DNA from: an uncultured Cetobacterium sp.
GTDB lineage: Bacteria; Fusobacteriota; Fusobacteriia; Fusobacteriales; Fusobacteriaceae
Direction of reading: 5' to 3'
Assembly (NCBI RefSeq): GCF_947072685.1
Contig: NZ_CAMTIK010000009.1
Span: 3,360 to 67,359, forward strand
DNA: 64,000 bases
Positions 1 through 64,000 of the stretch are shown here, one piece after another. Positions within the stretch are counted from its first letter, which is position 1. Each line of letters opens with the position of its first letter. The notes under the pieces are model-generated. The model did not search any database, had not been told where the DNA came from, and was given only the letters and a program-made list of their open reading frames with translations. The translations under genes and the position numbers were made by a program.

Positions 1-614
1 TCTTAAAAACTCAAGATTTAATCATGAATACTGTTATTGGACAAAGTAAATATCCTTTAATTGGGGATAGAGATCTTGTAAGATGTCAGGAGACCAATTT
101 CACCCAACTTATTACTGATGCTATCCTATGGAAAACGTCTTGTGATGCAGTCTTTATAAACGGTGGAAGTATCCGTGATTCTATCGCTGCTGGAAATATT
201 ACAATTGGTGATATCATGAAATCAATTCCTTTTGGAAATGTTATTATTACTAAGAAAGTTCAAGGGACTCATATAAAAAGTGCTCTTGAAAATGGATTGA
301 AAGCTTATCCTGAATCTCTAGGGGCTATGTCTCAAACTGCTGGAGTGAAAGTTTTCTTTAATCCTAATAACCCTCCATTTGAAAGAGTTAATGATGTTTT
401 TATACAAAATATTCCACTTTCTTTAGATAGCTATTATAATGTAGCTATGACTGATTTTATGGCTTTGGGAGGAGAAGAATATGCCTCTTTTATAGAAGGA
501 GAGGAGATTAATCACTATTCTAGTGTTGAAAATATTGTTATTGAATATATTAAAACTTTTGGTCTCAATATTGACAAAAATATCATTTCAAGATTAATTG
601 TAAAATCAAATTAA
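1..614 (+). CDS. 5'-nucleotidase family protein, C-terminal domain (5'-partial; frame open to window edge)
   Basis: Motifs typical of the 5'-nucleotidase C-terminal domain: ETNFTQLITDA, INGGSIR, PFGN, DFMALGG. The frame is open upstream of ATG 24 (LKTQDLIM). Confidence 0.85.
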   Translation, partial: LKTQDLIMNTVIGQSKYPLIGDRDLVRCQETNFTQLITDAILWKTSCDAVFINGGSIRDSIAAGNITIGDIMKSIPFGNVIITKKVQGTHIKSALENGLKAYPESLGAMSQTAGVKVFFNPNNPPFERVNDVFIQNIPLSLDSYYNVAMTDFMALGGEEYASFIEGEEINHYSSVENIVIEYIKTFGLNIDKNIISRLIVKSN

Positions 615-634
615 AAATATATATCTTCGATTAC

Positions 635-705
635 ATAGGTTTATAAAATCAAGTTATAATTTAATTTAGATTGATTTTTTTTGATAATTCTTCTATAATA
701 TAGTG
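635..705 (+). repeat. 71-bp direct repeat, copy 1 (duplicate of the lepA promoter region)
   Basis: Base-by-base comparison with 55677..55747 gives 70/71 identity (one A/G difference). Confidence 0.95.
671..699 (+). promoter_or_regulatory. sigma70-type promoter inside repeat copy 1
   Basis: TTGATT (671-676), 17 bp, TATAAT (694-699). No ORF of 60 aa or more follows on this strand before the tRNA. Confidence 0.7.
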
Positions 706-820
706 CAGATAAATTTATCTGAATTTCTATTATAAAATATCAATATACCCATTCTGGAATGTAAATTTAAAAAATTTTGTTTAAATAAGTTTTATACCAA
801 TCTAATCATTGTGGAAATCT

Positions 821-854
821 GAACCCCCCCATGCCTAAAGGCATGGGGGGGTTC
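821..854. mobile_element. GC-rich perfect hairpin resembling an IS200/IS605-family subterminal palindrome (possible non-autonomous remnant)
   Basis: GAACCCCCCCATGCC-TAAA-GGCATGGGGGGGTTC is a perfect 15-bp stem with no U-tract on either strand. The GCCTAAAGGC apex resembles IS200/IS605 end hairpins (from memory). No transposase in the window. Confidence 0.4.
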
Positions 855-1044
855 TAAAGCATCAATTATTCTCACTCCTCTCGAAAGTTGAAGTGCACTA
901 TATTTTTTCTTTTAAACTTCCCTTGTTCATTTATTTTCGTCTTTTTTACTCTTGTTTGTAGTCATGAAAAACTCATTTTTTCTAGCTATAATATAATAAA
1001 AAAAAAAGATCTATATTTATAAGATCTTTTAAAGTTTAAAATTA

Positions 1045-1130
1045 TGGTGCCTAGGAAGGGACTTGAACCCTTACTCCCTAGTGGGAAACGGATTTTGAGT
1101 CCGTCGCGTCTACCATTCCGCCACCCAGGC
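1045..1130 (-). tRNA. tRNA-Leu(CAA)
   Basis: Minus strand reads GCCTGGGTGGCGGAATGGTAGAC...GACGGACT-CAA-AATCCGT, long variable arm, GGTTCAAGTCCC...GGCACCA with encoded CCA. Confidence 0.97.
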
Positions 1131-1142
1131 ACTTTCAAAAGT

Positions 1143-1171
1143 ATTGTACCTTAATTTTCAATGTTTGTCAA
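1143..1171 (-). promoter_or_regulatory. tRNA-Leu promoter
   Basis: TTGACA-17-TACAAT on the minus strand just upstream of the tRNA. Confidence 0.8.
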
Positions 1172-1298
1172 CATCTTTTTTAATTTATAATAATTCTTTA
1201 TTTCTCTGAGTTTTTAGCTGTAAAAAAATAGTATCGTTTGACTTTCACTTCTATTTATTTTAAAATACTTAAATACTATATAATTTAATGGAGGAAAT

Positions 1299-3005
1299 AT
1301 GTTAAAAAAATTTGTTAGTTACTACAAACCTTATCGAAAATTATTTTTTTTAGATTTATTTGCTGCTATTATTGTTTCCTTGTGTGACTTAATTTATCCC
1401 ATGTTAAGTAGAGTCGCAGTAAATAATTATATTCCAAATAAAAATTATAAGGCAATAACACTTTTAGCCCTCTTTCTTTTAGGAATATATCTCACTAAAT
1501 TACTTTGTAATTTTTTTATGAACTATTGGGGCCATGTTGTCGGCGTTAGAATGCAAGCTGATATGAGAAGAGATGTCTATGCTAAACTTCAAAATTTTCC
1601 TATTAAATATTTTGATAATACTCAAACAGGGAGTATTATGTCGAGAATTGTAAATGATTTACAAGAGGTTTCAGAACTTGCTCACCATGGACCTGAAGAT
1701 CTTTTTATCTCTATTATTATGATTTTGGGTTCTTTTCTTCTTCTTCTTAATATCAATGTTCCACTTACTTTAATTATTTTTTCTGTAATTCCATTTACAA
1801 TTTGGTTCACAATAAATAGACGACAACGAATGGCGGAAGCCTTTTTAAAGACTAGAGAAACTATTGGGGCTATTAACTCTACACTTCAAAACAGTATTAG
1901 TGGGATAAGAGTATCAAAAGCTTTTGTCAATAGAGATGTCGAGCTAGAAAAATTTAAAAAAAACAATATCAAATTTAAAGAAGCTAGAGAAGATGCTTAT
2001 AAGGTTATGGCTGAATATGTTTCTGGTATGACATTTTTAACCGATATGCTAGACTATCTTGTACTTATTTTTGGAGCTATCTTCACTTATCAAGAGAAAA
2101 TCAATTTTGGCGATTTTTTAGCTTATCTCTTATATATACGAATATTCAGTCAACCTATAAAAAGACTTGTTGGTTTTGTTGAACAGTACCAAAATGGAAT
2201 GAGTGGGTTTAAGCGTTTCAATCAAATTTTAGAGGAAGATATTGAAAAAAATTCACCCAGTGCTAAGGAACTAACAAATGTAAAGGGAGATATTGAGTTT
2301 TCAGACGTATTTTTCAGTCATGATAAAAAAAATATTCTTAACAATTTATCTTTAAAAATAACTGCTGGTCAAACACTTGCCCTTGTTGGTCCATCAGGTG
2401 GTGGTAAAACAACTATCTGCAATCTTATACCTCGTTTTTATGATATCGATACTGGAGATATTACGATCGATAATAATAGTATTTATGGCCTTACAATTGA
2501 CTCTTTAAGAAAAAATATAGGTATTGTACAACAAGATCCTTTTTTATTTACAGGAACAATAAAAGAAAATTTAATTATTGGAAAAATAGATGCTACAGAT
2601 GCTGAAATTATTGATGCTGCCCAAAAAGCTAATATCCATGATTTTATCACAACTCTTCCAGAAGGATACGATACTGACGTTGGAGAAAGAGGTGTTAAAC
2701 TCTCGGGTGGTCAAAAACAAAGAATTGCTATTGGACGAATTTTCTTAAAAAATCCTCCAATACTTATTCTTGACGAAGCTACTTCAGCTCTTGATAACAT
2801 AACTGAACAACTGATTCAAGAATCTTTAGATACACTTTCAAAAGGACGAACAACAATTGTTGTAGCTCACAGGCTTTCAACAATTAAAAAGGCTAACACT
2901 ATAGCTGTTTTAACTGATGAGGGTATCATTGAAAGAGGAACTCACGAGGAATTATTAAGAAAAAAAGGTATTTATTATAATCTTCATTTGGGAATAACTA
3001 TATAG
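1299..3005 (+). CDS. ABC exporter, fused permease/ATPase (MsbA/MdlB-like)
   Basis: N-terminal TM helices, Walker A GPSGGGKT, signature LSGGQ, Walker B DEATSALD. Confidence 0.92.
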   Translation: MLKKFVSYYKPYRKLFFLDLFAAIIVSLCDLIYPMLSRVAVNNYIPNKNYKAITLLALFLLGIYLTKLLCNFFMNYWGHVVGVRMQADMRRDVYAKLQNFPIKYFDNTQTGSIMSRIVNDLQEVSELAHHGPEDLFISIIMILGSFLLLLNINVPLTLIIFSVIPFTIWFTINRRQRMAEAFLKTRETIGAINSTLQNSISGIRVSKAFVNRDVELEKFKKNNIKFKEAREDAYKVMAEYVSGMTFLTDMLDYLVLIFGAIFTYQEKINFGDFLAYLLYIRIFSQPIKRLVGFVEQYQNGMSGFKRFNQILEEDIEKNSPSAKELTNVKGDIEFSDVFFSHDKKNILNNLSLKITAGQTLALVGPSGGGKTTICNLIPRFYDIDTGDITIDNNSIYGLTIDSLRKNIGIVQQDPFLFTGTIKENLIIGKIDATDAEIIDAAQKANIHDFITTLPEGYDTDVGERGVKLSGGQKQRIAIGRIFLKNPPILILDEATSALDNITEQLIQESLDTLSKGRTTIVVAHRLSTIKKANTIAVLTDEGIIERGTHEELLRKKGIYYNLHLGITI

Positions 3006-3028
3006 ATATTTAGATTAATCTAGTTCAT

Positions 3029-3853
3029 CTATTGATGTTTTTCGAACTCACTTCCTATATAAACCTTTATTTTTTTATTATGTTTTATCAATATCTTTCC
3101 CAGTATTTGAGATATTTGTCCATAGTTTTCTCCTTGGAAAGCTATGGGTTCAAAATTTTTCTCAATAGAATTAATATATATATAGCCAAAAAGTGCTCCA
3201 TTTGAACTTCCTGTCGCTGATTCCTCCTCTATCCCATAAAGTGGTGCAAAATTTCTACAATACACCACTTTCTCCTCTATACAATAGATATGATATCCCA
3301 CAACACTATTTACTTTTGATAACTCCTCTATCCGTTTTAAGTCTATTTTCAAACTATTCAATATCTTTCTATTTTTTACAGGTATAAGTATATCTCTTAA
3401 CCCACTATAACCCACCACTATATTAAAGTTTTTATCCAAATCTTCCCTACTCACTCCTATTGATTCTATTATCTCCTCTTCATTTAAAACTCCATATATT
3501 GCAATGTCATCCTGTTCTAAAAAAATTTTATTTTCTTCAACAATCACATTTAAATCTCTAATTTTTAATCTTTCTATAAACTCTCCTGTTTCTATTATCC
3601 CCATCTTTTTTAAAACATAAAAAGCCCCTAAAGATGCATGTCCACAAAAGTCTATCTCACATTTTGAAGTAAAAAATCTAAGCTCAAATATATTTGTATC
3701 TATTTTTTTTACAAAAACTGTTTCCGATAGATTTAATTTTGTCGCTATCTTTTGACAATCTTTCTTTGAAATATATTCATCATTTAAAAAAACAACCCCT
3801 GCTTTATTTCCACCTTTTCCCTTATATGTAAATACGTCCACTATATATTCCAT
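3029..3853 (-). CDS. PhzF-family (DapF-fold) isomerase
   Basis: DVFT..GGN.AGV, LSETVF, FCGHA, EESATGS motifs. Start placed at ATG 3853 behind the SD AAAGGAG (ORF track starts at 3868). Confidence 0.85.
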   Translation of the reverse strand: MEYIVDVFTYKGKGGNKAGVVFLNDEYISKKDCQKIATKLNLSETVFVKKIDTNIFELRFFTSKCEIDFCGHASLGAFYVLKKMGIIETGEFIERLKIRDLNVIVEENKIFLEQDDIAIYGVLNEEEIIESIGVSREDLDKNFNIVVGYSGLRDILIPVKNRKILNSLKIDLKRIEELSKVNSVVGYHIYCIEEKVVYCRNFAPLYGIEEESATGSSNGALFGYIYINSIEKNFEPIAFQGENYGQISQILGKILIKHNKKIKVYIGSEFEKHQ

Positions 3854-3866
3854 TCTCTCTCCTTTC

Positions 3867-3897
3867 AAAAAAGGAGTATACTTTCGTACACTCCCTT
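3867..3897 (-). terminator. Intrinsic terminator after kamE
   Basis: Minus strand GGGAGTGTAC-GAAA-GTATACTCC followed by TTTTTT. Confidence 0.75.
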
Positions 3898-3905
3898 AAA
3901 TCAAA

Positions 3906-4694
3906 TTATTTTTTTATTCTTCTTTCTAGCTCTTGAACAGTGTACGACGCTACATCATCAGCATATGTTCCTGTCCCAAATCCAGCATCATATCCAAGCT
4001 CTTTAGCTAGTTCATGCGTTATTCTAGCCCCACCACAAACTACTAACATTTTATCCCTTAACCCTTCCGCCTCTAACATTTCAATCAACTCTACTAAATT
4101 TTTTATATGCACATCTTTTTGAGTAACTGTTTGTGAAACCAAAAGTACATCAGCATTTATCTCCAAAGCCTTAGCTATAAAATCTTCATTCAAAACTTGG
4201 CTTCCCATATTTAAGGCTTCAATCATCTCATATCTTTCTAATCCATAATGTCCAGCGTACCCTTTCATGTTCATAACAGCATCTATTCCCACAGTATGTG
4301 CATCTGTTCCTGTACTTGCTCCAAGAACAACTATTTTTCTTCCGATATGCTCCTTTACAAACTTATCAGTTTCCTCCATAGACCAAACTGTTGATTCCAC
4401 TTTAGGTACATATATTGTTTCGTAGTCCACTGTATGAGTACAACTCCCATAGCAATTAAAAAATGTAAATCCTTTTGTTAGCTCCTTATAATATGATACC
4501 TGCGGATTTTCAAATCCCATTTTTTTCATAAGTTGTTTTGCTGCTTCCACTCCCTCAGCTCCAGATGGTACTGGTAGTGTAAATGATAGATGTGTTTTTC
4601 CATCATTCATTGTATCTCCGTATGGCTTAACCGCTTTTAAATCTAGCGTTGTATCAAAACCTCTTTCTTCCATTGAATATAATCCACCACTCAT
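3906..4694 (-). CDS. kamE: Lysine 5,6-aminomutase beta subunit (B12-binding)
   Basis: KPYGDTMNDGK N-terminus, cobalamin motif DAHTVG, YGLERY PLP region, operon context. Confidence 0.95.
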   Translation of the reverse strand: MSGGLYSMEERGFDTTLDLKAVKPYGDTMNDGKTHLSFTLPVPSGAEGVEAAKQLMKKMGFENPQVSYYKELTKGFTFFNCYGSCTHTVDYETIYVPKVESTVWSMEETDKFVKEHIGRKIVVLGASTGTDAHTVGIDAVMNMKGYAGHYGLERYEMIEALNMGSQVLNEDFIAKALEINADVLLVSQTVTQKDVHIKNLVELIEMLEAEGLRDKMLVVCGGARITHELAKELGYDAGFGTGTYADDVASYTVQELERRIKK

Positions 4695-6253
4695 TATTTA
4701 CACCCTCCTAACATTTTCGGAATAAATAGATTCATGTAACTTGAACCTTTTTCAACAACTCCTGCCAATCCTTTTCCACCAGTTCTGCTTCTTTTTATAT
4801 CAGCAAAAGTTCCTTTTTCTAAAGAGTTAAACAATCCATCCGCAACCATTTTATCAAGTAAATTTACAGATTTATCTAAAACCTCTTTAGCTCTATTTTG
4901 AATCATTCCATTCTCTTTAAACTCTATTTCTGAACCTAAATCTCTCATGTTGTTAAATATATATCTTGCATTCTCGATTGCTAAATATCTATCAGACATA
5001 AATGGGGTGTGAATCGCCTCTGTCATCATTCCTAAAAGCTGTAATCCTTGTCCTGTCATAATAGCAACCTGATTAAACAATGCATCTTGTATGTGACCTT
5101 TAAAAACATTTCCTGTCATAAATTTTGTCGGTGGCATATATTTCAACGGTGCATTTGGGAAGATCTCTCTTGTCATCTGAGCTTGAGATAGTTCTAATAA
5201 AAATCCATTTTCCAAATCTGGATCAATTTCAAAAGCGTGACCTAGCCCCATTTGTTCTTCTGGTAATCCCGCCATAAATGCCAACTGCTCGTTAATTAAA
5301 TCTGATGCCAAAACTGTATGTGCATTCTCAACAGCATCTGCTGTTGTTAAATAGTTATCTTCACCTGTATTTATTATAACTCCAGCAAATCCATTTATCA
5401 CTCTCGAGAAAAATTGATCTACAAGTGTTCTTTGCATATTTATATCTCTAAAAAGTATTCCATACAATGCATCATTTAACATTACATCCAGCCTCTCTAG
5501 AGCTCCCATAGCTGCGATTTCCGGCATACAAAGACCCGAACAATAGTTGCATAATCTTATGTATCTTCCAACTTCCTCTCCAACTTCATCAAGGGCTTTT
5601 CTCATAATTCTAAAATTTTCTTGTGTTGCAAAAGTTCCACCAAAACCTTCTGTTGTAGCACCATAAGGTACATAATCCAATAAACTTTGTCCTGTTGTTC
5701 TGATCACAGCTATTATATCAGCTCCTTGCCTAGCTGCAGCTTGAGCCTGTATTACATCCTCATATATATTTCCTGTAGCAACTATAACATATAGATAAGG
5801 TTTTGGTCCCTCCCCTATTGTTTCTAAATATCTATCTCTTTGGTTTCTATTATTTTTTATTCTATCCACAACTCTATCTGCTATAACTTCAATTTTCTTT
5901 TGTGCGTCCTCTTTCGGATGCTGTTTAATTTTTGTTAAATCCAGTTCCCCAGAAGACACTTTTTCTGCTATTTCTTGAGGTGTTAATCCCGTTTCTATCA
6001 TTGTATTTCCTAAAAAATACATAACCCCTTCAGACAATACCCCTCTATCTTTAAGATGATCTACCACAACATTTGGTAAAGGTACTTCATCCTCATTTAT
6101 ACCATCTATCTCTAACAATCTACAAATAGTTCTCTCAACAGCCACTGTGGTATATGAATCCACAAACTTCTGAACATCTAATGCGATATCTTTCGCTAAA
6201 TTCCTAGCCTTATCAACCTTGTTAAAATCTAACCCCAACTTACTTTTAAACAT
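4694..6253 (-). CDS. kamD: Lysine 5,6-aminomutase alpha subunit
   Basis: VATGNIYED, AVIRTTGQSLLDY, NYCSGLCMPE, KYMPPTK motifs. Stop/start overlap with kamE. Confidence 0.95.
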   Translation of the reverse strand: MFKSKLGLDFNKVDKARNLAKDIALDVQKFVDSYTTVAVERTICRLLEIDGINEDEVPLPNVVVDHLKDRGVLSEGVMYFLGNTMIETGLTPQEIAEKVSSGELDLTKIKQHPKEDAQKKIEVIADRVVDRIKNNRNQRDRYLETIGEGPKPYLYVIVATGNIYEDVIQAQAAARQGADIIAVIRTTGQSLLDYVPYGATTEGFGGTFATQENFRIMRKALDEVGEEVGRYIRLCNYCSGLCMPEIAAMGALERLDVMLNDALYGILFRDINMQRTLVDQFFSRVINGFAGVIINTGEDNYLTTADAVENAHTVLASDLINEQLAFMAGLPEEQMGLGHAFEIDPDLENGFLLELSQAQMTREIFPNAPLKYMPPTKFMTGNVFKGHIQDALFNQVAIMTGQGLQLLGMMTEAIHTPFMSDRYLAIENARYIFNNMRDLGSEIEFKENGMIQNRAKEVLDKSVNLLDKMVADGLFNSLEKGTFADIKRSRTGGKGLAGVVEKGSSYMNLFIPKMLGGCK

Positions 6254-6264
6254 CCAATATCCTC

Positions 6265-7596
6265 CTATAAATATTTATATGATTCACTTATGATATCTTC
6301 ATCTATTTTCAATAGTTTTGCTATTGTCAATGCTTCTGCCGGAACATTATCATCTTCAACTTCAATCAAAGAATAATCTATGTAGTTTTCTATATTTTCA
6401 AATGTTACACCTTCATCTATCTCTGTTTTTTTTATTCCAGTGACTCTTAATTTTACAACATCGTTTCCAACTTTATTATAGTGAGTTGTAATAACAGATT
6501 CTATAAAATTTTTTTTGAGAATATTTATCACTCCTCTCAAAAGCGCCCTTCCTTCTTGAGGGTTTGTTGTTCTTGCGAGTTCATCTATCAGAATAAGAGG
6601 TTTTACACCTTTTTTTACTTTCTTTATAATACTATCGACCTCTAGCATCTCAGCTGCAAATGATGAGAGCCCATTCTCTAGAGATTGAAGATCCCCAATC
6701 AGAATACAGACCTCATCAACTATCAAGAGTTTCGCCTCTTGTGCTGGAACATAAAACCCCATTTGAGCCATCTTTTGAACTAATCCCAATGTCTTTAAAG
6801 TCAATGTCTTCCCTGACATATTTGCTCCTGTTATAATAGTAACTCCATTGTAAAGAGATATATCTATCTTTTGATAATCTTTATTTTTTTCCGCAAGTCC
6901 TTTCAAAACTTTAGGATTAAACATCCCTTTAATTTCAGTTCTTTCAGTAAAACTAGGTCTAACCAATCCTAATTTTAAAACTTGGTCAGCTTTAGCAAGT
7001 ATAAAATCTAAATAACCCAACCTTTTTACCGAACTCTTTAAAATTTGATTATAGTTTAATAATTTCCTACTGATAACCTTTCTTACATCATCTTCCAACT
7101 CTACTTCAGCTTCATATAACCTTTCATCCTTAGTTTTTTTTATCTCTTTTCTAATCTCGGACAACTCTATTGAGTAGGAGCTATATATATGAAAACTAGC
7201 TATTCTTATTTTATCTGGATCCAATATATCTATTACTTTTTCCAAATTCTGTGGGGCTAAAAAATCATATTCTATCCCTAAAATTTCATATATCTCTTGG
7301 GAGATCATGGAAAAAATTTTAATTTCAAAAAGTTCAATATCATCTAATATATAGCCATTACATAATCTTTCTATTGTAAAGCTTACATCTTTTAGGGAGC
7401 ATATTTTCCTCTTCAACTCTCTATATAGATTTGGTTTGCTTTCTAAGAGTGTAAGTGTTCTTTCTAAGTTCAAATACTCTTTTTCTAAAAAAATTTCATC
7501 TCTTGAAAACTTAACTTCTCTTACTGTTTTCTTACCTAATTTACTTACAATATCTAAGGTCTCAACTATGTAATCAAATCCTATTTTTTTAAACAT
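6265..7596 (-). CDS. kamC: MutS-like ATPase, aminomutase reactivation factor subunit
   Basis: MutS domain V motifs ITGANMSGKT, DELARTTNP, TTHY. No mismatch-binding domain. Lies between kamB and kamD. Confidence 0.85.
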   Translation of the reverse strand: MFKKIGFDYIVETLDIVSKLGKKTVREVKFSRDEIFLEKEYLNLERTLTLLESKPNLYRELKRKICSLKDVSFTIERLCNGYILDDIELFEIKIFSMISQEIYEILGIEYDFLAPQNLEKVIDILDPDKIRIASFHIYSSYSIELSEIRKEIKKTKDERLYEAEVELEDDVRKVISRKLLNYNQILKSSVKRLGYLDFILAKADQVLKLGLVRPSFTERTEIKGMFNPKVLKGLAEKNKDYQKIDISLYNGVTIITGANMSGKTLTLKTLGLVQKMAQMGFYVPAQEAKLLIVDEVCILIGDLQSLENGLSSFAAEMLEVDSIIKKVKKGVKPLILIDELARTTNPQEGRALLRGVINILKKNFIESVITTHYNKVGNDVVKLRVTGIKKTEIDEGVTFENIENYIDYSLIEVEDDNVPAEALTIAKLLKIDEDIISESYKYL

Positions 7597-8608
7597 CCGT
7601 CTCCTCCCTTAGATTTACAACTGGTATGTCTGTAAACTTTTCAATAGCTTTTATTAACTCCTTAGAATTTAAAATATGTCCTGTCGGTGCTATCGGATTG
7701 ATAGTAATTGCTATTAATTTAGTACTGAACAGTACTTTTAGAAAACCACCTCTTTTAAAAAATTTATTTAAAACTTCTTGAGAAACAAATATTTTTGTAA
7801 AATCTTTAACTATAATCTCTAAATATTTTACAAAACTTTGTTTTGACAAATTATCAATAAATCTCTCAGTTAAAACTCCAGTTATATACAACGAGCATCT
7901 CTCTTCAAAAATGTTTTTCTCTAGTTGTGAAAAATTTAAAATAGATTTTATTGGCAGTTTCTCGATTATTTCTTTCTCCCAAATCACTTTATAGATTCCA
8001 TCCTCTAAGTTTAAAAGTTTATTTCTCTTTTCATTCTCTAAAGAATCCAACTTCAAAAGCTCTATAATATGCCTAGTTTTCTTTACTATCTCATTCAAAT
8101 TTAACGATATTGCCGCACCCGTTGATAAAACTATTCCTTCTGTAATAATAGGAGACCCTACACTCAAACGAGATAGGGCCCCATCAACTATTACTGTATC
8201 CACGCCTTTTTCTAAAATTTCATCTATTACTTTCTTTACCCAACTACTATTTGAAGGTCCTGACAAAAGAACTGTTCCCTCTCCTATTGCTCTAGCAATA
8301 ACCAATCTACCAAGAGCTGTTGATTGCTCACTCACTCCCAATATTTCAGCTTGAAACTTTTTCTTTTTATAGTGTTTCTCACTAGTCGCAAATAGCATCC
8401 CTTCAAATATTGTTACTTCTGGTTTTGATGTTGCTGTGACAATATCTGTTATCTCCCCATCTATCCCAATAGAGGTAGTTCCTACAACAACACCAATATT
8501 TTTTAATCTTTTTAAGATATAGTTCATCGTTTCAGTTTTTCCAACATTTTTTTCCAAACCGATTGTGGCAATACTTCTATATTTTTTTATTTCATTTATA
8601 AAAGGCAT
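7589..8608 (-). CDS. kamB: KamB, partner of KamC
   Basis: GLEKNVGKT, TSIG.DGE, VDGALSR motifs. Located between kamA and the MutS-like gene. Confidence 0.8.
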   Translation of the reverse strand: MPFINEIKKYRSIATIGLEKNVGKTETMNYILKRLKNIGVVVGTTSIGIDGEITDIVTATSKPEVTIFEGMLFATSEKHYKKKKFQAEILGVSEQSTALGRLVIARAIGEGTVLLSGPSNSSWVKKVIDEILEKGVDTVIVDGALSRLSVGSPIITEGIVLSTGAAISLNLNEIVKKTRHIIELLKLDSLENEKRNKLLNLEDGIYKVIWEKEIIEKLPIKSILNFSQLEKNIFEERCSLYITGVLTERFIDNLSKQSFVKYLEIIVKDFTKIFVSQEVLNKFFKRGGFLKVLFSTKLIAITINPIAPTGHILNSKELIKAIEKFTDIPVVNLREETDV

Positions 8609-8632
8609 GGTTTTCTCCTTTCAAGTCAACTC

Positions 8633-9874
8633 TTAGTGTGCATTCCTTTGTTTTCTATCCAACTGTCTTGGCTCTAAAGTTTCTTCACAACCACTAATCA
8701 ATCCTGCTACTCCCACTTGCTTTTTCTTAACTTCTCCCTTGCAAACATCACATTCACAAGAATTTACATAGTTTGTAGGCTGTGTGTATGTTGTTATAAC
8801 TCCCTCAAAGTTTCTCAAAATTACTTTATCTGGTGATTGGGAGATTATATAATTTGGCATTACAGGAGTTTTTCCTCCTCCTCCTGGAGCATCCACAACA
8901 AATGTAGGAACTGCATATCCTGACGTATGCCCTCTTAACCCTTCTATGATTTCAATCCCTTTAGACACAGGTGTTCGGAAGTGTTCAATTCCCATAGATA
9001 AGTCACATTGATAAATATAGTATGGTCTAACTCTCATTTTAACTAAATCATGTACCAATGTTTTCATTATATGCACACAATCATTTACTCCTTTCAATAA
9101 AACCGATTGATTTCCTAATGGAATTCCTGCATCAGCTAACATATTACAAGCCTTTATTGCTTCTGGTGTTATCTCTTTAGAGTGGTTAAAATGAGTATTT
9201 AACCAAATTGGGTGATATTTTTTTAACATATTACAAAGTTCTGGAGTTATTCTTTGAGGCATAACAACTGGAGTTCTCGATCCTATTCTTACAATCTCAA
9301 CATGAGGAATCTCTCTAAGTTTACTGATGATATACTCTAACTTATCGTCTGATAGAAGCAGTGGATCTCCTCCAGATAAAAGTACATCTCTCACCTGTGG
9401 TGTATTTCTGATATATTCGATAGCTTTTTCTATTCTATCCATAGGAACTGCTTGATCTGTTTGACCTGCAAATCTTCTTCTAGTGCAGTGTCTGCAGTAC
9501 ATCGAACACATATCTGTAACTAATAGAAGCACTCTATCTGGATATCTATGAGTTAATCCAGGTACTGGAGAATCTCCATCTTCATGTAATGGATCTAGCT
9601 GGTCCGCAGCAGATCTATGTAGCTCATTTATAGATGGTACTGCTTGCATTCTAACTGGACATTTTGGATCATCAGGATTCATAATACTTAAATAATATGG
9701 TGTAATCCCCATTCTAATTGTTGCAAGGGATTTTTTTATTCCCTCTCTCTCCTCGTCCGTTAAAGCTATTAAGCTTTCCAATTGCTCTAGTGTTTCTATT
9801 CTATTAGCAACCTGCCATTTCCAGTCATTCCATTTCTCATCCGTTACATTAAATTTTTCTCTCAAATTTATCAT
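8633..9874 (-). CDS. kamA: Lysine 2,3-aminomutase (radical SAM/PLP)
   Basis: CSMYCRHC radical-SAM motif, RHCTRRR, DAPGGGGK PLP lysine, C-terminal CxCxxC zinc site. Confidence 0.97.
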   Translation of the reverse strand: MINLREKFNVTDEKWNDWKWQVANRIETLEQLESLIALTDEEREGIKKSLATIRMGITPYYLSIMNPDDPKCPVRMQAVPSINELHRSAADQLDPLHEDGDSPVPGLTHRYPDRVLLLVTDMCSMYCRHCTRRRFAGQTDQAVPMDRIEKAIEYIRNTPQVRDVLLSGGDPLLLSDDKLEYIISKLREIPHVEIVRIGSRTPVVMPQRITPELCNMLKKYHPIWLNTHFNHSKEITPEAIKACNMLADAGIPLGNQSVLLKGVNDCVHIMKTLVHDLVKMRVRPYYIYQCDLSMGIEHFRTPVSKGIEIIEGLRGHTSGYAVPTFVVDAPGGGGKTPVMPNYIISQSPDKVILRNFEGVITTYTQPTNYVNSCECDVCKGEVKKKQVGVAGLISGCEETLEPRQLDRKQRNAH

Positions 9875-9908
9875 CAGTAAACTCCTCCAAATTTTTCTAT
9901 TATTTTAA

Positions 9909-10943
9909 TTACACGTATAACTTTTCAAATAACTCTCTAATGTCTTTTGATTCTCTAATAATTTCTAAAGTTAAATTCGCATGCCCTTTTGTATATCCGT
10001 TTCCAACTATCATACTCACATCTTTTCCTACACCTTCTGCACCTAATGCAGCTTTTGTGAATGATGTTGCCATAGAGAAGAAATAAACTACTCCGTCATC
10101 TTTTGTGATTAGTATTGAAGACATCTCTGTCCCAGGAACATTGACGTTATTTATTACAACATCACATAGTTCTCCATTTGTGATCTCATTTATTTTATTA
10201 TATATTTCTACTGGTTTTGTTGCATCTCCAACTAAAACAATATGAGCTAATCCTAAATCTCTTATTCTCTGAGCATTGGCCTCCGAATATTCAAATACTA
10301 TTACTTTTCCTGTAGTCCCAACATTTTTCATAGCTTGATAGCAACAAAGTATCCCAGATTTTCCTCCACCACCGATAATACAAACGGTATCCCCTTCTTT
10401 TACAAGTTTTTCAACTTGTGCTGGAGCTCCTGCTACATCAAGAGCTGCCAGTGCTAATTTTTCTGGAATATCTTTTGGTAGAACCGCATATATACCGCTC
10501 TCAAATAGTACCGCTTTTGCATCCACATCCACTTGATCATTTGAAATATTTATTTTTTTAATTTCATTTATTTTTAAAGGTGTCAATGACAGCGATACTA
10601 ATGTTGCTATTTTATCTCCAACTTTTAAAGTTTTGTCTGGAAAATCTGAACCAATTTTTTCAATCGTTCCTATCAACATCCCTCCTGAACCTGTTACAGG
10701 ATTTTGCATTTTACCTCTTTCTGCAACTATTCCTTCTATCATTTCTGCCATTTTTTTCTCGTCTCTATTACAAGCTTCTTTTATCTGTGTAAAACTAGCT
10801 GAATCAATATTTAAAGTTTGGACATCTATTAAAACCTCATTAGACATTATTTTCATGTCATTAGATATTTTTAATGCTCCCTGTGGAAGTGATCCTATTG
10901 GTTCAATTACTCTATGTGTTCCAAATTTGCAACCTTTTTTCAT
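9909..10943 (-). CDS. kdd: L-erythro-3,5-diaminohexanoate dehydrogenase
   Basis: GTHRVIEP, LNIDSASF, QNPVTGSGGM, LDVAGAPAQ, GGGGKSG motifs. Confidence 0.93.
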   Translation of the reverse strand: MKKGCKFGTHRVIEPIGSLPQGALKISNDMKIMSNEVLIDVQTLNIDSASFTQIKEACNRDEKKMAEMIEGIVAERGKMQNPVTGSGGMLIGTIEKIGSDFPDKTLKVGDKIATLVSLSLTPLKINEIKKINISNDQVDVDAKAVLFESGIYAVLPKDIPEKLALAALDVAGAPAQVEKLVKEGDTVCIIGGGGKSGILCCYQAMKNVGTTGKVIVFEYSEANAQRIRDLGLAHIVLVGDATKPVEIYNKINEITNGELCDVVINNVNVPGTEMSSILITKDDGVVYFFSMATSFTKAALGAEGVGKDVSMIVGNGYTKGHANLTLEIIRESKDIRELFEKLYV

Positions 10944-10953
10944 AATACCCTCC

Positions 10954-11772
10954 TCAATTTAACCCTAGTATTTTTCTTGCCTCAGTTGGAGTAGCTATAT
11001 CTCTTCCAAACTCTTTTGCAAGTCTTACAACTTTTTCAACTAATTCTCCATTGCTCTTAGCTATAACACCTTTAGCTAAATAGATGTTATCTTCAAATCC
11101 AACTCTTACATGACCTCCAGATATTATAGAAGCCACTGCAAGAGTGAATTCAAATTTTCCTATCCCTGCGACCGAATAAGTAGATCCATAAGGTAAGCTT
11201 TCTTTTAAAAATAAGAAGTCTCTTAAATCTCCTGATATTCCACCATTTACTCCCATTACAAAACTAAAGTGAATTGGTTCTTTAATAAACCCTTTTTTAG
11301 ATAGCCTTATTGCCATATCTATCATTGATTTATCAAATACTTCAACCTCTGGCTTAACATCCATATCTATCATCTTTTTCCCAAACTCTTTTATCATATT
11401 TTCAGTGTTTACAAAGACCTCGTCTCCACCAAAATTTAAAGTACCACAATCTAGTGTCGCCATCTCTGGTTTTAACTCTATTGGTTCTAACCGCTCAGCT
11501 GAACTCATCCCTACAGATCCCCCTGTAGATGGCTGAACAATTACGTCCGGACATTTTTCTTTTATAGCCTTTATGCACTCTTCATATCTCTGTTTTTTTT
11601 GAGTTGGAGTCCCATCATCCTCCCTGACATGAAGATGTATAATACTTGCCCCCGCTTTATACGCACTGTAAGCTTCTTTTGCTATCTCTTGAACTGTATA
11701 GGGAACAGCTGGGTTGTGTTCTTTTGTTACCTCTGCACCACAGATTGCGGCTGTTATTATAAGTTTTTCCAT
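10954..11772 (-). CDS. kce: 3-keto-5-aminohexanoate cleavage enzyme
   Basis: LIITAAICGAE, IIHLHVR, QPSTGG, RVGFEDN motifs (BKACE family). Confidence 0.93.
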   Translation of the reverse strand: MEKLIITAAICGAEVTKEHNPAVPYTVQEIAKEAYSAYKAGASIIHLHVREDDGTPTQKKQRYEECIKAIKEKCPDVIVQPSTGGSVGMSSAERLEPIELKPEMATLDCGTLNFGGDEVFVNTENMIKEFGKKMIDMDVKPEVEVFDKSMIDMAIRLSKKGFIKEPIHFSFVMGVNGGISGDLRDFLFLKESLPYGSTYSVAGIGKFEFTLAVASIISGGHVRVGFEDNIYLAKGVIAKSNGELVEKVVRLAKEFGRDIATPTEARKILGLN

Positions 11773-11775
11773 CTT

Positions 11776-12162
11776 TTACCCCTTTCTCTGAACTGCTTTT
11801 GGAACAACACAAGTCCCAACTGCCTTACATACAATGATAGGTTCTTCTAAAAAATCAGCTGCAGAATCACATATATCTGCTCTTGGAACAATCACTTTTC
11901 TAGCTTCAAAATACATCGCTCTGGATGTATTCCCTACTTTTGTAATCTCTCCAACAACCTCTAAATAATCCCCTGCATAGACAGGTGCCATGAATTCAAC
12001 ATCACTGTAAGCTTTAAATAAACCCTCATCTCCATCATGTTTAATTAGTAGCTCTGTTGCTACATCTCCAAATAACTGTAATATTCTTGCACCATCTACT
12101 AAATTTCCACCATAATGAGCATCTGCTGAGCTCATTCTTAATCTTATCATTGACTTTGTCAT
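11776..12162 (-). CDS. kal: 3-aminobutyryl-CoA ammonia lyase
   Basis: Hotdog fold: [27 protein letters not shown]. Confidence 0.93.
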
Positions 12163-12190
12163 AACTCCTCTCCCTTTTATCTTTATTTTA

Positions 12191-13687
12191 TTATACTGTT
12201 TCTTCTGCTTCCATAGTTATTTCAATCTCTTCATTTTCTCCAACCAATCTTACATCTGGTTCACTTGGTAAAGCAAATCTAGGTATTAACCTATCCAGTC
12301 CTGTCAGCGTTAAAATTAAAATACTACCTACAGCTATGTAGGCCATAAAATTAAATTTTATAATACTCATTGCTGTAAAACTTGCTAACGGGTATACAGC
12401 ATTTGCTATTCCCAAATAAAATCCAATATAAACATGCCAAGGAATAAGTTGTGAACCAAAAACTCCAAGAGCATCACTAAATGTAGCATTTCTAAGTCTC
12501 AATGTCTCAATATCTTTTGGACTTCCCTTAACATTTTTCTCAACAAGTTCTTTTATAATTGGACCTATGGTTACTATCTGAGCCATTTCATCAGCTAATG
12601 CTGCATTCCCCAAGACAGATAAAACTCCATTGTAAAACATAAGTTGTCTAACATTTCCAGATATTCTTTTAATTAAAATGGATATTGGTCTAAATGCATC
12701 CATTGTTTTCATTACTCCACCAAATGCTGCAACCCACATCATCATAACAATAACCCATGATCCTGCACCTTCGAATCCTGAATAGATTAAATCTAAGAAT
12801 GCTGAAGTACTCTCTACTGTTCCTGCAATCATCCCAAATACATACGATGCAAAAATTCCTAAAAATAAGCACAACAATGTATTTATTCCTTTAAACGCTG
12901 AAATAAGAACTAATATTAGAGGAATAACCATATAGTATGGAACTCCACTTTTAACTTGATTTAGTAATGCCACTGCACTTTCTCTCTTCTCAGCTAAAGC
13001 GGCCCAAGCCGACTCAGGTATTTGATTAATAGCCTCTACCGGACTTCCAACTTCCGTTGGTAATCCCATCATCACGCTAGCAATGTAAAATGTAATCACA
13101 GCACATACAAGTACTGATGCTGACCAAAAACCTTGGTGTCTTATTCTTTTTACAACCTCTACTCTTTGAATACCAGAACTAACAATTGTTGTATCTGATA
13201 TTAAACCTATATTATCCCCAAAACATGCTCCCCCCGCTATTGCTGCAAGTGTTAGATACATATCTCCTTGTACAATATGGTTTAACCACAAAAATATTGG
13301 TGCACAAGCTGCAAATGTTCCCCAACTTGTTCCAGTCGCTATAGATAGTATCGATGTTACAATAACTCCTACAACTGCAACTGTTCTAGCTGTCAATCCA
13401 AATCCTAAAGCTATATTAATTATTGAAGCTCCTACTCCCGTAGACATAAATGCTTCAGCCATTGCATAAGCCATCATTAAGATAAAGAATGCTATTTGCA
13501 TCTCTCTTGCATTTTTAATACAAGAGTCAATAATATCACTTATCTTCTTTTTTGCTACAAGTGATGCCACCATTGCTGCATAAACTGTTGCTAAAGGTGC
13601 TGCTAATAATGCGTCATACCCACTCATCATCAGTCCTGCCAAAACTAAAACTGGACTAAGCTTTATTATCGCTGTTACCGATCCCAT
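12191..13687 (-). CDS. NhaC-family transporter (probable lysine uptake)
   Basis: ATGTSWGT and [15 protein letters not shown] NhaC motifs. First gene of the lysine operon. Substrate inferred from context. Confidence 0.85.
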
Positions 13688-13735
13688 ATTTTCCTCCTAG
13701 AATGTTTATTTTCTCATAACCTTTTCAAGTAGGAT

Positions 13736-13751
13736 GTAAGTGAGCGCTTAC
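13736..13751. promoter_or_regulatory. Candidate repressor operator, site 1 (leader of lysine operon)
   Basis: Imperfect palindrome GTAAGTGAGCGCTTAC about 20 bp downstream of the -10. Matches 16481..16496 at 11/16. Confidence 0.6.
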
Positions 13752-13771
13752 TTTAGTTTTGTCACTAGCTA

Positions 13772-13800
13772 TATATACCTCACACCTTTTTTAAAGTCAA
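13772..13800 (-). promoter_or_regulatory. Promoter of the lysine-fermentation operon
   Basis: TTGACT-17-TATATA on the minus strand. Confidence 0.65.
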
Positions 13801-13976
13801 TAGCTTTTTTTATTTTTTAAAAATTTAAAGTTTGTTTTTAGTACTAAAACGCTCTATTACAGACATAATTAGTAACTAATTTTTTATTTATCAAATAAAA
13901 TAAATTTGACAAATTTATAACATATGAGGTAATAAGTGTGGCGTCATAGATAAACACATATACAGGAGGAGTAAAA

Positions 13977-14756
13977 ATGGTATTTAAAAACCTTTTAATT
14001 AGTATAGAAGACCGAATCTGTACTGTTAAAATCAACAGACCTGAAGCTTTAAACGCTTTAAATGAGGAAACTTACAAAGAAATTCACAAATGTTTTTCTA
14101 ATCTAGAAAAAAATGATACAATTGATGTCATTATTTTAACTGGTGAAGGAAGAGCCTTTGTTGCAGGTGCTGATATCTCTTTTATGAAAAATTTGGATAC
14201 TAAACACGCTAAGGAGTTTGGAATACTTGGAACAAACTCTTTTAATGCTGTCGAGAATATTAACAAAGTTGTAATCGCTGTTATAAACGGATTTGCCCTT
14301 GGTGGAGGATGCGAACTTGCTATGGCTTGTGATATCAGAATTGCATCTGACAAGGCAAAGCTTGGTCAACCAGAAGTGACTTTAGGTATAACACCTGGTT
14401 CAGGTGGAACACAGAGGCTTCCTCGAATAGTTGGGGTCGCAAAAGCCAAGGAACTCATCTATACGGGAAATATTATTGGGGCTGAAGAAGCTCTGAGTAT
14501 TGGATTGGTTAATCAAGTGGTGCCCCATGAAAATCTTATGGAATATTCTTTAGATATGGCAAAAAAAATAAGTTCCAATGCTAAATTAGCTGTACAGTAT
14601 TCTAAAGAAGCTATAGATAAAGGCCTTCAAGTCGATGAAGCAACCTCTATGTTTATTGAAAGTAGTCTATTTGGACTTTGCTTTTCAACACACGATCAAA
14701 AAGAAGGGATGAATGCATTCTTAGAAAAAAGAAAAGCTCATTTCACAAATAATTAA
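13977..14756 (+). CDS. crt: Crotonase (enoyl-CoA hydratase)
   Basis: NRPEALNALN, FVAGADI, ALGGGCEL, GQPEV.LG..PG.GGTQRL motifs. Confidence 0.93.
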   Translation: MVFKNLLISIEDRICTVKINRPEALNALNEETYKEIHKCFSNLEKNDTIDVIILTGEGRAFVAGADISFMKNLDTKHAKEFGILGTNSFNAVENINKVVIAVINGFALGGGCELAMACDIRIASDKAKLGQPEVTLGITPGSGGTQRLPRIVGVAKAKELIYTGNIIGAEEALSIGLVNQVVPHENLMEYSLDMAKKISSNAKLAVQYSKEAIDKGLQVDEATSMFIESSLFGLCFSTHDQKEGMNAFLEKRKAHFTNN

Positions 14757-14793
14757 CTTTATTAAAAAAAACATATAAAATTAGGAGGTTATT

Positions 14794-15633
14794 ATGAAAG
14801 TATTTATTGTTGGTGCTGGAGTTATGGCTAGTGGAATTGCCCAGGTTTTTGCAGCAGGTGGTCATGAAGTTTTAATCACAGATGTCAATAACGATATTCT
14901 TGAAAAAGCAAAAAATGGTTTTGTTAAAAATCTATCAAAATTAGTTGAAAAAGTTAAAATTACAGAGGATAGAAAAAATGAAATCTTATCAAAATTGAAT
15001 GCTACTCCAGATTTAAATGATGCCAAAGATGCAGATTTAGTTATTGAAGCAGTTTCGGAAAAAATGGCTATTAAAAAAGAATTATTTGGCAAGCTGGATA
15101 CTATTTGTGAAGAAAAAACTATTTTTGCAACAAATACATCCTCTCTTTCTATAACAGAGATTGCACTATCTACAAAAAGACCCGAAAAAGTTATTGGAAT
15201 GCACTTTTTCAACCCTGCTCCTGTTATGAAATTAATTGAAATTATAAAGGGATACACCACAAGCCAAGAGGTTCATGAGACTATATTAGAACTGACTAAA
15301 ACTTTAGGGAAAGAGCCTGTTTCTTGTGAAGAAGCACCTGGATTTGTTGTAAATAGAATTTTAATTCCAATGGTAAATGAGGCCATCGGTATTTTAGCGG
15401 ATGGAGTTGCCACCACAGAAGATATTGATAACGCTATGAAATACGGGGCTAATCACCCTATTGGTCCTTTAGCACTAGGAGATTTAATCGGACTCGATGT
15501 GGTTTTAGCTATTATGGATGTTTTAGCTTCTGAGTTTGGAGATTCTAAGTATAGAGCACATCCTCTTCTTAAAAAAATGGTTCGAGCTGGAAAACTAGGT
15601 AGAAAAAATGGTGAAGGATTCTATAAATATTAA
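14794..15633 (+). CDS. hbd: 3-hydroxybutyryl-CoA dehydrogenase
   Basis: GAGVMASG, ATNTSSLS, GMHFFNP, PGFVVNR, HPIGPL motifs. Confidence 0.94.
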   Translation: MKVFIVGAGVMASGIAQVFAAGGHEVLITDVNNDILEKAKNGFVKNLSKLVEKVKITEDRKNEILSKLNATPDLNDAKDADLVIEAVSEKMAIKKELFGKLDTICEEKTIFATNTSSLSITEIALSTKRPEKVIGMHFFNPAPVMKLIEIIKGYTTSQEVHETILELTKTLGKEPVSCEEAPGFVVNRILIPMVNEAIGILADGVATTEDIDNAMKYGANHPIGPLALGDLIGLDVVLAIMDVLASEFGDSKYRAHPLLKKMVRAGKLGRKNGEGFYKY

Positions 15634-15642
15634 TAACTAAGT

Positions 15643-15691
15643 AAAAAAAGAGAAATTCTAGTTTAATATAAAACTAGGATTTCTCTTTTTT
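15643..15691. terminator. Bidirectional terminator between hbd and the TetR gene
   Basis: AAAAAAAGAGAAATTCTAGTTT...AAACTAGGATTTCTCTTTTTT. Confidence 0.8.
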
Positions 15692-16259
15692 AATGATTTT
15701 GATATTGTTTTATTGCTTTTTGATAAAATTTAATCTTTTCATTTAAAAAATATTCTTCTCTTTCATTTGAAAACCTGTTTTTTGTTAATATCTTTAAAAG
15801 AAATCCCCCCATAACACTAGCTAACATATCATTTACAAATACTTCAGGCGAATGATTTATCTTATTGACATAAAAAACTTGAATAAAATGATCCACTAAA
15901 TAATTTTTAAAATCTATAGTTCTTAAAAATTTTTGATTATCACTATCTGAAAGTTTTAACTGTAATCTAAATATAACTTCATGTTGTTGTAAAAAACTTT
16001 GATATAGCAAAATGCTTTTAGATATATCCTGTTCCAACTCCCCCGTAAGACACTCATGTAATATTTTTATTATTTTACTCTCTTCCACAAATCTGTTAAT
16101 AATCTCCTCTAAAATATTATTCTTTGTTCCAAATAATCTAAAAATAGTGACTTCATTACATCTAGCTTCGACAGCTAAACGTTTTGTTGATATTTTTTCA
16201 AATCCCTCCTGAGAAAAGAGTTGCTGAGCAGATTCTAAAATTCTATCTCTAGTTTTCAT
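15690..16259 (-). CDS. TetR/AcrR-family transcriptional regulator
   Basis: N-terminal HTH: TRDRILESAQQLFSQEGF...STKRLA...VTIFRLFGTK. Confidence 0.9.
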   Translation of the reverse strand: MKTRDRILESAQQLFSQEGFEKISTKRLAVEARCNEVTIFRLFGTKNNILEEIINRFVEESKIIKILHECLTGELEQDISKSILLYQSFLQQHEVIFRLQLKLSDSDNQKFLRTIDFKNYLVDHFIQVFYVNKINHSPEVFVNDMLASVMGGFLLKILTKNRFSNEREEYFLNEKIKFYQKAIKQYQNH

Positions 16260-16480
16260 TTGTACTTCCCCCTTAGTTTAAAAACATATGTTATCACAAA
16301 ATATACTTTACTTTTGACCCATTTGTCAATTTTTTTTATATATTTTTATTTTTTTTATAATTTTTTATCTCTCCCATCAATTAGGTGTTTTTAAAGTTTT
16401 TTTTGGATTTTAAAAAAATGTTTTATATCTTGCTATTGACAAATTAATTATCTATGAGGTATATATTCATACTGGTAAAG

Positions 16481-16496
16481 GCAAGTATTCACTTGC
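16481..16496. promoter_or_regulatory. Candidate repressor operator, site 2 (leader of atoD operon)
   Basis: Imperfect palindrome GCAAGTATTCACTTGC between the TTGACA promoter (16436) and the atoD SD. Confidence 0.6.
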
Positions 16497-16521
16497 AAAT
16501 TAGAATGGAGGAGTAAAAAAT

Positions 16522-17172
16522 ATGAAAAAATTGGTCTCTGTTGATTTTGCAGCATCACTTATCAAAGATGGTTCTTCTCTTATGACTGGGGGATTTTTAA
16601 AGTGTGGTTCTCCTAAAGAGGTTATTGAAAAATTACTTGAAAATGGAACTAAAGATCTAACACTTATTGCTAATGATACTAGTTTCCCAGAATTTGAAAG
16701 AGGTAAATTAGTTGTTAACAAAAGAATTAAGAAAGCTATTGTTTCTCACATTGGTACTAACCCTGAAACTGGAAAACAAATGCATTCTGGAGAAATGGAG
16801 GTTGAACTTGTCCCTCAAGGAACTCTTGCTGAAAGAATTCGTGCAGCCGGAGCTGGGCTTGGTGGAATTTTGACTCCTACAGGTATTGGAACAGTTGTCC
16901 AAGAAGGAAAACAAATTATTGAAGTTGATGGGCATAAATATCTTCTTGAAAAACCATTAAAAGCAGATATTGCTCTTATATACGGAAGTAAGGTTGATTC
17001 TTTTGGTAATATCTCTTTCTTTGGATCTACTCGAAATTTCAATACTGTTATGGCTACTGCTGCTGATATTGTAATTGTAGAAGCAGATGAAATTGTTGAG
17101 GGATGTTTAGACCCTAATGAAGTTGTTATCCCTGGAATCTTTGTTGATTACATAGTTAAGGGAGGAAAATAA
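16522..17172 (+). CDS. atoD: Acetate/butyrate CoA-transferase alpha subunit
   Basis: [37 protein letters not shown] motifs. Confidence 0.93.
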
Positions 17173-17173
17173 A

Positions 17174-17839
17174 ATGGAACTTACTAAAGAAAGAGTTAGA
17201 GAGATTATCGCTAGAAGAGTTGCTAGAGAGTTTAAAGATGGAGATGTTATCAACCTTGGAATTGGTTTACCTACTGAAGTGGCCAACTATATTCCAGAAT
17301 CAATACAGGTGGCTCTACAATCTGAAAATGGTTTAATTGGTATGGGACCAACCCCTTGTGAAGCTGAGTCCGATTGCAGAATCGCAAATGCTGGTGGCTC
17401 CCTTGTGACTATCACTCCAGGTGGATGTTTCTTTGATAGTTTTACATCATTTGGAATTATTCGTGGTGGACACGTTGATGCCACTGTTCTTGGAGCTCTA
17501 CAGGTGGATGAAAAAGGAAATCTTGCAAATTGGATGGTTCCTGGAAAAATGGTTCCTGGAATGGGTGGGGCTATGGATCTGGTTGTTGGAGCTAAAAAAG
17601 TTATAATTGCTATGGAACATACTGCCAAAGGAAGTCCTAAAATTCTAAAAAACTGCACTCTCCCTTTAACTGCAGCTAACGAGGTCAATCTAATTGTAAC
17701 TGAAAAAGGAGTTCTTGAGGTTACTGAAAAAGGATTACTTCTTAAAGAGATCAGTCCTTTTTCATCAGTTGAAGATATAATAGCTACCACTGAGGCCACT
17801 ATTATTGTTGACGATAATTTAAAAACTATGGAAGTTTAA
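17174..17839 (+). CDS. atoA: Acetate/butyrate CoA-transferase beta subunit
   Basis: NLGIGLPT, catalytic [13 protein letters not shown] motifs. Confidence 0.93.
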
Positions 17840-17858
17840 TTTTAAGGGAGGATATTAA

Positions 17859-19064
17859 ATGAAAAAAGTCTATATTGTTGCTGCTAAAAGGACATCTATT
17901 GGTTCGTTTTTAGGATCTTTAAGCAAAGTTTCTCCCAGTGAAATGGCTGGTTCTGTTATCAAAAATATTATTGAAGAAACTAAAATCAACCCTTCCAATT
18001 TAGATGAAGTTATTATTGGAAATGTATTATCTGCTGGACATGCTCAGGGGATTGGTAGACAATCAGCTATTAAAGGTGGTGTCCCTTTCACAGTTCCCGC
18101 ATATTCTATCAACATTATTTGTGGAAGTGGTATGAAAGCTATTATGACCGCTTATCAGGGAATTAAGTCTGGCGAAAGTTCTTTAATTTTAGCTGGCGGT
18201 ACTGAATCAATGTCACAAGCTCCACTTCTTTTAAATAGTAATATTAGAACTGGTATAAAAATGGGGGATTCTACCGCTAGAGATCATATGATTTTGGATG
18301 CCTTAACCGATGCTTTCCACGGTATTCATATGGGAATAACAGCTGAAAATATTGCAGAAAAACATGGGATTAATCGAGAAGAACAAGATAAGTTTTCTAT
18401 TACTTCTCAAATCAAAGCTATTTCTGCTATTGATTCTGGAAGATTTAAAGATGAAATTGTTCCTATTAAAATTTTAGACAGAAAAACCTCTACAATTGTA
18501 GATACAGATGAATATCCCAATAGAAAAACAAATTTAGAAAAATTAGGAACTTTAAGACCTGCATTTAAAAAAGATGGATCTGTTACAGCTGGAAACTCTT
18601 CTGGAATAAATGATGGTGCTGCTGTTCTTCTTTTAGCTTCTGAGGAAGCGATTAAAAAACATAATCTTAAACCACTTGCAGAAATAATTGGGGTTGGACA
18701 AGGTGGGGTTGATCCTTTAGTTATGGGCTTAGGACCTGTTCCGGCAATTAAAAATGTTTTGGATAAAACCGGATTAACACTTGAACAAATGGACTTATTG
18801 GAACTTAACGAAGCTTTTGCTGTTCAATCTCTTGGAGTTATAAAAGAAATCTCTGAGATGTATGCAATTGACCCAAAATGGTTTGGCGATAGAACTAATG
18901 TCAACGGTGGGGCAATTGCTCTAGGACACCCTGTTGGAGCTAGTGGTGCTAGAATTACTACAACTTTAATCCATGAAATGAAAAAAAGAGGATCCAAATA
19001 TGGATTGGCTAGTCTTTGTATCGGTGGTGGAATGGGTACAGCTATAATTATTAAAAATATTTAA
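17859..19064 (+). CDS. thlA: Acetyl-CoA acetyltransferase (thiolase)
   Basis: CGSGM, ELNEAFA, GHPVGASG, CIGGGMG motifs. Confidence 0.93.
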   Translation: MKKVYIVAAKRTSIGSFLGSLSKVSPSEMAGSVIKNIIEETKINPSNLDEVIIGNVLSAGHAQGIGRQSAIKGGVPFTVPAYSINIICGSGMKAIMTAYQGIKSGESSLILAGGTESMSQAPLLLNSNIRTGIKMGDSTARDHMILDALTDAFHGIHMGITAENIAEKHGINREEQDKFSITSQIKAISAIDSGRFKDEIVPIKILDRKTSTIVDTDEYPNRKTNLEKLGTLRPAFKKDGSVTAGNSSGINDGAAVLLLASEEAIKKHNLKPLAEIIGVGQGGVDPLVMGLGPVPAIKNVLDKTGLTLEQMDLLELNEAFAVQSLGVIKEISEMYAIDPKWFGDRTNVNGGAIALGHPVGASGARITTTLIHEMKKRGSKYGLASLCIGGGMGTAIIIKNI

Positions 19065-19088
19065 TAACTTAAAATTAGGAGGAAACAA

Positions 19089-20234
19089 ATGGATTTTACA
19101 TTAACTAAATCGCAAGAACTTTTTAAGCAAATGATCACTACTTTTGCTGAAAATGAAGTGAAACCTCTTGCTGCTGAAATCGATGAAGAGGAGAGATTTC
19201 CTGTAGAAACAGTTGAAAAAATGAGTAAAATTGGTATGATGGGAATCACTATTCCTAAACAATATGGCGGGGCTGGTGGCGATCAAATCATGTACACCAT
19301 GGCTGTTGAAGAACTTTCAAAAGTCTGCGGGACTACAGGGGTTATTCTTTCCGCACATACTTCTTTGGGGGTTGCTCCTATTTTAGAATTTGGAACTGAC
19401 AATCAAAAACAAAAATTTCTTCCTAAAATGGCTTCTGGTGAATGGATTGGAGCTTTTGGATTAACTGAACCAAATGCTGGAACTGATGCTGCCGGACAGC
19501 AGACAACAGCTTGGTTTGATGAAAAAACTGATCAGTGGGTATTAAATGGATCTAAAATATTTATAACTAATGCTGGTTATGCACATGTTTATATTATATT
19601 CGCTATGACGGATAAATCTTTAGGTTTAAAAGGTATCACAGCATTTATTGTTGAATCCGATACACTCGGTTTCTCTGTTGGTAAAAAAGAGAAAAAACTT
19701 GGAATTAAGGGATCGGCTACTTGTGAATTGATATTTGAAGATTGCAGAATCCCAAAAGATAATCTTCTTGGAGCTGTCGGAAGAGGGTTTAAAATAGCGA
19801 TGATGACTCTTGATGGAGGAAGAATTGGTATTGCTGCTCAAGCTTTAGGTATTGCTGGTGGAGCTTTGGATGAGACTATCAAATATGTTTGTGAAAGAAA
19901 ACAGTTTGGAAAACCTCTTTCAAAATTTCAAAACACTCAGTTCCAAATAGCTGATATGTTTGCTAAAGTGGAGGCATCTAAACATCTTGTCTATAAAGCT
20001 GCTTGGAAAAAATCTAGAAAGGAAAATTACTCTTTAGATGCAGCAACTGCAAAGTTATTTGCCGCCGAAGCTGCTATGGACGTCACAACCAAAGCCGTAC
20101 AACTGCATGGTGGATATGGATATACTCGAGAGTATCCTGTTGAGAGAATGATGAGAGATGCTAAAATTACTGAAATCTACGAAGGAACTTCAGAAGTGCA
20201 AAGAATGGTTATTGCGGGATCATTACTAAAGTAA
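19089..20234 (+). CDS. bcd: Butyryl-CoA dehydrogenase (electron-bifurcating with EtfAB)
   Basis: FGLTEPNAGTDA, NGSKIFITN, ERMMRDAKITEIYEGT motifs. Followed by etfB and etfA. Confidence 0.93.
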   Translation: MDFTLTKSQELFKQMITTFAENEVKPLAAEIDEEERFPVETVEKMSKIGMMGITIPKQYGGAGGDQIMYTMAVEELSKVCGTTGVILSAHTSLGVAPILEFGTDNQKQKFLPKMASGEWIGAFGLTEPNAGTDAAGQQTTAWFDEKTDQWVLNGSKIFITNAGYAHVYIIFAMTDKSLGLKGITAFIVESDTLGFSVGKKEKKLGIKGSATCELIFEDCRIPKDNLLGAVGRGFKIAMMTLDGGRIGIAAQALGIAGGALDETIKYVCERKQFGKPLSKFQNTQFQIADMFAKVEASKHLVYKAAWKKSRKENYSLDAATAKLFAAEAAMDVTTKAVQLHGGYGYTREYPVERMMRDAKITEIYEGTSEVQRMVIAGSLLK

Positions 20235-20252
20235 ATTGGGAGGATTAACAAA

Positions 20253-21038
20253 ATGAATATAGTTGTGTGTATAAAACAAGTACCTGATACTACAGAGATT
20301 AGACTAGACCCTGTTAAAGGAACACTTATAAGAGATGGTGTTCCTAGCATAATAAATCCTGATGACAAAGGTGGATTAGAAGAAGCTTTAAAATTAAAAG
20401 ATCAATTTGGAGCTCATATAACAGTAATCACTATGGGACCACCACAAGCTGAAGCTGCTCTTAGAGAAGCTATTGCTATGGGGGTAGACAGAGCAATTCT
20501 TTTAACAGATAGAAAGTTTGCTGGAGCGGATACTCTAGCTACATCGCACGCTCTTTCAGCTGCTCTTTCTGAGTTAGATTATGATTTAATAATTGCAGGA
20601 AGACAAGCCATTGATGGAGATACTGCTCAGGTGGGACCACAGATAGCAGAATTTTTAAACCTTCCTCAAATCACATATGTAAAAGATATCAAATTTGATG
20701 GAACAGATACATTTGAAGTTAAAAGAGTTACAGAGGAAGGATATATGTTACTTCAGGTTGCAACCCCTTGTCTTATGACTATTTTAGCAGAAGCTAACAA
20801 ACCTAGGTATATGAATGTTAAAGATATCGTAGATGCATTTAACAAAGAAGTAGAAGTTTGGGGAGTAGATAGATTATCTGATCTGGATGAAACAAAGCTT
20901 GGTTTAAACGGTTCTCCTACAAAGGTTAAGAAATCATTTACAAAAGGTGTTAAATCTGTTGGACAACTTTATGAAGTTGACCCTCAAGAGGCAGCAAAAA
21001 TTATAGTTGAAAAATTAAAAGAAAAATTTATAATCTAA
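20253..21038 (+). CDS. etfB: Electron transfer flavoprotein beta subunit
   Basis: VCIKQVPD, FAGADT.ATS, GRQAIDGDTAQVGP motifs. Confidence 0.95.
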   Translation: MNIVVCIKQVPDTTEIRLDPVKGTLIRDGVPSIINPDDKGGLEEALKLKDQFGAHITVITMGPPQAEAALREAIAMGVDRAILLTDRKFAGADTLATSHALSAALSELDYDLIIAGRQAIDGDTAQVGPQIAEFLNLPQITYVKDIKFDGTDTFEVKRVTEEGYMLLQVATPCLMTILAEANKPRYMNVKDIVDAFNKEVEVWGVDRLSDLDETKLGLNGSPTKVKKSFTKGVKSVGQLYEVDPQEAAKIIVEKLKEKFII

Positions 21039-21063
21039 TATTTTAAAACAAGAGGAGAATATC

Positions 21064-22071
21064 ATGAACTTAAATGAATATAAAGGGATCCTTGTTTTTG
21101 CTGAGCAAAGAGAGGGAGTACTACAAAACGTTGGATTGGAATTGATTGGAAAAGGAAAAGAACTAGCTCAATCTTTAAACGAAAAGGTAACAGCTGTTCT
21201 TCTAGGATATAATATAGCCCATCTCGCAAAAGATTTAATCGCATATGGTGCTGATGAAGTAGTGGTTGTAGATTCTAAAGAGTTATCCATCTATGACACT
21301 GAAGCTTATACTCAAGCTTTCAGTTCAATTATAAACAATAAAAAACCTGAAATTGTTCTTATTGGAGCAACAACTCTAGGAAGAGATTTAGGTCCTAGAA
21401 TATCTTCGAGATGTGAAACTGGACTTACAGCTGACTGTACAATGCTAGAAATAGGAGAAAACAAAGAGTTATTGATGACAAGACCCGCTTTTGGTGGAAA
21501 TTTAATGGCTACTATTATATGCCCTGATCATAGACCTCAGATGTCAACAGTTAGACCTGGAGTTATGACAAGATTAACAAAAGATGAAAAAAAACAAGGG
21601 AATATTATTGACTTTAAAATAAATTTTGATCACTCAAAAATGAAAGTTAAGGTTTTAAATATCATAAAAGAAGCTAAAGCTAAAGTGGATATAACAGAAG
21701 CTAAAATTCTTGTTTCTGGAGGAAGAGGTGTTGGAGCTCAATCAGGCTTTGATAATTTAGAGCTTTTAGCTAATGAATTAGGTGGTGTTGCTTCTGCATC
21801 AAGAGCTCTTGTTGATGCCGGAGTGGTTAATCATGACAGACAAGTTGGACAAACAGGAAAAACTGTTAGACCAGATGTTTACTTTGCGTTTGGAATCTCT
21901 GGGGCTATCCAACATTTAGCTGGTATGGAAGAATCCGAATACATCATCGCCATTAACAAAGATAAATCAGCTCCTATTTTTGGCTCTTCTGATTTAGGTC
22001 TGGTAACCGATTTAGGAAAAACTATTCCTTACTTAATTGAAGAGATTAGAAAAGCTAAAGCTGAAAAATAA
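21064..22071 (+). CDS. etfA: Electron transfer flavoprotein alpha subunit
   Basis: GLTADCT, RPAFGGN, QVGQTGKTV, GISGAIQH motifs. Confidence 0.95.
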   Translation: MNLNEYKGILVFAEQREGVLQNVGLELIGKGKELAQSLNEKVTAVLLGYNIAHLAKDLIAYGADEVVVVDSKELSIYDTEAYTQAFSSIINNKKPEIVLIGATTLGRDLGPRISSRCETGLTADCTMLEIGENKELLMTRPAFGGNLMATIICPDHRPQMSTVRPGVMTRLTKDEKKQGNIIDFKINFDHSKMKVKVLNIIKEAKAKVDITEAKILVSGGRGVGAQSGFDNLELLANELGGVASASRALVDAGVVNHDRQVGQTGKTVRPDVYFAFGISGAIQHLAGMEESEYIIAINKDKSAPIFGSSDLGLVTDLGKTIPYLIEEIRKAKAEK

Positions 22072-22078
22072 TATTTTC

Positions 22079-22113
22079 AAAAAAAACAAAGGATACACCT
22101 CCTTTGTTTTTTT
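22079..22113 (+). terminator. Terminator between etfA and atoE
   Basis: AAAAAAAACAAAGGA-TACACC-TCCTTTGTTTTTTT. Confidence 0.7.
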
Positions 22114-22137
22114 AAATAAATTTTGGGGGTTATTCAA

Positions 22138-23526
22138 TTGAAAAATTCAAATCTAAATAAACATAAATCTTTAAATCTATTTGAAAAATTTACACAACTT
22201 TGCGTTACTCTTATGCAAAAATATCTTCCAGATGCGTTTTTATTCGCTGCGGTTCTTACATTTATAGTTTTTATTGCAACTACATTCATGACTAAACAGA
22301 CACCATTTGCCGTAGCTATGCACTGGGGAAATGGTGTTTGGTCTCTTCTTTCTTTCTCTATGCAAATGGTTATGGTTTTAGTTACAGGTCACACACTAGC
22401 AACTGCACCATTTTTCAAAAAAATTTTAAATCGACTTTCTGATTTGCCTAAATCACCTATCCAAGCCATTATGTATGTTACTTTTGTATCAGGAGTTGCC
22501 TGTATTTTAAACTGGGGATTTGGTTTAGTTATTGGAGCTATCTACGCAAAAGAGATTGCTAAAAAAGTGCAAGGTGTTGATTATCGACTTCTCATCGCTT
22601 CTGCATATTCTGGATTTTTATTATGGCACGGTGGAATTTCGGGCTCAATTCCTTTGACACTGGCTTCTGGAAATCTTTCTAAAGCCACTGCTGGAGCTTT
22701 AAACGATGGAATATCTACAACACAAACTATTTTTTCATCGTACAACTTAATTATTTTATTTACACTTTTATTCACACTTCCTCTATTAAATGCTGCAATG
22801 CACCCTAAAAATAAAGAGGATATATTTCAAGTTGATCCCGCTCTTCTTGAAGACGAAGTAAAACCAATTGTTTTAGATAGAGCTAAAATGACACCCGCAG
22901 ATAAAATTGAAAATAGTCCTATTGTTAATATTGCTATTGGAATTTTAGGATATACATATATTATAGGATATTTTTTCAAGAATGGTTTCGACCTAAACCT
23001 TAACATCGTTAATATGATATTTTTAATTACTGCAATTCTTGCTCACAAAACTCCAAAAAATCTTTTGCTAGCTTTTAGTAGTGCCTGTAAAGGAGCTTCT
23101 GGTATTATACTTCAATTCCCATTTTATGCTGGTATCATGGGAATGATGATCGGTAAAAATATTGATGGTTCTTCTCTTGCTGGGATTATTTCTCAAAGTT
23201 TTATCAGTTCCTCAACCACACTTTCTTTTCCAAGTTTAACTTTCTTAAGTGCTGGAATTGTGAATTTTTTTGTTCCTTCAGGTGGAGGACAATGGGCAGT
23301 TCAAGCTCCCATAATGATGCCCGCTAGTTTAGAGTTGGGAGTTTCTGCTGCTAAAACAGGTATGGCTATTGCTTGGGGAGATGCTTGGACAAACATGATT
23401 CAACCCTTCTGGGCTTTACCTGCTCTTGGAATAGCAAAACTTGGGGCTAAAGATATTATGGGGTATGGAGTTATTATAACTATTTATTCTGGTATAATTA
23501 TAACTCTAGGATTAACTTTTCTTTAA
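22138..23526 (+). CDS. atoE: Short-chain fatty acid transporter
   Basis: LPDAF, FSMQM, NFFVPSGGGQWAVQAP, WGDAWTNMIQPFWALP motifs. TTG 22138 follows a GGGGG SD (ORF track starts at 22123). Confidence 0.88.
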   Translation: MKNSNLNKHKSLNLFEKFTQLCVTLMQKYLPDAFLFAAVLTFIVFIATTFMTKQTPFAVAMHWGNGVWSLLSFSMQMVMVLVTGHTLATAPFFKKILNRLSDLPKSPIQAIMYVTFVSGVACILNWGFGLVIGAIYAKEIAKKVQGVDYRLLIASAYSGFLLWHGGISGSIPLTLASGNLSKATAGALNDGISTTQTIFSSYNLIILFTLLFTLPLLNAAMHPKNKEDIFQVDPALLEDEVKPIVLDRAKMTPADKIENSPIVNIAIGILGYTYIIGYFFKNGFDLNLNIVNMIFLITAILAHKTPKNLLLAFSSACKGASGIILQFPFYAGIMGMMIGKNIDGSSLAGIISQSFISSSTTLSFPSLTFLSAGIVNFFVPSGGGQWAVQAPIMMPASLELGVSAAKTGMAIAWGDAWTNMIQPFWALPALGIAKLGAKDIMGYGVIITIYSGIIITLGLTFL

Positions 23527-23579
23527 TATATAAAAGAAGCATTCAATTTTGGAGAGTTAATCCAAATTGAATGCTTCTT

Positions 23580-24911
23580 TTAATTTTTCTTTCTATAAAC
23601 AACTAACCCTGTCAATGTTAGAATTACTGATATAGCCATATATGGTGGATTCGATATTGCAGCATATACAAATATTGATACTCCTCCTAACAATGCTAAT
23701 ATCGGTACTATTGGATAAAATGGAACAATGTATGGTCTCTCTAAATTCGGTTCTCTTTTTCTTAAAATAAACAATCCTAAAAAAACTAAACAATAGAATA
23801 ACCAAAATAATGCCACAGGTATATCTCCAAAAACATCTGGATTTCCCGTTAATATCATCGCTATTAAATATATTGTAGATAAAGCATACATAACTATTGA
23901 AGAGTTAATTGGCTGTTTATGCTTTTCATCTATTTTTCCCAAAAATTCTTTTTTAGGTATATTTCCTTCTATTGCTAAAGTATATGGTATTCTTGTAGAT
24001 GCTAAAATCATTCCATTTAGACCTCCAAATGCTGAAATCATTATTCCTAAAAATATGAACTTTGCTCCCAGTGGTCCAAATAATTTTGTAGCTACTCCAA
24101 GCATTCCAACTTTTACAAGCTCATCTGCTGTGAATACATTTAAAAGTGCAACATTTAAGAAAACGTAGAATATAGCAATGAATCCTAAACCTAAGATTAT
24201 AGCTTTCGGTAGATCTTTTTTTACATTTTTCAAATCTCCTGCGATTGTTCCAACATATATCCACCCATCAAAAGCAAACATCACTGGTACTAAAGATAGT
24301 CCTAGTAAAATTAGAGGTGACTGTGAAGTCACTGTTTTAGTTGCCTCTGCCATGTAAAAAACACCCTCTGTATTATTTGTTGATAAAAATCCAAATACTG
24401 TTATTAGTAGCAACGGTATAATTTTAGCGGCTGTCGCAAATGTTTGAATTTTTCCGCCAACACTTTTTGTAAAAATATTGATTCCATACAGAAAACTAAT
24501 AGCTAAAAATGCTGTTATTCCTAAAAATTTAGTATTAGTTGGGTCTACATTTAAAAAATTCCCTGTAAATACTGCAAAGTAGTATGCTATTAACCCTATT
24601 AAAGCTGGAAAATATATAATAAGTTGAGCCCATCCAACTAAAAATGCTATTCTTTCTCCATATATTCTTTTTATCCATGCAATCATTCCTCCAGTTTCAG
24701 GAATTGCTGCTCCTACTTCTGCTGCTGTAAGACCTGAAAGAATTGATATTACTCCTCCTAAAACCCATGCGGCAATCGCAATTTTAGGATTCATATTTGC
24801 TGCAATTAAAATTTGATTAGCTTTAAAAAATATTCCAATCCCTATAACAATTCCAACAACCATGGAGAATGCTACTGAGAATCCATATCTCTTTTCTAAA
24901 TTTTGGTTCAT
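23580..24911 (-). CDS. APC-family amino acid permease (LAT/SteT-like)
   Basis: GIVIGIGIF, AEVGAAIP.TGG, FAFDGW, RPY.VP.YP motifs; about 12 TM helices. Confidence 0.88.
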   Translation of the reverse strand: MNQNLEKRYGFSVAFSMVVGIVIGIGIFFKANQILIAANMNPKIAIAAWVLGGVISILSGLTAAEVGAAIPETGGMIAWIKRIYGERIAFLVGWAQLIIYFPALIGLIAYYFAVFTGNFLNVDPTNTKFLGITAFLAISFLYGINIFTKSVGGKIQTFATAAKIIPLLLITVFGFLSTNNTEGVFYMAEATKTVTSQSPLILLGLSLVPVMFAFDGWIYVGTIAGDLKNVKKDLPKAIILGLGFIAIFYVFLNVALLNVFTADELVKVGMLGVATKLFGPLGAKFIFLGIMISAFGGLNGMILASTRIPYTLAIEGNIPKKEFLGKIDEKHKQPINSSIVMYALSTIYLIAMILTGNPDVFGDIPVALFWLFYCLVFLGLFILRKREPNLERPYIVPFYPIVPILALLGGVSIFVYAAISNPPYMAISVILTLTGLVVYRKKN

Positions 24912-24981
24912 AAATTCACTCCTTTTAAGCTGTTCTATTTTTTAGTATCTTATTCCCATTTTAAAGAACTTTTGATTTGTT

Positions 24982-25010
24982 ATTTTAACATACTTTAATT
25001 GACAACTCAA
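24982..25010 (-). promoter_or_regulatory. Promoter of the APC permease
   Basis: TTGAGT-17-TAAAAT with extended TGn. Confidence 0.6.
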
Positions 25011-25026
25011 GTTTTTTATTTATTTC

Positions 25027-25055
25027 TTGATTAAATAATTAAAGTGGTATATAAT
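25027..25055 (+). promoter_or_regulatory. Promoter of the small ORF
   Basis: TTGATT-17-TATAAT. Confidence 0.7.
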
Positions 25056-25087
25056 TGATTTTGTAAATAAAGGGGTGACAAAAGAAA

Positions 25088-25222
25088 ATGTTAGAAAGAA
25101 AAAATAGCAACAATATGATAGTGGATTATTCAGCTAAGTTTTACTTATTCCCATTACTTTTTGTAGGTCTTTTTTTAAGAACAATTGATCAATTATTTTT
25201 AAGATTAAAATATCAAAGATAA
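25088..25222 (+). CDS. Unannotated 44-aa small hydrophobic protein (MLERKNSNNMIVDYSAKFYLFPLLFVGLFLRTIDQLFLRLKYQR)
   Basis: Consensus promoter, AGGGGTG SD (as used for yedF), ATG...TAA, immediately followed by a terminator hairpin. Below the length cut-off of the ORF track. Confidence 0.6.
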   Translation: MLERKNSNNMIVDYSAKFYLFPLLFVGLFLRTIDQLFLRLKYQR

Positions 25223-25247
25223 AAAGAGAGCTACCGCTCTCTTTTTT
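25221..25247. terminator. Bidirectional terminator between the small ORF and the RpiR gene
   Basis: AAAAAAGAGAG-CTACCG-CTCTCTTTTTTT. Confidence 0.8.
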
Positions 25248-26092
25248 TATTTTTGGTATATATTAAATCTATCTGTTATCTTTTTTAATTTATCCAGTTT
25301 TTCTATACTTTCATCTTTATTCTCTCTTCCAAATTTTAGAAGTAAAGCGTTCAAGATTACAATTCCTGGAACAAATGTATAGGCTTTTCCACCATTTTTA
25401 GTAGTGATTACTAAATCAGACATATTCCCCAATATAGAGTCCTTCTTATCAGTCATAGTTATAATTTTATTCCCTTGTTCTTTAAAAAACTCTGTAACCT
25501 GACATGTAAAGTTTGTATATGGATGAAATGATATTGTAAACAACAAATCATCTGGTTTAGAATACAGAAGTCTATCCGTAAAATCCGAAGCTCCTGAAAT
25601 CATCAACTCTACATCTTCTCTTAACTCTTTTAGCATGAAATATAGATAATATGCCAATGCATACGATCCTCTTGCACCTAGTATATATAATTTTCTGCTC
25701 TCTTTTATCATTTCCATAGCTTTTTCCAATTGAGCTTCGATCGATGTTATATCCATCTCTTCCAAAAGTTCAACATTTGTATTTATAATTTCCAAAAGTA
25801 TTCCTTTTTCAACAGAAGAGTCAATCTCTTGTCTAAATTCTTTCATCTGTGAAGTTGATATTTCAACATCTTTTTGAAAAACTCTTTGAAAATCTGGATA
25901 ACCCTTAAATCCCAAGCTTTTTGAAAATCTTGTTATCGTAGCAGGGCTTGTTCCCGTTTCTTTTGCAAGTTCATTTATAGAGATAAATGAAACTATACTT
26001 TGGTTATGTTTTATAAAGTCTACAATTTTTTTAAAACTTTTACTATACGTTGAATAATTTTTCTCTAAATCAGCTAATACCGCCTTTTTCAT
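25247..26092 (-). CDS. MurR/RpiR-family transcriptional regulator (HTH + SIS)
   Basis: SINELAKETGTSPATITRFSKSLGFKGYPDF HTH; SIS domain with ILGARGS. Confidence 0.92.
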   Translation of the reverse strand: MKKAVLADLEKNYSTYSKSFKKIVDFIKHNQSIVSFISINELAKETGTSPATITRFSKSLGFKGYPDFQRVFQKDVEISTSQMKEFRQEIDSSVEKGILLEIINTNVELLEEMDITSIEAQLEKAMEMIKESRKLYILGARGSYALAYYLYFMLKELREDVELMISGASDFTDRLLYSKPDDLLFTISFHPYTNFTCQVTEFFKEQGNKIITMTDKKDSILGNMSDLVITTKNGGKAYTFVPGIVILNALLLKFGRENKDESIEKLDKLKKITDRFNIYQK

Positions 26093-26101
26093 TTCACACC
26101 T

Positions 26102-28453
26102 CTATATATTTGGATTTAGTACAAATTCCGCTAAATCATTTACAAAATTCATTGTTTTTTCATTTTTATCATTTACTGGATTATACTCCACAATATCAAC
26201 TGATGTGATAGAGTAGTTCTTAAATAAGAATCTAAATGTTTTAAACATCTCTTCAGGTGTAAATCCATTTCTTACTGGTGTACTTACTCCTGGAGCAAAC
26301 TCTGGATCTACAGAATCTACGTCAAAACTTATATGTATATTATCTATTTTCAAGTAATCTTTTATTTCATCTAAAACATTTTCTAGACCTTTATGAACAA
26401 CCTCATCATAAGGAATTACTTTTACACCTAACTCCTCAATAACTTCTCTTTCCTTTACATCTAGATCTCTAGCACCTAAAATCACAACATTTTTGCTGTC
26501 TATCTTAGCCCCTTCATAGAAACAATTTACTAAATCTCTATCTCCAGCACCCTGTAAAAGAGCCAACGGCATCCCGTGGATATTTCCTGACATTGTAGAC
26601 TCATCAGTATTCATATCACCATGAGCATCAATCCATACAACTCCTACTTCTTTCTCTAATGCAACACCAGAAATTGAACCTAAAGCTATTGAATGGTCTC
26701 CTCCGATTGTTATTGGTCTATATCCATCTCTTACAGCTTCATTAACTGCAGATGCTAATTTTTCACACGTATGAAGGATTGTATTCTTATATTTTAATGT
26801 CCATTCATTGAAATTTTCTCTTTGCTTTTCTACATCTATATATGTCATTTCACCGAATGTATCTGGGAAGTATTCTTCTAAAACTTCTGGACCAAATTCA
26901 ATACCTGCTTTATTTGCTCCTAAATTCATTGGAACAGCAAACATCTTATTTTTCATTTTTTCTGTATATAGATATACTGCATCCTCTTCATCTATTACTC
27001 TGATATATTTTAATTCTGGATCTTCCATCCCTTGAACATGTAATTTAGCAGTCTTTAAATTTTGAACATAGCTTATTATCTCTTTGGTTATTCTCTCTCC
27101 TGGAGTTATAACTGGAATTCCAGGTGGATATGCCATTATCATCTCTGCACAAATTTTGTTTTCACTTTCTAAGAATTCAACTCTATTATTTTCACTATAG
27201 AAAGCTTCTCTTGGTATTAGAACTGCTTCAGGTATAGTTGGCATTTTTCCAACTGATTCCCCTATTTTTTTCCCTTTTCCAAAGAATCTTTTACTGATAT
27301 CCTTCAATGCCTCTAATAGCTTTCCAGTGCTTACCTCGTCATCTCCTAACGTCACTAGTCCTAAAACATTATAAAAATCAGAAAGTTCCATTTGAATATT
27401 ATAATCATCTACCAGAAGTGTTTCCAATTCAAATCCTGTCAATCCTAAATCTCTTGCTGAAATAGAAAGTTTTGTTTCATCAAAATCATGAATGCCATAT
27501 CTTCCAACTATCTCTTTTCCAAAAGAAAAAATTCCAGGTATCTTATTTACCTCTGCCCTTAAATCTCTCGACAATTTTAATGTTTTTGTTAATAACTCTC
27601 TTCCTTCAGTAGCTATTTGTCTTCTTGCACAATCCAATGATGCCATCAAAGGATAAGATGGTGATGTTGTATGTAACAAACTTAAAATTTGTTGAATTCT
27701 ATTTATATCAACTCTTGTAGAATTCACATGTAACATTGACATTTGAGTCATTGCCCCAATTATCTTATGTGTACTTTGACAACAGATATCTGCACCTGCA
27801 TCTATAGCAGAAATTGGTAATTCTTCATGGAAGTGTAAGTGAGCTCCATGAGCTTCATCAACTATTAAAGGAATATCATAGCTATGAACTATATCCGCAA
27901 TTTTTTTAATATCTGTTGCTGCTCCGTAGTATGTTGGATTTATAATTAAAACTGCCTTCGTATCTGGATGCTGTTTTAACATGCTTTCAACAACCTCTGG
28001 TCTAATTCCATGAGCTATTCCTAATTCATCGTCAACTTCAGGATTCATATATACTGGTAATGATCCACTTAAAATAATCCCACCAGAAACTGATTTGTGT
28101 ACATTTCTCGGGACTAATATTTTCTCTCCTGGTTTTACAACAGACATAATCATAGCTTGAATTGCTCCTGATGTTCCGTTGACAGCAAAGAATGTCTTTT
28201 TTACTCCATATGCGTCAGCTGCTAACTCTTGTGCTTCCTTTATACAGCTTTTAGGATTGTGTAATCCATCAACCATTTTAAAAATAGTTACATCAATTGA
28301 GAAGGGATTTGGTCCCATAAACTCGTAAAACTCTTTATCCATCCCCTTTCCTCTCTTATGTCCTGGAACATGAAAAGGCGTTATATCTCTTTTAGCATAT
28401 ACGTCCTTCAGTGTTGAGAATATAGGTGTTTGATATTGATTTAATTTAGTCAT
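26102..28453 (-). CDS. Bifunctional ornithine decarboxylase/arginase fusion (ODA)
   Basis: N-terminal fold-type I basic-amino-acid decarboxylase (FHVPGHK, VDEAHG, QSTHK, YPPG.P). C-terminal ureohydrolase (GGDHS, DAHGD, HGMP, SFDVD, PGVSTP). Confidence 0.88.
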   Translation of the reverse strand: MTKLNQYQTPIFSTLKDVYAKRDITPFHVPGHKRGKGMDKEFYEFMGPNPFSIDVTIFKMVDGLHNPKSCIKEAQELAADAYGVKKTFFAVNGTSGAIQAMIMSVVKPGEKILVPRNVHKSVSGGIILSGSLPVYMNPEVDDELGIAHGIRPEVVESMLKQHPDTKAVLIINPTYYGAATDIKKIADIVHSYDIPLIVDEAHGAHLHFHEELPISAIDAGADICCQSTHKIIGAMTQMSMLHVNSTRVDINRIQQILSLLHTTSPSYPLMASLDCARRQIATEGRELLTKTLKLSRDLRAEVNKIPGIFSFGKEIVGRYGIHDFDETKLSISARDLGLTGFELETLLVDDYNIQMELSDFYNVLGLVTLGDDEVSTGKLLEALKDISKRFFGKGKKIGESVGKMPTIPEAVLIPREAFYSENNRVEFLESENKICAEMIMAYPPGIPVITPGERITKEIISYVQNLKTAKLHVQGMEDPELKYIRVIDEEDAVYLYTEKMKNKMFAVPMNLGANKAGIEFGPEVLEEYFPDTFGEMTYIDVEKQRENFNEWTLKYKNTILHTCEKLASAVNEAVRDGYRPITIGGDHSIALGSISGVALEKEVGVVWIDAHGDMNTDESTMSGNIHGMPLALLQGAGDRDLVNCFYEGAKIDSKNVVILGARDLDVKEREVIEELGVKVIPYDEVVHKGLENVLDEIKDYLKIDNIHISFDVDSVDPEFAPGVSTPVRNGFTPEEMFKTFRFLFKNYSITSVDIVEYNPVNDKNEKTMNFVNDLAEFVLNPNI

Positions 28454-28610
28454 CTTACCTCCTTATTTGGTAAATTTTGTTCTTAAAAATGATATGAAAA
28501 AGTTATAAAATAATATATAATCTACATTATTAATTTCTTTTAAAATACGAGATATTGTAGAGCTTTTTAGAAATTAAGTCAACTATTTTTTGAAAGGAAA
28601 ACCACAAAAC

Positions 28611-29204
28611 ATGAAAAAAATTTTAATTTTTGTTTCAAATGGCTTCGAAACCCTTGAGTTATCACCATTTATCGACATCTTCGGTTGGAATAATATTGTT
28701 GGAAATAAAAAAATATTTTCAAAAATATGTGCTATTCACGACCAGCTAAATGCAACGTGGAATTTAACAATCATTCCTGAAGTAAACTTAAAAAAAGAAT
28801 CTATAACTCTTGAGGAGTATGATGCTTTAGTTATTCCAGGCGGATTTGGAAAAGCTGGTTTTTTTAATGATATTCAATCTTCCGAGTTAAAATCCTTGTT
28901 AACTCATTTTATTTCTTCAAATAAAATCATTATTGGAATTTGTACAGGTTCTCTAGCCATAGCAATTAATGGTTTTTTAGAAAATATTCCCGCTACTACT
29001 TATCTTTTGGATAATGATAGATATTTTAGCCAACTTAAGAATTATGGTGCTGTTCCTATTAGAGAAGATATTGTAATTTCAAACAACATTATCACTTCTT
29101 CTGGACCGAGTACCTCTATAGATTTAGCTTTTTACCTATTAAAGTTGCTAACAGACGATGAAAATGTTCTTTTAGTAAAAAAAAATATGGGATTTTTAAA
29201 ATAA
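28611..29204 (+). CDS. DJ-1/PfpI family protein
   Basis: GFETLE, LVIPGGFG, nucleophile ICTGS, ITSSGP. Start placed at ATG 28611. Confidence 0.88.
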   Translation: MKKILIFVSNGFETLELSPFIDIFGWNNIVGNKKIFSKICAIHDQLNATWNLTIIPEVNLKKESITLEEYDALVIPGGFGKAGFFNDIQSSELKSLLTHFISSNKIIIGICTGSLAIAINGFLENIPATTYLLDNDRYFSQLKNYGAVPIREDIVISNNIITSSGPSTSIDLAFYLLKLLTDDENVLLVKKNMGFLK

Positions 29205-29296
29205 TTAATATTTTTAATGAAATTTCTTTAGATTTATGTTATTCTTTAAGTGTCAAATAACCCTATTTTAATAGGGATTTTAGAGAGGTGTTTTAT

Positions 29297-29782
29297 ATGA
29301 AAATAGAAGAAGGAAAAGTTGTAACACTTGAGTTTAAAGTTTATGACAAAGACAATGGAGAGCTTTTAGAGGATACAAAAGAAGTAGGACCATTTTTCTA
29401 CATCCATGGATTTGGAAATTTTGTTCCAGCTATCGAAGAAGCTTTAGAAGGTAAAGAAAAAGGATACACAACAACAATTGAATTAACTCCTGAAGAAGGT
29501 TACGGAGAGTATGATGAAGAGTTAGTTGTAGAGATGGATAAAGATGAATTCGTTGAATTCGAAGATATCTATGAAGGTTTAGATTTTATTGCAGACATGG
29601 ATGATGGTTCTGAGCAATCATTTGTTATTACAAGTGTTGAAGAGGAGTTCGTTGTAGCGGATGGAAACCACCCATTCTCTGGTAAAAATTTAAAATTTGA
29701 TGTTACTGTTTCTGATGTTAGAGATGCTACAGAAGAAGAAGTAGAGCATGGTCACCCTCATTTCCACGGTTTCGAAGATTAA
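29297..29782 (+). CDS. slyD: SlyD-type FKBP peptidyl-prolyl isomerase
   Basis: LTPEEGYGEYD, DGNHPFSGKNL.F.V, His-rich tail HGHPHFH. Confidence 0.9.
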   Translation: MKIEEGKVVTLEFKVYDKDNGELLEDTKEVGPFFYIHGFGNFVPAIEEALEGKEKGYTTTIELTPEEGYGEYDEELVVEMDKDEFVEFEDIYEGLDFIADMDDGSEQSFVITSVEEEFVVADGNHPFSGKNLKFDVTVSDVRDATEEEVEHGHPHFHGFED

Positions 29783-29811
29783 TCAAACTATATAATTTAA
29801 GGAGTAATTAA

Positions 29812-30240
29812 ATGAAAATAGCTTTAGGTGCAGATCACGGTGGATTTGCTTTAAAAGAAATTATTAAAAGTCATCTAGAAAAAAAAGGCTTTGAAATTTT
29901 AGATAAAGGAGCTTTCTCTACTGAGTCTGTTGATTATCCAACTTATGCAAAGTCTGTTGCTAAATCTATTCTTGAAAAAGAAGCGGATTTTGGTATTTTA
30001 ATCTGTGGTACGGGTATTGGTATATCAATTGCTGCAAATAGATTTAAAGGTATTAGAGCAGCTCTTTGCTCAAATACAACAATGGCTAAGCTTACAAGAG
30101 AGCATAACGATGCCAATATTCTTGCACTTGGGGCTAGAATGACTGGTGATATCCTAGCTCTTGAAATTGTTGATGAGTTCTTAAGAACTCAATTCGAAGG
30201 TGGAAGACATTCAACTAGAATTGAAGCTATTGAACTTTAA
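29812..30240 (+). CDS. rpiB: Ribose-5-phosphate isomerase B
   Basis: GADHGG, CGTGIG, HNDAN.L.LGAR, FEGGRH motifs. Confidence 0.95.
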   Translation: MKIALGADHGGFALKEIIKSHLEKKGFEILDKGAFSTESVDYPTYAKSVAKSILEKEADFGILICGTGIGISIAANRFKGIRAALCSNTTMAKLTREHNDANILALGARMTGDILALEIVDEFLRTQFEGGRHSTRIEAIEL

Positions 30241-30253
30241 GAAGGAGTGAACT

Positions 30254-30598
30254 ATGGCTACTATTTTTACTAAAATTATAAATAAAGAAATTCCAGCATC
30301 TATTGTTTTTGAAAATGATAAAGTTATTGCTTTCAAAGATATTAATCCTCAGGCTCCTATTCATATATTAGTTGTTCCTAAAAAGGAAATCCCAACTTTA
30401 AATGATATTGAAAAAGAGGATTCTGAGTATATCTTAGCTATGTATTTAGCTATAAAAGAGATTGCTCATGATTTTGGAATCTCTGAAAATGGTTATAGAG
30501 TAATCACAAACTGTAATACTCACGGAGGGCAGGAAGTATTTCATCTGCATTTTCATCTTTTAGGTGGAAAACCTCTAGGGCATATGTTAGCATTTTAA
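30254..30598 (+). CDS. Histidine-triad nucleotide-binding protein (HinT)
   Basis: DINPQAP.H.LVVPK, GQEVFHLHFH. Confidence 0.93.
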   Translation: MATIFTKIINKEIPASIVFENDKVIAFKDINPQAPIHILVVPKKEIPTLNDIEKEDSEYILAMYLAIKEIAHDFGISENGYRVITNCNTHGGQEVFHLHFHLLGGKPLGHMLAF

Positions 30599-30601
30599 AA
30601 T

Positions 30602-30642
30602 AAAAGGTTGGATTCTAGCAATTGCTAAAATCCAACCTTTTT
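30602..30642. terminator. Bidirectional terminator
   Basis: AAAAGGTTGGATT...AATCCAACCTTTTT between convergent genes. Confidence 0.8.
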
Positions 30643-30644
30643 AC

Positions 30645-33104
30645 TTACTTCTCAACCCATTCTTTTATCTCTAAGAAATTAGTAGACACAATTTTTTCTA
30701 CATCTAATTTCTCTGGTGAGACCTTCTCAAAAAACTTTATTTTTACTTTTCCTTTTTCAGGCATTTTCCTATGAGCCGGAAATAATTCATAAGCACCTTT
30801 TATTGCAAACGGTTGAATATCTGCATTGAGCTCTTTAGACAGTATGGCATAAAACTTTTTAAATTCTTTTACTTTCCCATCTCTGCTTCTTGTCCCTTCT
30901 GGAAATATTACTATATTTTTACCTTGTCTTAATGCTGTTGCCGCAGATTGTAATGTCTCCGAAAGATTTTTATTTATATCTATTAGTATTATGTTTGAAT
31001 TTTCTCCAAGATATTTCATAAATCTACCCTTAAAATGTGCTACTTTAGCTAAATAATAAGTTTCATCTAAAATATTATTGTCTAAACTTTGTGAAAAAAT
31101 AAAGCCATCTAAAAAACTTTGATGATTACCTATAAAAATAGTTGGCCTTTCTATTTTTATATTTTCTAGCCCCTCTTTTTCTATTTTTAAATATGTTGAG
31201 AAGGGTATTTTAGAAATTAATTTTATCACTTTACCAATAAAATTATATTTTGGTAGTCCTTCTAAGTTTTCTTTTTCTAATATTTTTTTCCAATCGATAT
31301 CTTTTACATCTACACCCTTTGAATGAATCTTTAGATACTCTGAAATTTTAACAACCGTTGGATTTTCTATAAAAATATCCTCTGTCAATGTCACTCCAAA
31401 ACTATTTTCAATAAAAGCTATAAATTCAACCATATCAAGTGAATCTAATCCTAAATCTAGTTCTAAATGAGCTGTTGAAGAAATTTCCCTTCCTTTCAGT
31501 TCCTTTAAATAACTTGAAACTACTTTATATTCTTCAAAAGTTGGTGTATTTATCTCTTTTTCAACCTCTATATTCCCTTCTAATAAATCTGGAATCATAA
31601 ATCTTCTGATCTTTCCTATTTTTGTTTTTGGAAGCTCTTCTTGAACTATCTTTATATCCAGGATTTTTTTATAATTCGCTGCTCCACCGTTATATTTATC
31701 TATCACTCCAGTTTTTAAAGTTTCTAGAATATTTGTAATCTTTTTTTCTTTAACTTTTTGAAAATTAGGATATACTACCACTGTCAATAAAGAATTGTAC
31801 TCAATTACAACCATCTCTTCTATCAAATCAGTTTTAGACATAATCCATTGCTCTATTTCTATTGGGTTTATATTCTTCCCGTTAGAAAGAACTATCATCT
31901 CTTTTTTTCTACCGGTTACATACAGATACTCACCCTTCATCTCACCGAGATCGCCTGTATGGAACCAACCTTCTTTATCTATAACTTCTGATGTCTCTTC
32001 CGGTTTATTGTAATAACCTTTCATAAGATTTCTTCCTTTTGAAAGAATCTCTCCATCCTCAGCAAATTTAATCTGAACCCCATCCATAAGCTTTCCTGCT
32101 GATCCTGGTACAACCTGGTTTATTGGTGTAAACGTTATCATTGGAGCCGTCTCTGTAAGCCCATATCCCTCACAAATATCTATTCCTAAGATTTTAAAAT
32201 CTCTAGATATTTCTGGGTTCAATTTAGAACCGCCTGATACAAAAAATCTTATGTTCCCTCCAAAACCTTCATGAACTTTTTTAAATATTTTTTTACTTAA
32301 ATCCTTGCTGTTCATCTTCTCACAAAGTTTAAATAATATTTTTGCAACCTTATTTGAATCTATCTTTTCCATTATTTTTTTATGAAGCATCTCCCAAAGT
32401 CTTGGCACACCTATCATCATTGTTATTTTATAATTTTTTAAAGCCTCCACCATCGATTGAGATGACAACTCCTTTAAAAAAGCTATTGTAGCTCCTTGCT
32501 GCAATGGAACTATCCCAGATCCTAACAATGGAAATATATGGTGCATCGGCAGTAACGCTAAAACTCTATCTGTTGGTTTATACATATTGTACTTATTTAA
32601 CCCTTCAATATTTACCAATATATTATCGAAAGTTAACATCACTCCTTTGGGTTTTCCAGTTGTTCCCGATGTATATAAAATTAATGAAACTGCGTCATTT
32701 TCAGGAGCATATATGATTCCTTCATGATTTGCTTTTGATAAATCTATCTCATCTACATTCAATATTTTTGTTTTTATTCCTGATTTTTCTACAGCTTCTT
32801 CCGCTATTTTTAAATTATTATTTGATGTAAATATATATTTTGGTGTTGAATCCTCAATAAAATATTGAAATTCAGAAACTTTCGAAGCCGAATCCAAACA
32901 AATACATGTCCCTTTTTTATCCCAAATTCCTAAAAAAGCAAATAAAAATTCCGGTCTATTTTCCATAAAAATAACAACATGATCCTCTTTTTTAATATCT
33001 AAATAAGTCGCATACTCCTTTGATCCAGATATTAGATCTTTATATGAATACTCTTTGCCTTCATATATTATCGCCGTCTTATTATAATTTTTTACAAATT
33101 CCAA
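30645..33104 (-). CDS. Fatty-acid adenylation + ACP + PlsC-type acyltransferase fusion, paralog 1
   Basis: YTSGTTGKPKGV, GYGLTE, WFHTGD (AMP-binding); DLGLDSLD (phosphopantetheine Ser); NHQS..D and IFPEG.R (acyltransferase). Confidence 0.88.
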   Translation of the reverse strand: MEFVKNYNKTAIIYEGKEYSYKDLISGSKEYATYLDIKKEDHVVIFMENRPEFLFAFLGIWDKKGTCICLDSASKVSEFQYFIEDSTPKYIFTSNNNLKIAEEAVEKSGIKTKILNVDEIDLSKANHEGIIYAPENDAVSLILYTSGTTGKPKGVMLTFDNILVNIEGLNKYNMYKPTDRVLALLPMHHIFPLLGSGIVPLQQGATIAFLKELSSQSMVEALKNYKITMMIGVPRLWEMLHKKIMEKIDSNKVAKILFKLCEKMNSKDLSKKIFKKVHEGFGGNIRFFVSGGSKLNPEISRDFKILGIDICEGYGLTETAPMITFTPINQVVPGSAGKLMDGVQIKFAEDGEILSKGRNLMKGYYNKPEETSEVIDKEGWFHTGDLGEMKGEYLYVTGRKKEMIVLSNGKNINPIEIEQWIMSKTDLIEEMVVIEYNSLLTVVVYPNFQKVKEKKITNILETLKTGVIDKYNGGAANYKKILDIKIVQEELPKTKIGKIRRFMIPDLLEGNIEVEKEINTPTFEEYKVVSSYLKELKGREISSTAHLELDLGLDSLDMVEFIAFIENSFGVTLTEDIFIENPTVVKISEYLKIHSKGVDVKDIDWKKILEKENLEGLPKYNFIGKVIKLISKIPFSTYLKIEKEGLENIKIERPTIFIGNHQSFLDGFIFSQSLDNNILDETYYLAKVAHFKGRFMKYLGENSNIILIDINKNLSETLQSAATALRQGKNIVIFPEGTRSRDGKVKEFKKFYAILSKELNADIQPFAIKGAYELFPAHRKMPEKGKVKIKFFEKVSPEKLDVEKIVSTNFLEIKEWVEK

Positions 33105-33234
33105 TTTTCCCTCCCAAGTATTACAGGTGTTTTCTTAATCTTTAGTTTGATTATATCATAATTGCGTTATTATTTCAACAATGTGAGTTGATGAAAAAAG
33201 CTATGATATAATCATATCATAGCTTTTTAGATTT

Positions 33235-35739
33235 TTATCTGTTTAAAATACTAAAAATTTCATCTTTAGATTTTTCAACAATCTGTTCTACTGTCATATC
33301 TTTTGGTTCTATTTTATCTAAGAATGTTATACTCATTTTCCCTGATTTTGGATATGAACTTCCGTACGGCATCAAATCGTAAGCACCTTTTACTGCGAAT
33401 GGAACAACTGGAATGTTTAATTCTTTTGATAAAATTCCAAATGTTTTCTTAAATTCTTGTATTTCTCCATCTCTTGTTCTTGCCCCTTCTGGGAATATCA
33501 CTAAATTTTTGCCCTCTTTCAACACTTGCGCTGATATTTTTAAAGTTTCCTTTAAATTTTTATTGATATCCACCAATATTAAATTCCCATTTTCTGCTAT
33601 ATGTTTCTTTAAAGCTCCTTCAAAATGGATATTTATAGCTAAAAAATATGTATTTTTTAAAAACTCTTTAGGGAGAGCTTGCCCAAATGCAAATGCATCT
33701 AACATACTTTGATGATTCCCTACGAAAATAACTGGTGATTTTTCCTCTAATTTTGCTGTATTTTTTTCTAATTTTATATATGTTGAGAAAACTGGTTTTA
33801 ATAATCCTGTTATAAATCCAACATATCTAGATGATGGCATTTTTACTTCAACTGGCTCAGAAAATATTTTTTGCCAATTTATCTCTTGTTCTTCAAAATT
33901 CCCACCTTTTTCTCTTATATATTGACAAAGTGTTTCCACAGTTTTGATTTTTGAAAAATCTTCCTCATGAATTTCAACACCAAATGTATTTTCTACAAAA
34001 GTTATAATTTCAACTATATCAAGTGAATCTAGCCCTAAATCAATTTCTAAATGAGATTCAGGAATTATATCTATTCCATCATGAAGTGTTAGTATGAACT
34101 TAGTTATCTCTTTAAACTCTTCTGAGTTCACTTCTGGTGAAGTTGAAACTTTTTTCTCTACTATTTTTCTCTCTATACTCCCCTCATCACTCACTGTTGA
34201 AATCCCTTTTATCAGATCTTTTAACATAAATCTTCTAAGTTTTCCCAATTTTGTTTTTGGTAGCTCCTCTTTCAATATAATTATATCTAAAATTTTTCTA
34301 TATTTTGGAGCAGTTACATTATATTTATCAATAACTTCCCATTTTATAGCTTCTTTAGCATTTACAATTTTCTTTTGCTCCAATACTTTAAAATCTGGAA
34401 AAACTAGAGCTACTAAATGATTTTCGTGTTCTGCCACTGCAACCTCTTGTATCAAGTCTGTCCCTTTCATTATTTCAGCTTCAACATCGGCAGGATTTAT
34501 ATTTTTTCCATTCGAAAGAACTATCATCTCTTTTTTTCTTCCAATTATTCTTATGTGATCTCCATCAAATTGCCCCAAATCTCCTGTATGGAACCAACCT
34601 TCTTTATCTATTGCTTCAGCTGTCGCTTCTGGTTTATTATAATAACCCTTCATAACATTTCTACCTTTTACAACTATTTCTCCATCCTCTTTTAACTTCA
34701 CTGTCACACCTGGCAGTGGAACTCCTACCGTTCCTGGGATTATGTCTCCCGGTCTATTGAACGATATTATTGGTGACGTTTCTGTAAGTCCATAACCCTC
34801 TAACATATTCATTCCAAAAGTACTAAAATCTTCACAAATTTCTTGTTCTAACTTTGCTCCACCTGAAACTAGAATTCTTATATTTCCTCCAAATCCTTCA
34901 TGAATTTTTTTGAAAATAACTTTACTTAAACTCTTACTGTTTATTTTTTTACATAGTTTAAACATTTTTAAACTTACAGGACTTGCTTTTATTTTCCCCA
35001 TAATTCCTTTATGAAACATCTCCCAAACTCTTGGAACCCCTATAACTACACTTATTTTATACTTTTGTAAATTTCTTTTTATCGCTTCTGAAGATAACTC
35101 TTCTAAAATAACAATTAAACATCCAAAATGTAACGGCATTAACAATGTTAATACTAAAGGTAAAACATGATGGAATGGTAACATTGCAAGCACACTGTCC
35201 GCCTCAGTTACAAGTTTTATCTCCTCTACCCCCTGAACATTTGACATAAGATTATCAAATGTCAACATTACTCCTTTAGGATTTCCAGTTGTTCCTGATG
35301 TATAAAGCATTACTGCTACACTATTTTCATCCGGAATCTCTATTGAATATTTCTCTATTAAAATATCAGTCGGTATATCTATTTCATCCACATTCAATAT
35401 CTCTATTGCTGATTGTGCAACTCTTTTAGCTTCTTTAACAACTTCAACAGTTTCATTGGACGTTATTATGTATTTCGGGAATGAATCTTTAAATACATAA
35501 ACCAGCTGCTCTACACTATAACTTGCATCTAAATTCGTACATGTACCTTTTTTATCCCACACCCCTAATATTGAGCCTATGTATTCAACTCTGTTTTCCA
35601 TAAAAATAGAAACTCTATCACCACTTTCTATTTTTAACAAACCTGAATATACTTTTGCTATTTTTATTATTTCAGCATATGAATATTCTCTATCTTTATA
35701 TATTACTGCTGTCTTTTTACGATCGTATACAAATTCCAT
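33235..35739 (-). CDS. Fatty-acid adenylation + ACP + PlsC-type acyltransferase fusion, paralog 2
   Basis: Same three-domain motif set as 30645..33104. Separated from it by a terminator (33194..33228) and a TTGAAA-17-TATAAT promoter. Confidence 0.88.
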   Translation of the reverse strand: MEFVYDRKKTAVIYKDREYSYAEIIKIAKVYSGLLKIESGDRVSIFMENRVEYIGSILGVWDKKGTCTNLDASYSVEQLVYVFKDSFPKYIITSNETVEVVKEAKRVAQSAIEILNVDEIDIPTDILIEKYSIEIPDENSVAVMLYTSGTTGNPKGVMLTFDNLMSNVQGVEEIKLVTEADSVLAMLPFHHVLPLVLTLLMPLHFGCLIVILEELSSEAIKRNLQKYKISVVIGVPRVWEMFHKGIMGKIKASPVSLKMFKLCKKINSKSLSKVIFKKIHEGFGGNIRILVSGGAKLEQEICEDFSTFGMNMLEGYGLTETSPIISFNRPGDIIPGTVGVPLPGVTVKLKEDGEIVVKGRNVMKGYYNKPEATAEAIDKEGWFHTGDLGQFDGDHIRIIGRKKEMIVLSNGKNINPADVEAEIMKGTDLIQEVAVAEHENHLVALVFPDFKVLEQKKIVNAKEAIKWEVIDKYNVTAPKYRKILDIIILKEELPKTKLGKLRRFMLKDLIKGISTVSDEGSIERKIVEKKVSTSPEVNSEEFKEITKFILTLHDGIDIIPESHLEIDLGLDSLDIVEIITFVENTFGVEIHEEDFSKIKTVETLCQYIREKGGNFEEQEINWQKIFSEPVEVKMPSSRYVGFITGLLKPVFSTYIKLEKNTAKLEEKSPVIFVGNHQSMLDAFAFGQALPKEFLKNTYFLAINIHFEGALKKHIAENGNLILVDINKNLKETLKISAQVLKEGKNLVIFPEGARTRDGEIQEFKKTFGILSKELNIPVVPFAVKGAYDLMPYGSSYPKSGKMSITFLDKIEPKDMTVEQIVEKSKDEIFSILNR

Positions 35740-35890
35740 ACAGTCCTCCCTTTTTGTTCTGTTATTTCAGTTTAACAACTTATTTTATAATAAGTTACAA
35801 CAATTGTCTACTTTTTCCTCTTACTTTGATTGACTTTTTAGTTTTTATGAAGTAGTATTGATTTAAAACAATTAAAGGAGGTTAAAAAAT

Positions 35891-36469
35891 ATGTTAGATA
35901 ATCTATTCACAAAAACTCGATCCCATAGAAGTTTTGATTCCACTAAAATAGGTTTCGAAAACCTAGAGAGTATGGTTAATGCTGCTCGTTTTGGAGGTTC
36001 TGCTAGGAATAGTCAAACTCTTCGTTTTACTCTTGTTAACTCTGAAAGTCTATGTCAAAAAATATTTCCTCACACTGCTTGGGCAGGTGCTATTCCTTGG
36101 AGTCCTACTTCTGAAGAAAGTCCAAGAGCATACATTTTAGTTAGTAGTCTGAAAGACTCCCCTCTTTCACCTATTTCCCTTGGAATTGATATTGGGATAG
36201 CTTCTCAAAATATTCTTTTAAAAGCTACCGACCTTGGTTTTGGAGGCTGCTTAATCGCTTCTTTTAATAAAGCAGATGTTTCCAATACCCTTGATTTAGA
36301 TTTAGAAATATATGTTCCACAACTTTTAATAGCTTTAGGGAAATCTACTGATAAAGTCATTATTACAGAAGGAAATGTAACTAATTTAAAGTATCATAGA
36401 GATGTGCATACATCCACTCACTATGTACCTAAACTGCCACTTAGTACATTGATATTAAAAAAATTTTAG
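35891..36469 (+). CDS. Nitroreductase family protein
   Basis: RSHRSF, SARNSQ.LRF, DIGIASQNILL.A...G.GGC motifs. Confidence 0.88.
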   Translation: MLDNLFTKTRSHRSFDSTKIGFENLESMVNAARFGGSARNSQTLRFTLVNSESLCQKIFPHTAWAGAIPWSPTSEESPRAYILVSSLKDSPLSPISLGIDIGIASQNILLKATDLGFGGCLIASFNKADVSNTLDLDLEIYVPQLLIALGKSTDKVIITEGNVTNLKYHRDVHTSTHYVPKLPLSTLILKKF

Positions 36470-36479
36470 GAGGTTTATT

Positions 36480-37157
36480 ATGAAAAAAACAATTGGAGTT
36501 ATCTCTGTATTGCTATCTACAATCTGTTTAGGGAATGACACACCTACAATCGCTGTCACTGGAAGTGGAACTGTTACCGGAAAGCCTGATATGCTTAGTA
36601 TCATCGCCTCTGTAGAAACAACAAATCCAAACTCTGAAAAAGCGATCTCTGAAAATACAAATATTATAAATAATGCCATTAAGCTACTGAAAAAAGAGGG
36701 ACTGAAAGATAAAAATATAAAGACAGAAAACTACTCTCTTAATTTTAGAAATGACTACAATACCAAAGAAAATGAAATGAAATATTTTGTTAAAAATCAG
36801 ATTATTATTACAAGTGATGATTTGGAAAATACTGGTAAAATTTTAACAGCTCTTAACAATGGTGGAGTTAATAATATCGGTGAAGTCAATTTCTATATTG
36901 CCGATCGAAAAGAACTAGAGGATAAGGCCTATGTTTTAGCCTATGAGGATGCAAAATCTAAAGCCCAACTAATTGCCGGGATTGATAAATTTAGTATCAC
37001 ACCAAAAGATATTAACTTAAACTTTTCAACACCTAGACCACTGGGATATGTCTTCGCTTCTAATGCTAAAATGGGTGACGCCACAATTCCTGTGACTATC
37101 CCTAATAATATTGATGTAACTGCAAGTATGAATGTTATCTTCTATATGGAAAAATAA
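36480..37157 (+). CDS. SIMPL/DUF541 (YggE-like) exported protein
   Basis: Signal peptide, I.VTG.G.V...PD, AY..A..KA..IA pattern. Confidence 0.85.
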   Translation: MKKTIGVISVLLSTICLGNDTPTIAVTGSGTVTGKPDMLSIIASVETTNPNSEKAISENTNIINNAIKLLKKEGLKDKNIKTENYSLNFRNDYNTKENEMKYFVKNQIIITSDDLENTGKILTALNNGGVNNIGEVNFYIADRKELEDKAYVLAYEDAKSKAQLIAGIDKFSITPKDINLNFSTPRPLGYVFASNAKMGDATIPVTIPNNIDVTASMNVIFYMEK

Positions 37158-37220
37158 TTTTTTCCATAATAAAACCTCTGATTTATTGAACTGAAACTCT
37201 CAATAAACCAGAGGTTAATT

Positions 37221-38507
37221 TTATTCTATTCCTTTTTCTATCAAATTATTTTTATCCTCACTCCATTCCATCCATCCATTAGAGTACAAGGAATTCCTCT
37301 CTTTCCCCATAACTTCTGAATAAAATAGCACCTCTGCCGCTCTCCAACCAGAACCACAGAAAAAAGTTAACTCCTTGTTTGAATCTATTCCTAACTTTTC
37401 CCACATATCAAAAATTTCATATCCATTTCTCATTGTATTGTCTATGTTCCTATAATTTTCTAATGTTACCGAAGTTGTTCCTGAGTTTCCCCAAACACTT
37501 CCCGAAATTCTACCTTTTCTATCCATGTAAGAATACCCTGATTCTTTTCCTATCCTCTCATTATAAGATCTTATGTCCACCAATACTTTACTCTTCTGAT
37601 TATCAGATAGCACATTTTTAGTTTCAGCAATATCTATTATCAACTTTTTATTCAATGGTATTTTAGATCCAAAGCTTTCAATAGGCTTAGGATTTACATT
37701 CCCTATATCCACTTTATACCCTTCCTTTTGCCAAGCAGATAACCCACCATTTAACACTCTTACATCTTTGACACCGATATATTTTAATATAACCGCTAAT
37801 CTATATGAAGCCATTACATTATCTCCGTAGAGAATTATTGTATCCTCTTTAGCTATCCCCATGCTTTCAGCAAATTTTATTAAATTTTCATCACTGTTTA
37901 TCATCCATTTCGGTGGCGGCTCAATACTATCGGTATTTATATGAGGAGCTTCTGGAATATGTCCTGCTAAATATATTACTGCATTTGCTAAACTTCCCCA
38001 AGATACCTCAAAGATTTTTGCTGATTTTTTATCTAAAGCTGATTTAACCCAACTTGCAGGTACTAATATTTCATAATTTTTATAACTCTCAAAAGGAAGG
38101 GATTTATACTCTTCATTTGAATTTAAATTATAAAAATAGATATTTTTTATTCCTAATTTACTTAAATAGTTTGCAACAATTTTAGATTTATTTTTATCAA
38201 CATTATATAAAATTATATTTTTTTCAGGTGTTATCCCCTTCAATGAAACTCTTTCTTTTAATATTTTGCTATTCGCTTCATTCAAGTTTTCTTTATCTAA
38301 CCATTTATACGAAAAGTCTGTTGCTCCTTTGATATGTCCATTAACTCCTAAATTTGAAAGATCCCACCCATTATACTCATTTGTATCCCTTGTATCGACA
38401 ATAATCCAATCAGAATTATTTAATCTTTTTAAAACCTCTTTTGTATCAATATCTTTACCAAATATTAATACAGACATTGTAAACATTAAAAACAGTATTT
38501 TTTTCAT
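37221..38507 (-). CDS. Exported triple-rhodanese sulfurtransferase (YnjE-like)
   Basis: Signal peptide and three rhodanese repeats (IVDTR..GHIKGA; GHIPEA..LNGG; VDIRS..FFCGSGWRA with the catalytic Cys). Confidence 0.87.
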   Translation of the reverse strand: MKKILFLMFTMSVLIFGKDIDTKEVLKRLNNSDWIIVDTRDTNEYNGWDLSNLGVNGHIKGATDFSYKWLDKENLNEANSKILKERVSLKGITPEKNIILYNVDKNKSKIVANYLSKLGIKNIYFYNLNSNEEYKSLPFESYKNYEILVPASWVKSALDKKSAKIFEVSWGSLANAVIYLAGHIPEAPHINTDSIEPPPKWMINSDENLIKFAESMGIAKEDTIILYGDNVMASYRLAVILKYIGVKDVRVLNGGLSAWQKEGYKVDIGNVNPKPIESFGSKIPLNKKLIIDIAETKNVLSDNQKSKVLVDIRSYNERIGKESGYSYMDRKGRISGSVWGNSGTTSVTLENYRNIDNTMRNGYEIFDMWEKLGIDSNKELTFFCGSGWRAAEVLFYSEVMGKERNSLYSNGWMEWSEDKNNLIEKGIE

Positions 38508-38613
38508 CTAAATCTCCTAATATATTTTTCCTAGGCAGCACTTTACCTAAAATACAGTATAACCAATTAGCCTTTAACCTAAAAGCTATAAACAGTCAGT
38601 TATTTCATTTCAA
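38455..38613 (-). CDS. Candidate Sec-recoded leader peptide, 52 aa (MKUNNULFIAFRLKANWLYCILGKVLPRKNILGDLDEKNTVFNVYNVCINIW)
   Basis: AGGAGG SD (38622-38627) 8 nt before TTG 38613. In-frame TGA at codons 3 and 6, then open to TAA 38455. SECIS-like hairpin after TGA 2. Recoding is inferred. Confidence 0.4.
38559..38603 (-). promoter_or_regulatory. SECIS-like RNA structure
   Basis: Upper stem UAGCUUUUA-GGU-UAAAGGCUA (38588..38568) with the apical G 16 nt after UGA. The UGA itself pairs in a lower stem (AUAACUGA with UUGGUUAU). Confidence 0.5.
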
Positions 38614-38643
38614 AGTCCTCACCTCCTAAAATATTTCCAACTG

Positions 38644-38673
38644 ATTATATCACTCAGATATTACAAGCGTCAA
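38644..38673 (-). promoter_or_regulatory. Promoter of the leader-rhodanese transcript
   Basis: TTGACG-18-TATAAT with extended TGn. Confidence 0.75.
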
Positions 38674-38809
38674 GAAAAATAGGCTAATCTTCCCACCTAA
38701 TATTATTAAATAAATCTATTTATGATATTATAGATAATTTAAATTGATTTTATAAAAAATATGTTGTATTCTTACTTAAAAAGAAAATTAAATTTAAAGG
38801 AGCTCAAAA

Positions 38810-40006
38810 ATGGAAATAGGGATTTTATTTTATATATTAACTTTTTTAGGTGGAATCTTATCCTTCTTCTCTCCATGTATAATCCCAATAATTCCAATTT
38901 ATTTTGGATATTTAGCTGGAAGTGGAAAAAAAACAGATTGTTATGGCAATATTTTTTATGATCAAAAAAAAGTTTTTCTTCATACCCTTTTCTTCACTTT
39001 AGGGATATGTGTATCTTTTTTTATTTTAGGAATATCATTCACAACATTAGGAGATATTATTTTTACACAGAAAGATATTTTTTCTAAAATTGGAGGCGTG
39101 ATTATTATTCTCCTTGGTTTATTTCAACTAAACCTCTTAAAATTAAATTTTTTACAAAGAGATATGAGGTTAAATTATAGTGAAAAACCAATCAATCCTC
39201 TGATTGCTTTTATAACAGGATTCACATTCAGTTTTGCATGGACACCATGTGTTGGACCAATTCTTTCCTCGGTCCTTATTTTATCAAGTAGTGTTTCAAA
39301 TAAACTTATTGGTAACTTTTTAATTTTAATATATTCTTTAGGTTTTATAATTCCATTTTTATTAATTGGGATTTTTACAACAAGATTATTAAACTTTTTT
39401 AAAGCTAAGCAAAAGTTTCTTAAGTATACCTCTAAAATTGGCGGTATTCTTTTAATCACTATAGGTTTGTTAACTTTTTTAGGGTACACTAATAAACTTT
39501 CAACTTATCTTGTTTCTTCAACAAACAATGTCAAAGTTGGAACTCAACAAGAAGCAACATTTAATTCAGACAGCTATAAACTTTTTGACCAATTTGGAAA
39601 AGAGCATGTTTTATCAGATTATAAAGGGAAAACTATTTTTTTAAATTTCTGGGCTACTTGGTGCCCACCTTGTAAGGAGGAAATGCCATATATAGAGAAA
39701 ATTTATAAAGATTTCGGTAGTAATGAAAAAGACATTATTATTCTTGGAATAACAAATCCTGTAACGGAAGAAAATCCCTATGGTCAAGATAAAGATATCA
39801 ATCAAATCAAAAAATTTATAAAAAACGGTAATTATACATTCCCTACTGTTTTTGATAAAACTGGAAAGTATTTTGAAAACTTTAAAATAAGAGCTTATCC
39901 AACAACTGTTATAATTGGAGCAGATGGCCAAATTAAAGCCTCTATTCCTGGAGCTATGAACGAAGAACAAATGAAAAAACTTATTAAATCTCAAAGTTCT
40001 TTTTAA
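38810..40006 (+). CDS. CcdA (DsbD-TM) + TlpA-type thioredoxin fusion
   Basis: SFFSPCIIP and AWTPCVGPIL (CcdA Cys pair); NFWATWCPPC and AYPTT (TlpA). Confidence 0.9.
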   Translation: MEIGILFYILTFLGGILSFFSPCIIPIIPIYFGYLAGSGKKTDCYGNIFYDQKKVFLHTLFFTLGICVSFFILGISFTTLGDIIFTQKDIFSKIGGVIIILLGLFQLNLLKLNFLQRDMRLNYSEKPINPLIAFITGFTFSFAWTPCVGPILSSVLILSSSVSNKLIGNFLILIYSLGFIIPFLLIGIFTTRLLNFFKAKQKFLKYTSKIGGILLITIGLLTFLGYTNKLSTYLVSSTNNVKVGTQQEATFNSDSYKLFDQFGKEHVLSDYKGKTIFLNFWATWCPPCKEEMPYIEKIYKDFGSNEKDIIILGITNPVTEENPYGQDKDINQIKKFIKNGNYTFPTVFDKTGKYFENFKIRAYPTTVIIGADGQIKASIPGAMNEEQMKKLIKSQSSF

Positions 40007-40010
40007 AAAC

Positions 40011-40054
40011 AAAACCATTATAAATCATAAATATTTATGATTTATAATGGTTTT
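40011..40054. terminator. Perfect 44-bp palindrome, bidirectional terminator
   Basis: AAAACCATTATAAATCATAAAT/ATTTATGATTTATAATGGTTTT between convergent genes. Confidence 0.7.
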
Positions 40055-40674
40055 TTTAAAAGATATACTTTTAGGCTTGGAAAAATAAACTTATCTTTTA
40101 CAAATATAAACCCCTCATGGATAAACATTTGTTTTATTTCATCAGAAGAATATATTTTTACATCCCCGTTTGTAGTATAAGGAAGTATCTTGTTAACTAA
40201 TTTTTTCAAAAGTTTAAATAGATTAATTTCACCTAGAATTATATTCCCACCTTTTTCTAAAACTCTGTACATCTCTTTCACTACCTTCTCTGGATTTTCA
40301 TAGTGATGAAAAGAATTCAAACAAATTATAACTTTAAAATCATTATCTTTAAAAGGAAGATTTTGAGAATCTCCGACTATGAACTCTATATTTTTATTAT
40401 TTTTTTTAGCTTTCTCTATCATATTCATAGAAATATCCAATCCTACAATTTTGTATTGTATATCTCCTTCATGAGAGCCTAGCATTTTGTCGACCTCTTT
40501 TAAAAGTTCACCTTTCCCACACCCTAAATCTAATATTCTTTTTTCTGTTTTATAATCAATCCAAGATAGAACAGTTTTATAGTGTTTATATGAATCCCCA
40601 TGCTTTTTTTCGGCTACTCTATTAAAAAAATCTATAGTGTTTTTTTTATATCCATTATTTTTATTAAAGTTCAT
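40042..40674 (-). CDS. Class I SAM-dependent methyltransferase
   Basis: ILDLGCGKG, GLDIS..M, GDSQNLPF, SFHHY motifs. ATG 40674 lies behind an AGGAGG SD. Confidence 0.88.
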   Translation of the reverse strand: MNFNKNNGYKKNTIDFFNRVAEKKHGDSYKHYKTVLSWIDYKTEKRILDLGCGKGELLKEVDKMLGSHEGDIQYKIVGLDISMNMIEKAKKNNKNIEFIVGDSQNLPFKDNDFKVIICLNSFHHYENPEKVVKEMYRVLEKGGNIILGEINLFKLLKKLVNKILPYTTNGDVKIYSSDEIKQMFIHEGFIFVKDKFIFPSLKVYLLKKPL

Positions 40675-40716
40675 TTTATCCTCCTGCTCTAATAACTTTA
40701 TAGGTTCATGCAAGTT

Positions 40717-41862
40717 TTAAAAATCTTGATTAAAATAATTTACTTTTTTTATAAATATTTTCTCTAACTTTTCTCTAATATTTTCATTATTAAATCTAAT
40801 TTTATCCTTTTTTACCACAGAACTCATATCTCTAAATCCATAAATTAAATCTGTAAGATCGGCTATGTTTATCTCTATATCATATTCTGACTCTATCTTT
40901 TCTACCACTCCTTTTTTTATTTGATAAACACCCTCATTCTCTTTTATAACCTCATCTGTTACAAACATTTTAAAACTCTCATCATTTGAAATGTTTTTAG
41001 AAAGCCTCAACAAAGATTTTTCTATACTTGTAATTCTTGCTTGAACTTTATTCTTTACAATTTTCACAATATTTTTATCACTTTTAAAATAATCCTCTAA
41101 GCATAAATCTTCTGCACAAATTATTTTTATTTTGGAATAGTAATTTTTATATCCATATATTATAGAAAATAATGAACTCAAGCACTTACTATCTTTAAAA
41201 AACAACTCTTTTATAACTATATCTCTATTTTTCAAAACAAATATATATCCATTTATCAATCCATTAATATCTCTAGATACATAAGCTTCCCCGTCCTCAC
41301 AAAACAATTCAGAAAATATTTTTTTATATACATCTCTACCTCTTCTGACCTTAACAAAATAATCTTTTGATATCTCTTTATAAAATTTTACAATTTCATC
41401 TAAAATTATATCACTACAATTTTTTTTCGATATTTTTTGAATTTTACAAGTTTTTTTAAACTCCTCCATCTTTTCAAATTCAATACTATACTGACAAATG
41501 CTGGAAATATAAACAAATCCAAAATTTCGATATATTTGATTGTCTACAGGTGTTAAATATATAAACTCCTCCCCTTTTCGCCTAGATTCTTCCAAACACT
41601 CTAAAAGTAATTTCTTCATAATCCCCTCTCCTCTTCTATGAGGAGCAACTCCGACACCAACAAGGTATCTGCTCGAAAACCATTCCTTACCTATTGATAC
41701 ATCGTATTTATTCTCAAACATCATCCCTAAAACCTCTTCTTCTTCCACCAAATATCTTGTAGTTTTCTCTTGATATATATTTTCAAAATACCATGTTATA
41801 TATTCTGTTTCATCATTGAATAGTTCTTTCCACAAGCTTTTGAATTTATCGTTCTTCTCCAT
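40717..41862 (-). CDS. Eis-like GNAT acetyltransferase (tandem GNAT + SCP2-like tail)
   Basis: VGVAPHRRGEGIM, YRNFGF, QARI..IEK.L, ADLTDLIYG. Start moved to 41862 because the longer ORF start overlaps a terminator hairpin (41891..41915). Confidence 0.82.
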   Translation of the reverse strand: MEKNDKFKSLWKELFNDETEYITWYFENIYQEKTTRYLVEEEEVLGMMFENKYDVSIGKEWFSSRYLVGVGVAPHRRGEGIMKKLLLECLEESRRKGEEFIYLTPVDNQIYRNFGFVYISSICQYSIEFEKMEEFKKTCKIQKISKKNCSDIILDEIVKFYKEISKDYFVKVRRGRDVYKKIFSELFCEDGEAYVSRDINGLINGYIFVLKNRDIVIKELFFKDSKCLSSLFSIIYGYKNYYSKIKIICAEDLCLEDYFKSDKNIVKIVKNKVQARITSIEKSLLRLSKNISNDESFKMFVTDEVIKENEGVYQIKKGVVEKIESEYDIEINIADLTDLIYGFRDMSSVVKKDKIRFNNENIREKLEKIFIKKVNYFNQDF

Positions 41863-41918
41863 AACTTTATTCCCTCCCACATTTAAAAATAAAAGGCGAG
41901 AAACTCTCACCTTTTATT

Positions 41919-43337
41919 TTATCTATTTTTTATATAAGTGTATAATGCTTTTACTCCAACTCCAGTAGCACCTTTTTTATTCCATTTAACTCCTGAATTA
42001 TATGATGTTCCTGCTATATCCATATGAATCCACGGTAATCCTTCTGTAAATCCTTGTAAAAATTTAGCTGCTGTGATAGCGCCACCCATTCTTCCACCAG
42101 TATGCTTTACATCCGCTACTGTTGATTTTAAGAACTCATTATACTCTTCAAACAAAGGCATTCTCCAAATTTTTTCACCATATTTTACACTTGCATTCTC
42201 CAAACAAATATATCTTTCATCACAAGTTGAAAATACTCCCGTTGTAATTGTTCCTAAAGCTACTAATACAGCTCCTGTCAACGTTGCTACATCAACTATT
42301 TCAGTAACTTTTTCATTTCTAATAGCATAAGTAATTGCATCTGCTAAAACCAATCTTCCTTCTGCATCTGTATTTATAATTTCAACACTTTTCCCATTCA
42401 TAGATTTTATAATATCCCCTGGTCTATAGGCATTTCCGTCTATTGCATTCTCACATGCTGGAACAATCGCGATAACATTTTTGTCTAATTTATTCTTGGC
42501 AACAGCACACATTGCACCTATCACCGCTGCTGCCCCAGCCATATCCGTCTTCATATCAAACATTGAATCTGGAGATTTTGTACAAAGCCCTCCGGTGTCA
42601 TAAGTTAAGCCCTTTCCTATCAAACCTATCTTTTCTTCAGATGAGTCATCAACTAAATATCTCATAACTATCAATTTTGATTTTATTATTGAGGATCTTC
42701 CAACTGCTAGTAACAAATTCATCTCCAATTTTTCAATACCTTTTTCATCTATAATTTCAACTTCAAATCCATATTTTTTTCCTAACTCCGAAACTTTTTC
42801 AGATAAACTTTTTGGATTTATAATATTAGCAGGTAAGTCCACCAATTTTTTTGCTATATCTGTTGAATCAACTAAACTTATTATTTCATCTAAATTATTC
42901 ACATTTTTAATTAAAAACAACTCTACTTCAATAGTTTTTTCTTTTTTTGTTTTAAACTCATCAAAACTATAGTTTATATTTCCAACTATCTCAGCTAAAA
43001 GTTCATAATTTGAAAGTTTTTCATTATCTGAAGAGATCAATATCGATCCTTTTTCTTTTGATAGATTTTCAAAAATTATTTCTCTATATATATCCTCATT
43101 AAACTCTTCTTCTTTTCCCATTCCAATAAATAACATTGAAACTAAGTGCTCCTCCTCTAAAAATTCAATTTTTAAAGAATCTCCTTTTTTTCCAACAAAC
43201 TCTTTTTTTACTATTAACTTTTCAATTAATTTTTTATTTCCAGCTGAAATATGCTCACATATTTTCATCTGATTTTCAAAATACATTACTACATTAAGAT
43301 CATATGATTTTTCTATTTTACTGATAACTTTAAACAT
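41919..43337 (-). CDS. pepA: Leucyl aminopeptidase (M17)
   Basis: GKGLTYDTGG, MKTDMAG, NTDAEGRL, WIHMDIAG motifs. Confidence 0.93.
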   Translation of the reverse strand: MFKVISKIEKSYDLNVVMYFENQMKICEHISAGNKKLIEKLIVKKEFVGKKGDSLKIEFLEEEHLVSMLFIGMGKEEEFNEDIYREIIFENLSKEKGSILISSDNEKLSNYELLAEIVGNINYSFDEFKTKKEKTIEVELFLIKNVNNLDEIISLVDSTDIAKKLVDLPANIINPKSLSEKVSELGKKYGFEVEIIDEKGIEKLEMNLLLAVGRSSIIKSKLIVMRYLVDDSSEEKIGLIGKGLTYDTGGLCTKSPDSMFDMKTDMAGAAAVIGAMCAVAKNKLDKNVIAIVPACENAIDGNAYRPGDIIKSMNGKSVEIINTDAEGRLVLADAITYAIRNEKVTEIVDVATLTGAVLVALGTITTGVFSTCDERYICLENASVKYGEKIWRMPLFEEYNEFLKSTVADVKHTGGRMGGAITAAKFLQGFTEGLPWIHMDIAGTSYNSGVKWNKKGATGVGVKALYTYIKNR

Positions 43338-43347
43338 CTAACTCCTC

Positions 43348-44196
43348 CTATATGTTGTATTTTTTTAATAATATAATTGGTTGGTACGACAACTTAGCTT
43401 CTCTTAGTCCTTCACTTCCAAAATCATCTTCTCTGTTTATATATTTAACATCAAAAAATTCCTCTTTTGCTACATATTTATTTATCATTTGATAACTTCC
43501 TTGATATTCATTATTCCCTTTTTCTATATGTATAACTGCCATATTTTCAGTAAGCTTTTCTCCAAAAGCATATGCTACTATTTCCCCCTCAACCCTTATT
43601 ATTCCACCTCTCAAACCAAGCGCTTCATAGTTATCTAAAAGAGCTTCTATTCCCATAGTTTCAGATATAATTATTTTATCCTGCTTCCTATTTTTTGTCC
43701 ATTCTCTTTGAAAAATTCGAATCTCCTCAATATTTAGTTTAGAAATTTTTTCATACGTATAGCTATATGTTCTTATAAATTTATTTATTTTATTTTTTTT
43801 AGAAGAAAATTTTCTTCCTTTAAGCTCTGCTAAATCCTCTTGTAAATATACGTAATCAAAAGAACTTCTTTTTTCAATCAACTGAACATCTCTTTGTAAA
43901 AATTCAGCGTATTTTTCAGGTATAAAAACTATCTCTTTATTTTCCTTTTTTATCTTTTTAATAGCTTCTATTATGCTATCTTTTCTATCCTCTTTAGATA
44001 CTGGACAAAAATAATAATCATTTCCTTCATAGCTCCCTTTTATATATAAAATATCATCCATTATTCTATACTGCATATCTTCACTGATACTCCACAAAAA
44101 TATATTACTAAAATTTAAATCAGAAGTTTCAAATTTTCCATCCAGATACTCTTGAATAATATTTCTATCCTCTAGTTCTAATTTTTTCCAGTCCAT
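43348..44196 (-). CDS. DUF2156-family soluble protein (aminoacyl-tRNA-dependent transferase fold)
   Basis: DYVY..EDL..LKGRKF..KKN, HIEKG, INREDD.G.EGLR.AKLSYQP motifs. Confidence 0.85.
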   Translation of the reverse strand: MDWKKLELEDRNIIQEYLDGKFETSDLNFSNIFLWSISEDMQYRIMDDILYIKGSYEGNDYYFCPVSKEDRKDSIIEAIKKIKKENKEIVFIPEKYAEFLQRDVQLIEKRSSFDYVYLQEDLAELKGRKFSSKKNKINKFIRTYSYTYEKISKLNIEEIRIFQREWTKNRKQDKIIISETMGIEALLDNYEALGLRGGIIRVEGEIVAYAFGEKLTENMAVIHIEKGNNEYQGSYQMINKYVAKEEFFDVKYINREDDFGSEGLREAKLSYQPIILLKKYNI

Positions 44197-44334
44197 CTAT
44201 TCTACACCGCCTTAATATACTAAGGCAAGTATATAACAATTCTAAAATCCTGTCAAACTTTTCTCCGATTTTATAAATAATGAAAAAAGTCTGTAATTGG
44301 CTACTTTTACAGACTTTTTTATAAAATTTATATT

Positions 44335-45171
44335 TTAATTCATCTCTTCCAATTTTTTTATTCTTTCTGCCGTACTCGGATGTGTACTGAATAGATTTGC
44401 CATTTTACTTCCTGCCAGCGGTGATACTATAAACATATTTTCAGTTGATGGAACTGCGTCCATAGGGATTCTTGTCGAATATGTCTCCAATTTTCTTAAT
44501 GCATTCGCCAAATATCTTGGATTCCCGCTCACTTTTGCACCAAAATTATCTGCTTTATATTCTCTGCTTCTTGAAATAGCCATCTGGATAATCATTGCAG
44601 CTAAAGGAGCAAATATAGTTATTGCTAACAATCCTAAAATACCACCCCTATTATCGTCCTCATCTCTTCTTCCACCACCAAATATTGCTGCCCATTTAGC
44701 CATATTTGCAAGATATGCTATTGCCCCAGCCAAAGTTGCGGCAACTGTTTGAATGAGTATATCTCTGTGTGAAACATGTCCTAATTCATGTCCTATAACG
44801 CCTGCTAACTCATTGTCATCCATAAGTTCTACAAGACCTCTGGTAACTGCCACAGCTGCATGGTGCGGATTTCTACCCGTAGCAAATGCATTCGGTTGGC
44901 TCTCATTTATTATATATACTTTCGGCATTGGAAGCCCTGCATTTTCAGTCAATTTTTTTGTAATCCCATAAACTTTATGATTTGTAGGTAATTCTTGAGC
45001 TTTATACATTGACAAAACTATTTTATCACTAAACCAATATGAAATAAAATTCATAACACCCGCAAATACTAAAGCTATTGTCATCCCTGTTTTTCCACCC
45101 ACAGCTCCGCCTATAAACATCAACAATAATGTCATTCCTAGCATCAATATAAATGTTTTTATCCCTTCCAT
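44335..45171 (-). CDS. htpX: Zinc metalloprotease HtpX
   Basis: PNAFATGRNP, HELGH, SRSREY.AD, FSTHP motifs. Confidence 0.93.
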   Translation of the reverse strand: MEGIKTFILMLGMTLLLMFIGGAVGGKTGMTIALVFAGVMNFISYWFSDKIVLSMYKAQELPTNHKVYGITKKLTENAGLPMPKVYIINESQPNAFATGRNPHHAAVAVTRGLVELMDDNELAGVIGHELGHVSHRDILIQTVAATLAGAIAYLANMAKWAAIFGGGRRDEDDNRGGILGLLAITIFAPLAAMIIQMAISRSREYKADNFGAKVSGNPRYLANALRKLETYSTRIPMDAVPSTENMFIVSPLAGSKMANLFSTHPSTAERIKKLEEMN

Positions 45172-45266
45172 AAATACCCTCCTATTAAATTTCCCATTTT
45201 CTATAAAATAACACATTTCTTATGATATGTAAATGAAAAAAGGGAGAGTCTACTCCCTTCAAGCTA

Positions 45267-46859
45267 TCACTTTATCTCTTGTGCTGCCTTTTCTCCCGCT
45301 ATACGTCCAAATACTACGGCTGCACTGTATGCTGCACTTGTATTTGTTACCTCTCCGGCCGCATATAAACCTTTTACTTTTTCACCTTTATTATTCAAAA
45401 CTTGAGTATTTTCATCAGCTACGACTCCACCCTTTGTCATATGTATAGCTGATTGTACCTTTGCTCCATAATATGGCCCTTCAGCTCTTAAAGTTTTTGT
45501 TACCAACTTTAGCTTGTCATACGGCACATTTATCTTTTTAGAAAGTTCTTCTAAAGTATCCGCCTTTAAGTGTAACCCTAATTTATTATGTTTTTGTAAA
45601 CGATAATATGATTCATAAAGAGTTTGATCATAAATATAATAAGCATAACCACCTGTTTGAGATTCTATAGATTTTGCCCTCTCCATACTTGTAGGATTTT
45701 CCTTTAAAAAAACTTCGCCCTCTTGATTTACAAGAACATAATCACTTCCTCCGCCAGTCAAATCTCTGCTAGGAACCATAATAAATGAGAATATGCTTAA
45801 AATATCCAAATTTTCAACTTTTAAGTTATGTTTCTCAAATATTGGTAAAAAATCTCCAGTTGCAGACATTTGATTTGAAGTTGCTATTGTCTCTGATCCC
45901 GGTATATATTTTGCTAGCAACTCTTTATTGTGAGAAAATCCACCAGTTGTCAATATAACTGCTTTTGCATTGATATCATAAAAATTATTTTTATTTTGAA
46001 CTTTTACTCCTGTTACTATACCATCACTCATTATTAAATCAAGTCCCTTAGTACCTGTTCTTACGTCTATCCCCAACTCTTCAACCTTTTTTTCCAACCC
46101 GTCTTGAATCTCTTCTCCGGCATAAGCGTCCTTTTCAGCCATATGATTTCTTAAACCATAATTATAATTTAATTCTATTCCCATTTTTCTAAGCCAAGTG
46201 TCTAGTTTAAAAGCTCCTTCTGCTTGTGCTTGTGTTCTTTCTAAAGTATCCATTTTATTTTTTTTATCTTTTACAAAAGCGTCGACACTATCAAATATTC
46301 CATTCTTCTTTTGAGCTTCTGTGTTTATAATATCAAAAAAATTCATATCAAATTTTCCATTTCCACTCAGTATATCTAATTTTTCAATTAAAATTATATT
46401 TTTTACACCGGCTTCTTTTGCTGATATAGCAGCCGCTAACCCTGCTGGACCTGCGCCTACAATTACTATATCTGTATCTATAGGTGCCAAATTAGCATAT
46501 GGTTGCTCTGGCAAAGATGTTTTTATCGTTATTCGTCCAAAATCTTGACCATTTGATTTTAATGCTTCGGCCACTGCTCTTTTTATTCCTAGAGATGAGT
46601 ATGTCGCCCCTGAAATACTATCTACTATTGGACTTTGAGCAGATAATATTCTATTTTTTAAGAGTGGAAAGGCTCTTTTTATAACAGGTGAAGTCTCTTT
46701 ATGAGAAACCAACTCCATATTTTCTATTTTTCTACCTTTTGTTGTCACCTTTACTTTTAATTCCCCACCATAACCATTTCCTTTTCCTATAAAATGTTTT
46801 TGATCTTCTCCAAATGACAGAGCACTCAAAACTACAAATAAAAATACTTTCCCCTTCAT
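45267..46859 (-). CDS. Exported FMN-binding + FAD-dependent oxidoreductase (flavocytochrome c/UrdA-like)
   Basis: Signal peptide, flavinylation motif DSISGAT, GAGPAG Rossmann fold, HMTKGGV, GLYAAGEV. Confidence 0.82.
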   Translation of the reverse strand: MKGKVFLFVVLSALSFGEDQKHFIGKGNGYGGELKVKVTTKGRKIENMELVSHKETSPVIKRAFPLLKNRILSAQSPIVDSISGATYSSLGIKRAVAEALKSNGQDFGRITIKTSLPEQPYANLAPIDTDIVIVGAGPAGLAAAISAKEAGVKNIILIEKLDILSGNGKFDMNFFDIINTEAQKKNGIFDSVDAFVKDKKNKMDTLERTQAQAEGAFKLDTWLRKMGIELNYNYGLRNHMAEKDAYAGEEIQDGLEKKVEELGIDVRTGTKGLDLIMSDGIVTGVKVQNKNNFYDINAKAVILTTGGFSHNKELLAKYIPGSETIATSNQMSATGDFLPIFEKHNLKVENLDILSIFSFIMVPSRDLTGGGSDYVLVNQEGEVFLKENPTSMERAKSIESQTGGYAYYIYDQTLYESYYRLQKHNKLGLHLKADTLEELSKKINVPYDKLKLVTKTLRAEGPYYGAKVQSAIHMTKGGVVADENTQVLNNKGEKVKGLYAAGEVTNTSAAYSAAVVFGRIAGEKAAQEIK

Positions 46860-46996
46860 TTCTCCCTCCAAATTTTCGCTATTATGTACAAATTATAAAC
46901 GATTAGACATATTATGTAAACGTTTTTTTAGTATATTTGATTTTTACAGTCAAAAACATTATACTTTAGTTACAAATAAATTTAAGGAGATTTGAA

Positions 46997-48976
46997 ATGA
47001 AAAAATTAAATATTAAAACTTCTATAAATTCATACGATATAATTATTGGACAAGAATCTATTTTAAAACTAAATAGTCTTACCAAAAACTACGATAAAAT
47101 ACTTCTTTTAACTAACAATACTGTTGGTGATACATATAAAGATAAGATTTTTGATCTTCTTCCAAAAGATAGTACTTTTCTTTATCAAATCAGTGATGGT
47201 GAAATTTTTAAAAATATTGATACTGCCATGGATATATGTTCATTTTTGATTGAGCACAATTTTTCTAGAAACTCGCTTATTGTATGTCTTGGTGGTGGTG
47301 TTATCTGTGACTTAGGTGGATTTGTCGCTTCTATATTTATGAGAGGTATCAATTTTTTACAGATTCCTACCTCTTTGCTTGCTCAAGTTGATGCTAGTAT
47401 TGGTGGAAAAGTTGCAGTTAATCATCCCTTAGGAAAAAATTTAATAGGTGCTTTCAAACAACCAATTGCAGTTATTATTGACATTAATTTTTTAAAAACA
47501 CTTCCTGATAATGAGTTTAAATCCGGAATGGGGGAAGTTATAAAGCATGCACTCATTCTTAAAAATTCTAATTTTTTTGAATTTTTAGAAAAACAGTATT
47601 CAGGTATTTTAAATTTAGAAGCTCATATTTTAATAGATATGATTTTTGAATCTTGTAAGATAAAAAAAATATTTGTTGAAGAGGATGAATTTGAAAAAGG
47701 GAATAGAGCTTTTCTTAATCTAGGTCATACCTATGCACACGCTTTAGAAACTATTTTTAATTATGAAAATATCTCTCATGGAAAAGCTGTTGCAAAAGGT
47801 ATTATTTTTGAATTATCCCTTTCAAAACATTTAAATTTTATAGATGAGGAATATATCCAAAAAGTAAAACAGCTTTTTAACCTATATAATATTGATTGTC
47901 ACCCAATATATTTAGAAGAAAATACTCTTATCGAGGTTATGAAAAAAGATAAAAAAAATGTAAATAACTCCATAAATTTTATTCTTGATAAAAGAGATTC
48001 TTTAGAAAATACCAGTATTTCACAAAAAGACATTTTAAAAGTCAACTCTTTTTTTAAAGATCGCTTTTTAAAAGGTATAATTGATATTGGAACTAATTCA
48101 TGCCGTCTATTTATAGCTGAAATTGAAAAAAAAGATAGCAAACTTGAAATTATAACCCCACTTTTTAAGGACTTAGATGTCTCACGATTGGGAAAAAACT
48201 TAAATCAAACTGGTATTCTTTCTAAAGAATCTATCGAAAAAACTTTTTCTATCATAAAAACCTTTAAAGAAAAGGCAGATTCTATGGGGGTTAGTGAACT
48301 TATCGCATTTGCTACCTCAGCTACGAGAGAAGCTACCAATGGAGATATTTTTGTTAGGGATATTCAAACGAAATTTAATATAAACACCTTAATTATTCCT
48401 GGAGAAACTGAAGCAAGACTTAGTTTTAATGGAAATAGAGATATCTATCGTGAAAAAATAGCTACAATTGATGTTGGAGGAGGGAGTACTGAAGTTACAA
48501 TTGGGGACTTTAAAAATATTGAATTTATAAAAAGCTTTCCTATTGGTGTTGTTAAATTAACTGAAATGTTTTTTTCAGAAGAAAATTATAGCGAGGAAAG
48601 TTTAAAATCATCTCGTAATTATTTGAGAGGCTTTTTTAAAGAGCTCGATCGATTTAAAAATAGTCATTTTAGAATTATTGGAGTTGCTGGAACCGTGACA
48701 TCCAATGTTTCAATTATTAAAAAGCTTCCTAAATTTATTGAAAAAGAGATTCACCACTACACGCTTTCTAAAGCCATACTAGAAGAAAACCTAACTCTTT
48801 TTCTTTCAAAAAATTTAGAGGAACGAAAGAAGATTGTCGGACTTGAGCCCAATAGAGCTGATGTTATTATTGCTGGAAATTTAATTCTTTTAACTCTTTT
48901 GGAAGTTTTAGAAAAAAATAATATCACGGTTTCCACAAATGATAATTTAGAAGGTGCTATGGTATTAAATATTTAA
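46997..48976 (+). CDS. aroB: 3-dehydroquinate synthase fused to a Ppx/GppA phosphatase
   Basis: N-terminus GGGVICD, PTSLLAQVDASIGGK, NLGHTYAHALE. C-terminus IDIGTNS, ATSATREA, DVGGGSTE, RADVIIAG. Single open frame. Confidence 0.85.
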   Translation: MKKLNIKTSINSYDIIIGQESILKLNSLTKNYDKILLLTNNTVGDTYKDKIFDLLPKDSTFLYQISDGEIFKNIDTAMDICSFLIEHNFSRNSLIVCLGGGVICDLGGFVASIFMRGINFLQIPTSLLAQVDASIGGKVAVNHPLGKNLIGAFKQPIAVIIDINFLKTLPDNEFKSGMGEVIKHALILKNSNFFEFLEKQYSGILNLEAHILIDMIFESCKIKKIFVEEDEFEKGNRAFLNLGHTYAHALETIFNYENISHGKAVAKGIIFELSLSKHLNFIDEEYIQKVKQLFNLYNIDCHPIYLEENTLIEVMKKDKKNVNNSINFILDKRDSLENTSISQKDILKVNSFFKDRFLKGIIDIGTNSCRLFIAEIEKKDSKLEIITPLFKDLDVSRLGKNLNQTGILSKESIEKTFSIIKTFKEKADSMGVSELIAFATSATREATNGDIFVRDIQTKFNINTLIIPGETEARLSFNGNRDIYREKIATIDVGGGSTEVTIGDFKNIEFIKSFPIGVVKLTEMFFSEENYSEESLKSSRNYLRGFFKELDRFKNSHFRIIGVAGTVTSNVSIIKKLPKFIEKEIHHYTLSKAILEENLTLFLSKNLEERKKIVGLEPNRADVIIAGNLILLTLLEVLEKNNITVSTNDNLEGAMVLNI

Positions 48977-49034
48977 ATATGATATAATTTTTGTATTCAT
49001 TTTTCACAAATTCATATTGTATAAGGAGGATAAA

Positions 49035-50060
49035 ATGAAACTTTTATTAGATAGATGTTCAATCGGTGGTTGAGCAAGTAAAATAGGACCGGAGGTCCTT
49101 TCAAATTTATTAAAAAATCTTCCAAGTGTGGAAGATAAAAATTTAATCGTTGGTTTTGAAAAATCTGATGATGCTGCTATATACAAATTAACTGATGATA
49201 TAGCTCTTATTCAAACTTTAGATTTTTTCACACCTATGATTGACGACCCATATATCTTTGGTCAAATTGCGGCGGCTAACTCTTTGAGTGACGTTTATGC
49301 TATGGGAGGCGAGCCTAAAACAGCCATGAATATTGTTTGTTTTCCTGAAAAAGAAAATATTGAAATTTTAGGTGAAATTTTAAGGGGTGGAGCAGAAAAA
49401 ATAGTTGAGTCTGGAGCTGTCCTAAGTGGAGGACACTCAATTCATGATCCAGAGATTAAGTATGGTCTTTCTGTAACTGGATTAATCCATCCAGATAAAG
49501 TCTTAAAAAATTACGGCTCTGAAGAAGGTGACATTTTGATTATTACTAAGCCTCTAGGAACAGGTATTATTTCAACTGGTTCAAAAGTGGAACCTCTTTC
49601 TGAAGATGTAAAAAAAGAGTGGATTGAAGTTATGACAACTCTAAATAAATACTCTGCAGAAATAATTAAAAATTATCCAGTTTCAGCTTGTACTGATATC
49701 ACAGGATTTGGATTTTTAGGACATGCTTATGAAATGGCTGTTGCGTCTGACAAAACTTTTACTTTAGAGCAAGAGCTTATCCCATATATCGATATTGCAA
49801 GAGAGTTCGCCAAAGAATTTTACATTAACTCGATGGGACAAAAAAATAGAAATTATTTAAATGATAAAGTTGACATAACCTCTGTTCCTCTATGGTTACA
49901 AGAGATTATGCTCGACCCTCAAACATCTGGTGGTTTATTATTTTCTATTCCAGGAAGATATGGATCTGAAATTATAGAAAATTTAAATCAATTAAAAATT
50001 AAATCCGCAATAATTGGTACTGTTGATAAATTTAACGGTAAATATATTGTTGTTAGATAA
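49035..50060 (+). CDS. selD: Selenide, water dikinase; selenoprotein (Sec13)
   Basis: SD AGGAGG, ATG 49035, GG-U(TGA 49071)-ASK in frame with the tracked ORF. DDAAIY, QT.DFF, GGHS, DITGFG, DPQTSGGLL motifs. Confidence 0.93.
49071..49104 (+). promoter_or_regulatory. selD SECIS element
   Basis: UGA, 11 nt, AGGACC-GGA-GGUCCU. Apical G is 17 nt after UGA; UUGA pairs with UCAA (49101-49104). Confidence 0.85.
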
Positions 50061-50069
50061 GGGGAAAAT

Positions 50070-51455
50070 ATGAAAGATAAACAAGCCCTTTTAAGAACTC
50101 TACCAAAAGTAGATAAACTCATAGATTCATTGGAGCAAAAAGAGTTTTTTAAAGGTAAACCATATCAAGAGGTCTACGATGCTGTCAATAACAGCATCGA
50201 TCTTTTTAGAAAAAACATTCTCAACAACACAATCACAAGTTTTTCTTTGGATGATATTGAACGTGAAATTAGAACCTCATTAAATAAAAGTTTAGAATTT
50301 CAATTCAAAAGAGTTATTAATGGTACTGGGACTATTCTTCATACAAATTTAGGAAGAGCTCTTTTTTCAGAGGAACTCGCTGAACATTTAAAGAATTCCC
50401 TTATTGGTTATAGTAACTTAGAGTTTGATTTGAACACTGGAGAAAGAGGAAGCAGATACTCCCATATTGAAACTCTTATCGCTAAAGTTACTGGTGCTGA
50501 AGCGGCTCTTGTTGTCAACAACAATGCAGCGGCTGTTATGTTATGTTTAAATGAATTTAGTAAAAATACATCTGTAATTATTTCTAGAGGTGAACTTGTT
50601 GAAGTTGGGGGTTCTTTTAGAATACCAGATATAATGGAACTTTCTGGAGCTAATCTTATAGAGGTGGGCACAACCAATAGAACGCATCTTGAAGATTATG
50701 AAAAAGCTATCAATGAGACAACTTCTATGCTCTTAAAAGTACACACATCTAACTATCACATCGACGGATTTACAAAATCAGTGAACAATAAAGAGATAGC
50801 AGATTTAGCTAAAAATAAAAACATCATATCTATGGAAGATTTAGGTAGCGGAGTACTTATCGATTTTTCAAAATACAGTTTACAAAAAGAACCTACTATT
50901 TTAGAATCGCTAAATTCTGGAATGGATCTTGTGACTTTTAGTGGAGATAAACTTCTTGGTGGTCCACAATGCGGTATTATTATTGGAAAAAAATCACTCA
51001 TACAAAGATTGAAAAAAAATCAATTTCTAAGAGCTTTCAGAGTTTGTAAGATGACAATTTGTGCTTTAGAATTTATTTTTAAACAATATGTTGATGAAAG
51101 TACAGCTATAAAAAATAATCCCACACTCAATAGAATTTTAGAATCTACTGATGTTGTTCTAGAAAGAGCCCATATTTTAAATTCTCTTTTAAAAACAATA
51201 GGAATCGAAGGGCAAATCATCTCAACTAAAGCTATTATTGGTGGTGGGTCTATGCCAAACGCCTCTCTTGAGAGCTATGGTGTCCTAATAAAAAATATGG
51301 ATCCTTCTTTTATAGAAAAATCATTTTTAAAACAACCTATTCCAATTGTAGGTAGAATTCAAAATAATCAATTTTTTATAGACTTGAAAACAATCCACAG
51401 TGATGAGTACTCTATTATTGTAGATAGTTTTAAGCGAATCCTCGAGTGTGAGTAA
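50070..51455 (+). CDS. selA: L-seryl-tRNA(Sec) selenium transferase
   Basis: VINGTGTILHTNLGRA, VNNNAAAV, EVGTTNRT, FSGDKLLGGPQ motifs. Confidence 0.95.
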   Translation: MKDKQALLRTLPKVDKLIDSLEQKEFFKGKPYQEVYDAVNNSIDLFRKNILNNTITSFSLDDIEREIRTSLNKSLEFQFKRVINGTGTILHTNLGRALFSEELAEHLKNSLIGYSNLEFDLNTGERGSRYSHIETLIAKVTGAEAALVVNNNAAAVMLCLNEFSKNTSVIISRGELVEVGGSFRIPDIMELSGANLIEVGTTNRTHLEDYEKAINETTSMLLKVHTSNYHIDGFTKSVNNKEIADLAKNKNIISMEDLGSGVLIDFSKYSLQKEPTILESLNSGMDLVTFSGDKLLGGPQCGIIIGKKSLIQRLKKNQFLRAFRVCKMTICALEFIFKQYVDESTAIKNNPTLNRILESTDVVLERAHILNSLLKTIGIEGQIISTKAIIGGGSMPNASLESYGVLIKNMDPSFIEKSFLKQPIPIVGRIQNNQFFIDLKTIHSDEYSIIVDSFKRILECE

Positions 51456-51456
51456 T

Positions 51457-53331
51457 ATGAACAATATTATTATAGGTACTGCTGGACACATCGATCATGG
51501 AAAAACAACACTGGTTAAACACCTTACTAATATCAATACAGATACCATGAAAGAGGAAAAAGAAAGAGGTATGACCATTGATTTAGGTTTTGCCCCTCTC
51601 ATTGCTCCGGACGGTAAAACATTTAGTATTATTGACGTCCCAGGGCATGAAAAATTTATTAAAAATATGGTTGCTGGGGTTAAAGGAATAGACTTTGTTC
51701 TATTCCTTATTGCCTGTGATGATGGGATTATGCCTCAAACTGTGGAGCATAAAGAAATACTTAAACTCCTTGGAATACATCATGGAATTATTGTTCTATC
51801 CAAAAGAGATCTAGTTTCTTTTGAAGAAGCTGAGCAACTAAAAGTGGATATAACTAATTTTTTTGATGATGGATTTTTCAAATCTTTTCCAGTTGTTGAA
51901 GTTTCAAATAAAGATGAAACCTCTTATACACTTCTTTATGAAAAAATTATTGAAGAGACCTCAAAAATCCAACGTACTAATCCTCATAATCATAACTTTT
52001 TTAGATTGGATATAGATAAAATATACTCTCCTAAAGGAGTTGGAACTATTGTTAGTGGAACATCCGAGGGGAGTATCTCCAAAGGAGATTTTTTAACTCT
52101 CTATCCAAGTAAAGTACAGATTCGTATAAAAGGAATTCAAACTCATGGTAAATCTATTGATACAGTTACATCCCACCAAAGATGTGCATTCAACATCACA
52201 AATATTAACGCTAAAGATATTGAAAGAGGAAATCTTTTAACAAATCATCCTGCTCTTTTAAATACTCGACTTATAGATGTTTTATTTACTCCTCTTACAA
52301 AAAAAATACTTCCTAAAAACAACACTAAAATTCGTTTAAATATTGCTACTGGTGAGTATTTTGGAAAAATAAAATATCTTCACGATAATATTGACAAAAC
52401 ATTTTTTTTCCAACTTATAATGGATAAAGAGATCCCTGTTAATTTTGGAGACATAGGTATTATTAGAAGTTTAGAAAATTCATCTCTTTTAGGTGGAGTT
52501 CGTATTTTAAATACACTGGCTATGCCAACTAAAAAAAACAATCCCTTATATTTAAAAAAACTAGAACTTCTTTGTAATAAAGATGAAATTGATATAAATG
52601 AATATCTTTACCATAAAAATAGTTTTATATCCCTAGCACAGCTCAATCAAGAGCTCAATGCTAACTATTGTCTTGGGGATTTTAATACTGATATTTTAAT
52701 TTTACAAGATTCAAATATTATTATTCATAAGGATGTTCTTTCTTCAATAAAAAATCATATTTTTGAATATATATCTTTATTTCATGAAAAAAACCCTTTA
52801 AAGCATGGACTTTCTATAGCTACCTTGAAAAATAAATTTTTCTTAAACAAAAATACGAAAGAGTTTAATGATTTTCTAATTTTTCTTTCAAAAGATACTT
52901 TTAAAATCAAAGACGGTTCTCTCTCTCTTTCAAATTTTAAAATAAAACTTTCAAAAGATGATCGTCTCATCAAAGACACTCTTTTAATTATTCTTAAAAA
53001 TCAAGCCTTTAAGGGGCTTGAATTAAAAAAAATAGAAGCATCTTTCATCGACAAAAAAAGATTGAAAGATATTCTTTTCTATCTACTTTCTGAAGGTTTA
53101 CTAATTGAAATTTCAAATAATACCTATATTTTAAAAGGATTTTTTAAAGAGGCTTTAAATCGATTAAATCTTTTTTTTATGTCTAACACTGAACTAACTT
53201 TGAGCGAATTTCGAAACATTTTAGGTAGTAATCGCGAAGCTGCCCTCATGTATTTGGAATACTTTGATTTTATAGGTATCACTAAAAAAGTTGGCACCTA
53301 TAGAATTTTTAAAAATATCGATACAAAATAA
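51457..53331 (+). CDS. selB: Selenocysteine-specific elongation factor
   Basis: GTAGHIDHGKT, GMTIDLGF, DVPGHE; C-terminal winged helices ending R...LEYFD...T.K.G..R. Confidence 0.93.
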   Translation: MNNIIIGTAGHIDHGKTTLVKHLTNINTDTMKEEKERGMTIDLGFAPLIAPDGKTFSIIDVPGHEKFIKNMVAGVKGIDFVLFLIACDDGIMPQTVEHKEILKLLGIHHGIIVLSKRDLVSFEEAEQLKVDITNFFDDGFFKSFPVVEVSNKDETSYTLLYEKIIEETSKIQRTNPHNHNFFRLDIDKIYSPKGVGTIVSGTSEGSISKGDFLTLYPSKVQIRIKGIQTHGKSIDTVTSHQRCAFNITNINAKDIERGNLLTNHPALLNTRLIDVLFTPLTKKILPKNNTKIRLNIATGEYFGKIKYLHDNIDKTFFFQLIMDKEIPVNFGDIGIIRSLENSSLLGGVRILNTLAMPTKKNNPLYLKKLELLCNKDEIDINEYLYHKNSFISLAQLNQELNANYCLGDFNTDILILQDSNIIIHKDVLSSIKNHIFEYISLFHEKNPLKHGLSIATLKNKFFLNKNTKEFNDFLIFLSKDTFKIKDGSLSLSNFKIKLSKDDRLIKDTLLIILKNQAFKGLELKKIEASFIDKKRLKDILFYLLSEGLLIEISNNTYILKGFFKEALNRLNLFFMSNTELTLSEFRNILGSNREAALMYLEYFDFIGITKKVGTYRIFKNIDTK

Positions 53332-53397
53332 AGGAAAATTTTGCTTTTGTATTAATAATAATCATATATCTACTATTATTAATCGGGAGTGATGATT

Positions 53398-53865
53398 ATG
53401 GAATTAAAAGTTATCAACGAAAAAAAACCTTTTTTTGTAGAAGGAATTGATATTGATGCTCCAAAAGATTTTGTTTTTAAATTCATTTCAGAGTATGAAA
53501 AGCATGGACTTTGGATTCAAGGTTTAAAAAATGAAACTCATACTGATGTTGATGGTGTTGTGGGATCTACATTTACAGAAACGCTGAAATTATATGGATT
53601 GGAAGAGGAATACTGTGGAAAAGTTTTGTCTTATGAGGTTGGTAAGATGTATCAAATTGAAATAGGTGATAAATGGGTAGATTTTAAGATTGAATATGAT
53701 TTTGACGAGATTGCTCCAGAAAAAACTCATCTTATTCAAACTGCTTGGACCATAAAAGGTACGGGATTACATAAATTATTTAATTTTTTTAATCGTCAAA
53801 TTCTTCATAAACAAATGGAAAAGTTAAAAGCTTCCGCAGAAGCTGAATATAAAAAAGTTAAATAA
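53398..53865 (+). CDS. SRPBCC (START-like) family protein
   Basis: IDIDAP...VF.FI....W pattern and the typical length. Function unknown. Confidence 0.65.
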   Translation: MELKVINEKKPFFVEGIDIDAPKDFVFKFISEYEKHGLWIQGLKNETHTDVDGVVGSTFTETLKLYGLEEEYCGKVLSYEVGKMYQIEIGDKWVDFKIEYDFDEIAPEKTHLIQTAWTIKGTGLHKLFNFFNRQILHKQMEKLKASAEAEYKKVK

Positions 53866-53938
53866 TTACATCTGAAGTAAAAACGAGGTAACTATTCAGC
53901 TAGTATATATTACAAAAATAAAAAGCAACTAAATAATA

Positions 53939-53978
53939 GGGGGTTTCTGCACCTAATGGTGCAGAAACCCCCTTTTTT
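53939..53978. terminator. GC-rich terminator hairpin between convergent genes
   Basis: GGGGGTTTCTGCACC-TAAT-GGTGCAGAAACCCCC followed by TTTTTT. Confidence 0.8.
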
Positions 53979-53986
53979 ATTTGAAA

Positions 53987-54475
53987 TTATTTTGTAAGCA
54001 TCTCTATCAAATCTTGAACTGTTGAGTTTAAATATTGACCTTTTAGATAATCCATTTTTATATTTTCATAAATATGATCTTTAACCTCTTTTGGCCTTTC
54101 CATAAATGTTTCACCACATATTTCAAAATTTTCTGATAATGGAACTATAAATGGAACTTTAAAATCATCAATTCCTAATATTGGTTTTAAAAACTTTTCT
54201 CCTCTAGCTTTTGTTATCACTGTCATATCAAACTTTTCATTGAGCTCACATATTTTTTTTAACACTGTTACATTCAGTTGAAAATCCATGCACCACGGTT
54301 CTCCAGAAACTAAGAAATAAACTTTTTTTTCTATAGATTTAATTTTTTCTATTTGCTCTTGTGACATCTCAATTCTAGAATAATTTTTAGGAATTCTATC
54401 TCTTTCACTTTTTATTCCAGTCCCCATAAAAGCATCAAAATTCATTCCCGCAAAATAAAGAGTTTTTATATCCAT
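53987..54475 (-). CDS. Thioredoxin-fold protein (Thioredoxin_9-like) with a single active-site Cys
   Basis: SGEPWCMDF aligns with the family E.WC.DC motif; KVPFIV cis-Pro loop. Confidence 0.7.
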   Translation of the reverse strand: MDIKTLYFAGMNFDAFMGTGIKSERDRIPKNYSRIEMSQEQIEKIKSIEKKVYFLVSGEPWCMDFQLNVTVLKKICELNEKFDMTVITKARGEKFLKPILGIDDFKVPFIVPLSENFEICGETFMERPKEVKDHIYENIKMDYLKGQYLNSTVQDLIEMLTK

Positions 54476-54495
54476 ATTTTCACCCCTATATATTT

Positions 54496-55161
54496 TTACT
54501 TTTTCATTTTATAATATTTATATCTCAATAAAAAGTAATATATTCCACTGAATATATAAGATATCGAGATGTAGTTTATTATTCCTCTACCTAAATATTT
54601 AAATCCTAAAGCTACAATTAAACCACCTATTATAAAAGATAAAATATTTATAGCATAATATTTTATCTTCCAAGTTATATCTTTATTCCCTCTTAAATAA
54701 TGGCCTATAACAACTCCAAGATCTGTTACTGTCCCTGTCATATGAGTAGTTCTTATAACCATTCCTTTGTAACGTATAAAAAGTCCATTTTGTATCCCAA
54801 GTGCAAACGCTAGCACAAAAACAAATATTAATTTACCATAAATGTAATAATCTATAAACTTTAGTAGGATACCTATAAAAATAAACGTATCTCCATATCG
54901 TTTTCTAAGTTCAAAATCTCTTCCAGAACCTATTATTATTCCGGAAACTATCGCTCCTAAAAAAAATGAGCACACTAAACTTAACATTATCTCTAGATGA
55001 AGCATATTGTTATATATTAAGTCTGTCGAAATTCTTGTTATACTTCCTGTTATATGACTTGCAGTTAAAGCAAATTGCAATATTGCAAAAGCATTCATTC
55101 CACCACCTAAAAGAGCCAGTGAACTTATCCATAAAAATAACTTATCATTTATCTTTTCCAT
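54496..55161 (-). CDS. YoaK/DUF1275 family membrane protein
   Basis: GG.NA, SHITG, FA.GIQN, TTHMTG.VTDLG motifs. Confidence 0.88.
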   Translation of the reverse strand: MEKINDKLFLWISSLALLGGGMNAFAILQFALTASHITGSITRISTDLIYNNMLHLEIMLSLVCSFFLGAIVSGIIIGSGRDFELRKRYGDTFIFIGILLKFIDYYIYGKLIFVFVLAFALGIQNGLFIRYKGMVIRTTHMTGTVTDLGVVIGHYLRGNKDITWKIKYYAINILSFIIGGLIVALGFKYLGRGIINYISISYIFSGIYYFLLRYKYYKMKK

Positions 55162-55175
55162 CTCTATCCACTTTA

Positions 55176-55631
55176 TTAGTATTTTATTTTAAATACTACC
55201 TTTCTTAAATCTTTTGGCTCTTCATTTAAAGCTATCAAAGGCATATGTGGCTCATCTGGAAAAAATATTATGAAATTCTCTTCATCCATTTGAAATCGGT
55301 GCTCCTCTATTCCTTCAAGAACTTGGAAATCACTTTCACTATTATATTCTGTTTTTTCTTTTAAAATATCTTTCAGTGAATATCCAATTCCTTCTTCTCC
55401 ACTAATAACTAAATGAATATCAATATAATTTTTATGCCCTTCAAAAAAACACTCATTTAATATTTTTGTTTTACACTCCTGAAGATTAAAAAATACATTG
55501 TCTCCATCAATCTCATTTTTACCTATTGTTCCTGTTTTATAATTTCCACTTTCAATAGCTTCAATAGCTTTATCTAGTCCTTTTGAAATTCCTTTATAAA
55601 ACTTTAATTCATCAATTTTCCCAAAAATCAT
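55176..55631 (-). CDS. YhcH/YjgK/YiaL (NanQ-like) family protein
   Basis: FEGHKNYIDIH, IFFP.E.H.P, KVVFKI motifs. Confidence 0.9.
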   Translation of the reverse strand: MIFGKIDELKFYKGISKGLDKAIEAIESGNYKTGTIGKNEIDGDNVFFNLQECKTKILNECFFEGHKNYIDIHLVISGEEGIGYSLKDILKEKTEYNSESDFQVLEGIEEHRFQMDEENFIIFFPDEPHMPLIALNEEPKDLRKVVFKIKY

Positions 55632-55676
55632 CTTGTAATCCCCCTCATTTTTTATTCATATTTTATCATATTCCAA

Positions 55677-55747
55677 ATAGGTTTATAAAGTCAAGTTATA
55701 ATTTAATTTAGATTGATTTTTTTTGATAATTCTTCTATAATATAGTG
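55677..55747 (+). repeat. 71-bp direct repeat, copy 2 = native lepA promoter (TTGATT 55713, TATAAT 55736)
   Basis: 70/71 identical to 635..705. Followed by SD GAGGAGG and the lepA GTG start. Confidence 0.95.
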
Positions 55748-55775
55748 TGAATAAATATATTTAGAGGAGGATACT

Positions 55776-57578
55776 GTGTTACAAAAATTTAAAAGAAACT
55801 TTTCAATTATAGCTCATATAGATCATGGTAAATCAACAATTGCTGATAGATTATTACAAGCAACTGGAACTGTTAATGAAAGAGACATGAAAGAACAACT
55901 TCTTGATTCGATGGAGCTTGAAAGAGAAAAGGGAATTACAATCAAAGCGCAAGCCGTTACACTAAAGTATAAGGCAAACGATGGGAATGATTATGAGTTA
56001 AACTTAATTGATACTCCAGGACACGTTGACTTTATATACGAGGTTTCTCGTTCTTTGTCAGCTTGTGAAGGGGCTCTTCTTGTTGTGGATGCCGCACAAG
56101 GTGTTGAAGCTCAAACGCTTGCAAACGTTTATCTAGCTCTTGAGAACAATCTTGAAATTGTTCCTGTTATTAACAAAATTGATCTTCCTGCAGCTGATGT
56201 AGAAAAAGTTAGAAATGAAATTGAAGATATTATTGGATTACCTGCACATAATGCTGTTCTTGCTTCAGCTAAATCTGGAATAGGAATTACAGAACTTTTA
56301 GAAGCTATCGTGGAGAGAGTTCCGGCTCCTACCTTTGATGAAGAAGCCCCTCTGAAAGCTATGATTTTTGACTCATTATTTGATGATTACCGTGGTGTTA
56401 TAACTTATCTTAAAGTTATGGATGGATCTATCAAAAAAGGAGATAAAATTAAAGTTTGGTCTACTGGAAAAGAGTTTGATGTTCTTGAGTGTGGTATTTT
56501 TGCTCCAACTAAAAAAGAGCAACCTGAACTTAGCTCTGGATCAGTTGGCTATATAATAACTGGTATTAAAACTATTCAAGATACTCAAGTAGGAGATACA
56601 ATTACTCACGTTAAGAGACCTTGTTTAAATCCATTAGAAGGATTTAGAGCAGCTCAATCGATGGTATTTGCTGGACTTTACCCTCTATCTACTGATGACT
56701 ACGAAGATTTAAGAGATGCTCTTGAAAAACTTCAACTTAATGATGCATCTCTATCATTTGTTCCAGAAACATCACTAGCTCTAGGATTTGGATTTAGATG
56801 TGGATTCTTAGGATTACTTCATATGGAGATTATTGTTGAAAGACTTAGAAGAGAATACGATATTGATTTAATATCTACTTCTCCATCTGTTGAATATAGA
56901 ATTACTATCGAAAATCAAGAAACGTATATTATAGACAATCCTTGTGAATTCCCAGAAGGCGGAAGAGCAAAATTTGCCGTAGAAGAACCATATATAAAAG
57001 GAAGTATCTTGACTCCTAAGGACTATGTTGGAAATGTTATGGAACTTTGTCAAGAAAAAAGAGGAACATATGTAGATATGAAGTATATAGATGATAACAG
57101 AACAATGGTAATTTATGAGTTACCTCTTGCTGAAATTGTTATCGACTTCTATGATAAATTAAAATCTAGAACAAAAGGTTACGCTTCTTTTGAATATGAA
57201 ATGATTGGATATAGAGAATCTAAGCTTGTTAAAGTTGACATCTTGGTATCTGCAAATGTTGTTGATGCTTTCTCATTCATAGCCCATGCTGACAATGCTG
57301 CTTCTAGAGGAAGAGCAATTTGTGAAAAATTGAAAGAAATTATCCCTAGACAACAATTTGAAGTCCCTATTCAAGCTGCTTTAGGAGCTAAAATAATCGC
57401 TAGAGAAACTATCAAAGCATATAGAAAGAATGTACTTGCTAAATGTTATGGTGGAGATGTTTCGAGAAAGAAGAAACTTTTAGAGAAGCAAAAAGAGGGT
57501 AAAAAGAGAATGAAACAGATTGGAAATGTTGAAATTCCTCAAGAGGCCTTTGTATCTGTACTTAAACTTAACGACTAA
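55776..57578 (+). CDS. lepA: Elongation factor 4
   Basis: [57 protein letters not shown] motifs. Confidence 0.98.
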
Positions 57579-57638
57579 TAAATATATCAAAAAGGTGGGA
57601 TTTTTCCCACCTTTTAGTATATGGGAGGTATTTTTTAC

Positions 57639-59252
57639 ATGAACAGATTCAAATTTATTTTAAAAAGAGTTTTCCCTGATATTTTAAGTATTTTAATATT
57701 TCTATCTGGTACATTAATTATTTTTTCTAATACAACAAAATTTGCCATGAATCATATTAAATATATATATATGATACTCCCTGGTGATATTATAGTCTTA
57801 TCTCATCTATCCTCAAATATTATAGGAACTTTTCTCCTTATTCTTGCTTATGGTATTTATCGAAGACTTGACAGTGCCTATTATCTTTCTGTTGTCTCCT
57901 TTGTTTTAGCTATATTTTTTAGTTTCTTTAAAGGATTTAATTATATAGAGGCTTTCTTTTTTAGTGTTATTCTTCTTTTATTGATCCCATCAAAAGACAG
58001 ATTTTATAGAAAATCCTCTATTTTAAAAGATAAACTATCACCAACTTGGATTTTACTTACACTATCAGTTATTTTACTCAGTATTTTCTTTGGATTTTAT
58101 TCATTTAGAACCGTTGAGTATCGAAAAGAAGTTTGGTGGCATTTAGCTTTAAATAGACAATACTCTATTTTTTTAAGAAATAGTTTTGTTTCTATATCAA
58201 TTTTTTGTTTATTTTTAGTATTCAATTTCTTCAATACAGTTCTAAGTGTTGAAAAAATACCAAGTTTAAGAGTTTTAGAAGATATTAAAAAAATTATTAA
58301 ATTAAGTGACAACAGTTATTCAGGTTTGGCTTACCTTTCTGATAAATCTGTAATATTTAATAAAACCAAAACATCCTTTATCATGTTTGGTAACACTAAT
58401 AGTAATTTAATCTCAATGGGAGACCCTATTGGTGATAGAAAAGGATTTCAAGAGATTATACGAGAGTTCTATCGAATTGGGAGAGAAAGTGGTAAAAATA
58501 TAGCTTTTTATGAAATTTCTAAAGACCATTTAGCTGAATATCTTGAACTTGGACTTAAAATTATTAAAATAGGAGAGGAAGCAATTATAAATTTAAAAGC
58601 TTATGATATTTCTACTCCTAAGTATAAAAAAATTAGATATACTTTCAATAAGTTTGAAAAATTTAATTATACTTTCAAAGTTGTCGATTCAATTGTCGGG
58701 TTAGAAGAGGAACTTCAATCAGTTTCTGATAACTGGTTAGATAATAAAAAAGCCAAAGAAAAAACATTTTCACTTGGACATTTTGATGTGAACTACTTAA
58801 AAAATTTTAAAATGGCTCTGCTTTATGATGAGAATAATAAGATTATTGCATTTTCAAATATCATGTCTACAGATGAAAAAAATGAAATGGCTATTGATCT
58901 TATGAGATACCTTGACTCTGCAGCATCTGGAACAATGGAATATCTTTTTATTAAAATAATAAACTGGGCAAAAGAAAATGACTATAAAACCTTTAGTCTA
59001 GGAATGGCTCCTCTTTCTGGTATCTACGGTGGTGAATTAGCACCGCTTTGGAATAGACTAAGTGTATTCCTTTTTAATCACGGTGGAAATTTCTATAATT
59101 TTGAAGGTCTAAGACAATTTAAAGATAAATTTGCTCCAGAGTGGAAATCTAAATATTTAGCTTATTCTGGACACTTTAACTTAGCATCTCTTCTAAAGGA
59201 CATCGCTTTTTTAATATCTGGTGGACTTCTTGGAATTTTTTCTAAAAAATAA
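57639..59252 (+). CDS. MprF-like aminoacyl-phosphatidylglycerol synthase lacking the flippase module
   Basis: Short TM region followed by a DUF2156 catalytic domain (MGDPIG, GEEA, IDLMR, LGMAPL, YNFEGLR.FK.KF.P.W...YLA). Confidence 0.82.
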   Translation: MNRFKFILKRVFPDILSILIFLSGTLIIFSNTTKFAMNHIKYIYMILPGDIIVLSHLSSNIIGTFLLILAYGIYRRLDSAYYLSVVSFVLAIFFSFFKGFNYIEAFFFSVILLLLIPSKDRFYRKSSILKDKLSPTWILLTLSVILLSIFFGFYSFRTVEYRKEVWWHLALNRQYSIFLRNSFVSISIFCLFLVFNFFNTVLSVEKIPSLRVLEDIKKIIKLSDNSYSGLAYLSDKSVIFNKTKTSFIMFGNTNSNLISMGDPIGDRKGFQEIIREFYRIGRESGKNIAFYEISKDHLAEYLELGLKIIKIGEEAIINLKAYDISTPKYKKIRYTFNKFEKFNYTFKVVDSIVGLEEELQSVSDNWLDNKKAKEKTFSLGHFDVNYLKNFKMALLYDENNKIIAFSNIMSTDEKNEMAIDLMRYLDSAASGTMEYLFIKIINWAKENDYKTFSLGMAPLSGIYGGELAPLWNRLSVFLFNHGGNFYNFEGLRQFKDKFAPEWKSKYLAYSGHFNLASLLKDIAFLISGGLLGIFSKK

Positions 59253-59292
59253 AAATGAGGATAGCTTTTTAAGCTCTCCTCATTTTTTACAT

Positions 59293-60720
59293 TTATTTTT
59301 TATTTTTTTCTTCATTTTCTCTATAACTTTTTTCACTTAAAAACTTAATTATTACCCCTATTAACATAAACATTAATAATCCACCATAATATAGTTTTAT
59401 TCTACCTAACTGTTTTATAACTGGGATTGTAAAATCATAGCCTGCAAAGATAAACGCTACCAAAGTCATAAATGCAACAGAAACTCCTGCCAATATTGGC
59501 ACAACTTTTCCTCTAGATATCTGAAAAGGTGCCACATATCCCTTATACCTAAAAACTATATAACTAATTCCCAAACAAAAATATGGGATAATTAGAGCCA
59601 TTGTTGTCATATCATAAACTCTATAATATAACTCCTCCGCGGCTGCTCCACCAAATGTATTTAAAGCTATAAATAAAAAAGCTAGTGCTGTCTGAAATAT
59701 AAGTGCATTTCTTAAGATTCCATTCTTATCATTTTTTTTTGTTAACCATTTTGGGAATGTCCCTTTTGGAGCTTCACTAAAAACACCTGCTGCTAAAGAT
59801 GTTCCCCAAAGAATTAATGCTACAAGAGTTATAAGTGTATATGCAATCCCCATAAGTTTAACAAACCAAATTCCTAATCCTATTTTATCTCCCATAAACT
59901 TAAATCCTGCTAAAACTGCACTTATCAAAGATATCTTTGAAAAATCTTCCTGTGTTCCGAACGCCGATACTGCAATAATTCCTAAAACATATAAAACTCC
60001 AATCAATAATGACGCTAAAAATAGTCCTTTTACAAAGTTTTTTTCTGGATTTTCAACTTGATTTACATAAGGTCCTACAACTTCTCCACCACCAAATGCA
60101 AATAATATCCAAGAAAAACTTCCTAATGCTCCTGCCAAATCAGCTTTTGAGCTCATATTTATTTTAAATGATTCAACTGCCAAAGTTGTCGATCCCTGTC
60201 CAGTTAAATGCAAGTATATTCCTGCAATTAAAAATATCATAACTGTAAATAATGATATATATCCTACTGGTTTAGATAGTGATCCAATAGCTTTTTGATA
60301 TTTAACTCCTATTATAAGTGAGATTACTAGTGCCACTAAAGACAGTCCTGCTGTTTGAGTATTTGATATATTTGCATCACCAAACAGACCAAAACTTAAG
60401 TATGTTGGTACTCTTGTTGCAAGGGTTGGCAAATAAAATATATTTGCTATAAAATATGACCATATCGCAAAATATGCCATCTTTTTTCCTAGACCAATCT
60501 CTATCCAAGAGTATATTCCACTTGTTCTATCCTTTGCATAAGCTCCAAATTCAGCCATTATTAAACATAGTGGTAAAAAGTAAAAAAATATTCCTATAAT
60601 CAACATCGTGACGGAAGATAACCCTACTTCTTTAAAGTTATTGGCAATATTACCAAATCCAAATACTCCTAAAAATATCATCATTACTAAAGATGATACC
60701 GATAGATACTTTCTTTTCAT
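59293..60720 (-). CDS. APC-family amino acid permease (YjeM/GadC-like)
   Basis: GFGNI, FYFLP..L..AE, FAFGG.E, NG....ALIFQ motifs. Start placed at 60720 behind an AGGGAG SD. Confidence 0.85.
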   Translation of the reverse strand: MKRKYLSVSSLVMMIFLGVFGFGNIANNFKEVGLSSVTMLIIGIFFYFLPLCLIMAEFGAYAKDRTSGIYSWIEIGLGKKMAYFAIWSYFIANIFYLPTLATRVPTYLSFGLFGDANISNTQTAGLSLVALVISLIIGVKYQKAIGSLSKPVGYISLFTVMIFLIAGIYLHLTGQGSTTLAVESFKINMSSKADLAGALGSFSWILFAFGGGEVVGPYVNQVENPEKNFVKGLFLASLLIGVLYVLGIIAVSAFGTQEDFSKISLISAVLAGFKFMGDKIGLGIWFVKLMGIAYTLITLVALILWGTSLAAGVFSEAPKGTFPKWLTKKNDKNGILRNALIFQTALAFLFIALNTFGGAAAEELYYRVYDMTTMALIIPYFCLGISYIVFRYKGYVAPFQISRGKVVPILAGVSVAFMTLVAFIFAGYDFTIPVIKQLGRIKLYYGGLLMFMLIGVIIKFLSEKSYRENEEKNKK

Positions 60721-60886
60721 TCTCAACTCCCTTTCCAATTGTTGTATTTAAAAACAATTTTTATAATACCACTTTTCATACAATAATGCAATTTTTTTTG
60801 TTATTTAATTAACAAATTTTAACAGTGTAATTTTTTAATTAAATGCTGTATAATATAAAGAAACAAAATATTTAGGGGTGATATCT

Positions 60887-61477
60887 ATGATTAAAATTAA
60901 TGCTATTGGACAAACATGTCCTATGCCTGTTATTATGACCAAAAATGCTTTAAAAGAAATTTTACAAGGTGTTGTTATTGTTTCAGTTGATAATAATATT
61001 TCAAAAGAAAATATAGAAAAATTTGCTAAAGAGATGGGGTTTTATTTTTCTACAAAAGAGGATAAAGGAATCTACTCTGTTGAAATAACAAAAGGACTAT
61101 CCCCTGAGCACAAAATTTCTCCTAATGATATGACTTTAGAGGATAATACCGTCATTGTTATTGCCAGTGACAAAATGGGTGAAGGGGATGAATTATTGGG
61201 AGAAACTCTCATGAAAGGATTTATTTATACTCTTACCGAGATGGAGGTATTACCTAAAACTATTTTGTTCTATAATAAAGGTATCTTTTTTACATCTAAT
61301 ATAGAGTCTTCTATTAAAGATTTAAAAACTCTTGAAAAAAGAGGTGTTGAGATTCTTTCTTGTGGAGCTTGTGCTAATTTTTATCATCTTGAAAACAATA
61401 TAGCTGTAGGAACAATAACTAATATGTATAGTATAATTGAAAAACAGATGAAAGCCAGAAAGGTGATTCGACCATAA
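60887..61477 (+). CDS. yedF: Selenium metabolism protein YedF (TusA + DsrE domains)
   Basis: G..CPMPV (TusA CPxP), GEGDE.LG..LMK.F, ILSCGAC. Confidence 0.88.
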   Translation: MIKINAIGQTCPMPVIMTKNALKEILQGVVIVSVDNNISKENIEKFAKEMGFYFSTKEDKGIYSVEITKGLSPEHKISPNDMTLEDNTVIVIASDKMGEGDELLGETLMKGFIYTLTEMEVLPKTILFYNKGIFFTSNIESSIKDLKTLEKRGVEILSCGACANFYHLENNIAVGTITNMYSIIEKQMKARKVIRP

Positions 61478-61752
61478 TGAATATAGAAAAATTTTTAGTT
61501 ATCACTATTGACTCAACCCACCTAGTTATGAAAGTTGAAAAACTTTTGCTTACTTCCCATTTGGATGTTAGAGTTATCCCACTTCCTGGAGAGCTTAAAG
61601 CTAGTTGCGGTCTCTCTATTAGAGGCCACGTTGAAGATGCCAATAATATTTTAAATATTTTAAAAAGCAATCAAATAGAAGATAGCTTATACTCTTTTTA
61701 TCTTTGTGAAAAAATTGGTTTTAAAAAGAATTTTTTTACTTTTAATTTTTAA
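61477..61752 (+). CDS. DUF3343 small putative Se/S carrier
   Basis: STH.VMK.EK.L, IP.P.EL.ASCGLSI. Translationally coupled to yedF. Confidence 0.8.
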   Translation: MNIEKFLVITIDSTHLVMKVEKLLLTSHLDVRVIPLPGELKASCGLSIRGHVEDANNILNILKSNQIEDSLYSFYLCEKIGFKKNFFTFNF

Positions 61753-61781
61753 TTTTTTATGATATAATAATTTTATAAATT

Positions 61782-61875
61782 GGAAGCGGATGAGTTACTG
61801 GTGTACTCAGCAGTCTTCAAAACTGTCTTGGCGAGTCAAATCGCTGGTAGGTTCGATTCCTATACGCTTCCGCCA
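61782..61875 (+). tRNA. selC: tRNA-Sec(UCA)
   Basis: 94 nt, GGAAGCGG...GCAGT-CT-TCA-AA-ACTGT, long variable arm, GGTTCGATTCC...CTTCCGCCA. Confidence 0.95.
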
Positions 61876-61993
61876 ATTTTTAGATTTCAACCTCACTTAC
61901 TTGTGAGGTTTTTTTATCTCTTAAATTGGATATAAACAGTAAAAAAGTGGAAGAATTGATTCATTAACCAATCCATCCACTTTAAAAATAGTT

Positions 61994-62362
61994 TTAGAAT
62001 ATTTCTTTGTATAAAACCTCATCCGGCAATAGGTCTTTATCTAATTCTACTCTAACCTCAACAGGAATATTTCTCCCTGTCTCTGTTTGAGTATATTTAC
62101 TAGCTTCCATAAAGAACTCTCTAACTTTCATTTTATTTAATTTTTCAAACTCTTGCTTTTGATCATCACCTTTAAGCTCAACTTTTAATTCAATTTTTTT
62201 TCCTTCAATATCGATATCATATTCATGTATTCTTACTGAATTTACACCATCTGTGATTATTGAATATTTGTTCATTAGCCCATCTTCTACCATATCTTCT
62301 TTTGAATTTGCCAAAACTGTCATAGAACCTAAAACAGACAATAACAATAAAAACTTTTTCAT
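61994..62362 (-). CDS. Hypothetical exported protein
   Basis: SD AGGA, signal peptide MKKFLLLLSVLGSMTVLA, acidic mature part. No family recognised. Confidence 0.65.
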   Translation of the reverse strand: MKKFLLLLSVLGSMTVLANSKEDMVEDGLMNKYSIITDGVNSVRIHEYDIDIEGKKIELKVELKGDDQKQEFEKLNKMKVREFFMEASKYTQTETGRNIPVEVRVELDKDLLPDEVLYKEIF

Positions 62363-62495
62363 TTACATTCCTCCTATTAATACATCTGAATCAATTATAC
62401 CTCAAATTTGCCCATTCAATCAAGACTTTTTTCAATTTAGTATTTATTTTACAGACTTACTTTACAACTTATTTTAGATATACTATCATTTTAGT

Positions 62496-62696
62496 ATCAC
62501 TGAATCTATTAATATACCTTTCATACAATTAGAAGAAAGACTTTCTGAAATTCCAAAAAATAAAAAAATTGTGGTTTACTGTAATAGTGGCGGAACTGGA
62601 AGTAAAGCTCAAATACTTCTTCTTAACAATCATTTTTCTGTATCGGTGGATTCAATAAATTTCCAAAATAAGAAATATAAAAAAACCTCCACATAG
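62496..62696 (+). pseudogene. Single-domain rhodanese remnant (no start codon, internal frameshift)
   Basis: Translates ITESINIPFIQLEERLSEIPKNKKIVVYCNSGG...AQILLLNN. The expected IGGFNKF appears in a shifted frame. Upstream in-frame TAG at 62475. Confidence 0.7.
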
Positions 62697-62810
62697 GAGG
62701 TCTTTTTAGCTACCAAATTAATTGGAGCTTCGTTTTATAGAATGAATCTACTCAAACGTTTGTACTATATTATTCTACTTTTTTTTAACTTTCCTTTATT
62801 TTAAAAAATA

Positions 62811-63386
62811 TTATTTTGCCCAAATTTTTTCTAAAAATTGATCTCTCCCTGAACGATATCTATAATATTTATATCTTATTGGATTTTTCTTATAATAGTT
62901 TTGATGATATTCTTCAGCAGAATAAAAATTTTTGAATGGTATTAGAGCAACTTTCATCTCTTTAAAATTCCCAGCCTCTTTTATGAGACTCAACTCTTTT
63001 AAAGCATCTTTTTTTTGGTTTTCATTCAAATAAAATATTGCTGGTGAGTATTGAAATCCTCTATCAATAAATTCTCCGTCTCCATCTGTTGGATCTATGT
63101 GCTTTAAAAAATAATTGATTATATTAGCATAACTTATCTCACTATCCTCATATTTTACTAAAACTGATTCTCTATGACCAGTTCCACCAGCTGAAACCTC
63201 TTCATATGTTGGACTTTTAATAGTTCCTCCTGAGTATCCTGAAATAACACTCTTCACTCCTGAAAGTTTTTCTAAATCACTTTCAACACACCAAAAACAA
63301 CCGCCTGCTAAATACGCTTCTTTAATTTCAGCATTCACTATAGCCGTTGATAATAATATTCCTAAAATAATCAACCACTTTTTCAT
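62811..63386 (-). CDS. msrA: Exported peptide-methionine (S)-S-oxide reductase
   Basis: Signal peptide, AGGCFWC, GYSGG, YEEVS.G.TGH.E, DRG.QY, AEEYHQNYY motifs. Confidence 0.93.
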   Translation of the reverse strand: MKKWLIILGILLSTAIVNAEIKEAYLAGGCFWCVESDLEKLSGVKSVISGYSGGTIKSPTYEEVSAGGTGHRESVLVKYEDSEISYANIINYFLKHIDPTDGDGEFIDRGFQYSPAIFYLNENQKKDALKELSLIKEAGNFKEMKVALIPFKNFYSAEEYHQNYYKKNPIRYKYYRYRSGRDQFLEKIWAK

Positions 63387-63409
63387 TATACACCATCCTT
63401 TTTTATCTT

Positions 63410-63736
63410 TTATTCCACTATTATTTTAAAATCCATTTTTTTATGGCCGGCTCCACATGGAACTGTACATTTCCCCGTAAATTCTCCAACTTTAGTTGGA
63501 ATTATATCCACTGATTCAGATTTTTCCGGAGTTGCTTGTAAGTTAAATTTTAAATCCTTCGATCCCAACCCATGTTCACCTTCTCTGCTAATTAATGTTA
63601 ATTTTACTGGTTCATCCTTCTTCAAAATAACCTCTTTGGGTTCATATCCCCAATTATAAGCAATAATTTTAACTTCTTTTCCCAAAACTATACTAGATAA
63701 AAACAAACATAATCCTAAAATCTTTAAACTTTTCAT
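63410..63736 (-). CDS. Exported cupredoxin-domain protein with a CuA-like motif
   Basis: Signal peptide, EHGL, G.F..KCTVPCGAGHKKM. ATG 63736 lies behind AGGAGG. Confidence 0.78.
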   Translation of the reverse strand: MKSLKILGLCLFLSSIVLGKEVKIIAYNWGYEPKEVILKKDEPVKLTLISREGEHGLGSKDLKFNLQATPEKSESVDIIPTKVGEFTGKCTVPCGAGHKKMDFKIIVE

Positions 63737-63804
63737 AAACACCTCCTAAAATAACTCAACTTAGAAGTTAATACCATATAAATCTATGTTTTCATTTTTA
63801 TTTT

Positions 63805-64000
63805 TTATAACTGTGATGCCAAATCTTTATTTTTTATTGAATTATATTTTTCTAAATCTAATTTCCCTTCACTTTTTGCTACATAGATTGATACCGCGCT
63901 GTCCCCCACAACATTTAATGCCGTTAGTAGCATTTCTAGTGGTCTATTTATTCCCAATATTATTGCATATGCTGAAACTGCTATTTCATTGCTATATCCC
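63805..64000 (-). CDS. DAACS-family (dicarboxylate/amino acid:cation) symporter, C-terminal fragment (5'-partial)
   Basis: Own translation: ...AIILGINRPLEMLLTALNVVGDSAVSIYVAKSEGKLD..., matching the MxxTxxNVxGD motif. Missing from the ORF track. Confidence 0.85.
   Translation of the reverse strand, partial: GYSNEIAVSAYAIILGINRPLEMLLTALNVVGDSAVSIYVAKSEGKLDLEKYNSIKNKDLASQL

Follow-up and report, generated by a model that had tools for sequence, protein, structure and literature searches.

Are the two halves of the lysine-to-butyrate route of Cetobacterium switched by one and the same regulator? This question is raised by a stretch of 64,000 nucleotides (the window) from an uncultured member of the genus, one that is dominant in the gut of freshwater fish. 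Of the four routes to butyrate, one is the fermentation of lysine. In the window, two similar 16-bp palindromes stand in the leaders of two operons, one for lysine fermentation and one beginning with atoD, and a gene for a TetR-family protein of 189 amino acids lies between these operons. From the genome comparisons described below, both 16-mers are probably DNA operators of this one TetR-family repressor.

The host genome is that of a Cetobacterium (2.15 Mb, 31% G+C), and C. somerae ATCC BAA-474 is among the closest loci to the window. The features of the locus are listed in Table 1. The lysine operon contains, in this order, the genes for an NhaC-family transporter, kal, kce, kdd, kamA, kamB, kamC, kamD, kamE and a PhzF-family gene, which are 3-37 nt apart or overlap. 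Kal, Kce, Kdd, lysine 2,3-aminomutase, KamB, KamC and both subunits (alpha and beta) of lysine 5,6-aminomutase scored above the cut-offs of their NCBIfam equivalog models. The ato operon, whose ORFs are 1-51 nt apart, encodes a CoA-transferase, a thiolase, butyryl-CoA dehydrogenase with Etf and a member of a short-chain fatty acid transporter family. Here the NCBIfam models for CoA-transferase subunits A and B and for the thiolase subfamily were matched above cut-off, and Bcd and Etf were assigned via best matches that score under the equivalog cut-offs. All enzymes of the Kam/Kdd/Kce/Kal pathway are thus present together with Ato, Bcd-Etf and Thl, which identifies the first operon as a lysine-fermentation operon.

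The lysine route ends with Bcd-Etf and butyryl-CoA:acetoacetate CoA-transferase (Ato), the acetoacetate coming from an earlier step of the same route, and Ato, Bcd-Etf and Thl complete it (PMC3994512). Because these terminal steps need Ato and Bcd-Etf, the lysine operon and the ato operon belong to one pathway. The crt and hbd genes between them are those of the acetyl-CoA route and are not needed for the lysine route; their promoter is conserved in the alignment of Cetobacterium leaders. A coupling of lysine breakdown to the handling of acetoacetate and butyryl-CoA, proposed for acetoacetate and crotonyl-CoA by the sequence-only reading, therefore fits the pathway: Ato, Bcd-Etf and Thl finish the lysine route, and crt-hbd has no site.

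Table 1. Features of the lysine and ato loci in the window (positions count from the first nucleotide of the window).
Feature	Position	Strand	Remarks
Lysine-fermentation operon	3029..13687	-	From NCBIfam and ORF coordinates
Operator 1 (candidate), lysine-operon leader	13736..13751	-	GTAAGCGCTCACTTAC, arms GTAAG/CTTAC
Predicted lysine-operon promoter	13772..13800	-	-35 TTGACT (13795-13800), 17-nt spacer, TGAGG-TATATA -10 (13772-13777)
crt-hbd (crotonase, 3-hydroxybutyryl-CoA dehydrogenase)	13977..15633	+	Between the two operons with candidate operators; own promoter; no operator
Bidirectional terminator	15644-15691		Downstream of crt-hbd
TetR-family gene, 189 aa	15690..16259	-	Proposed binder of both operators
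Predicted tetR promoter	16300..16329	-	TTGACA-18-TATATT; 11/12 consensus match; conserved in the genus
Predicted atoD promoter	16436..16465	+	-35 TTGACA (16436-16441), 18-nt spacer, TGAGG-TATATA -10 (16460-16465)
Operator 2 (candidate), atoD leader	16481..16496	+	GCAAGTATTCACTTGC
atoD-atoA-thl-bcd-etfB-etfA-atoE operon	16522..23526	+	From NCBIfam matches

Both 16-mers are found where the sequence-only reading had placed them (operator 1 reads GTAAGTGAGCGCTTAC on the plus strand, the reverse complement of GTAAGCGCTCACTTAC). In transcript orientation they agree at 11 of 16 positions, and the five differences (positions 2, 6, 7, 8 and 15) are all transitions, as had been noted. Two outer pairs had been said to co-vary so that the palindrome is kept. 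This is true of positions 2/15, which are T-A in one site and C-G in the other; positions 1/16 are constant, so there is one such pair, not two. Operator 1 begins 20 nt past the -10, and 48 nt separate its end from the ATG at 13687. Operator 2 starts 15 nt past the -10 and ends 25 nt before the ATG of atoD. The claimed spacing of 15-20 bp is thus right for both.

The lysine and atoD promoters are predictions, read from the sequence by eye and by conservation. The lysine-operon promoter is invariant in 10 genomes, and the atoD promoter falls in the conserved block cTATTGAC...TGAGGTATATAT-CATACTG. A consensus promoter scan listed the tetR promoter and missed these two, because the last base of their -10 is A and not T. 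We also considered the TGAGGTATATAT block, which is common to both promoters, as a special shared site. This was rejected since it is a general -10 form of the genome, where TGAGGTATA(A/T)AT is found at many promoter-like sites; the TGAGG in front of both -10 boxes is likewise common to many promoters of this genome. In the matrix scans the tetR promoter has no copy of the operator, the nearest one being about 150 bp upstream, and no further sites were found; the reservation made earlier, that neither the TetR nor the crt promoter carries a copy, thus holds for this genome. The -35 of tetR sits in another conserved palindrome, TTGAC-N6-GTCAA (TTGACCCATTTGTCAA, 16314-16329), which is kept in 10 of 11 genomes and has the 5-6-5 geometry of the operator with a different sequence.

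An 11/16 match between two AT-rich spacers of about 280 bp is in itself unremarkable. The pattern GYAAG-N6-CTTRC has two matches in the window against 0.13 expected, a number to be read with the pattern's derivation from those same two sites in mind. Genome-wide it is not enriched, with three matches in 2.15 Mb and about 2-4 expected from an estimate based on composition. As the genome count of this loose pattern is close to the expectation from composition, the pair alone is weak evidence, and the significance of the sites rests on the comparison with other genomes, not on the pair itself. We did not accept the third match in the genome (G000:C27:5081) as an operator, since it forms the 5' hairpin of a conserved sRNA-like unit, with a loop of 4 nt in most relatives. 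This unit, which lies outside the window (locus L073, G000:C27:~5000-5110, minus strand), is about 110 nt long and stands just after a 2-oxoacid:ferredoxin oxidoreductase operon. It runs from a separate promoter of the TGTATAAT type to an intrinsic terminator and can be aligned across 11 Cetobacterium genomes; Rfam gave no match for it. A third pattern match in the genomes G003 and G002 was likewise not taken as an operator. From its sequence we read it as the terminator stem (GTAAGC-TTTT-GCTTGC) of a purine-riboswitch-like leader upstream of an ORF of about 480 codons (L177, G003:C5:~11100-11310, and L169, G002:C42), which matches the loose pattern by chance. The exact 16-mer of this stem was not found in the window's genome, where the homologous region on contig C25 aligns with 74% identity over the ORF part of the query.

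The same gene block is found in 10 other Cetobacterium genomes, and both 16-mers are kept in all of them. In the spacer between tetR and atoD three blocks are conserved, namely the tetR promoter, the atoD promoter and the 16-mer, and across the 11 genomes the atoD 16-mer forms a conserved island with variable flanks. The atoD site reads GCAAGTATGTACTTGC in six genomes, GCAAGCATGTACTTGC in G007, GCAAGTATACACTTGC in G013 and G019, and GCAAGTGCTCACTTGC in G002. GCAAGTATGTACTTGC and GCAAGTGCTCACTTGC are perfect palindromes of the 7-2-7 type (GCAAGTA-TG-TACTTGC and GCAAGTG-CT-CACTTGC), between which positions 7 and 10 have changed as a pair (G..C in G002, A..T in G020 and others). The paired change at 7/10 fits a dimeric DNA-binding protein and not a hairpin, in which the loop would be 2 nt. 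The G019 genome might be mistaken for a natural tetR deletion, an interpretation that we rejected, as a run of N interrupts the gene.

The lysine site reads GTAAGC(G/A)CTCACTTAC in nine congeners and GTAAGCGCTCACTTGC in G002. In G002 the lysine site and the atoD site are identical at 14 of 16 positions, so that the two site types represent one class. From the -35 to about +45 the leader of the lysine operon (window 13700-13800) is nearly invariant across the genus, far more so than the atoD leader. Since this applies to the whole leader, the conservation of the 16-mer in it is not specific, and a constraint beyond the 16-mer acts on the lysine leader. Another conserved block, at 13840-13865 of the window (minus-strand reading TGTCTGTAATAG ... 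TTTTAGTAC), is kept in 10 genomes. It lies halfway from the lysine promoter to the divergent crt promoter, and a second regulator of one or both may act there.

Beyond the genus, full-length orthologues of the TetR protein (27-34% identity) were found in Propionigenium maris, Psychrilyobacter, Fusobacteriaceae UBA2433, Izemoplasmatales and Bacillota MAGs. Their genes lie directly upstream of atoD-atoA in all loci but one (L100), mostly with atoE or thl next. Among the orthologue loci with atoD alongside, all but one have the 16-mer before atoD at the threshold used. In eight listed loci it stands 36-73 nt before the mapped atoD start, either over a -35-like TTGCTT or right behind TATAAT. Pattern scans of two of these genomes gave a single genome-wide match in G035 and three in G036, and every one falls in the tetR-ato locus. 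Most relatives have an operator at their own tetR promoter, unlike the tetR of the window.

The association extends to much more distant TetR genes. The recognition helix of the protein is NEVTIFR, and a locus search seeded on this helix also returned TetR genes that are alike only in the first 50-60 residues. With the motif taken as GYAAGY-N4-RCTTRC and one mismatch allowed, it occurs within 160 bp upstream of the tetR start in 39 of the 69 loci outside Fusobacteriaceae that share the helix-turn-helix, against a background of 0.012 per 165-bp window. When copies just behind the gene are counted as well, 46 of 63 loci with the helix NE[VI]TIFR carry the motif, where about three are expected; of the loci with another helix none of two does. 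The palindrome of this helix class, GCAAGY-N4-RCTTGC, lies about 20-110 bp upstream of the tetR matches (loci L099-L167), which include Methanobacteriaceae, Thermoplasmatota, Gemmatimonadota, Fibrobacteria, Chloroflexota, Spirochaetes and Actinomycetota; GCAAGTACGTACTTGC and GCAAGTGATCACTTGC are among the perfect foreign palindromes. The neighbouring genes differ from locus to locus (outer-membrane efflux proteins (OEP), ABC transporters, an enoyl-CoA reductase, a radical SAM enzyme), as do the effector domains. The TetR helix is the only common factor among the 46 motif-bearing foreign loci.

On balance we lean towards the view that the NE[VI]TIFR module reads GCAAGY-N4-RCTTGC from Methanobacteriaceae and Thermoplasmatota to Gemmatimonadota, Fibrobacteria, Chloroflexota, Bacillota and Fusobacteriota, with unrelated effectors and targets. 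The host genome has four TetR genes, and the protein at 15690-16259 is the only one in the genome with the NEVTIFR helix; the other three genes have no operator-like site in the matrix scan. That this TetR, encoded between the two operons, is the likely binder had been surmised before. The comparative genomics argues for this assignment, with the 16-mer at orthologous tetR-atoDA loci across families and phyla, the palindrome beside same-helix TetR genes of both bacteria and archaea, and the helix in one TetR of four.

An independent weight matrix was built from 34 distinct foreign sites only. With this matrix the atoD site (23.8 bits) and the lysine site (20.0 bits) rank first and second in 2.15 Mb. 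The next matches have 17.7 bits, inside an ORF according to the ORF map, and 16.0 bits, which is the hairpin of the sRNA-like unit. The test is not fully blind, because the foreign training sites were chosen by a degenerate consensus derived from the Cetobacterium sites. This uniqueness in the genome, taken together with the retention of both sites in the 10 congeneric genomes, supports the proposal that the two operons share an operator. The foreign sites prefer C/G at positions 2/15; the lysine site has T/A there and imperfect inner arms, and it may be a weak site.

The protein itself is a regular member of the TetR family. Residues 7-53 match TetR_N (PF00440) with 3.4e-9 and 36.8 bits against a cut-off of 24, and the AlphaFold model (pLDDT 83.6; 10 helices) is all-helical with the two-domain TetR fold. 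A fold search with this model gave 167 PDB matches at E <= 0.001, and all matches listed are TetR-family proteins. FasR, which is an acyl-CoA sensor, was the top fold match (structures 6o6p/6o6n with C20-CoA; TM-score 0.6-0.7, 12-13% identity), and B. subtilis FadR was also listed. TM-scores of 0.6-0.7 and identities of 12-20%, as seen among the fold matches, are however generic TetR similarity, and hence these matches do not identify a ligand. The best sequence match in the PDB (3e-6) covers residues 2-98 only; for the C-terminal effector domain the Pfam and PDB searches gave no family and no close solved relative. Thus the PDB sequence and fold searches yield generic TetR similarity only. 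The protein also falls outside the FadR and PsrA models, with 22.6 bits against a cut-off of 200 for NF053878 (Bacillus FadR) and 35.7 against 300 for PsrA.

Could the palindromes act as RNA rather than as protein-bound DNA, i. e. as small 5'-UTR hairpins that affect the stability or translation of both mRNAs? Both 16-mers lie within the predicted transcripts, and hairpins are predicted for them (-3.7 and -6.8 kcal/mol, z -2.2 and -3.8). At the sites with unequal arms (the lysine site of G002, the ato sites of G035, G026 and G036), the sense strand has a U-G pair and not C-A, and the third match of the loose pattern in the genome is indeed the 5' hairpin of the sRNA-like unit. Yet the hairpins of the 16-mers are weak and distant from the ribosome-binding sites, with no sequestration, and symmetry is maintained at positions 7/10, which are unable to pair in a hairpin. 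In loci of the Propionigenium type the site overlaps a -35-like hexamer and so would not be transcribed, in several genera it falls within the promoter or upstream of it, in most phyla the motif stands upstream of tetR genes in either orientation, and an Rfam search of 13500-16700 gave no family, riboswitch or known leader. A role as RNA is therefore highly improbable. It is also very unlikely that the sites, though genuine operators, serve some other regulator while the local TetR controls something else, or atoD only. In favour of such a regulator, the genes for TetR, Ato and lysine fermentation stay together as a single block in Cetobacterium, so that presence and absence cannot separate TetR from another linked factor, and the conserved block at 13840-13865 indicates that other factors act in the lysine/crt spacer. 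This is opposed by the foreign loci, which have different neighbours and only the same-helix TetR gene in common, and by the lack of such a site at the other three TetR genes of the genome.

The remaining alternative concerns the lysine side alone. The atoD site could be a genuine TetR operator and the match in the lysine leader a chance look-alike within a sequence conserved for other reasons, in which case the operons would not be co-regulated. Footprinting is uninformative in the lysine leader, which is conserved throughout, the site scores lower than that of atoD, the loose pattern is not enriched genome-wide, and the lysine operon of G026 has no such site. Against this, the lysine site ranks second in the 2.15-Mb genome under a matrix built without it. 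It is promoter-proximal in a spacer of about 290 bp that lies 2.7 kb from the regulator, for which we estimate a chance of about 1e-4 to 1e-3 from the density of matrix matches, and the copy in G002 is almost the atoD operator of the same genome. We thus consider a look-alike unlikely and prefer to regard both 16-mers as operators of the local TetR.

If both sites are operators of this protein, a TetR dimer would bind the palindrome GYAAGYR-NN-YRCTTRC. From the predicted starts the sites would extend from about +9 to +24 (atoD) and from about +14 to +29 (lysine), with centres about 16 and 21 nt downstream, and bound TetR would block initiation or early elongation at both promoters. The TetR family acts mostly by ligand-released repression. 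Together with the repressor-type positions of the sites, this habit of the family leads us to propose joint repression of both operons and their joint induction by a metabolite of the pathway. A small molecule made during lysine fermentation would release the repressor, with acetoacetate, acetoacetyl-CoA or another short acyl-CoA as candidates, and the release would turn on the whole lysine-to-butyrate route together: from the first operon lysine uptake and conversion to acetoacetate and crotonyl-CoA, from the second Bcd-Etf, butyryl-CoA:acetoacetate CoA-transferase and thiolase. The binding itself, its repressing and not activating effect, the site positions with respect to the starts and the inducer are all inferred. 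The ancestral link to the ato genes points to acetoacetate or acetoacetyl-CoA as the inducer; with acetoacetate a positive feedback loop would arise, since Kce produces it. One may also speculate that the lysine operator, with T/A at 2/15 and the lower score, is released first.

How might the lysine operon have come under this control? The G026 genome has a tetR-ato locus nearly identical to that of Propionigenium maris and a complete lysine operon elsewhere. An atoDA paralogue heads this lysine operon (L186, G026:C3:226500-246000; atoD-atoA-kal-kce-kdd-kamA-kamB-kamC-kamD-kamE), and a second atoDA-atoE set stands behind TetR, away from the lysine operon. Nothing operator-like was found within the 19.5 kb surrounding this operon. 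The regions with kce in G036 and G035 likewise have no operator nearby; one match of 16.1 bits in G036 falls in the kce match itself. The lysine operon of G026 without operator suggests that TetR, operator and atoDA are the older unit. The best reading of these comparisons is that this unit is old and found in several phyla and that the operator in the lysine leader is a Cetobacterium-specific addition. Cetobacterium would then have brought the lysine genes, crt-hbd and tetR together with an enlarged ato operon in a block of 21 kb, and a second operator would have arisen in the lysine leader. The lysine-to-butyrate block of 21 kb (3029-23526, kamE ... atoE with tetR) behaves as one variable module: about half of the Cetobacterium species genomes that were sampled have it, and in the others it was not found. 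In G002 there is no crt-hbd between tetR and the transporter gene.

With TetR/QacR-type repressors (TetR-tetO) the proposed system shares the TetR_N helix-turn-helix, the all-helical two-domain fold and a gene that adjoins its targets, as well as, by prediction, a 16-bp palindromic operator at promoter-proximal positions. It differs in that the effector domain has no Pfam family and the tetR promoter has no operator of its own; we know of no characterised TetR member with this operator sequence. TetR proteins over genes of CoA-thioester metabolism are also found in FadR of Bacillus subtilis, FasR of Mycobacterium tuberculosis and FadR(Sa) of Sulfolobus acidocaldarius. The Sulfolobus protein represses a cluster of 30 kb via four sites with a 16-bp dyad motif (PMC6449355). 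The layout of such acyl-CoA-responsive regulators, with one regulator and few operators for one cluster, is the closest to the one proposed here. In contrast to this group, the targets in Cetobacterium are lysine fermentation and short-chain CoA-transfer and not beta-oxidation, and the similarity in fold is generic.

In E. coli, AtoS/AtoC (AtoSC) is a two-component system that activates the sigma-54 promoter of atoDAEB. The operon is of the same kind (acetoacetate/short-chain acyl CoA-transferase, AtoE-family transporter, thiolase) and presumably metabolite-responsive in both organisms. The Cetobacterium regulator, however, is a one-component TetR protein, proposed to act as a repressor at sigma-70-like promoters, and has no homology to AtoSC. 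The nucleoid-occlusion factor SlmA recognises a 12-bp site, GTGAGTACTCAC, whose half-site GTGAGT resembles GYAAGT. SlmA also gave a weak PDB sequence match over the helix-turn-helix and a fold match (4gct). On the NCBIfam SlmA model, however, the protein has 25 bits against a cut-off of 120, and no functional relation is implied. In the literature we found no description of the motif, of this regulator or of a TetR regulator of ato genes, and no lysine-fermentation regulator described in Fusobacteriota. As a switch, a TetR repressor acting through palindromic operators would be nothing unusual, but we know of no description of this particular regulator-operator pair.

For Cetobacterium, control of both operons by one repressor would account for the joint switching-on of the two halves of the pathway, uptake and deamination in one and CoA-transfer and redox steps in the other. 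The same model would explain why crt-hbd, which lies between the two operons and belongs to the acetyl-CoA route, is left out. With two sites in 2.15 Mb the pair of operator and regulator seems specific, and it is compact; given knowledge of the inducer, it could therefore be used as a sensor part. If the association of helix and palindrome is true as a rule, the regulons of hundreds of uncharacterised TetR proteins, archaeal ones included, could be readable directly from sequence. Cetobacterium would then show how such a helix module captures a second operon, here that of lysine fermentation, by the gain of a single operator.

Follow-up and report, generated by a model that had tools for sequence, protein, structure and literature searches.

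A SECIS-like translational operator in the 5′-UTR of E. coli selAB was reportedly described by Thanbichler and Boeck. To our knowledge, bacterial selenium sensing is largely unexplained, and no selenium-responsive cis element is known to us beyond this operator and the LysR-type regulators of methanogens. As summarised in PMC13449736, SelB-GTP-Sec-tRNA binds the selAB operator, 3 nt away from the SD. In Treponema primitia, selenium controls transcription of fdhF(Sec) through translation of its UGA/SECIS region (PMC3892789). UxxU selenoproteins also exist in bacteria, for example in Prx-like and FmdB-family proteins (review PMC13188914).

In the window, by which the whole analysed stretch of 64,000 nt from a fish-gut Cetobacterium is meant, a leader of ~130 nt on the minus strand precedes the gene for an exported triple-rhodanese sulfurtransferase (Table 1). 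As read from its sequence, the leader looks like a previously undescribed switch for selenium status; literature searches on a Sec-codon leader, on CD3073 and on a link between TudS and selenium found nothing relevant. The leader comprises a short 5′ ORF with two UGAs (UGA1 and UGA2) within four codons, as tandem candidate Sec codons, and two hairpins, H1 and H2.

The strong promoter named in a preliminary description of this DNA is present, with the TG and 11 of 12 consensus positions matched; it ranks first among promoter-like sites in 37000..39200. Transcription is predicted to start at ~38637, about 10 nt 5′ of the upstream-ORF SD, and a -10 box of its own lies 5′ of each related leader. 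The AGGAGG SD ahead of the TTG start and the run of codons through both UGAs were likewise found where they had been placed. No intrinsic terminator or terminator-like site was found in the leader; the consensus fold contains H1 and H2 only, with no U-tract, and shows no conserved pairing that would hide the SD of the main gene. By inspection, leaders of the C. somerae group could alternatively pair the 5′ arm of H1 with the 3′ flank of H2, but this pairing is not conserved in L087 or the window. Rfam searches matched only tRNAs in the whole window at the gathering threshold and gave only noise (E > 2) for the leader at permissive thresholds.

Table 1. Coordinates of the leader, the regulated gene and the selD reference elements in the window
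Feature	Position	Strand	Remarks
Sigma-70-type promoter of the leader	38644..38673	-	TTGACG 38673..38668, 18-nt spacer, TG 38652..38651, TATAAT 38649..38644 (extended -10)
Upstream-ORF SD AGGAGG, within GGAGGUGA	38622..38627	-	8 nt 5′ of the TTG start
Upstream-ORF core TTG(38613) AAA TGA(38607) AAT AAC TGA(38598)	38596..38613	-	
Hairpin H1, UAGCUUUUA-GGU-UAAAGGCUA	38568..38588	-	9 bp in the window; conserved 7-bp core 38586..38570; GGU triloop 38579..38577
Hairpin H2, UAGGUA-AAGUGC-UGCCUA	38532..38549	-	Loop 38543..38538; ends 13 nt before the rhodanese SD
Regulated-gene SD AGGAG 38518..38514 and ATG 38507..38505	38505..38518	-	
Frame open after UGA2, 46 codons to TAA 38457..38455	38455..38595	-	Crosses the rhodanese SD and ATG out of frame
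Triple-rhodanese sulfurtransferase, exported, E. coli YnjE homologue	37221..38507	-	Three PF00581 domains
selD Sec codon UGA	49071..49073	+	Reference element, same genome
selD SECIS hairpin AGGACC-GGA-GGUCCU	49085..49099	+	17 nt past the UGA
Second selD hairpin AUCUUCC-AAGUGU-GGAAGAU	49117..49136	+	AGUG-loop twin of H2

Cetobacterium and related low-GC contigs yielded 13 distinct sequences of the leader, drawn from rhodanese orthologues (58-82% protein identity), a metagenome scan and C. somerae plasmids. When the regions upstream of the rhodanese orthologues were aligned, both TGAs, the start codon and the SD proved to be kept and the GGU hairpin to covary. The start codon (TTG or ATG), UGA1 and UGA2 are invariant and in frame in all 13 leaders, and in each of them a GAGGUGA/AGGAGG-type SD precedes the start by 7-9 nt. 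Codon 2 is variable (AAA, AAG, AGA or ACG) and codons 4-5 are free to vary. The UGAs are 9 nt apart in 12 leaders, with two codons between them, and 6 nt apart in a distant relative (L073), with one; the frame is kept either way. UGA2 is never UAA or UAG, and neither UGA is replaced by a Cys codon (TGY) in any of the 13. The strong SD, the conserved start and the in-frame UGAs suggest that the upstream ORF is translated. Peptide conservation across the 13 leaders is limited to M-[KRT]-U-x(1-2)-U, and the hallmarks of a selenoprotein family, conserved sequence round Sec and Cys homologues, were not found in them. An overlapping ATG-AAA-TAA mini-ORF at 38608, allowed for in the preliminary description, is present in the window but missing from 3 of the 13 leaders; it was rejected as a conserved feature because its TAA is absent in L087, L123 and L073.

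The GGU-capped 9-bp stem of H1 was confirmed, with its apical G 16 nt past UGA2 and 25 nt past UGA1 in the window. Over the 13 leaders the loop GG lies 14-16 nt past UGA2 and 22-25 nt past UGA1. The UGA-to-loop spacing of bacterial SECIS elements is ~16-37 nt (bSECISearch consensus); measured against this range, UGA1 falls inside and UGA2 at or below the lower edge. The loop UAGGUUA is invariant. In the RNAalifold consensus H1 has 7 bp, with 98.9% of cells paired and compensatory changes at 3 pairs, and its covariation score was reached by none of 500 shuffles. The stem is AU-rich and of modest stability, and the fold of H1 in the window sequence alone is not significant (z = -1.26, 29 of 200 shuffles as stable; z = -1.87 for the whole leader). 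It is conservation in relatives, not fold energy, that argues for the reality of the hairpin. The weak lower stem holding UGA2 is seen in the single-sequence fold but is absent from the consensus fold, and was dropped as a conserved structure.

H2 had previously been drawn in the wrong register, as UUUU-AGGU-AAAG (38538..38555); the conserved form is that of Table 1. It is found in all 13 leaders, where an invariant AGUG loop is carried on unrelated, covarying stems, 5-25 nt upstream of the main-gene SD. The inner four pairs are formed in 13 of 13 sequences with GC/UA/AU/CG exchanges. Complementarity of the H1 and H2 loops to tRNA-Sec was sought, and nothing convincing was seen.

The window carries selD, selA, selB, tRNA-Sec and yedF, and selD was the only selenoprotein gene found in it for SECIS comparison; selD-selA-selB have their own, separate 5′ region. 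The Sec machinery (selA, selB, selC, selD) was checked in the window genome only. Each of the two leader hairpins is matched by one lying 3′ of the Sec codon in selD. The likeness of H1 to the SECIS layout of selD, pointed out earlier, holds, and the spacing is close (14-16 nt in the leaders, 17 nt in selD); in place of GGU, the equivalent selD loop reads GGA, or AGA in F. varium. Hexaloop hairpins of the H2 kind occur only twice in the window, as H2 itself and 50 nt after the selD UGA. In selD of Cetobacterium L124 and of F. varium, AGUGUG is kept by means of the uncommon codons AGU and GUG (22% and 10% usage), and the Cys-type selD of Ilyobacter is without either hairpin. The AGUG hairpin would be dispensable for Sec insertion, since the Sec-type selD of L128 does not have it. 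Its occurrence in both leader and selD suggests that the Sec system of Fusobacteriota has an RNA element not recognised so far.

The 46 open codons after UGA2 are present in the window, and the resulting 52-aa frame does run over the rhodanese start and end 53 nt inside the CDS. This 52-codon frame is shared only by the window and its two closest relatives (L081 and L082). In eight other leaders the frame stops after 10 codons at a UAG inside the H1 hairpin, and in two further ones after 24 or 30 codons, well short of the main gene; the lengths listed over the leaders are 10, 24, 30, 35 or 52 codons. Ribosomes reading over the rhodanese start, the mechanism first put forward, are therefore limited to these three close relatives and were discarded as a general explanation. 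As the end of the read-through frame varies, no one mechanism based on ribosome position can fit all members.

The leader precedes three unrelated operons: the YnjE-like rhodanese gene; a CD3073 ECF S component with a CD3072 TudS-related desulfidase and EcfAA′T; and a double-cubane reductase (NF040772) with its activase. None of the regulated genes has a Sec codon itself, and none is a Sec-synthesis gene. The rhodanese matches the YnjE structures 3ipo/2wlr over its full length (E = 3e-71, residues 26-426), and an N-terminal hydrophobic leader (signal peptide) is visible in its translation; by sequence it is a YnjE-type periplasmic triple rhodanese. Genomes with the double-cubane family are SelD-positive in 955 of 970 cases (bioRxiv 10.1101/2022.07.06.499078). 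For the rhodanese and the ECF/TudS operon, a link to selenium is suggested by their chemistry.

Covariance-model scores of the leaders were 52-79 bits against a background of 20 bits or less, and the motif seems to be confined to Cetobacterium and related low-GC contigs. The covariance model found no match when run on about 65 Firmicute rhodanese loci and all flanks, and the ECF-S/TudS and double-cubane homologues of Acetoanaerobium noterae have no comparable upstream ORF or hairpins. Several Cetobacterium rhodanese orthologues are leaderless (among them L003-L005, L089 and L006), and L006 is from strain SF1, which has a listed SelD.

Compared with the E. coli selAB operator, the leader likewise places a hairpin related to Sec decoding a few nucleotides 5′ of the regulated SD, with SelB-GTP-Sec-tRNA(Sec) as the presumed ligand and initiation as the output. 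Unlike that operator, it stands before genes other than sel genes and combines two different hairpins with a mini-ORF that has two UGAs, and H2, which lies beside the SD, is closer in form to the second hairpin of selD than to the SECIS itself. With bacterial SECIS elements, of the E. coli fdhF type and in its own selD, it shares an in-frame UGA, a stem-loop within about 15-25 nt, an apical G or GU and a covarying stem. It differs from them in lying not in the active-site region of an enzyme but in a non-conserved ORF of 3 to 52 codons at the mRNA 5′ end, and in its AU-rich stem, its two UGAs 9 nt apart and its lack of Cys-codon homologues. As in the attenuators trpL, hisL and pheL, a short 5′ ORF carries tandem monitored codons and the progress of the ribosome would need a charged tRNA; unlike them, the leader has no terminator/antiterminator alternative that could be found, and would depend on an RNA element in cis and on an elongation factor dedicated to the task. 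The leader is also like fdhF(Sec) of T. primitia in that selenium supply would decide whether ribosomes pass a UGA/SECIS site, altering the expression of downstream RNA; in T. primitia this is a side effect inside a selenoenzyme gene, whereas the leader is a separate unit before Sec-free genes.

The preferred reading, with the chances evenly balanced, is that the conserved leader responds to SelB and Sec-tRNA and so reports selenium status to the gene behind it. Somewhat short of an even chance is the fuller interpretation, in which a leader peptide with tandem Sec codons, decoded by way of a SECIS-like hairpin and coupled to the AGUG hairpin class that Sec-type selD genes also carry, would form the first dedicated bacterial selenium-sensing cis-regulator, controlling a small Cetobacterium selenium regulon of the exported YnjE-like rhodanese, the ECF importer with its TudS-like 'deselenidase' and the double-cubane reductase. 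Ribosomes would enter at the upstream ORF. With little SelB-GTP-Sec-tRNA(Sec) available, release factor 2 would terminate translation after Met-Lys; the monitored codon being a stop codon, scarcity would lead to termination rather than stalling. With the complex in ample supply, SelB on H1 would insert Sec at UGA1, UGA2 or both, and the ribosome would pass H1. Having two Sec codons might make the response sharper, an effect that tandem Trp or His codons have in classical leader peptides. The candidate output element is H2, given where it lies and that it has a twin in selD; it is probably a second site for SelB, or for another protein of the Sec pathway, and would gate initiation at the main gene in the manner of the SECIS-like operator before E. 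coli selA. In the window lineage, read-through ribosomes would in addition cross the rhodanese start, where they could occlude it or protect the transcript by transcription-translation coupling.

Much of the same evidence could be accommodated without recoding, if H1 and H2 were hairpins that SelB or another RNA-binding protein occupies, on the pattern of the E. coli selAB 5′-UTR, and the ORF were a Met-Lys-stop mini-ORF with a back-up stop. Regulation would then act through occupancy of H2 near the SD, and selenium status may remain the signal. The distance of H2 from the main SD is like that of the selAB operator, invariant loops on variable stems in both hairpins are the usual signature of protein recognition, and the read-through frame is not conserved. 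This explanation is unlikely, though it carries some weight: a back-up stop does not account for the invariance of UGA2 or the constant frame, UAA being the expected stop at 31% G+C, and the hairpin at SECIS distance from UGA2, the conserved start codon and the strong SD are left unexplained as well. A structured leader with no relation to selenium, sensing for example a sulfur compound, the activity of release factor 2 or the general state of translation, is improbable. Rhodanese and TudS-type enzymes are primarily sulfur enzymes, H1 is thermodynamically unremarkable alone, and the selenium link comes from sequence comparison. Nevertheless, coincidence would have to cover two invariant in-frame UGAs, SECIS-like spacing, an AGUG hairpin that is found in Sec-type selD and absent from a Cys-type selD, and a target family linked to SelD; nor does the leader match an Rfam family.

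The tiny UxxU selenoprotein that had been offered as the alternative was weakened by the lack of conservation after the second UGA. Such a micro-selenoprotein, M-K-U-x-x-U..., would use a diselenide or selenol pair together with the downstream protein, perhaps as a selenium carrier or redox partner, and the hairpins would serve as SECIS elements only. It would share two Sec codons and the two codons between them with known bacterial UxxU selenoproteins, the module always lies 5′ of sulfur- or selenium-handling proteins, and leaders of the 14-nt class encode similar 10-residue peptides, MKUxNUGWxF. Known UxxU selenoproteins are folded and have Cys homologues, as almost all selenoprotein families do, whereas here no Cys codon stands in for either Sec and neither length (10 to 52 residues) nor sequence is kept past the motif. 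H2 near the main SD would have no role, and the partners would not share a compartment, the rhodanese being exported, the ECF component lying in the membrane and the reductase in the cytosol. This reading is distinctly improbable. That the arrangement arose by chance and has no function, as the weak single-sequence fold statistics might suggest, has a vanishingly small probability and is refuted by the comparative data: 13 distinct copies in three gene contexts, covariation in two hairpins and the gap in covariance-model scores.

If SelB and Sec-tRNA do act on the leader, trace-element homeostasis would gain a new logic, with Sec decoding itself as the sensor, and the leader would be readily portable as a reporter for the activity of SelB and Sec-tRNA. 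It would tie three poorly understood families to selenium, namely YnjE-type exported rhodaneses, the CD3073/CD3072 ECF-desulfidase pair and YjiM-type double-cubane reductases, and the regulon, if real, would give a selenium-trafficking role to protein families of obscure function. The association of double-cubane proteins with SelD, known from comparative genomics, is made directly testable by it.

The only other covariance-model match in the window (63246..63316, 20.5 bits) was rejected as a chance hit because it lies inside msrA and has no in-frame UGA. One match, by chance, was seen in viral contigs. The leader was also found together with the rhodanese gene in assembled contigs of fish-gut metatranscriptomes, and is thus transcribed in the fish gut.

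The preliminary description placed a candidate selenium-sensing leader upstream of a rhodanese gene, and its promoter, AGGAGG, TTG-AAA-TGA-AAT-AAC-TGA core and GGU hairpin (H1) were all found where it had put them, on the minus strand. If both in-frame UGAs (UGA1 and UGA2) were decoded, 46 further codons would be open. Folded as a single sequence, neither the hairpin region (z = -1.26) nor the leader (z = -1.87) reached significance, and Rfam gave no family match for the leader.

Features of the leader, its downstream gene and the second selD hairpin
Feature	Position	Strand	Remark
Promoter TTGACG, 18-nt spacer, TGaTATAAT	38673..38668 and 38652..38644	minus	best sigma-70-like site of the region
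SD of upstream ORF, AGGAGG	38627..38622	minus	about 10 nt past the expected transcription start
Upstream ORF core, TTG AAA TGA AAT AAC TGA	38613..38596	minus	8 nt after AGGAGG
Hairpin H1, UAGCUUUUA-GGU-UAAAGGCUA	38588..38568	minus	10 nt beyond the upstream ORF core
Rhodanese SD and ATG	38518..38505	minus	3' of the leader hairpins
Read-through end of upstream ORF, TAA	38457..38455	minus	within the rhodanese gene
Rhodanese gene, 428 aa	37221..38507	minus	downstream of the leader
Second selD hairpin, AUCUUCC-AAGUGU-GGAAGAU, perfect 7 bp	49117..49136	plus	50 nt 3' of the Sec codon and 17 nt 3' of the SECIS hairpin

Upstream regions of rhodanese orthologues were taken from genomes, public assemblies and metagenomes. 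The same layout was present in ten distinct rhodanese leaders, down to 58-71% identity of the downstream protein; a distant Fusobacteriaceae MAG (L073) is among these loci, as are C. somerae plasmids. The alignment that had been suggested bore out conservation, with both TGAs kept and H1 covarying. The leader is missing from some Cetobacterium orthologues (loci L003-L006 and L089). Scanning metagenome contigs for the pattern gave 32 matches, which were rhodanese leaders (one a new sequence variant), chance matches and two new contexts: a CD3073-family ECF S component (L092), and a double-cubane-cluster reductase (NF040772) with its ATP-dependent activase (L123). All members scored 52-79 bits against a covariance model built on the 5' unit; nothing else exceeded 20 bits, whether in the window, in about 65 Firmicute rhodanese loci or in other compared DNA.

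Conservation was assessed over 13 distinct leader sequences. In all 13, the upstream ORF begins with TTG or ATG at 7-9 nt from a strong SD of the sequence GAGGUGA or AGGAGG, its third codon is UGA, another UGA follows in frame, and the heptamer UAGGUUA is present. Codon 2 varies (AAA, AAG, AGA or ACG), as does the gap from UGA2 to the stem (8 or 10 nt), and between the UGAs lie two freely varying codons in 12 of the leaders but a single codon in L073. With the 14-nt spacing (eight leaders), the read-through frame ends after 10 codons at a UAG inside H1; with the 16-nt spacing, it has 24, 30, 35 or 52 codons. Only in the window and in the two relatives closest to it would the frame reach the rhodanese start, as the preliminary description proposed; in the other leaders it ends earlier. 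The overlapping ATG-AAA-TAA mini-ORF, raised as an alternative, is missing from three leaders.

H1 has a 7-bp stem and a GGU loop (98.9% of cells paired), with compensatory changes at three pairs, for example CUUUUA/UAAAAG, CUACUA/UAGUAG and CUCUUA/UAAGAG. No shuffle reached its covariation score. The lower stem said to hold UGA2 is not conserved in the consensus fold. The weaker second hairpin of the preliminary description had been read in the wrong register, but a second hairpin, H2, does occur in every leader. Its 4-9-bp stem, unrelated in sequence between leaders, surrounds an invariant AGUG (loops AAGUGC, AAGUGU, GAGUGU or AAGUGA); the inner four pairs are paired throughout, with GC, UA, AU and CG exchanged. 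H2 lies 5-25 nt 5' of the main-gene SD in all leaders, at a variable distance from H1 (about 17 to 100 nt). Neither a conserved anti-SD pairing nor a terminator was found in the leader. In Alkalithermobacter paradoxus (L031, ~1296, minus strand), the SD of the next gene (AAGGAGA) is part of the 3' arm of a 9-bp hairpin whose loop is AAGUGA; this hairpin may be a chance occurrence or a distant Firmicute relative of H2.

The H1 loop lies 14-16 nt past UGA2 and 22-25 nt past UGA1; in the selD SECIS hairpin of the window (AGGACC-GGA-GGUCCU), the loop is 17 nt past the UGA. The window contains exactly two H2-type hexaloop hairpins, H2 itself and one inside selD. Since such hairpins with at least 7 bp occur outside leaders about 3 times per 1.85 Mb of other DNA compared, a chance placement in selD is improbable, this being a post hoc test. 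The loop is kept, as AAGUGU or GAGUGU, in the diverged Sec-type selD genes of Cetobacterium L124 (74% identity) and F. varium (69%), where it is encoded by Ser-AGU and Val-GUG (usage 22% and 10% in the window genome). In Ilyobacter polytropus, whose selD is of the Cys type, both the SECIS-like and the AGUG hairpin are absent from the gene. The AGUG loop has been lost from one selD of the Sec type (L128), so Sec insertion itself does not require the hairpin. In Fusobacteriota, the hairpin may represent a hitherto unrecognised element in the regulation of selD or in Sec decoding.

The Sec genes of the window are selD (Sec UGA at 49071), selA, selB, tRNA-Sec and yedF. They form a complete toolkit in one 13-kb stretch (49035..53331, 60878..61477 and 61782..61875, plus strand), in the order selD (in its Sec form, with codon 13 being UGA), selA, selB, with yedF and tRNA-Sec a few kb downstream.

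The anatomy and conservation of the leader and its parallels with selD are observed features, around which a mechanism can be proposed. The upstream ORF would be translated. With little SelB-GTP-Sec-tRNA, translation would stop after Met-Lys; with plenty of it, SelB bound to H1 would insert Sec and the ribosome would pass through H1, two Sec codons giving a sharper response. H2 would be the output element beside the main SD. Judging by the E. coli selAB operator, located 3 nt from its SD, H2 probably binds SelB or a different factor of the Sec pathway. The effect of read-through on the gene could be repression, via start occlusion (in the window's lineage) or a SelB complex on H2, or activation through transcription-translation coupling, as in Treponema primitia fdhF(Sec) (PMC3892789).

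An operator for SelB or another protein, acting with no recoding, would account for H2 but leaves unexplained both the invariant in-frame UGA2 at SECIS distance and the conserved SD and start codon, and we consider it unlikely. Several coincidences would be required if the leader had no relation to selenium, which seems more doubtful still. That the upstream ORF is a functional UxxU micro-selenoprotein is very improbable: the tail after UGA2 is not conserved, Cys variants are lacking and H2 is present. A chance arrangement was excluded. For the proposed Sec-codon leader ORF, no description was found in Rfam or the searchable literature. Its parts (SECIS, SECIS-like operator, leader peptide) are of known kinds; the novelty lies in how they are combined and in the AGUG hairpin.

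Homologues assign the window to Cetobacterium, which belongs to the Fusobacteriaceae and occurs in the fish gut. The rhodanese of the window has a signal peptide and three rhodanese domains, and the closest solved relatives are E. coli YnjE, a three-domain periplasmic sulfurtransferase, and similar enzymes (E ~1e-71, full length). Rhodaneses can carry a persulfide or perselenide. In the window the gene is a single-gene transcription unit, because a terminator-like 18-bp hairpin (37173..37216, minus strand) directly follows its stop. Divergent from the leader promoter region, a gene at 38810..40006 (plus strand) encodes a CcdA/DsbD-type membrane domain fused to a TlpA/ResA-like thioredoxin domain, with a weak, partial match to the rhodanese/DsbD selenoprotein TsoB model. 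The pairing of this gene with the rhodanese is retained in the two closest relatives (L081 and L082); C. somerae plasmid p4 has the fusion gene at another place.

The double-cubane family is reported to be nearly confined to SelD-positive genomes, with 955 of 970 cases (Haft and Gwadz, bioRxiv 10.1101/2022.07.06.499078). On p4, a 137-kb replicon, the genes behind that of the CD3073-family ECF S component encode a CD3072 TudS-related desulfidase, EcfA, EcfA' and EcfT; an importer-adjacent TudS-type desulfidase would fit sulfide or selenide release from an imported compound. The ECF and rhodanese leaders, the only two copies on p4, are separated by 6 kb that include a TonB-dependent receptor. 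In this region (L129, NZ_CP143323.1, 20035..27772), the leader-headed ECF and rhodanese operons stand on either side of the receptor and a YbaN/DUF454 gene, and the whole resembles a single island for uptake and processing. The rhodanese leader of L088 has ECF genes immediately 5' of it. The 189-kb 'plasmid' p3 of C. somerae (NZ_CP143322.1, 1..50000) carries hypothetical genes, a DnaB-like helicase, RuvC and a tail-fibre protein, and resembles a large phage or a phage-plasmid more than it does an ordinary plasmid. A p4 gene annotated as a C-GCAxxG-C-C family (seleno)protein (L131, 284..745, minus strand) could add another native SECIS for comparison.
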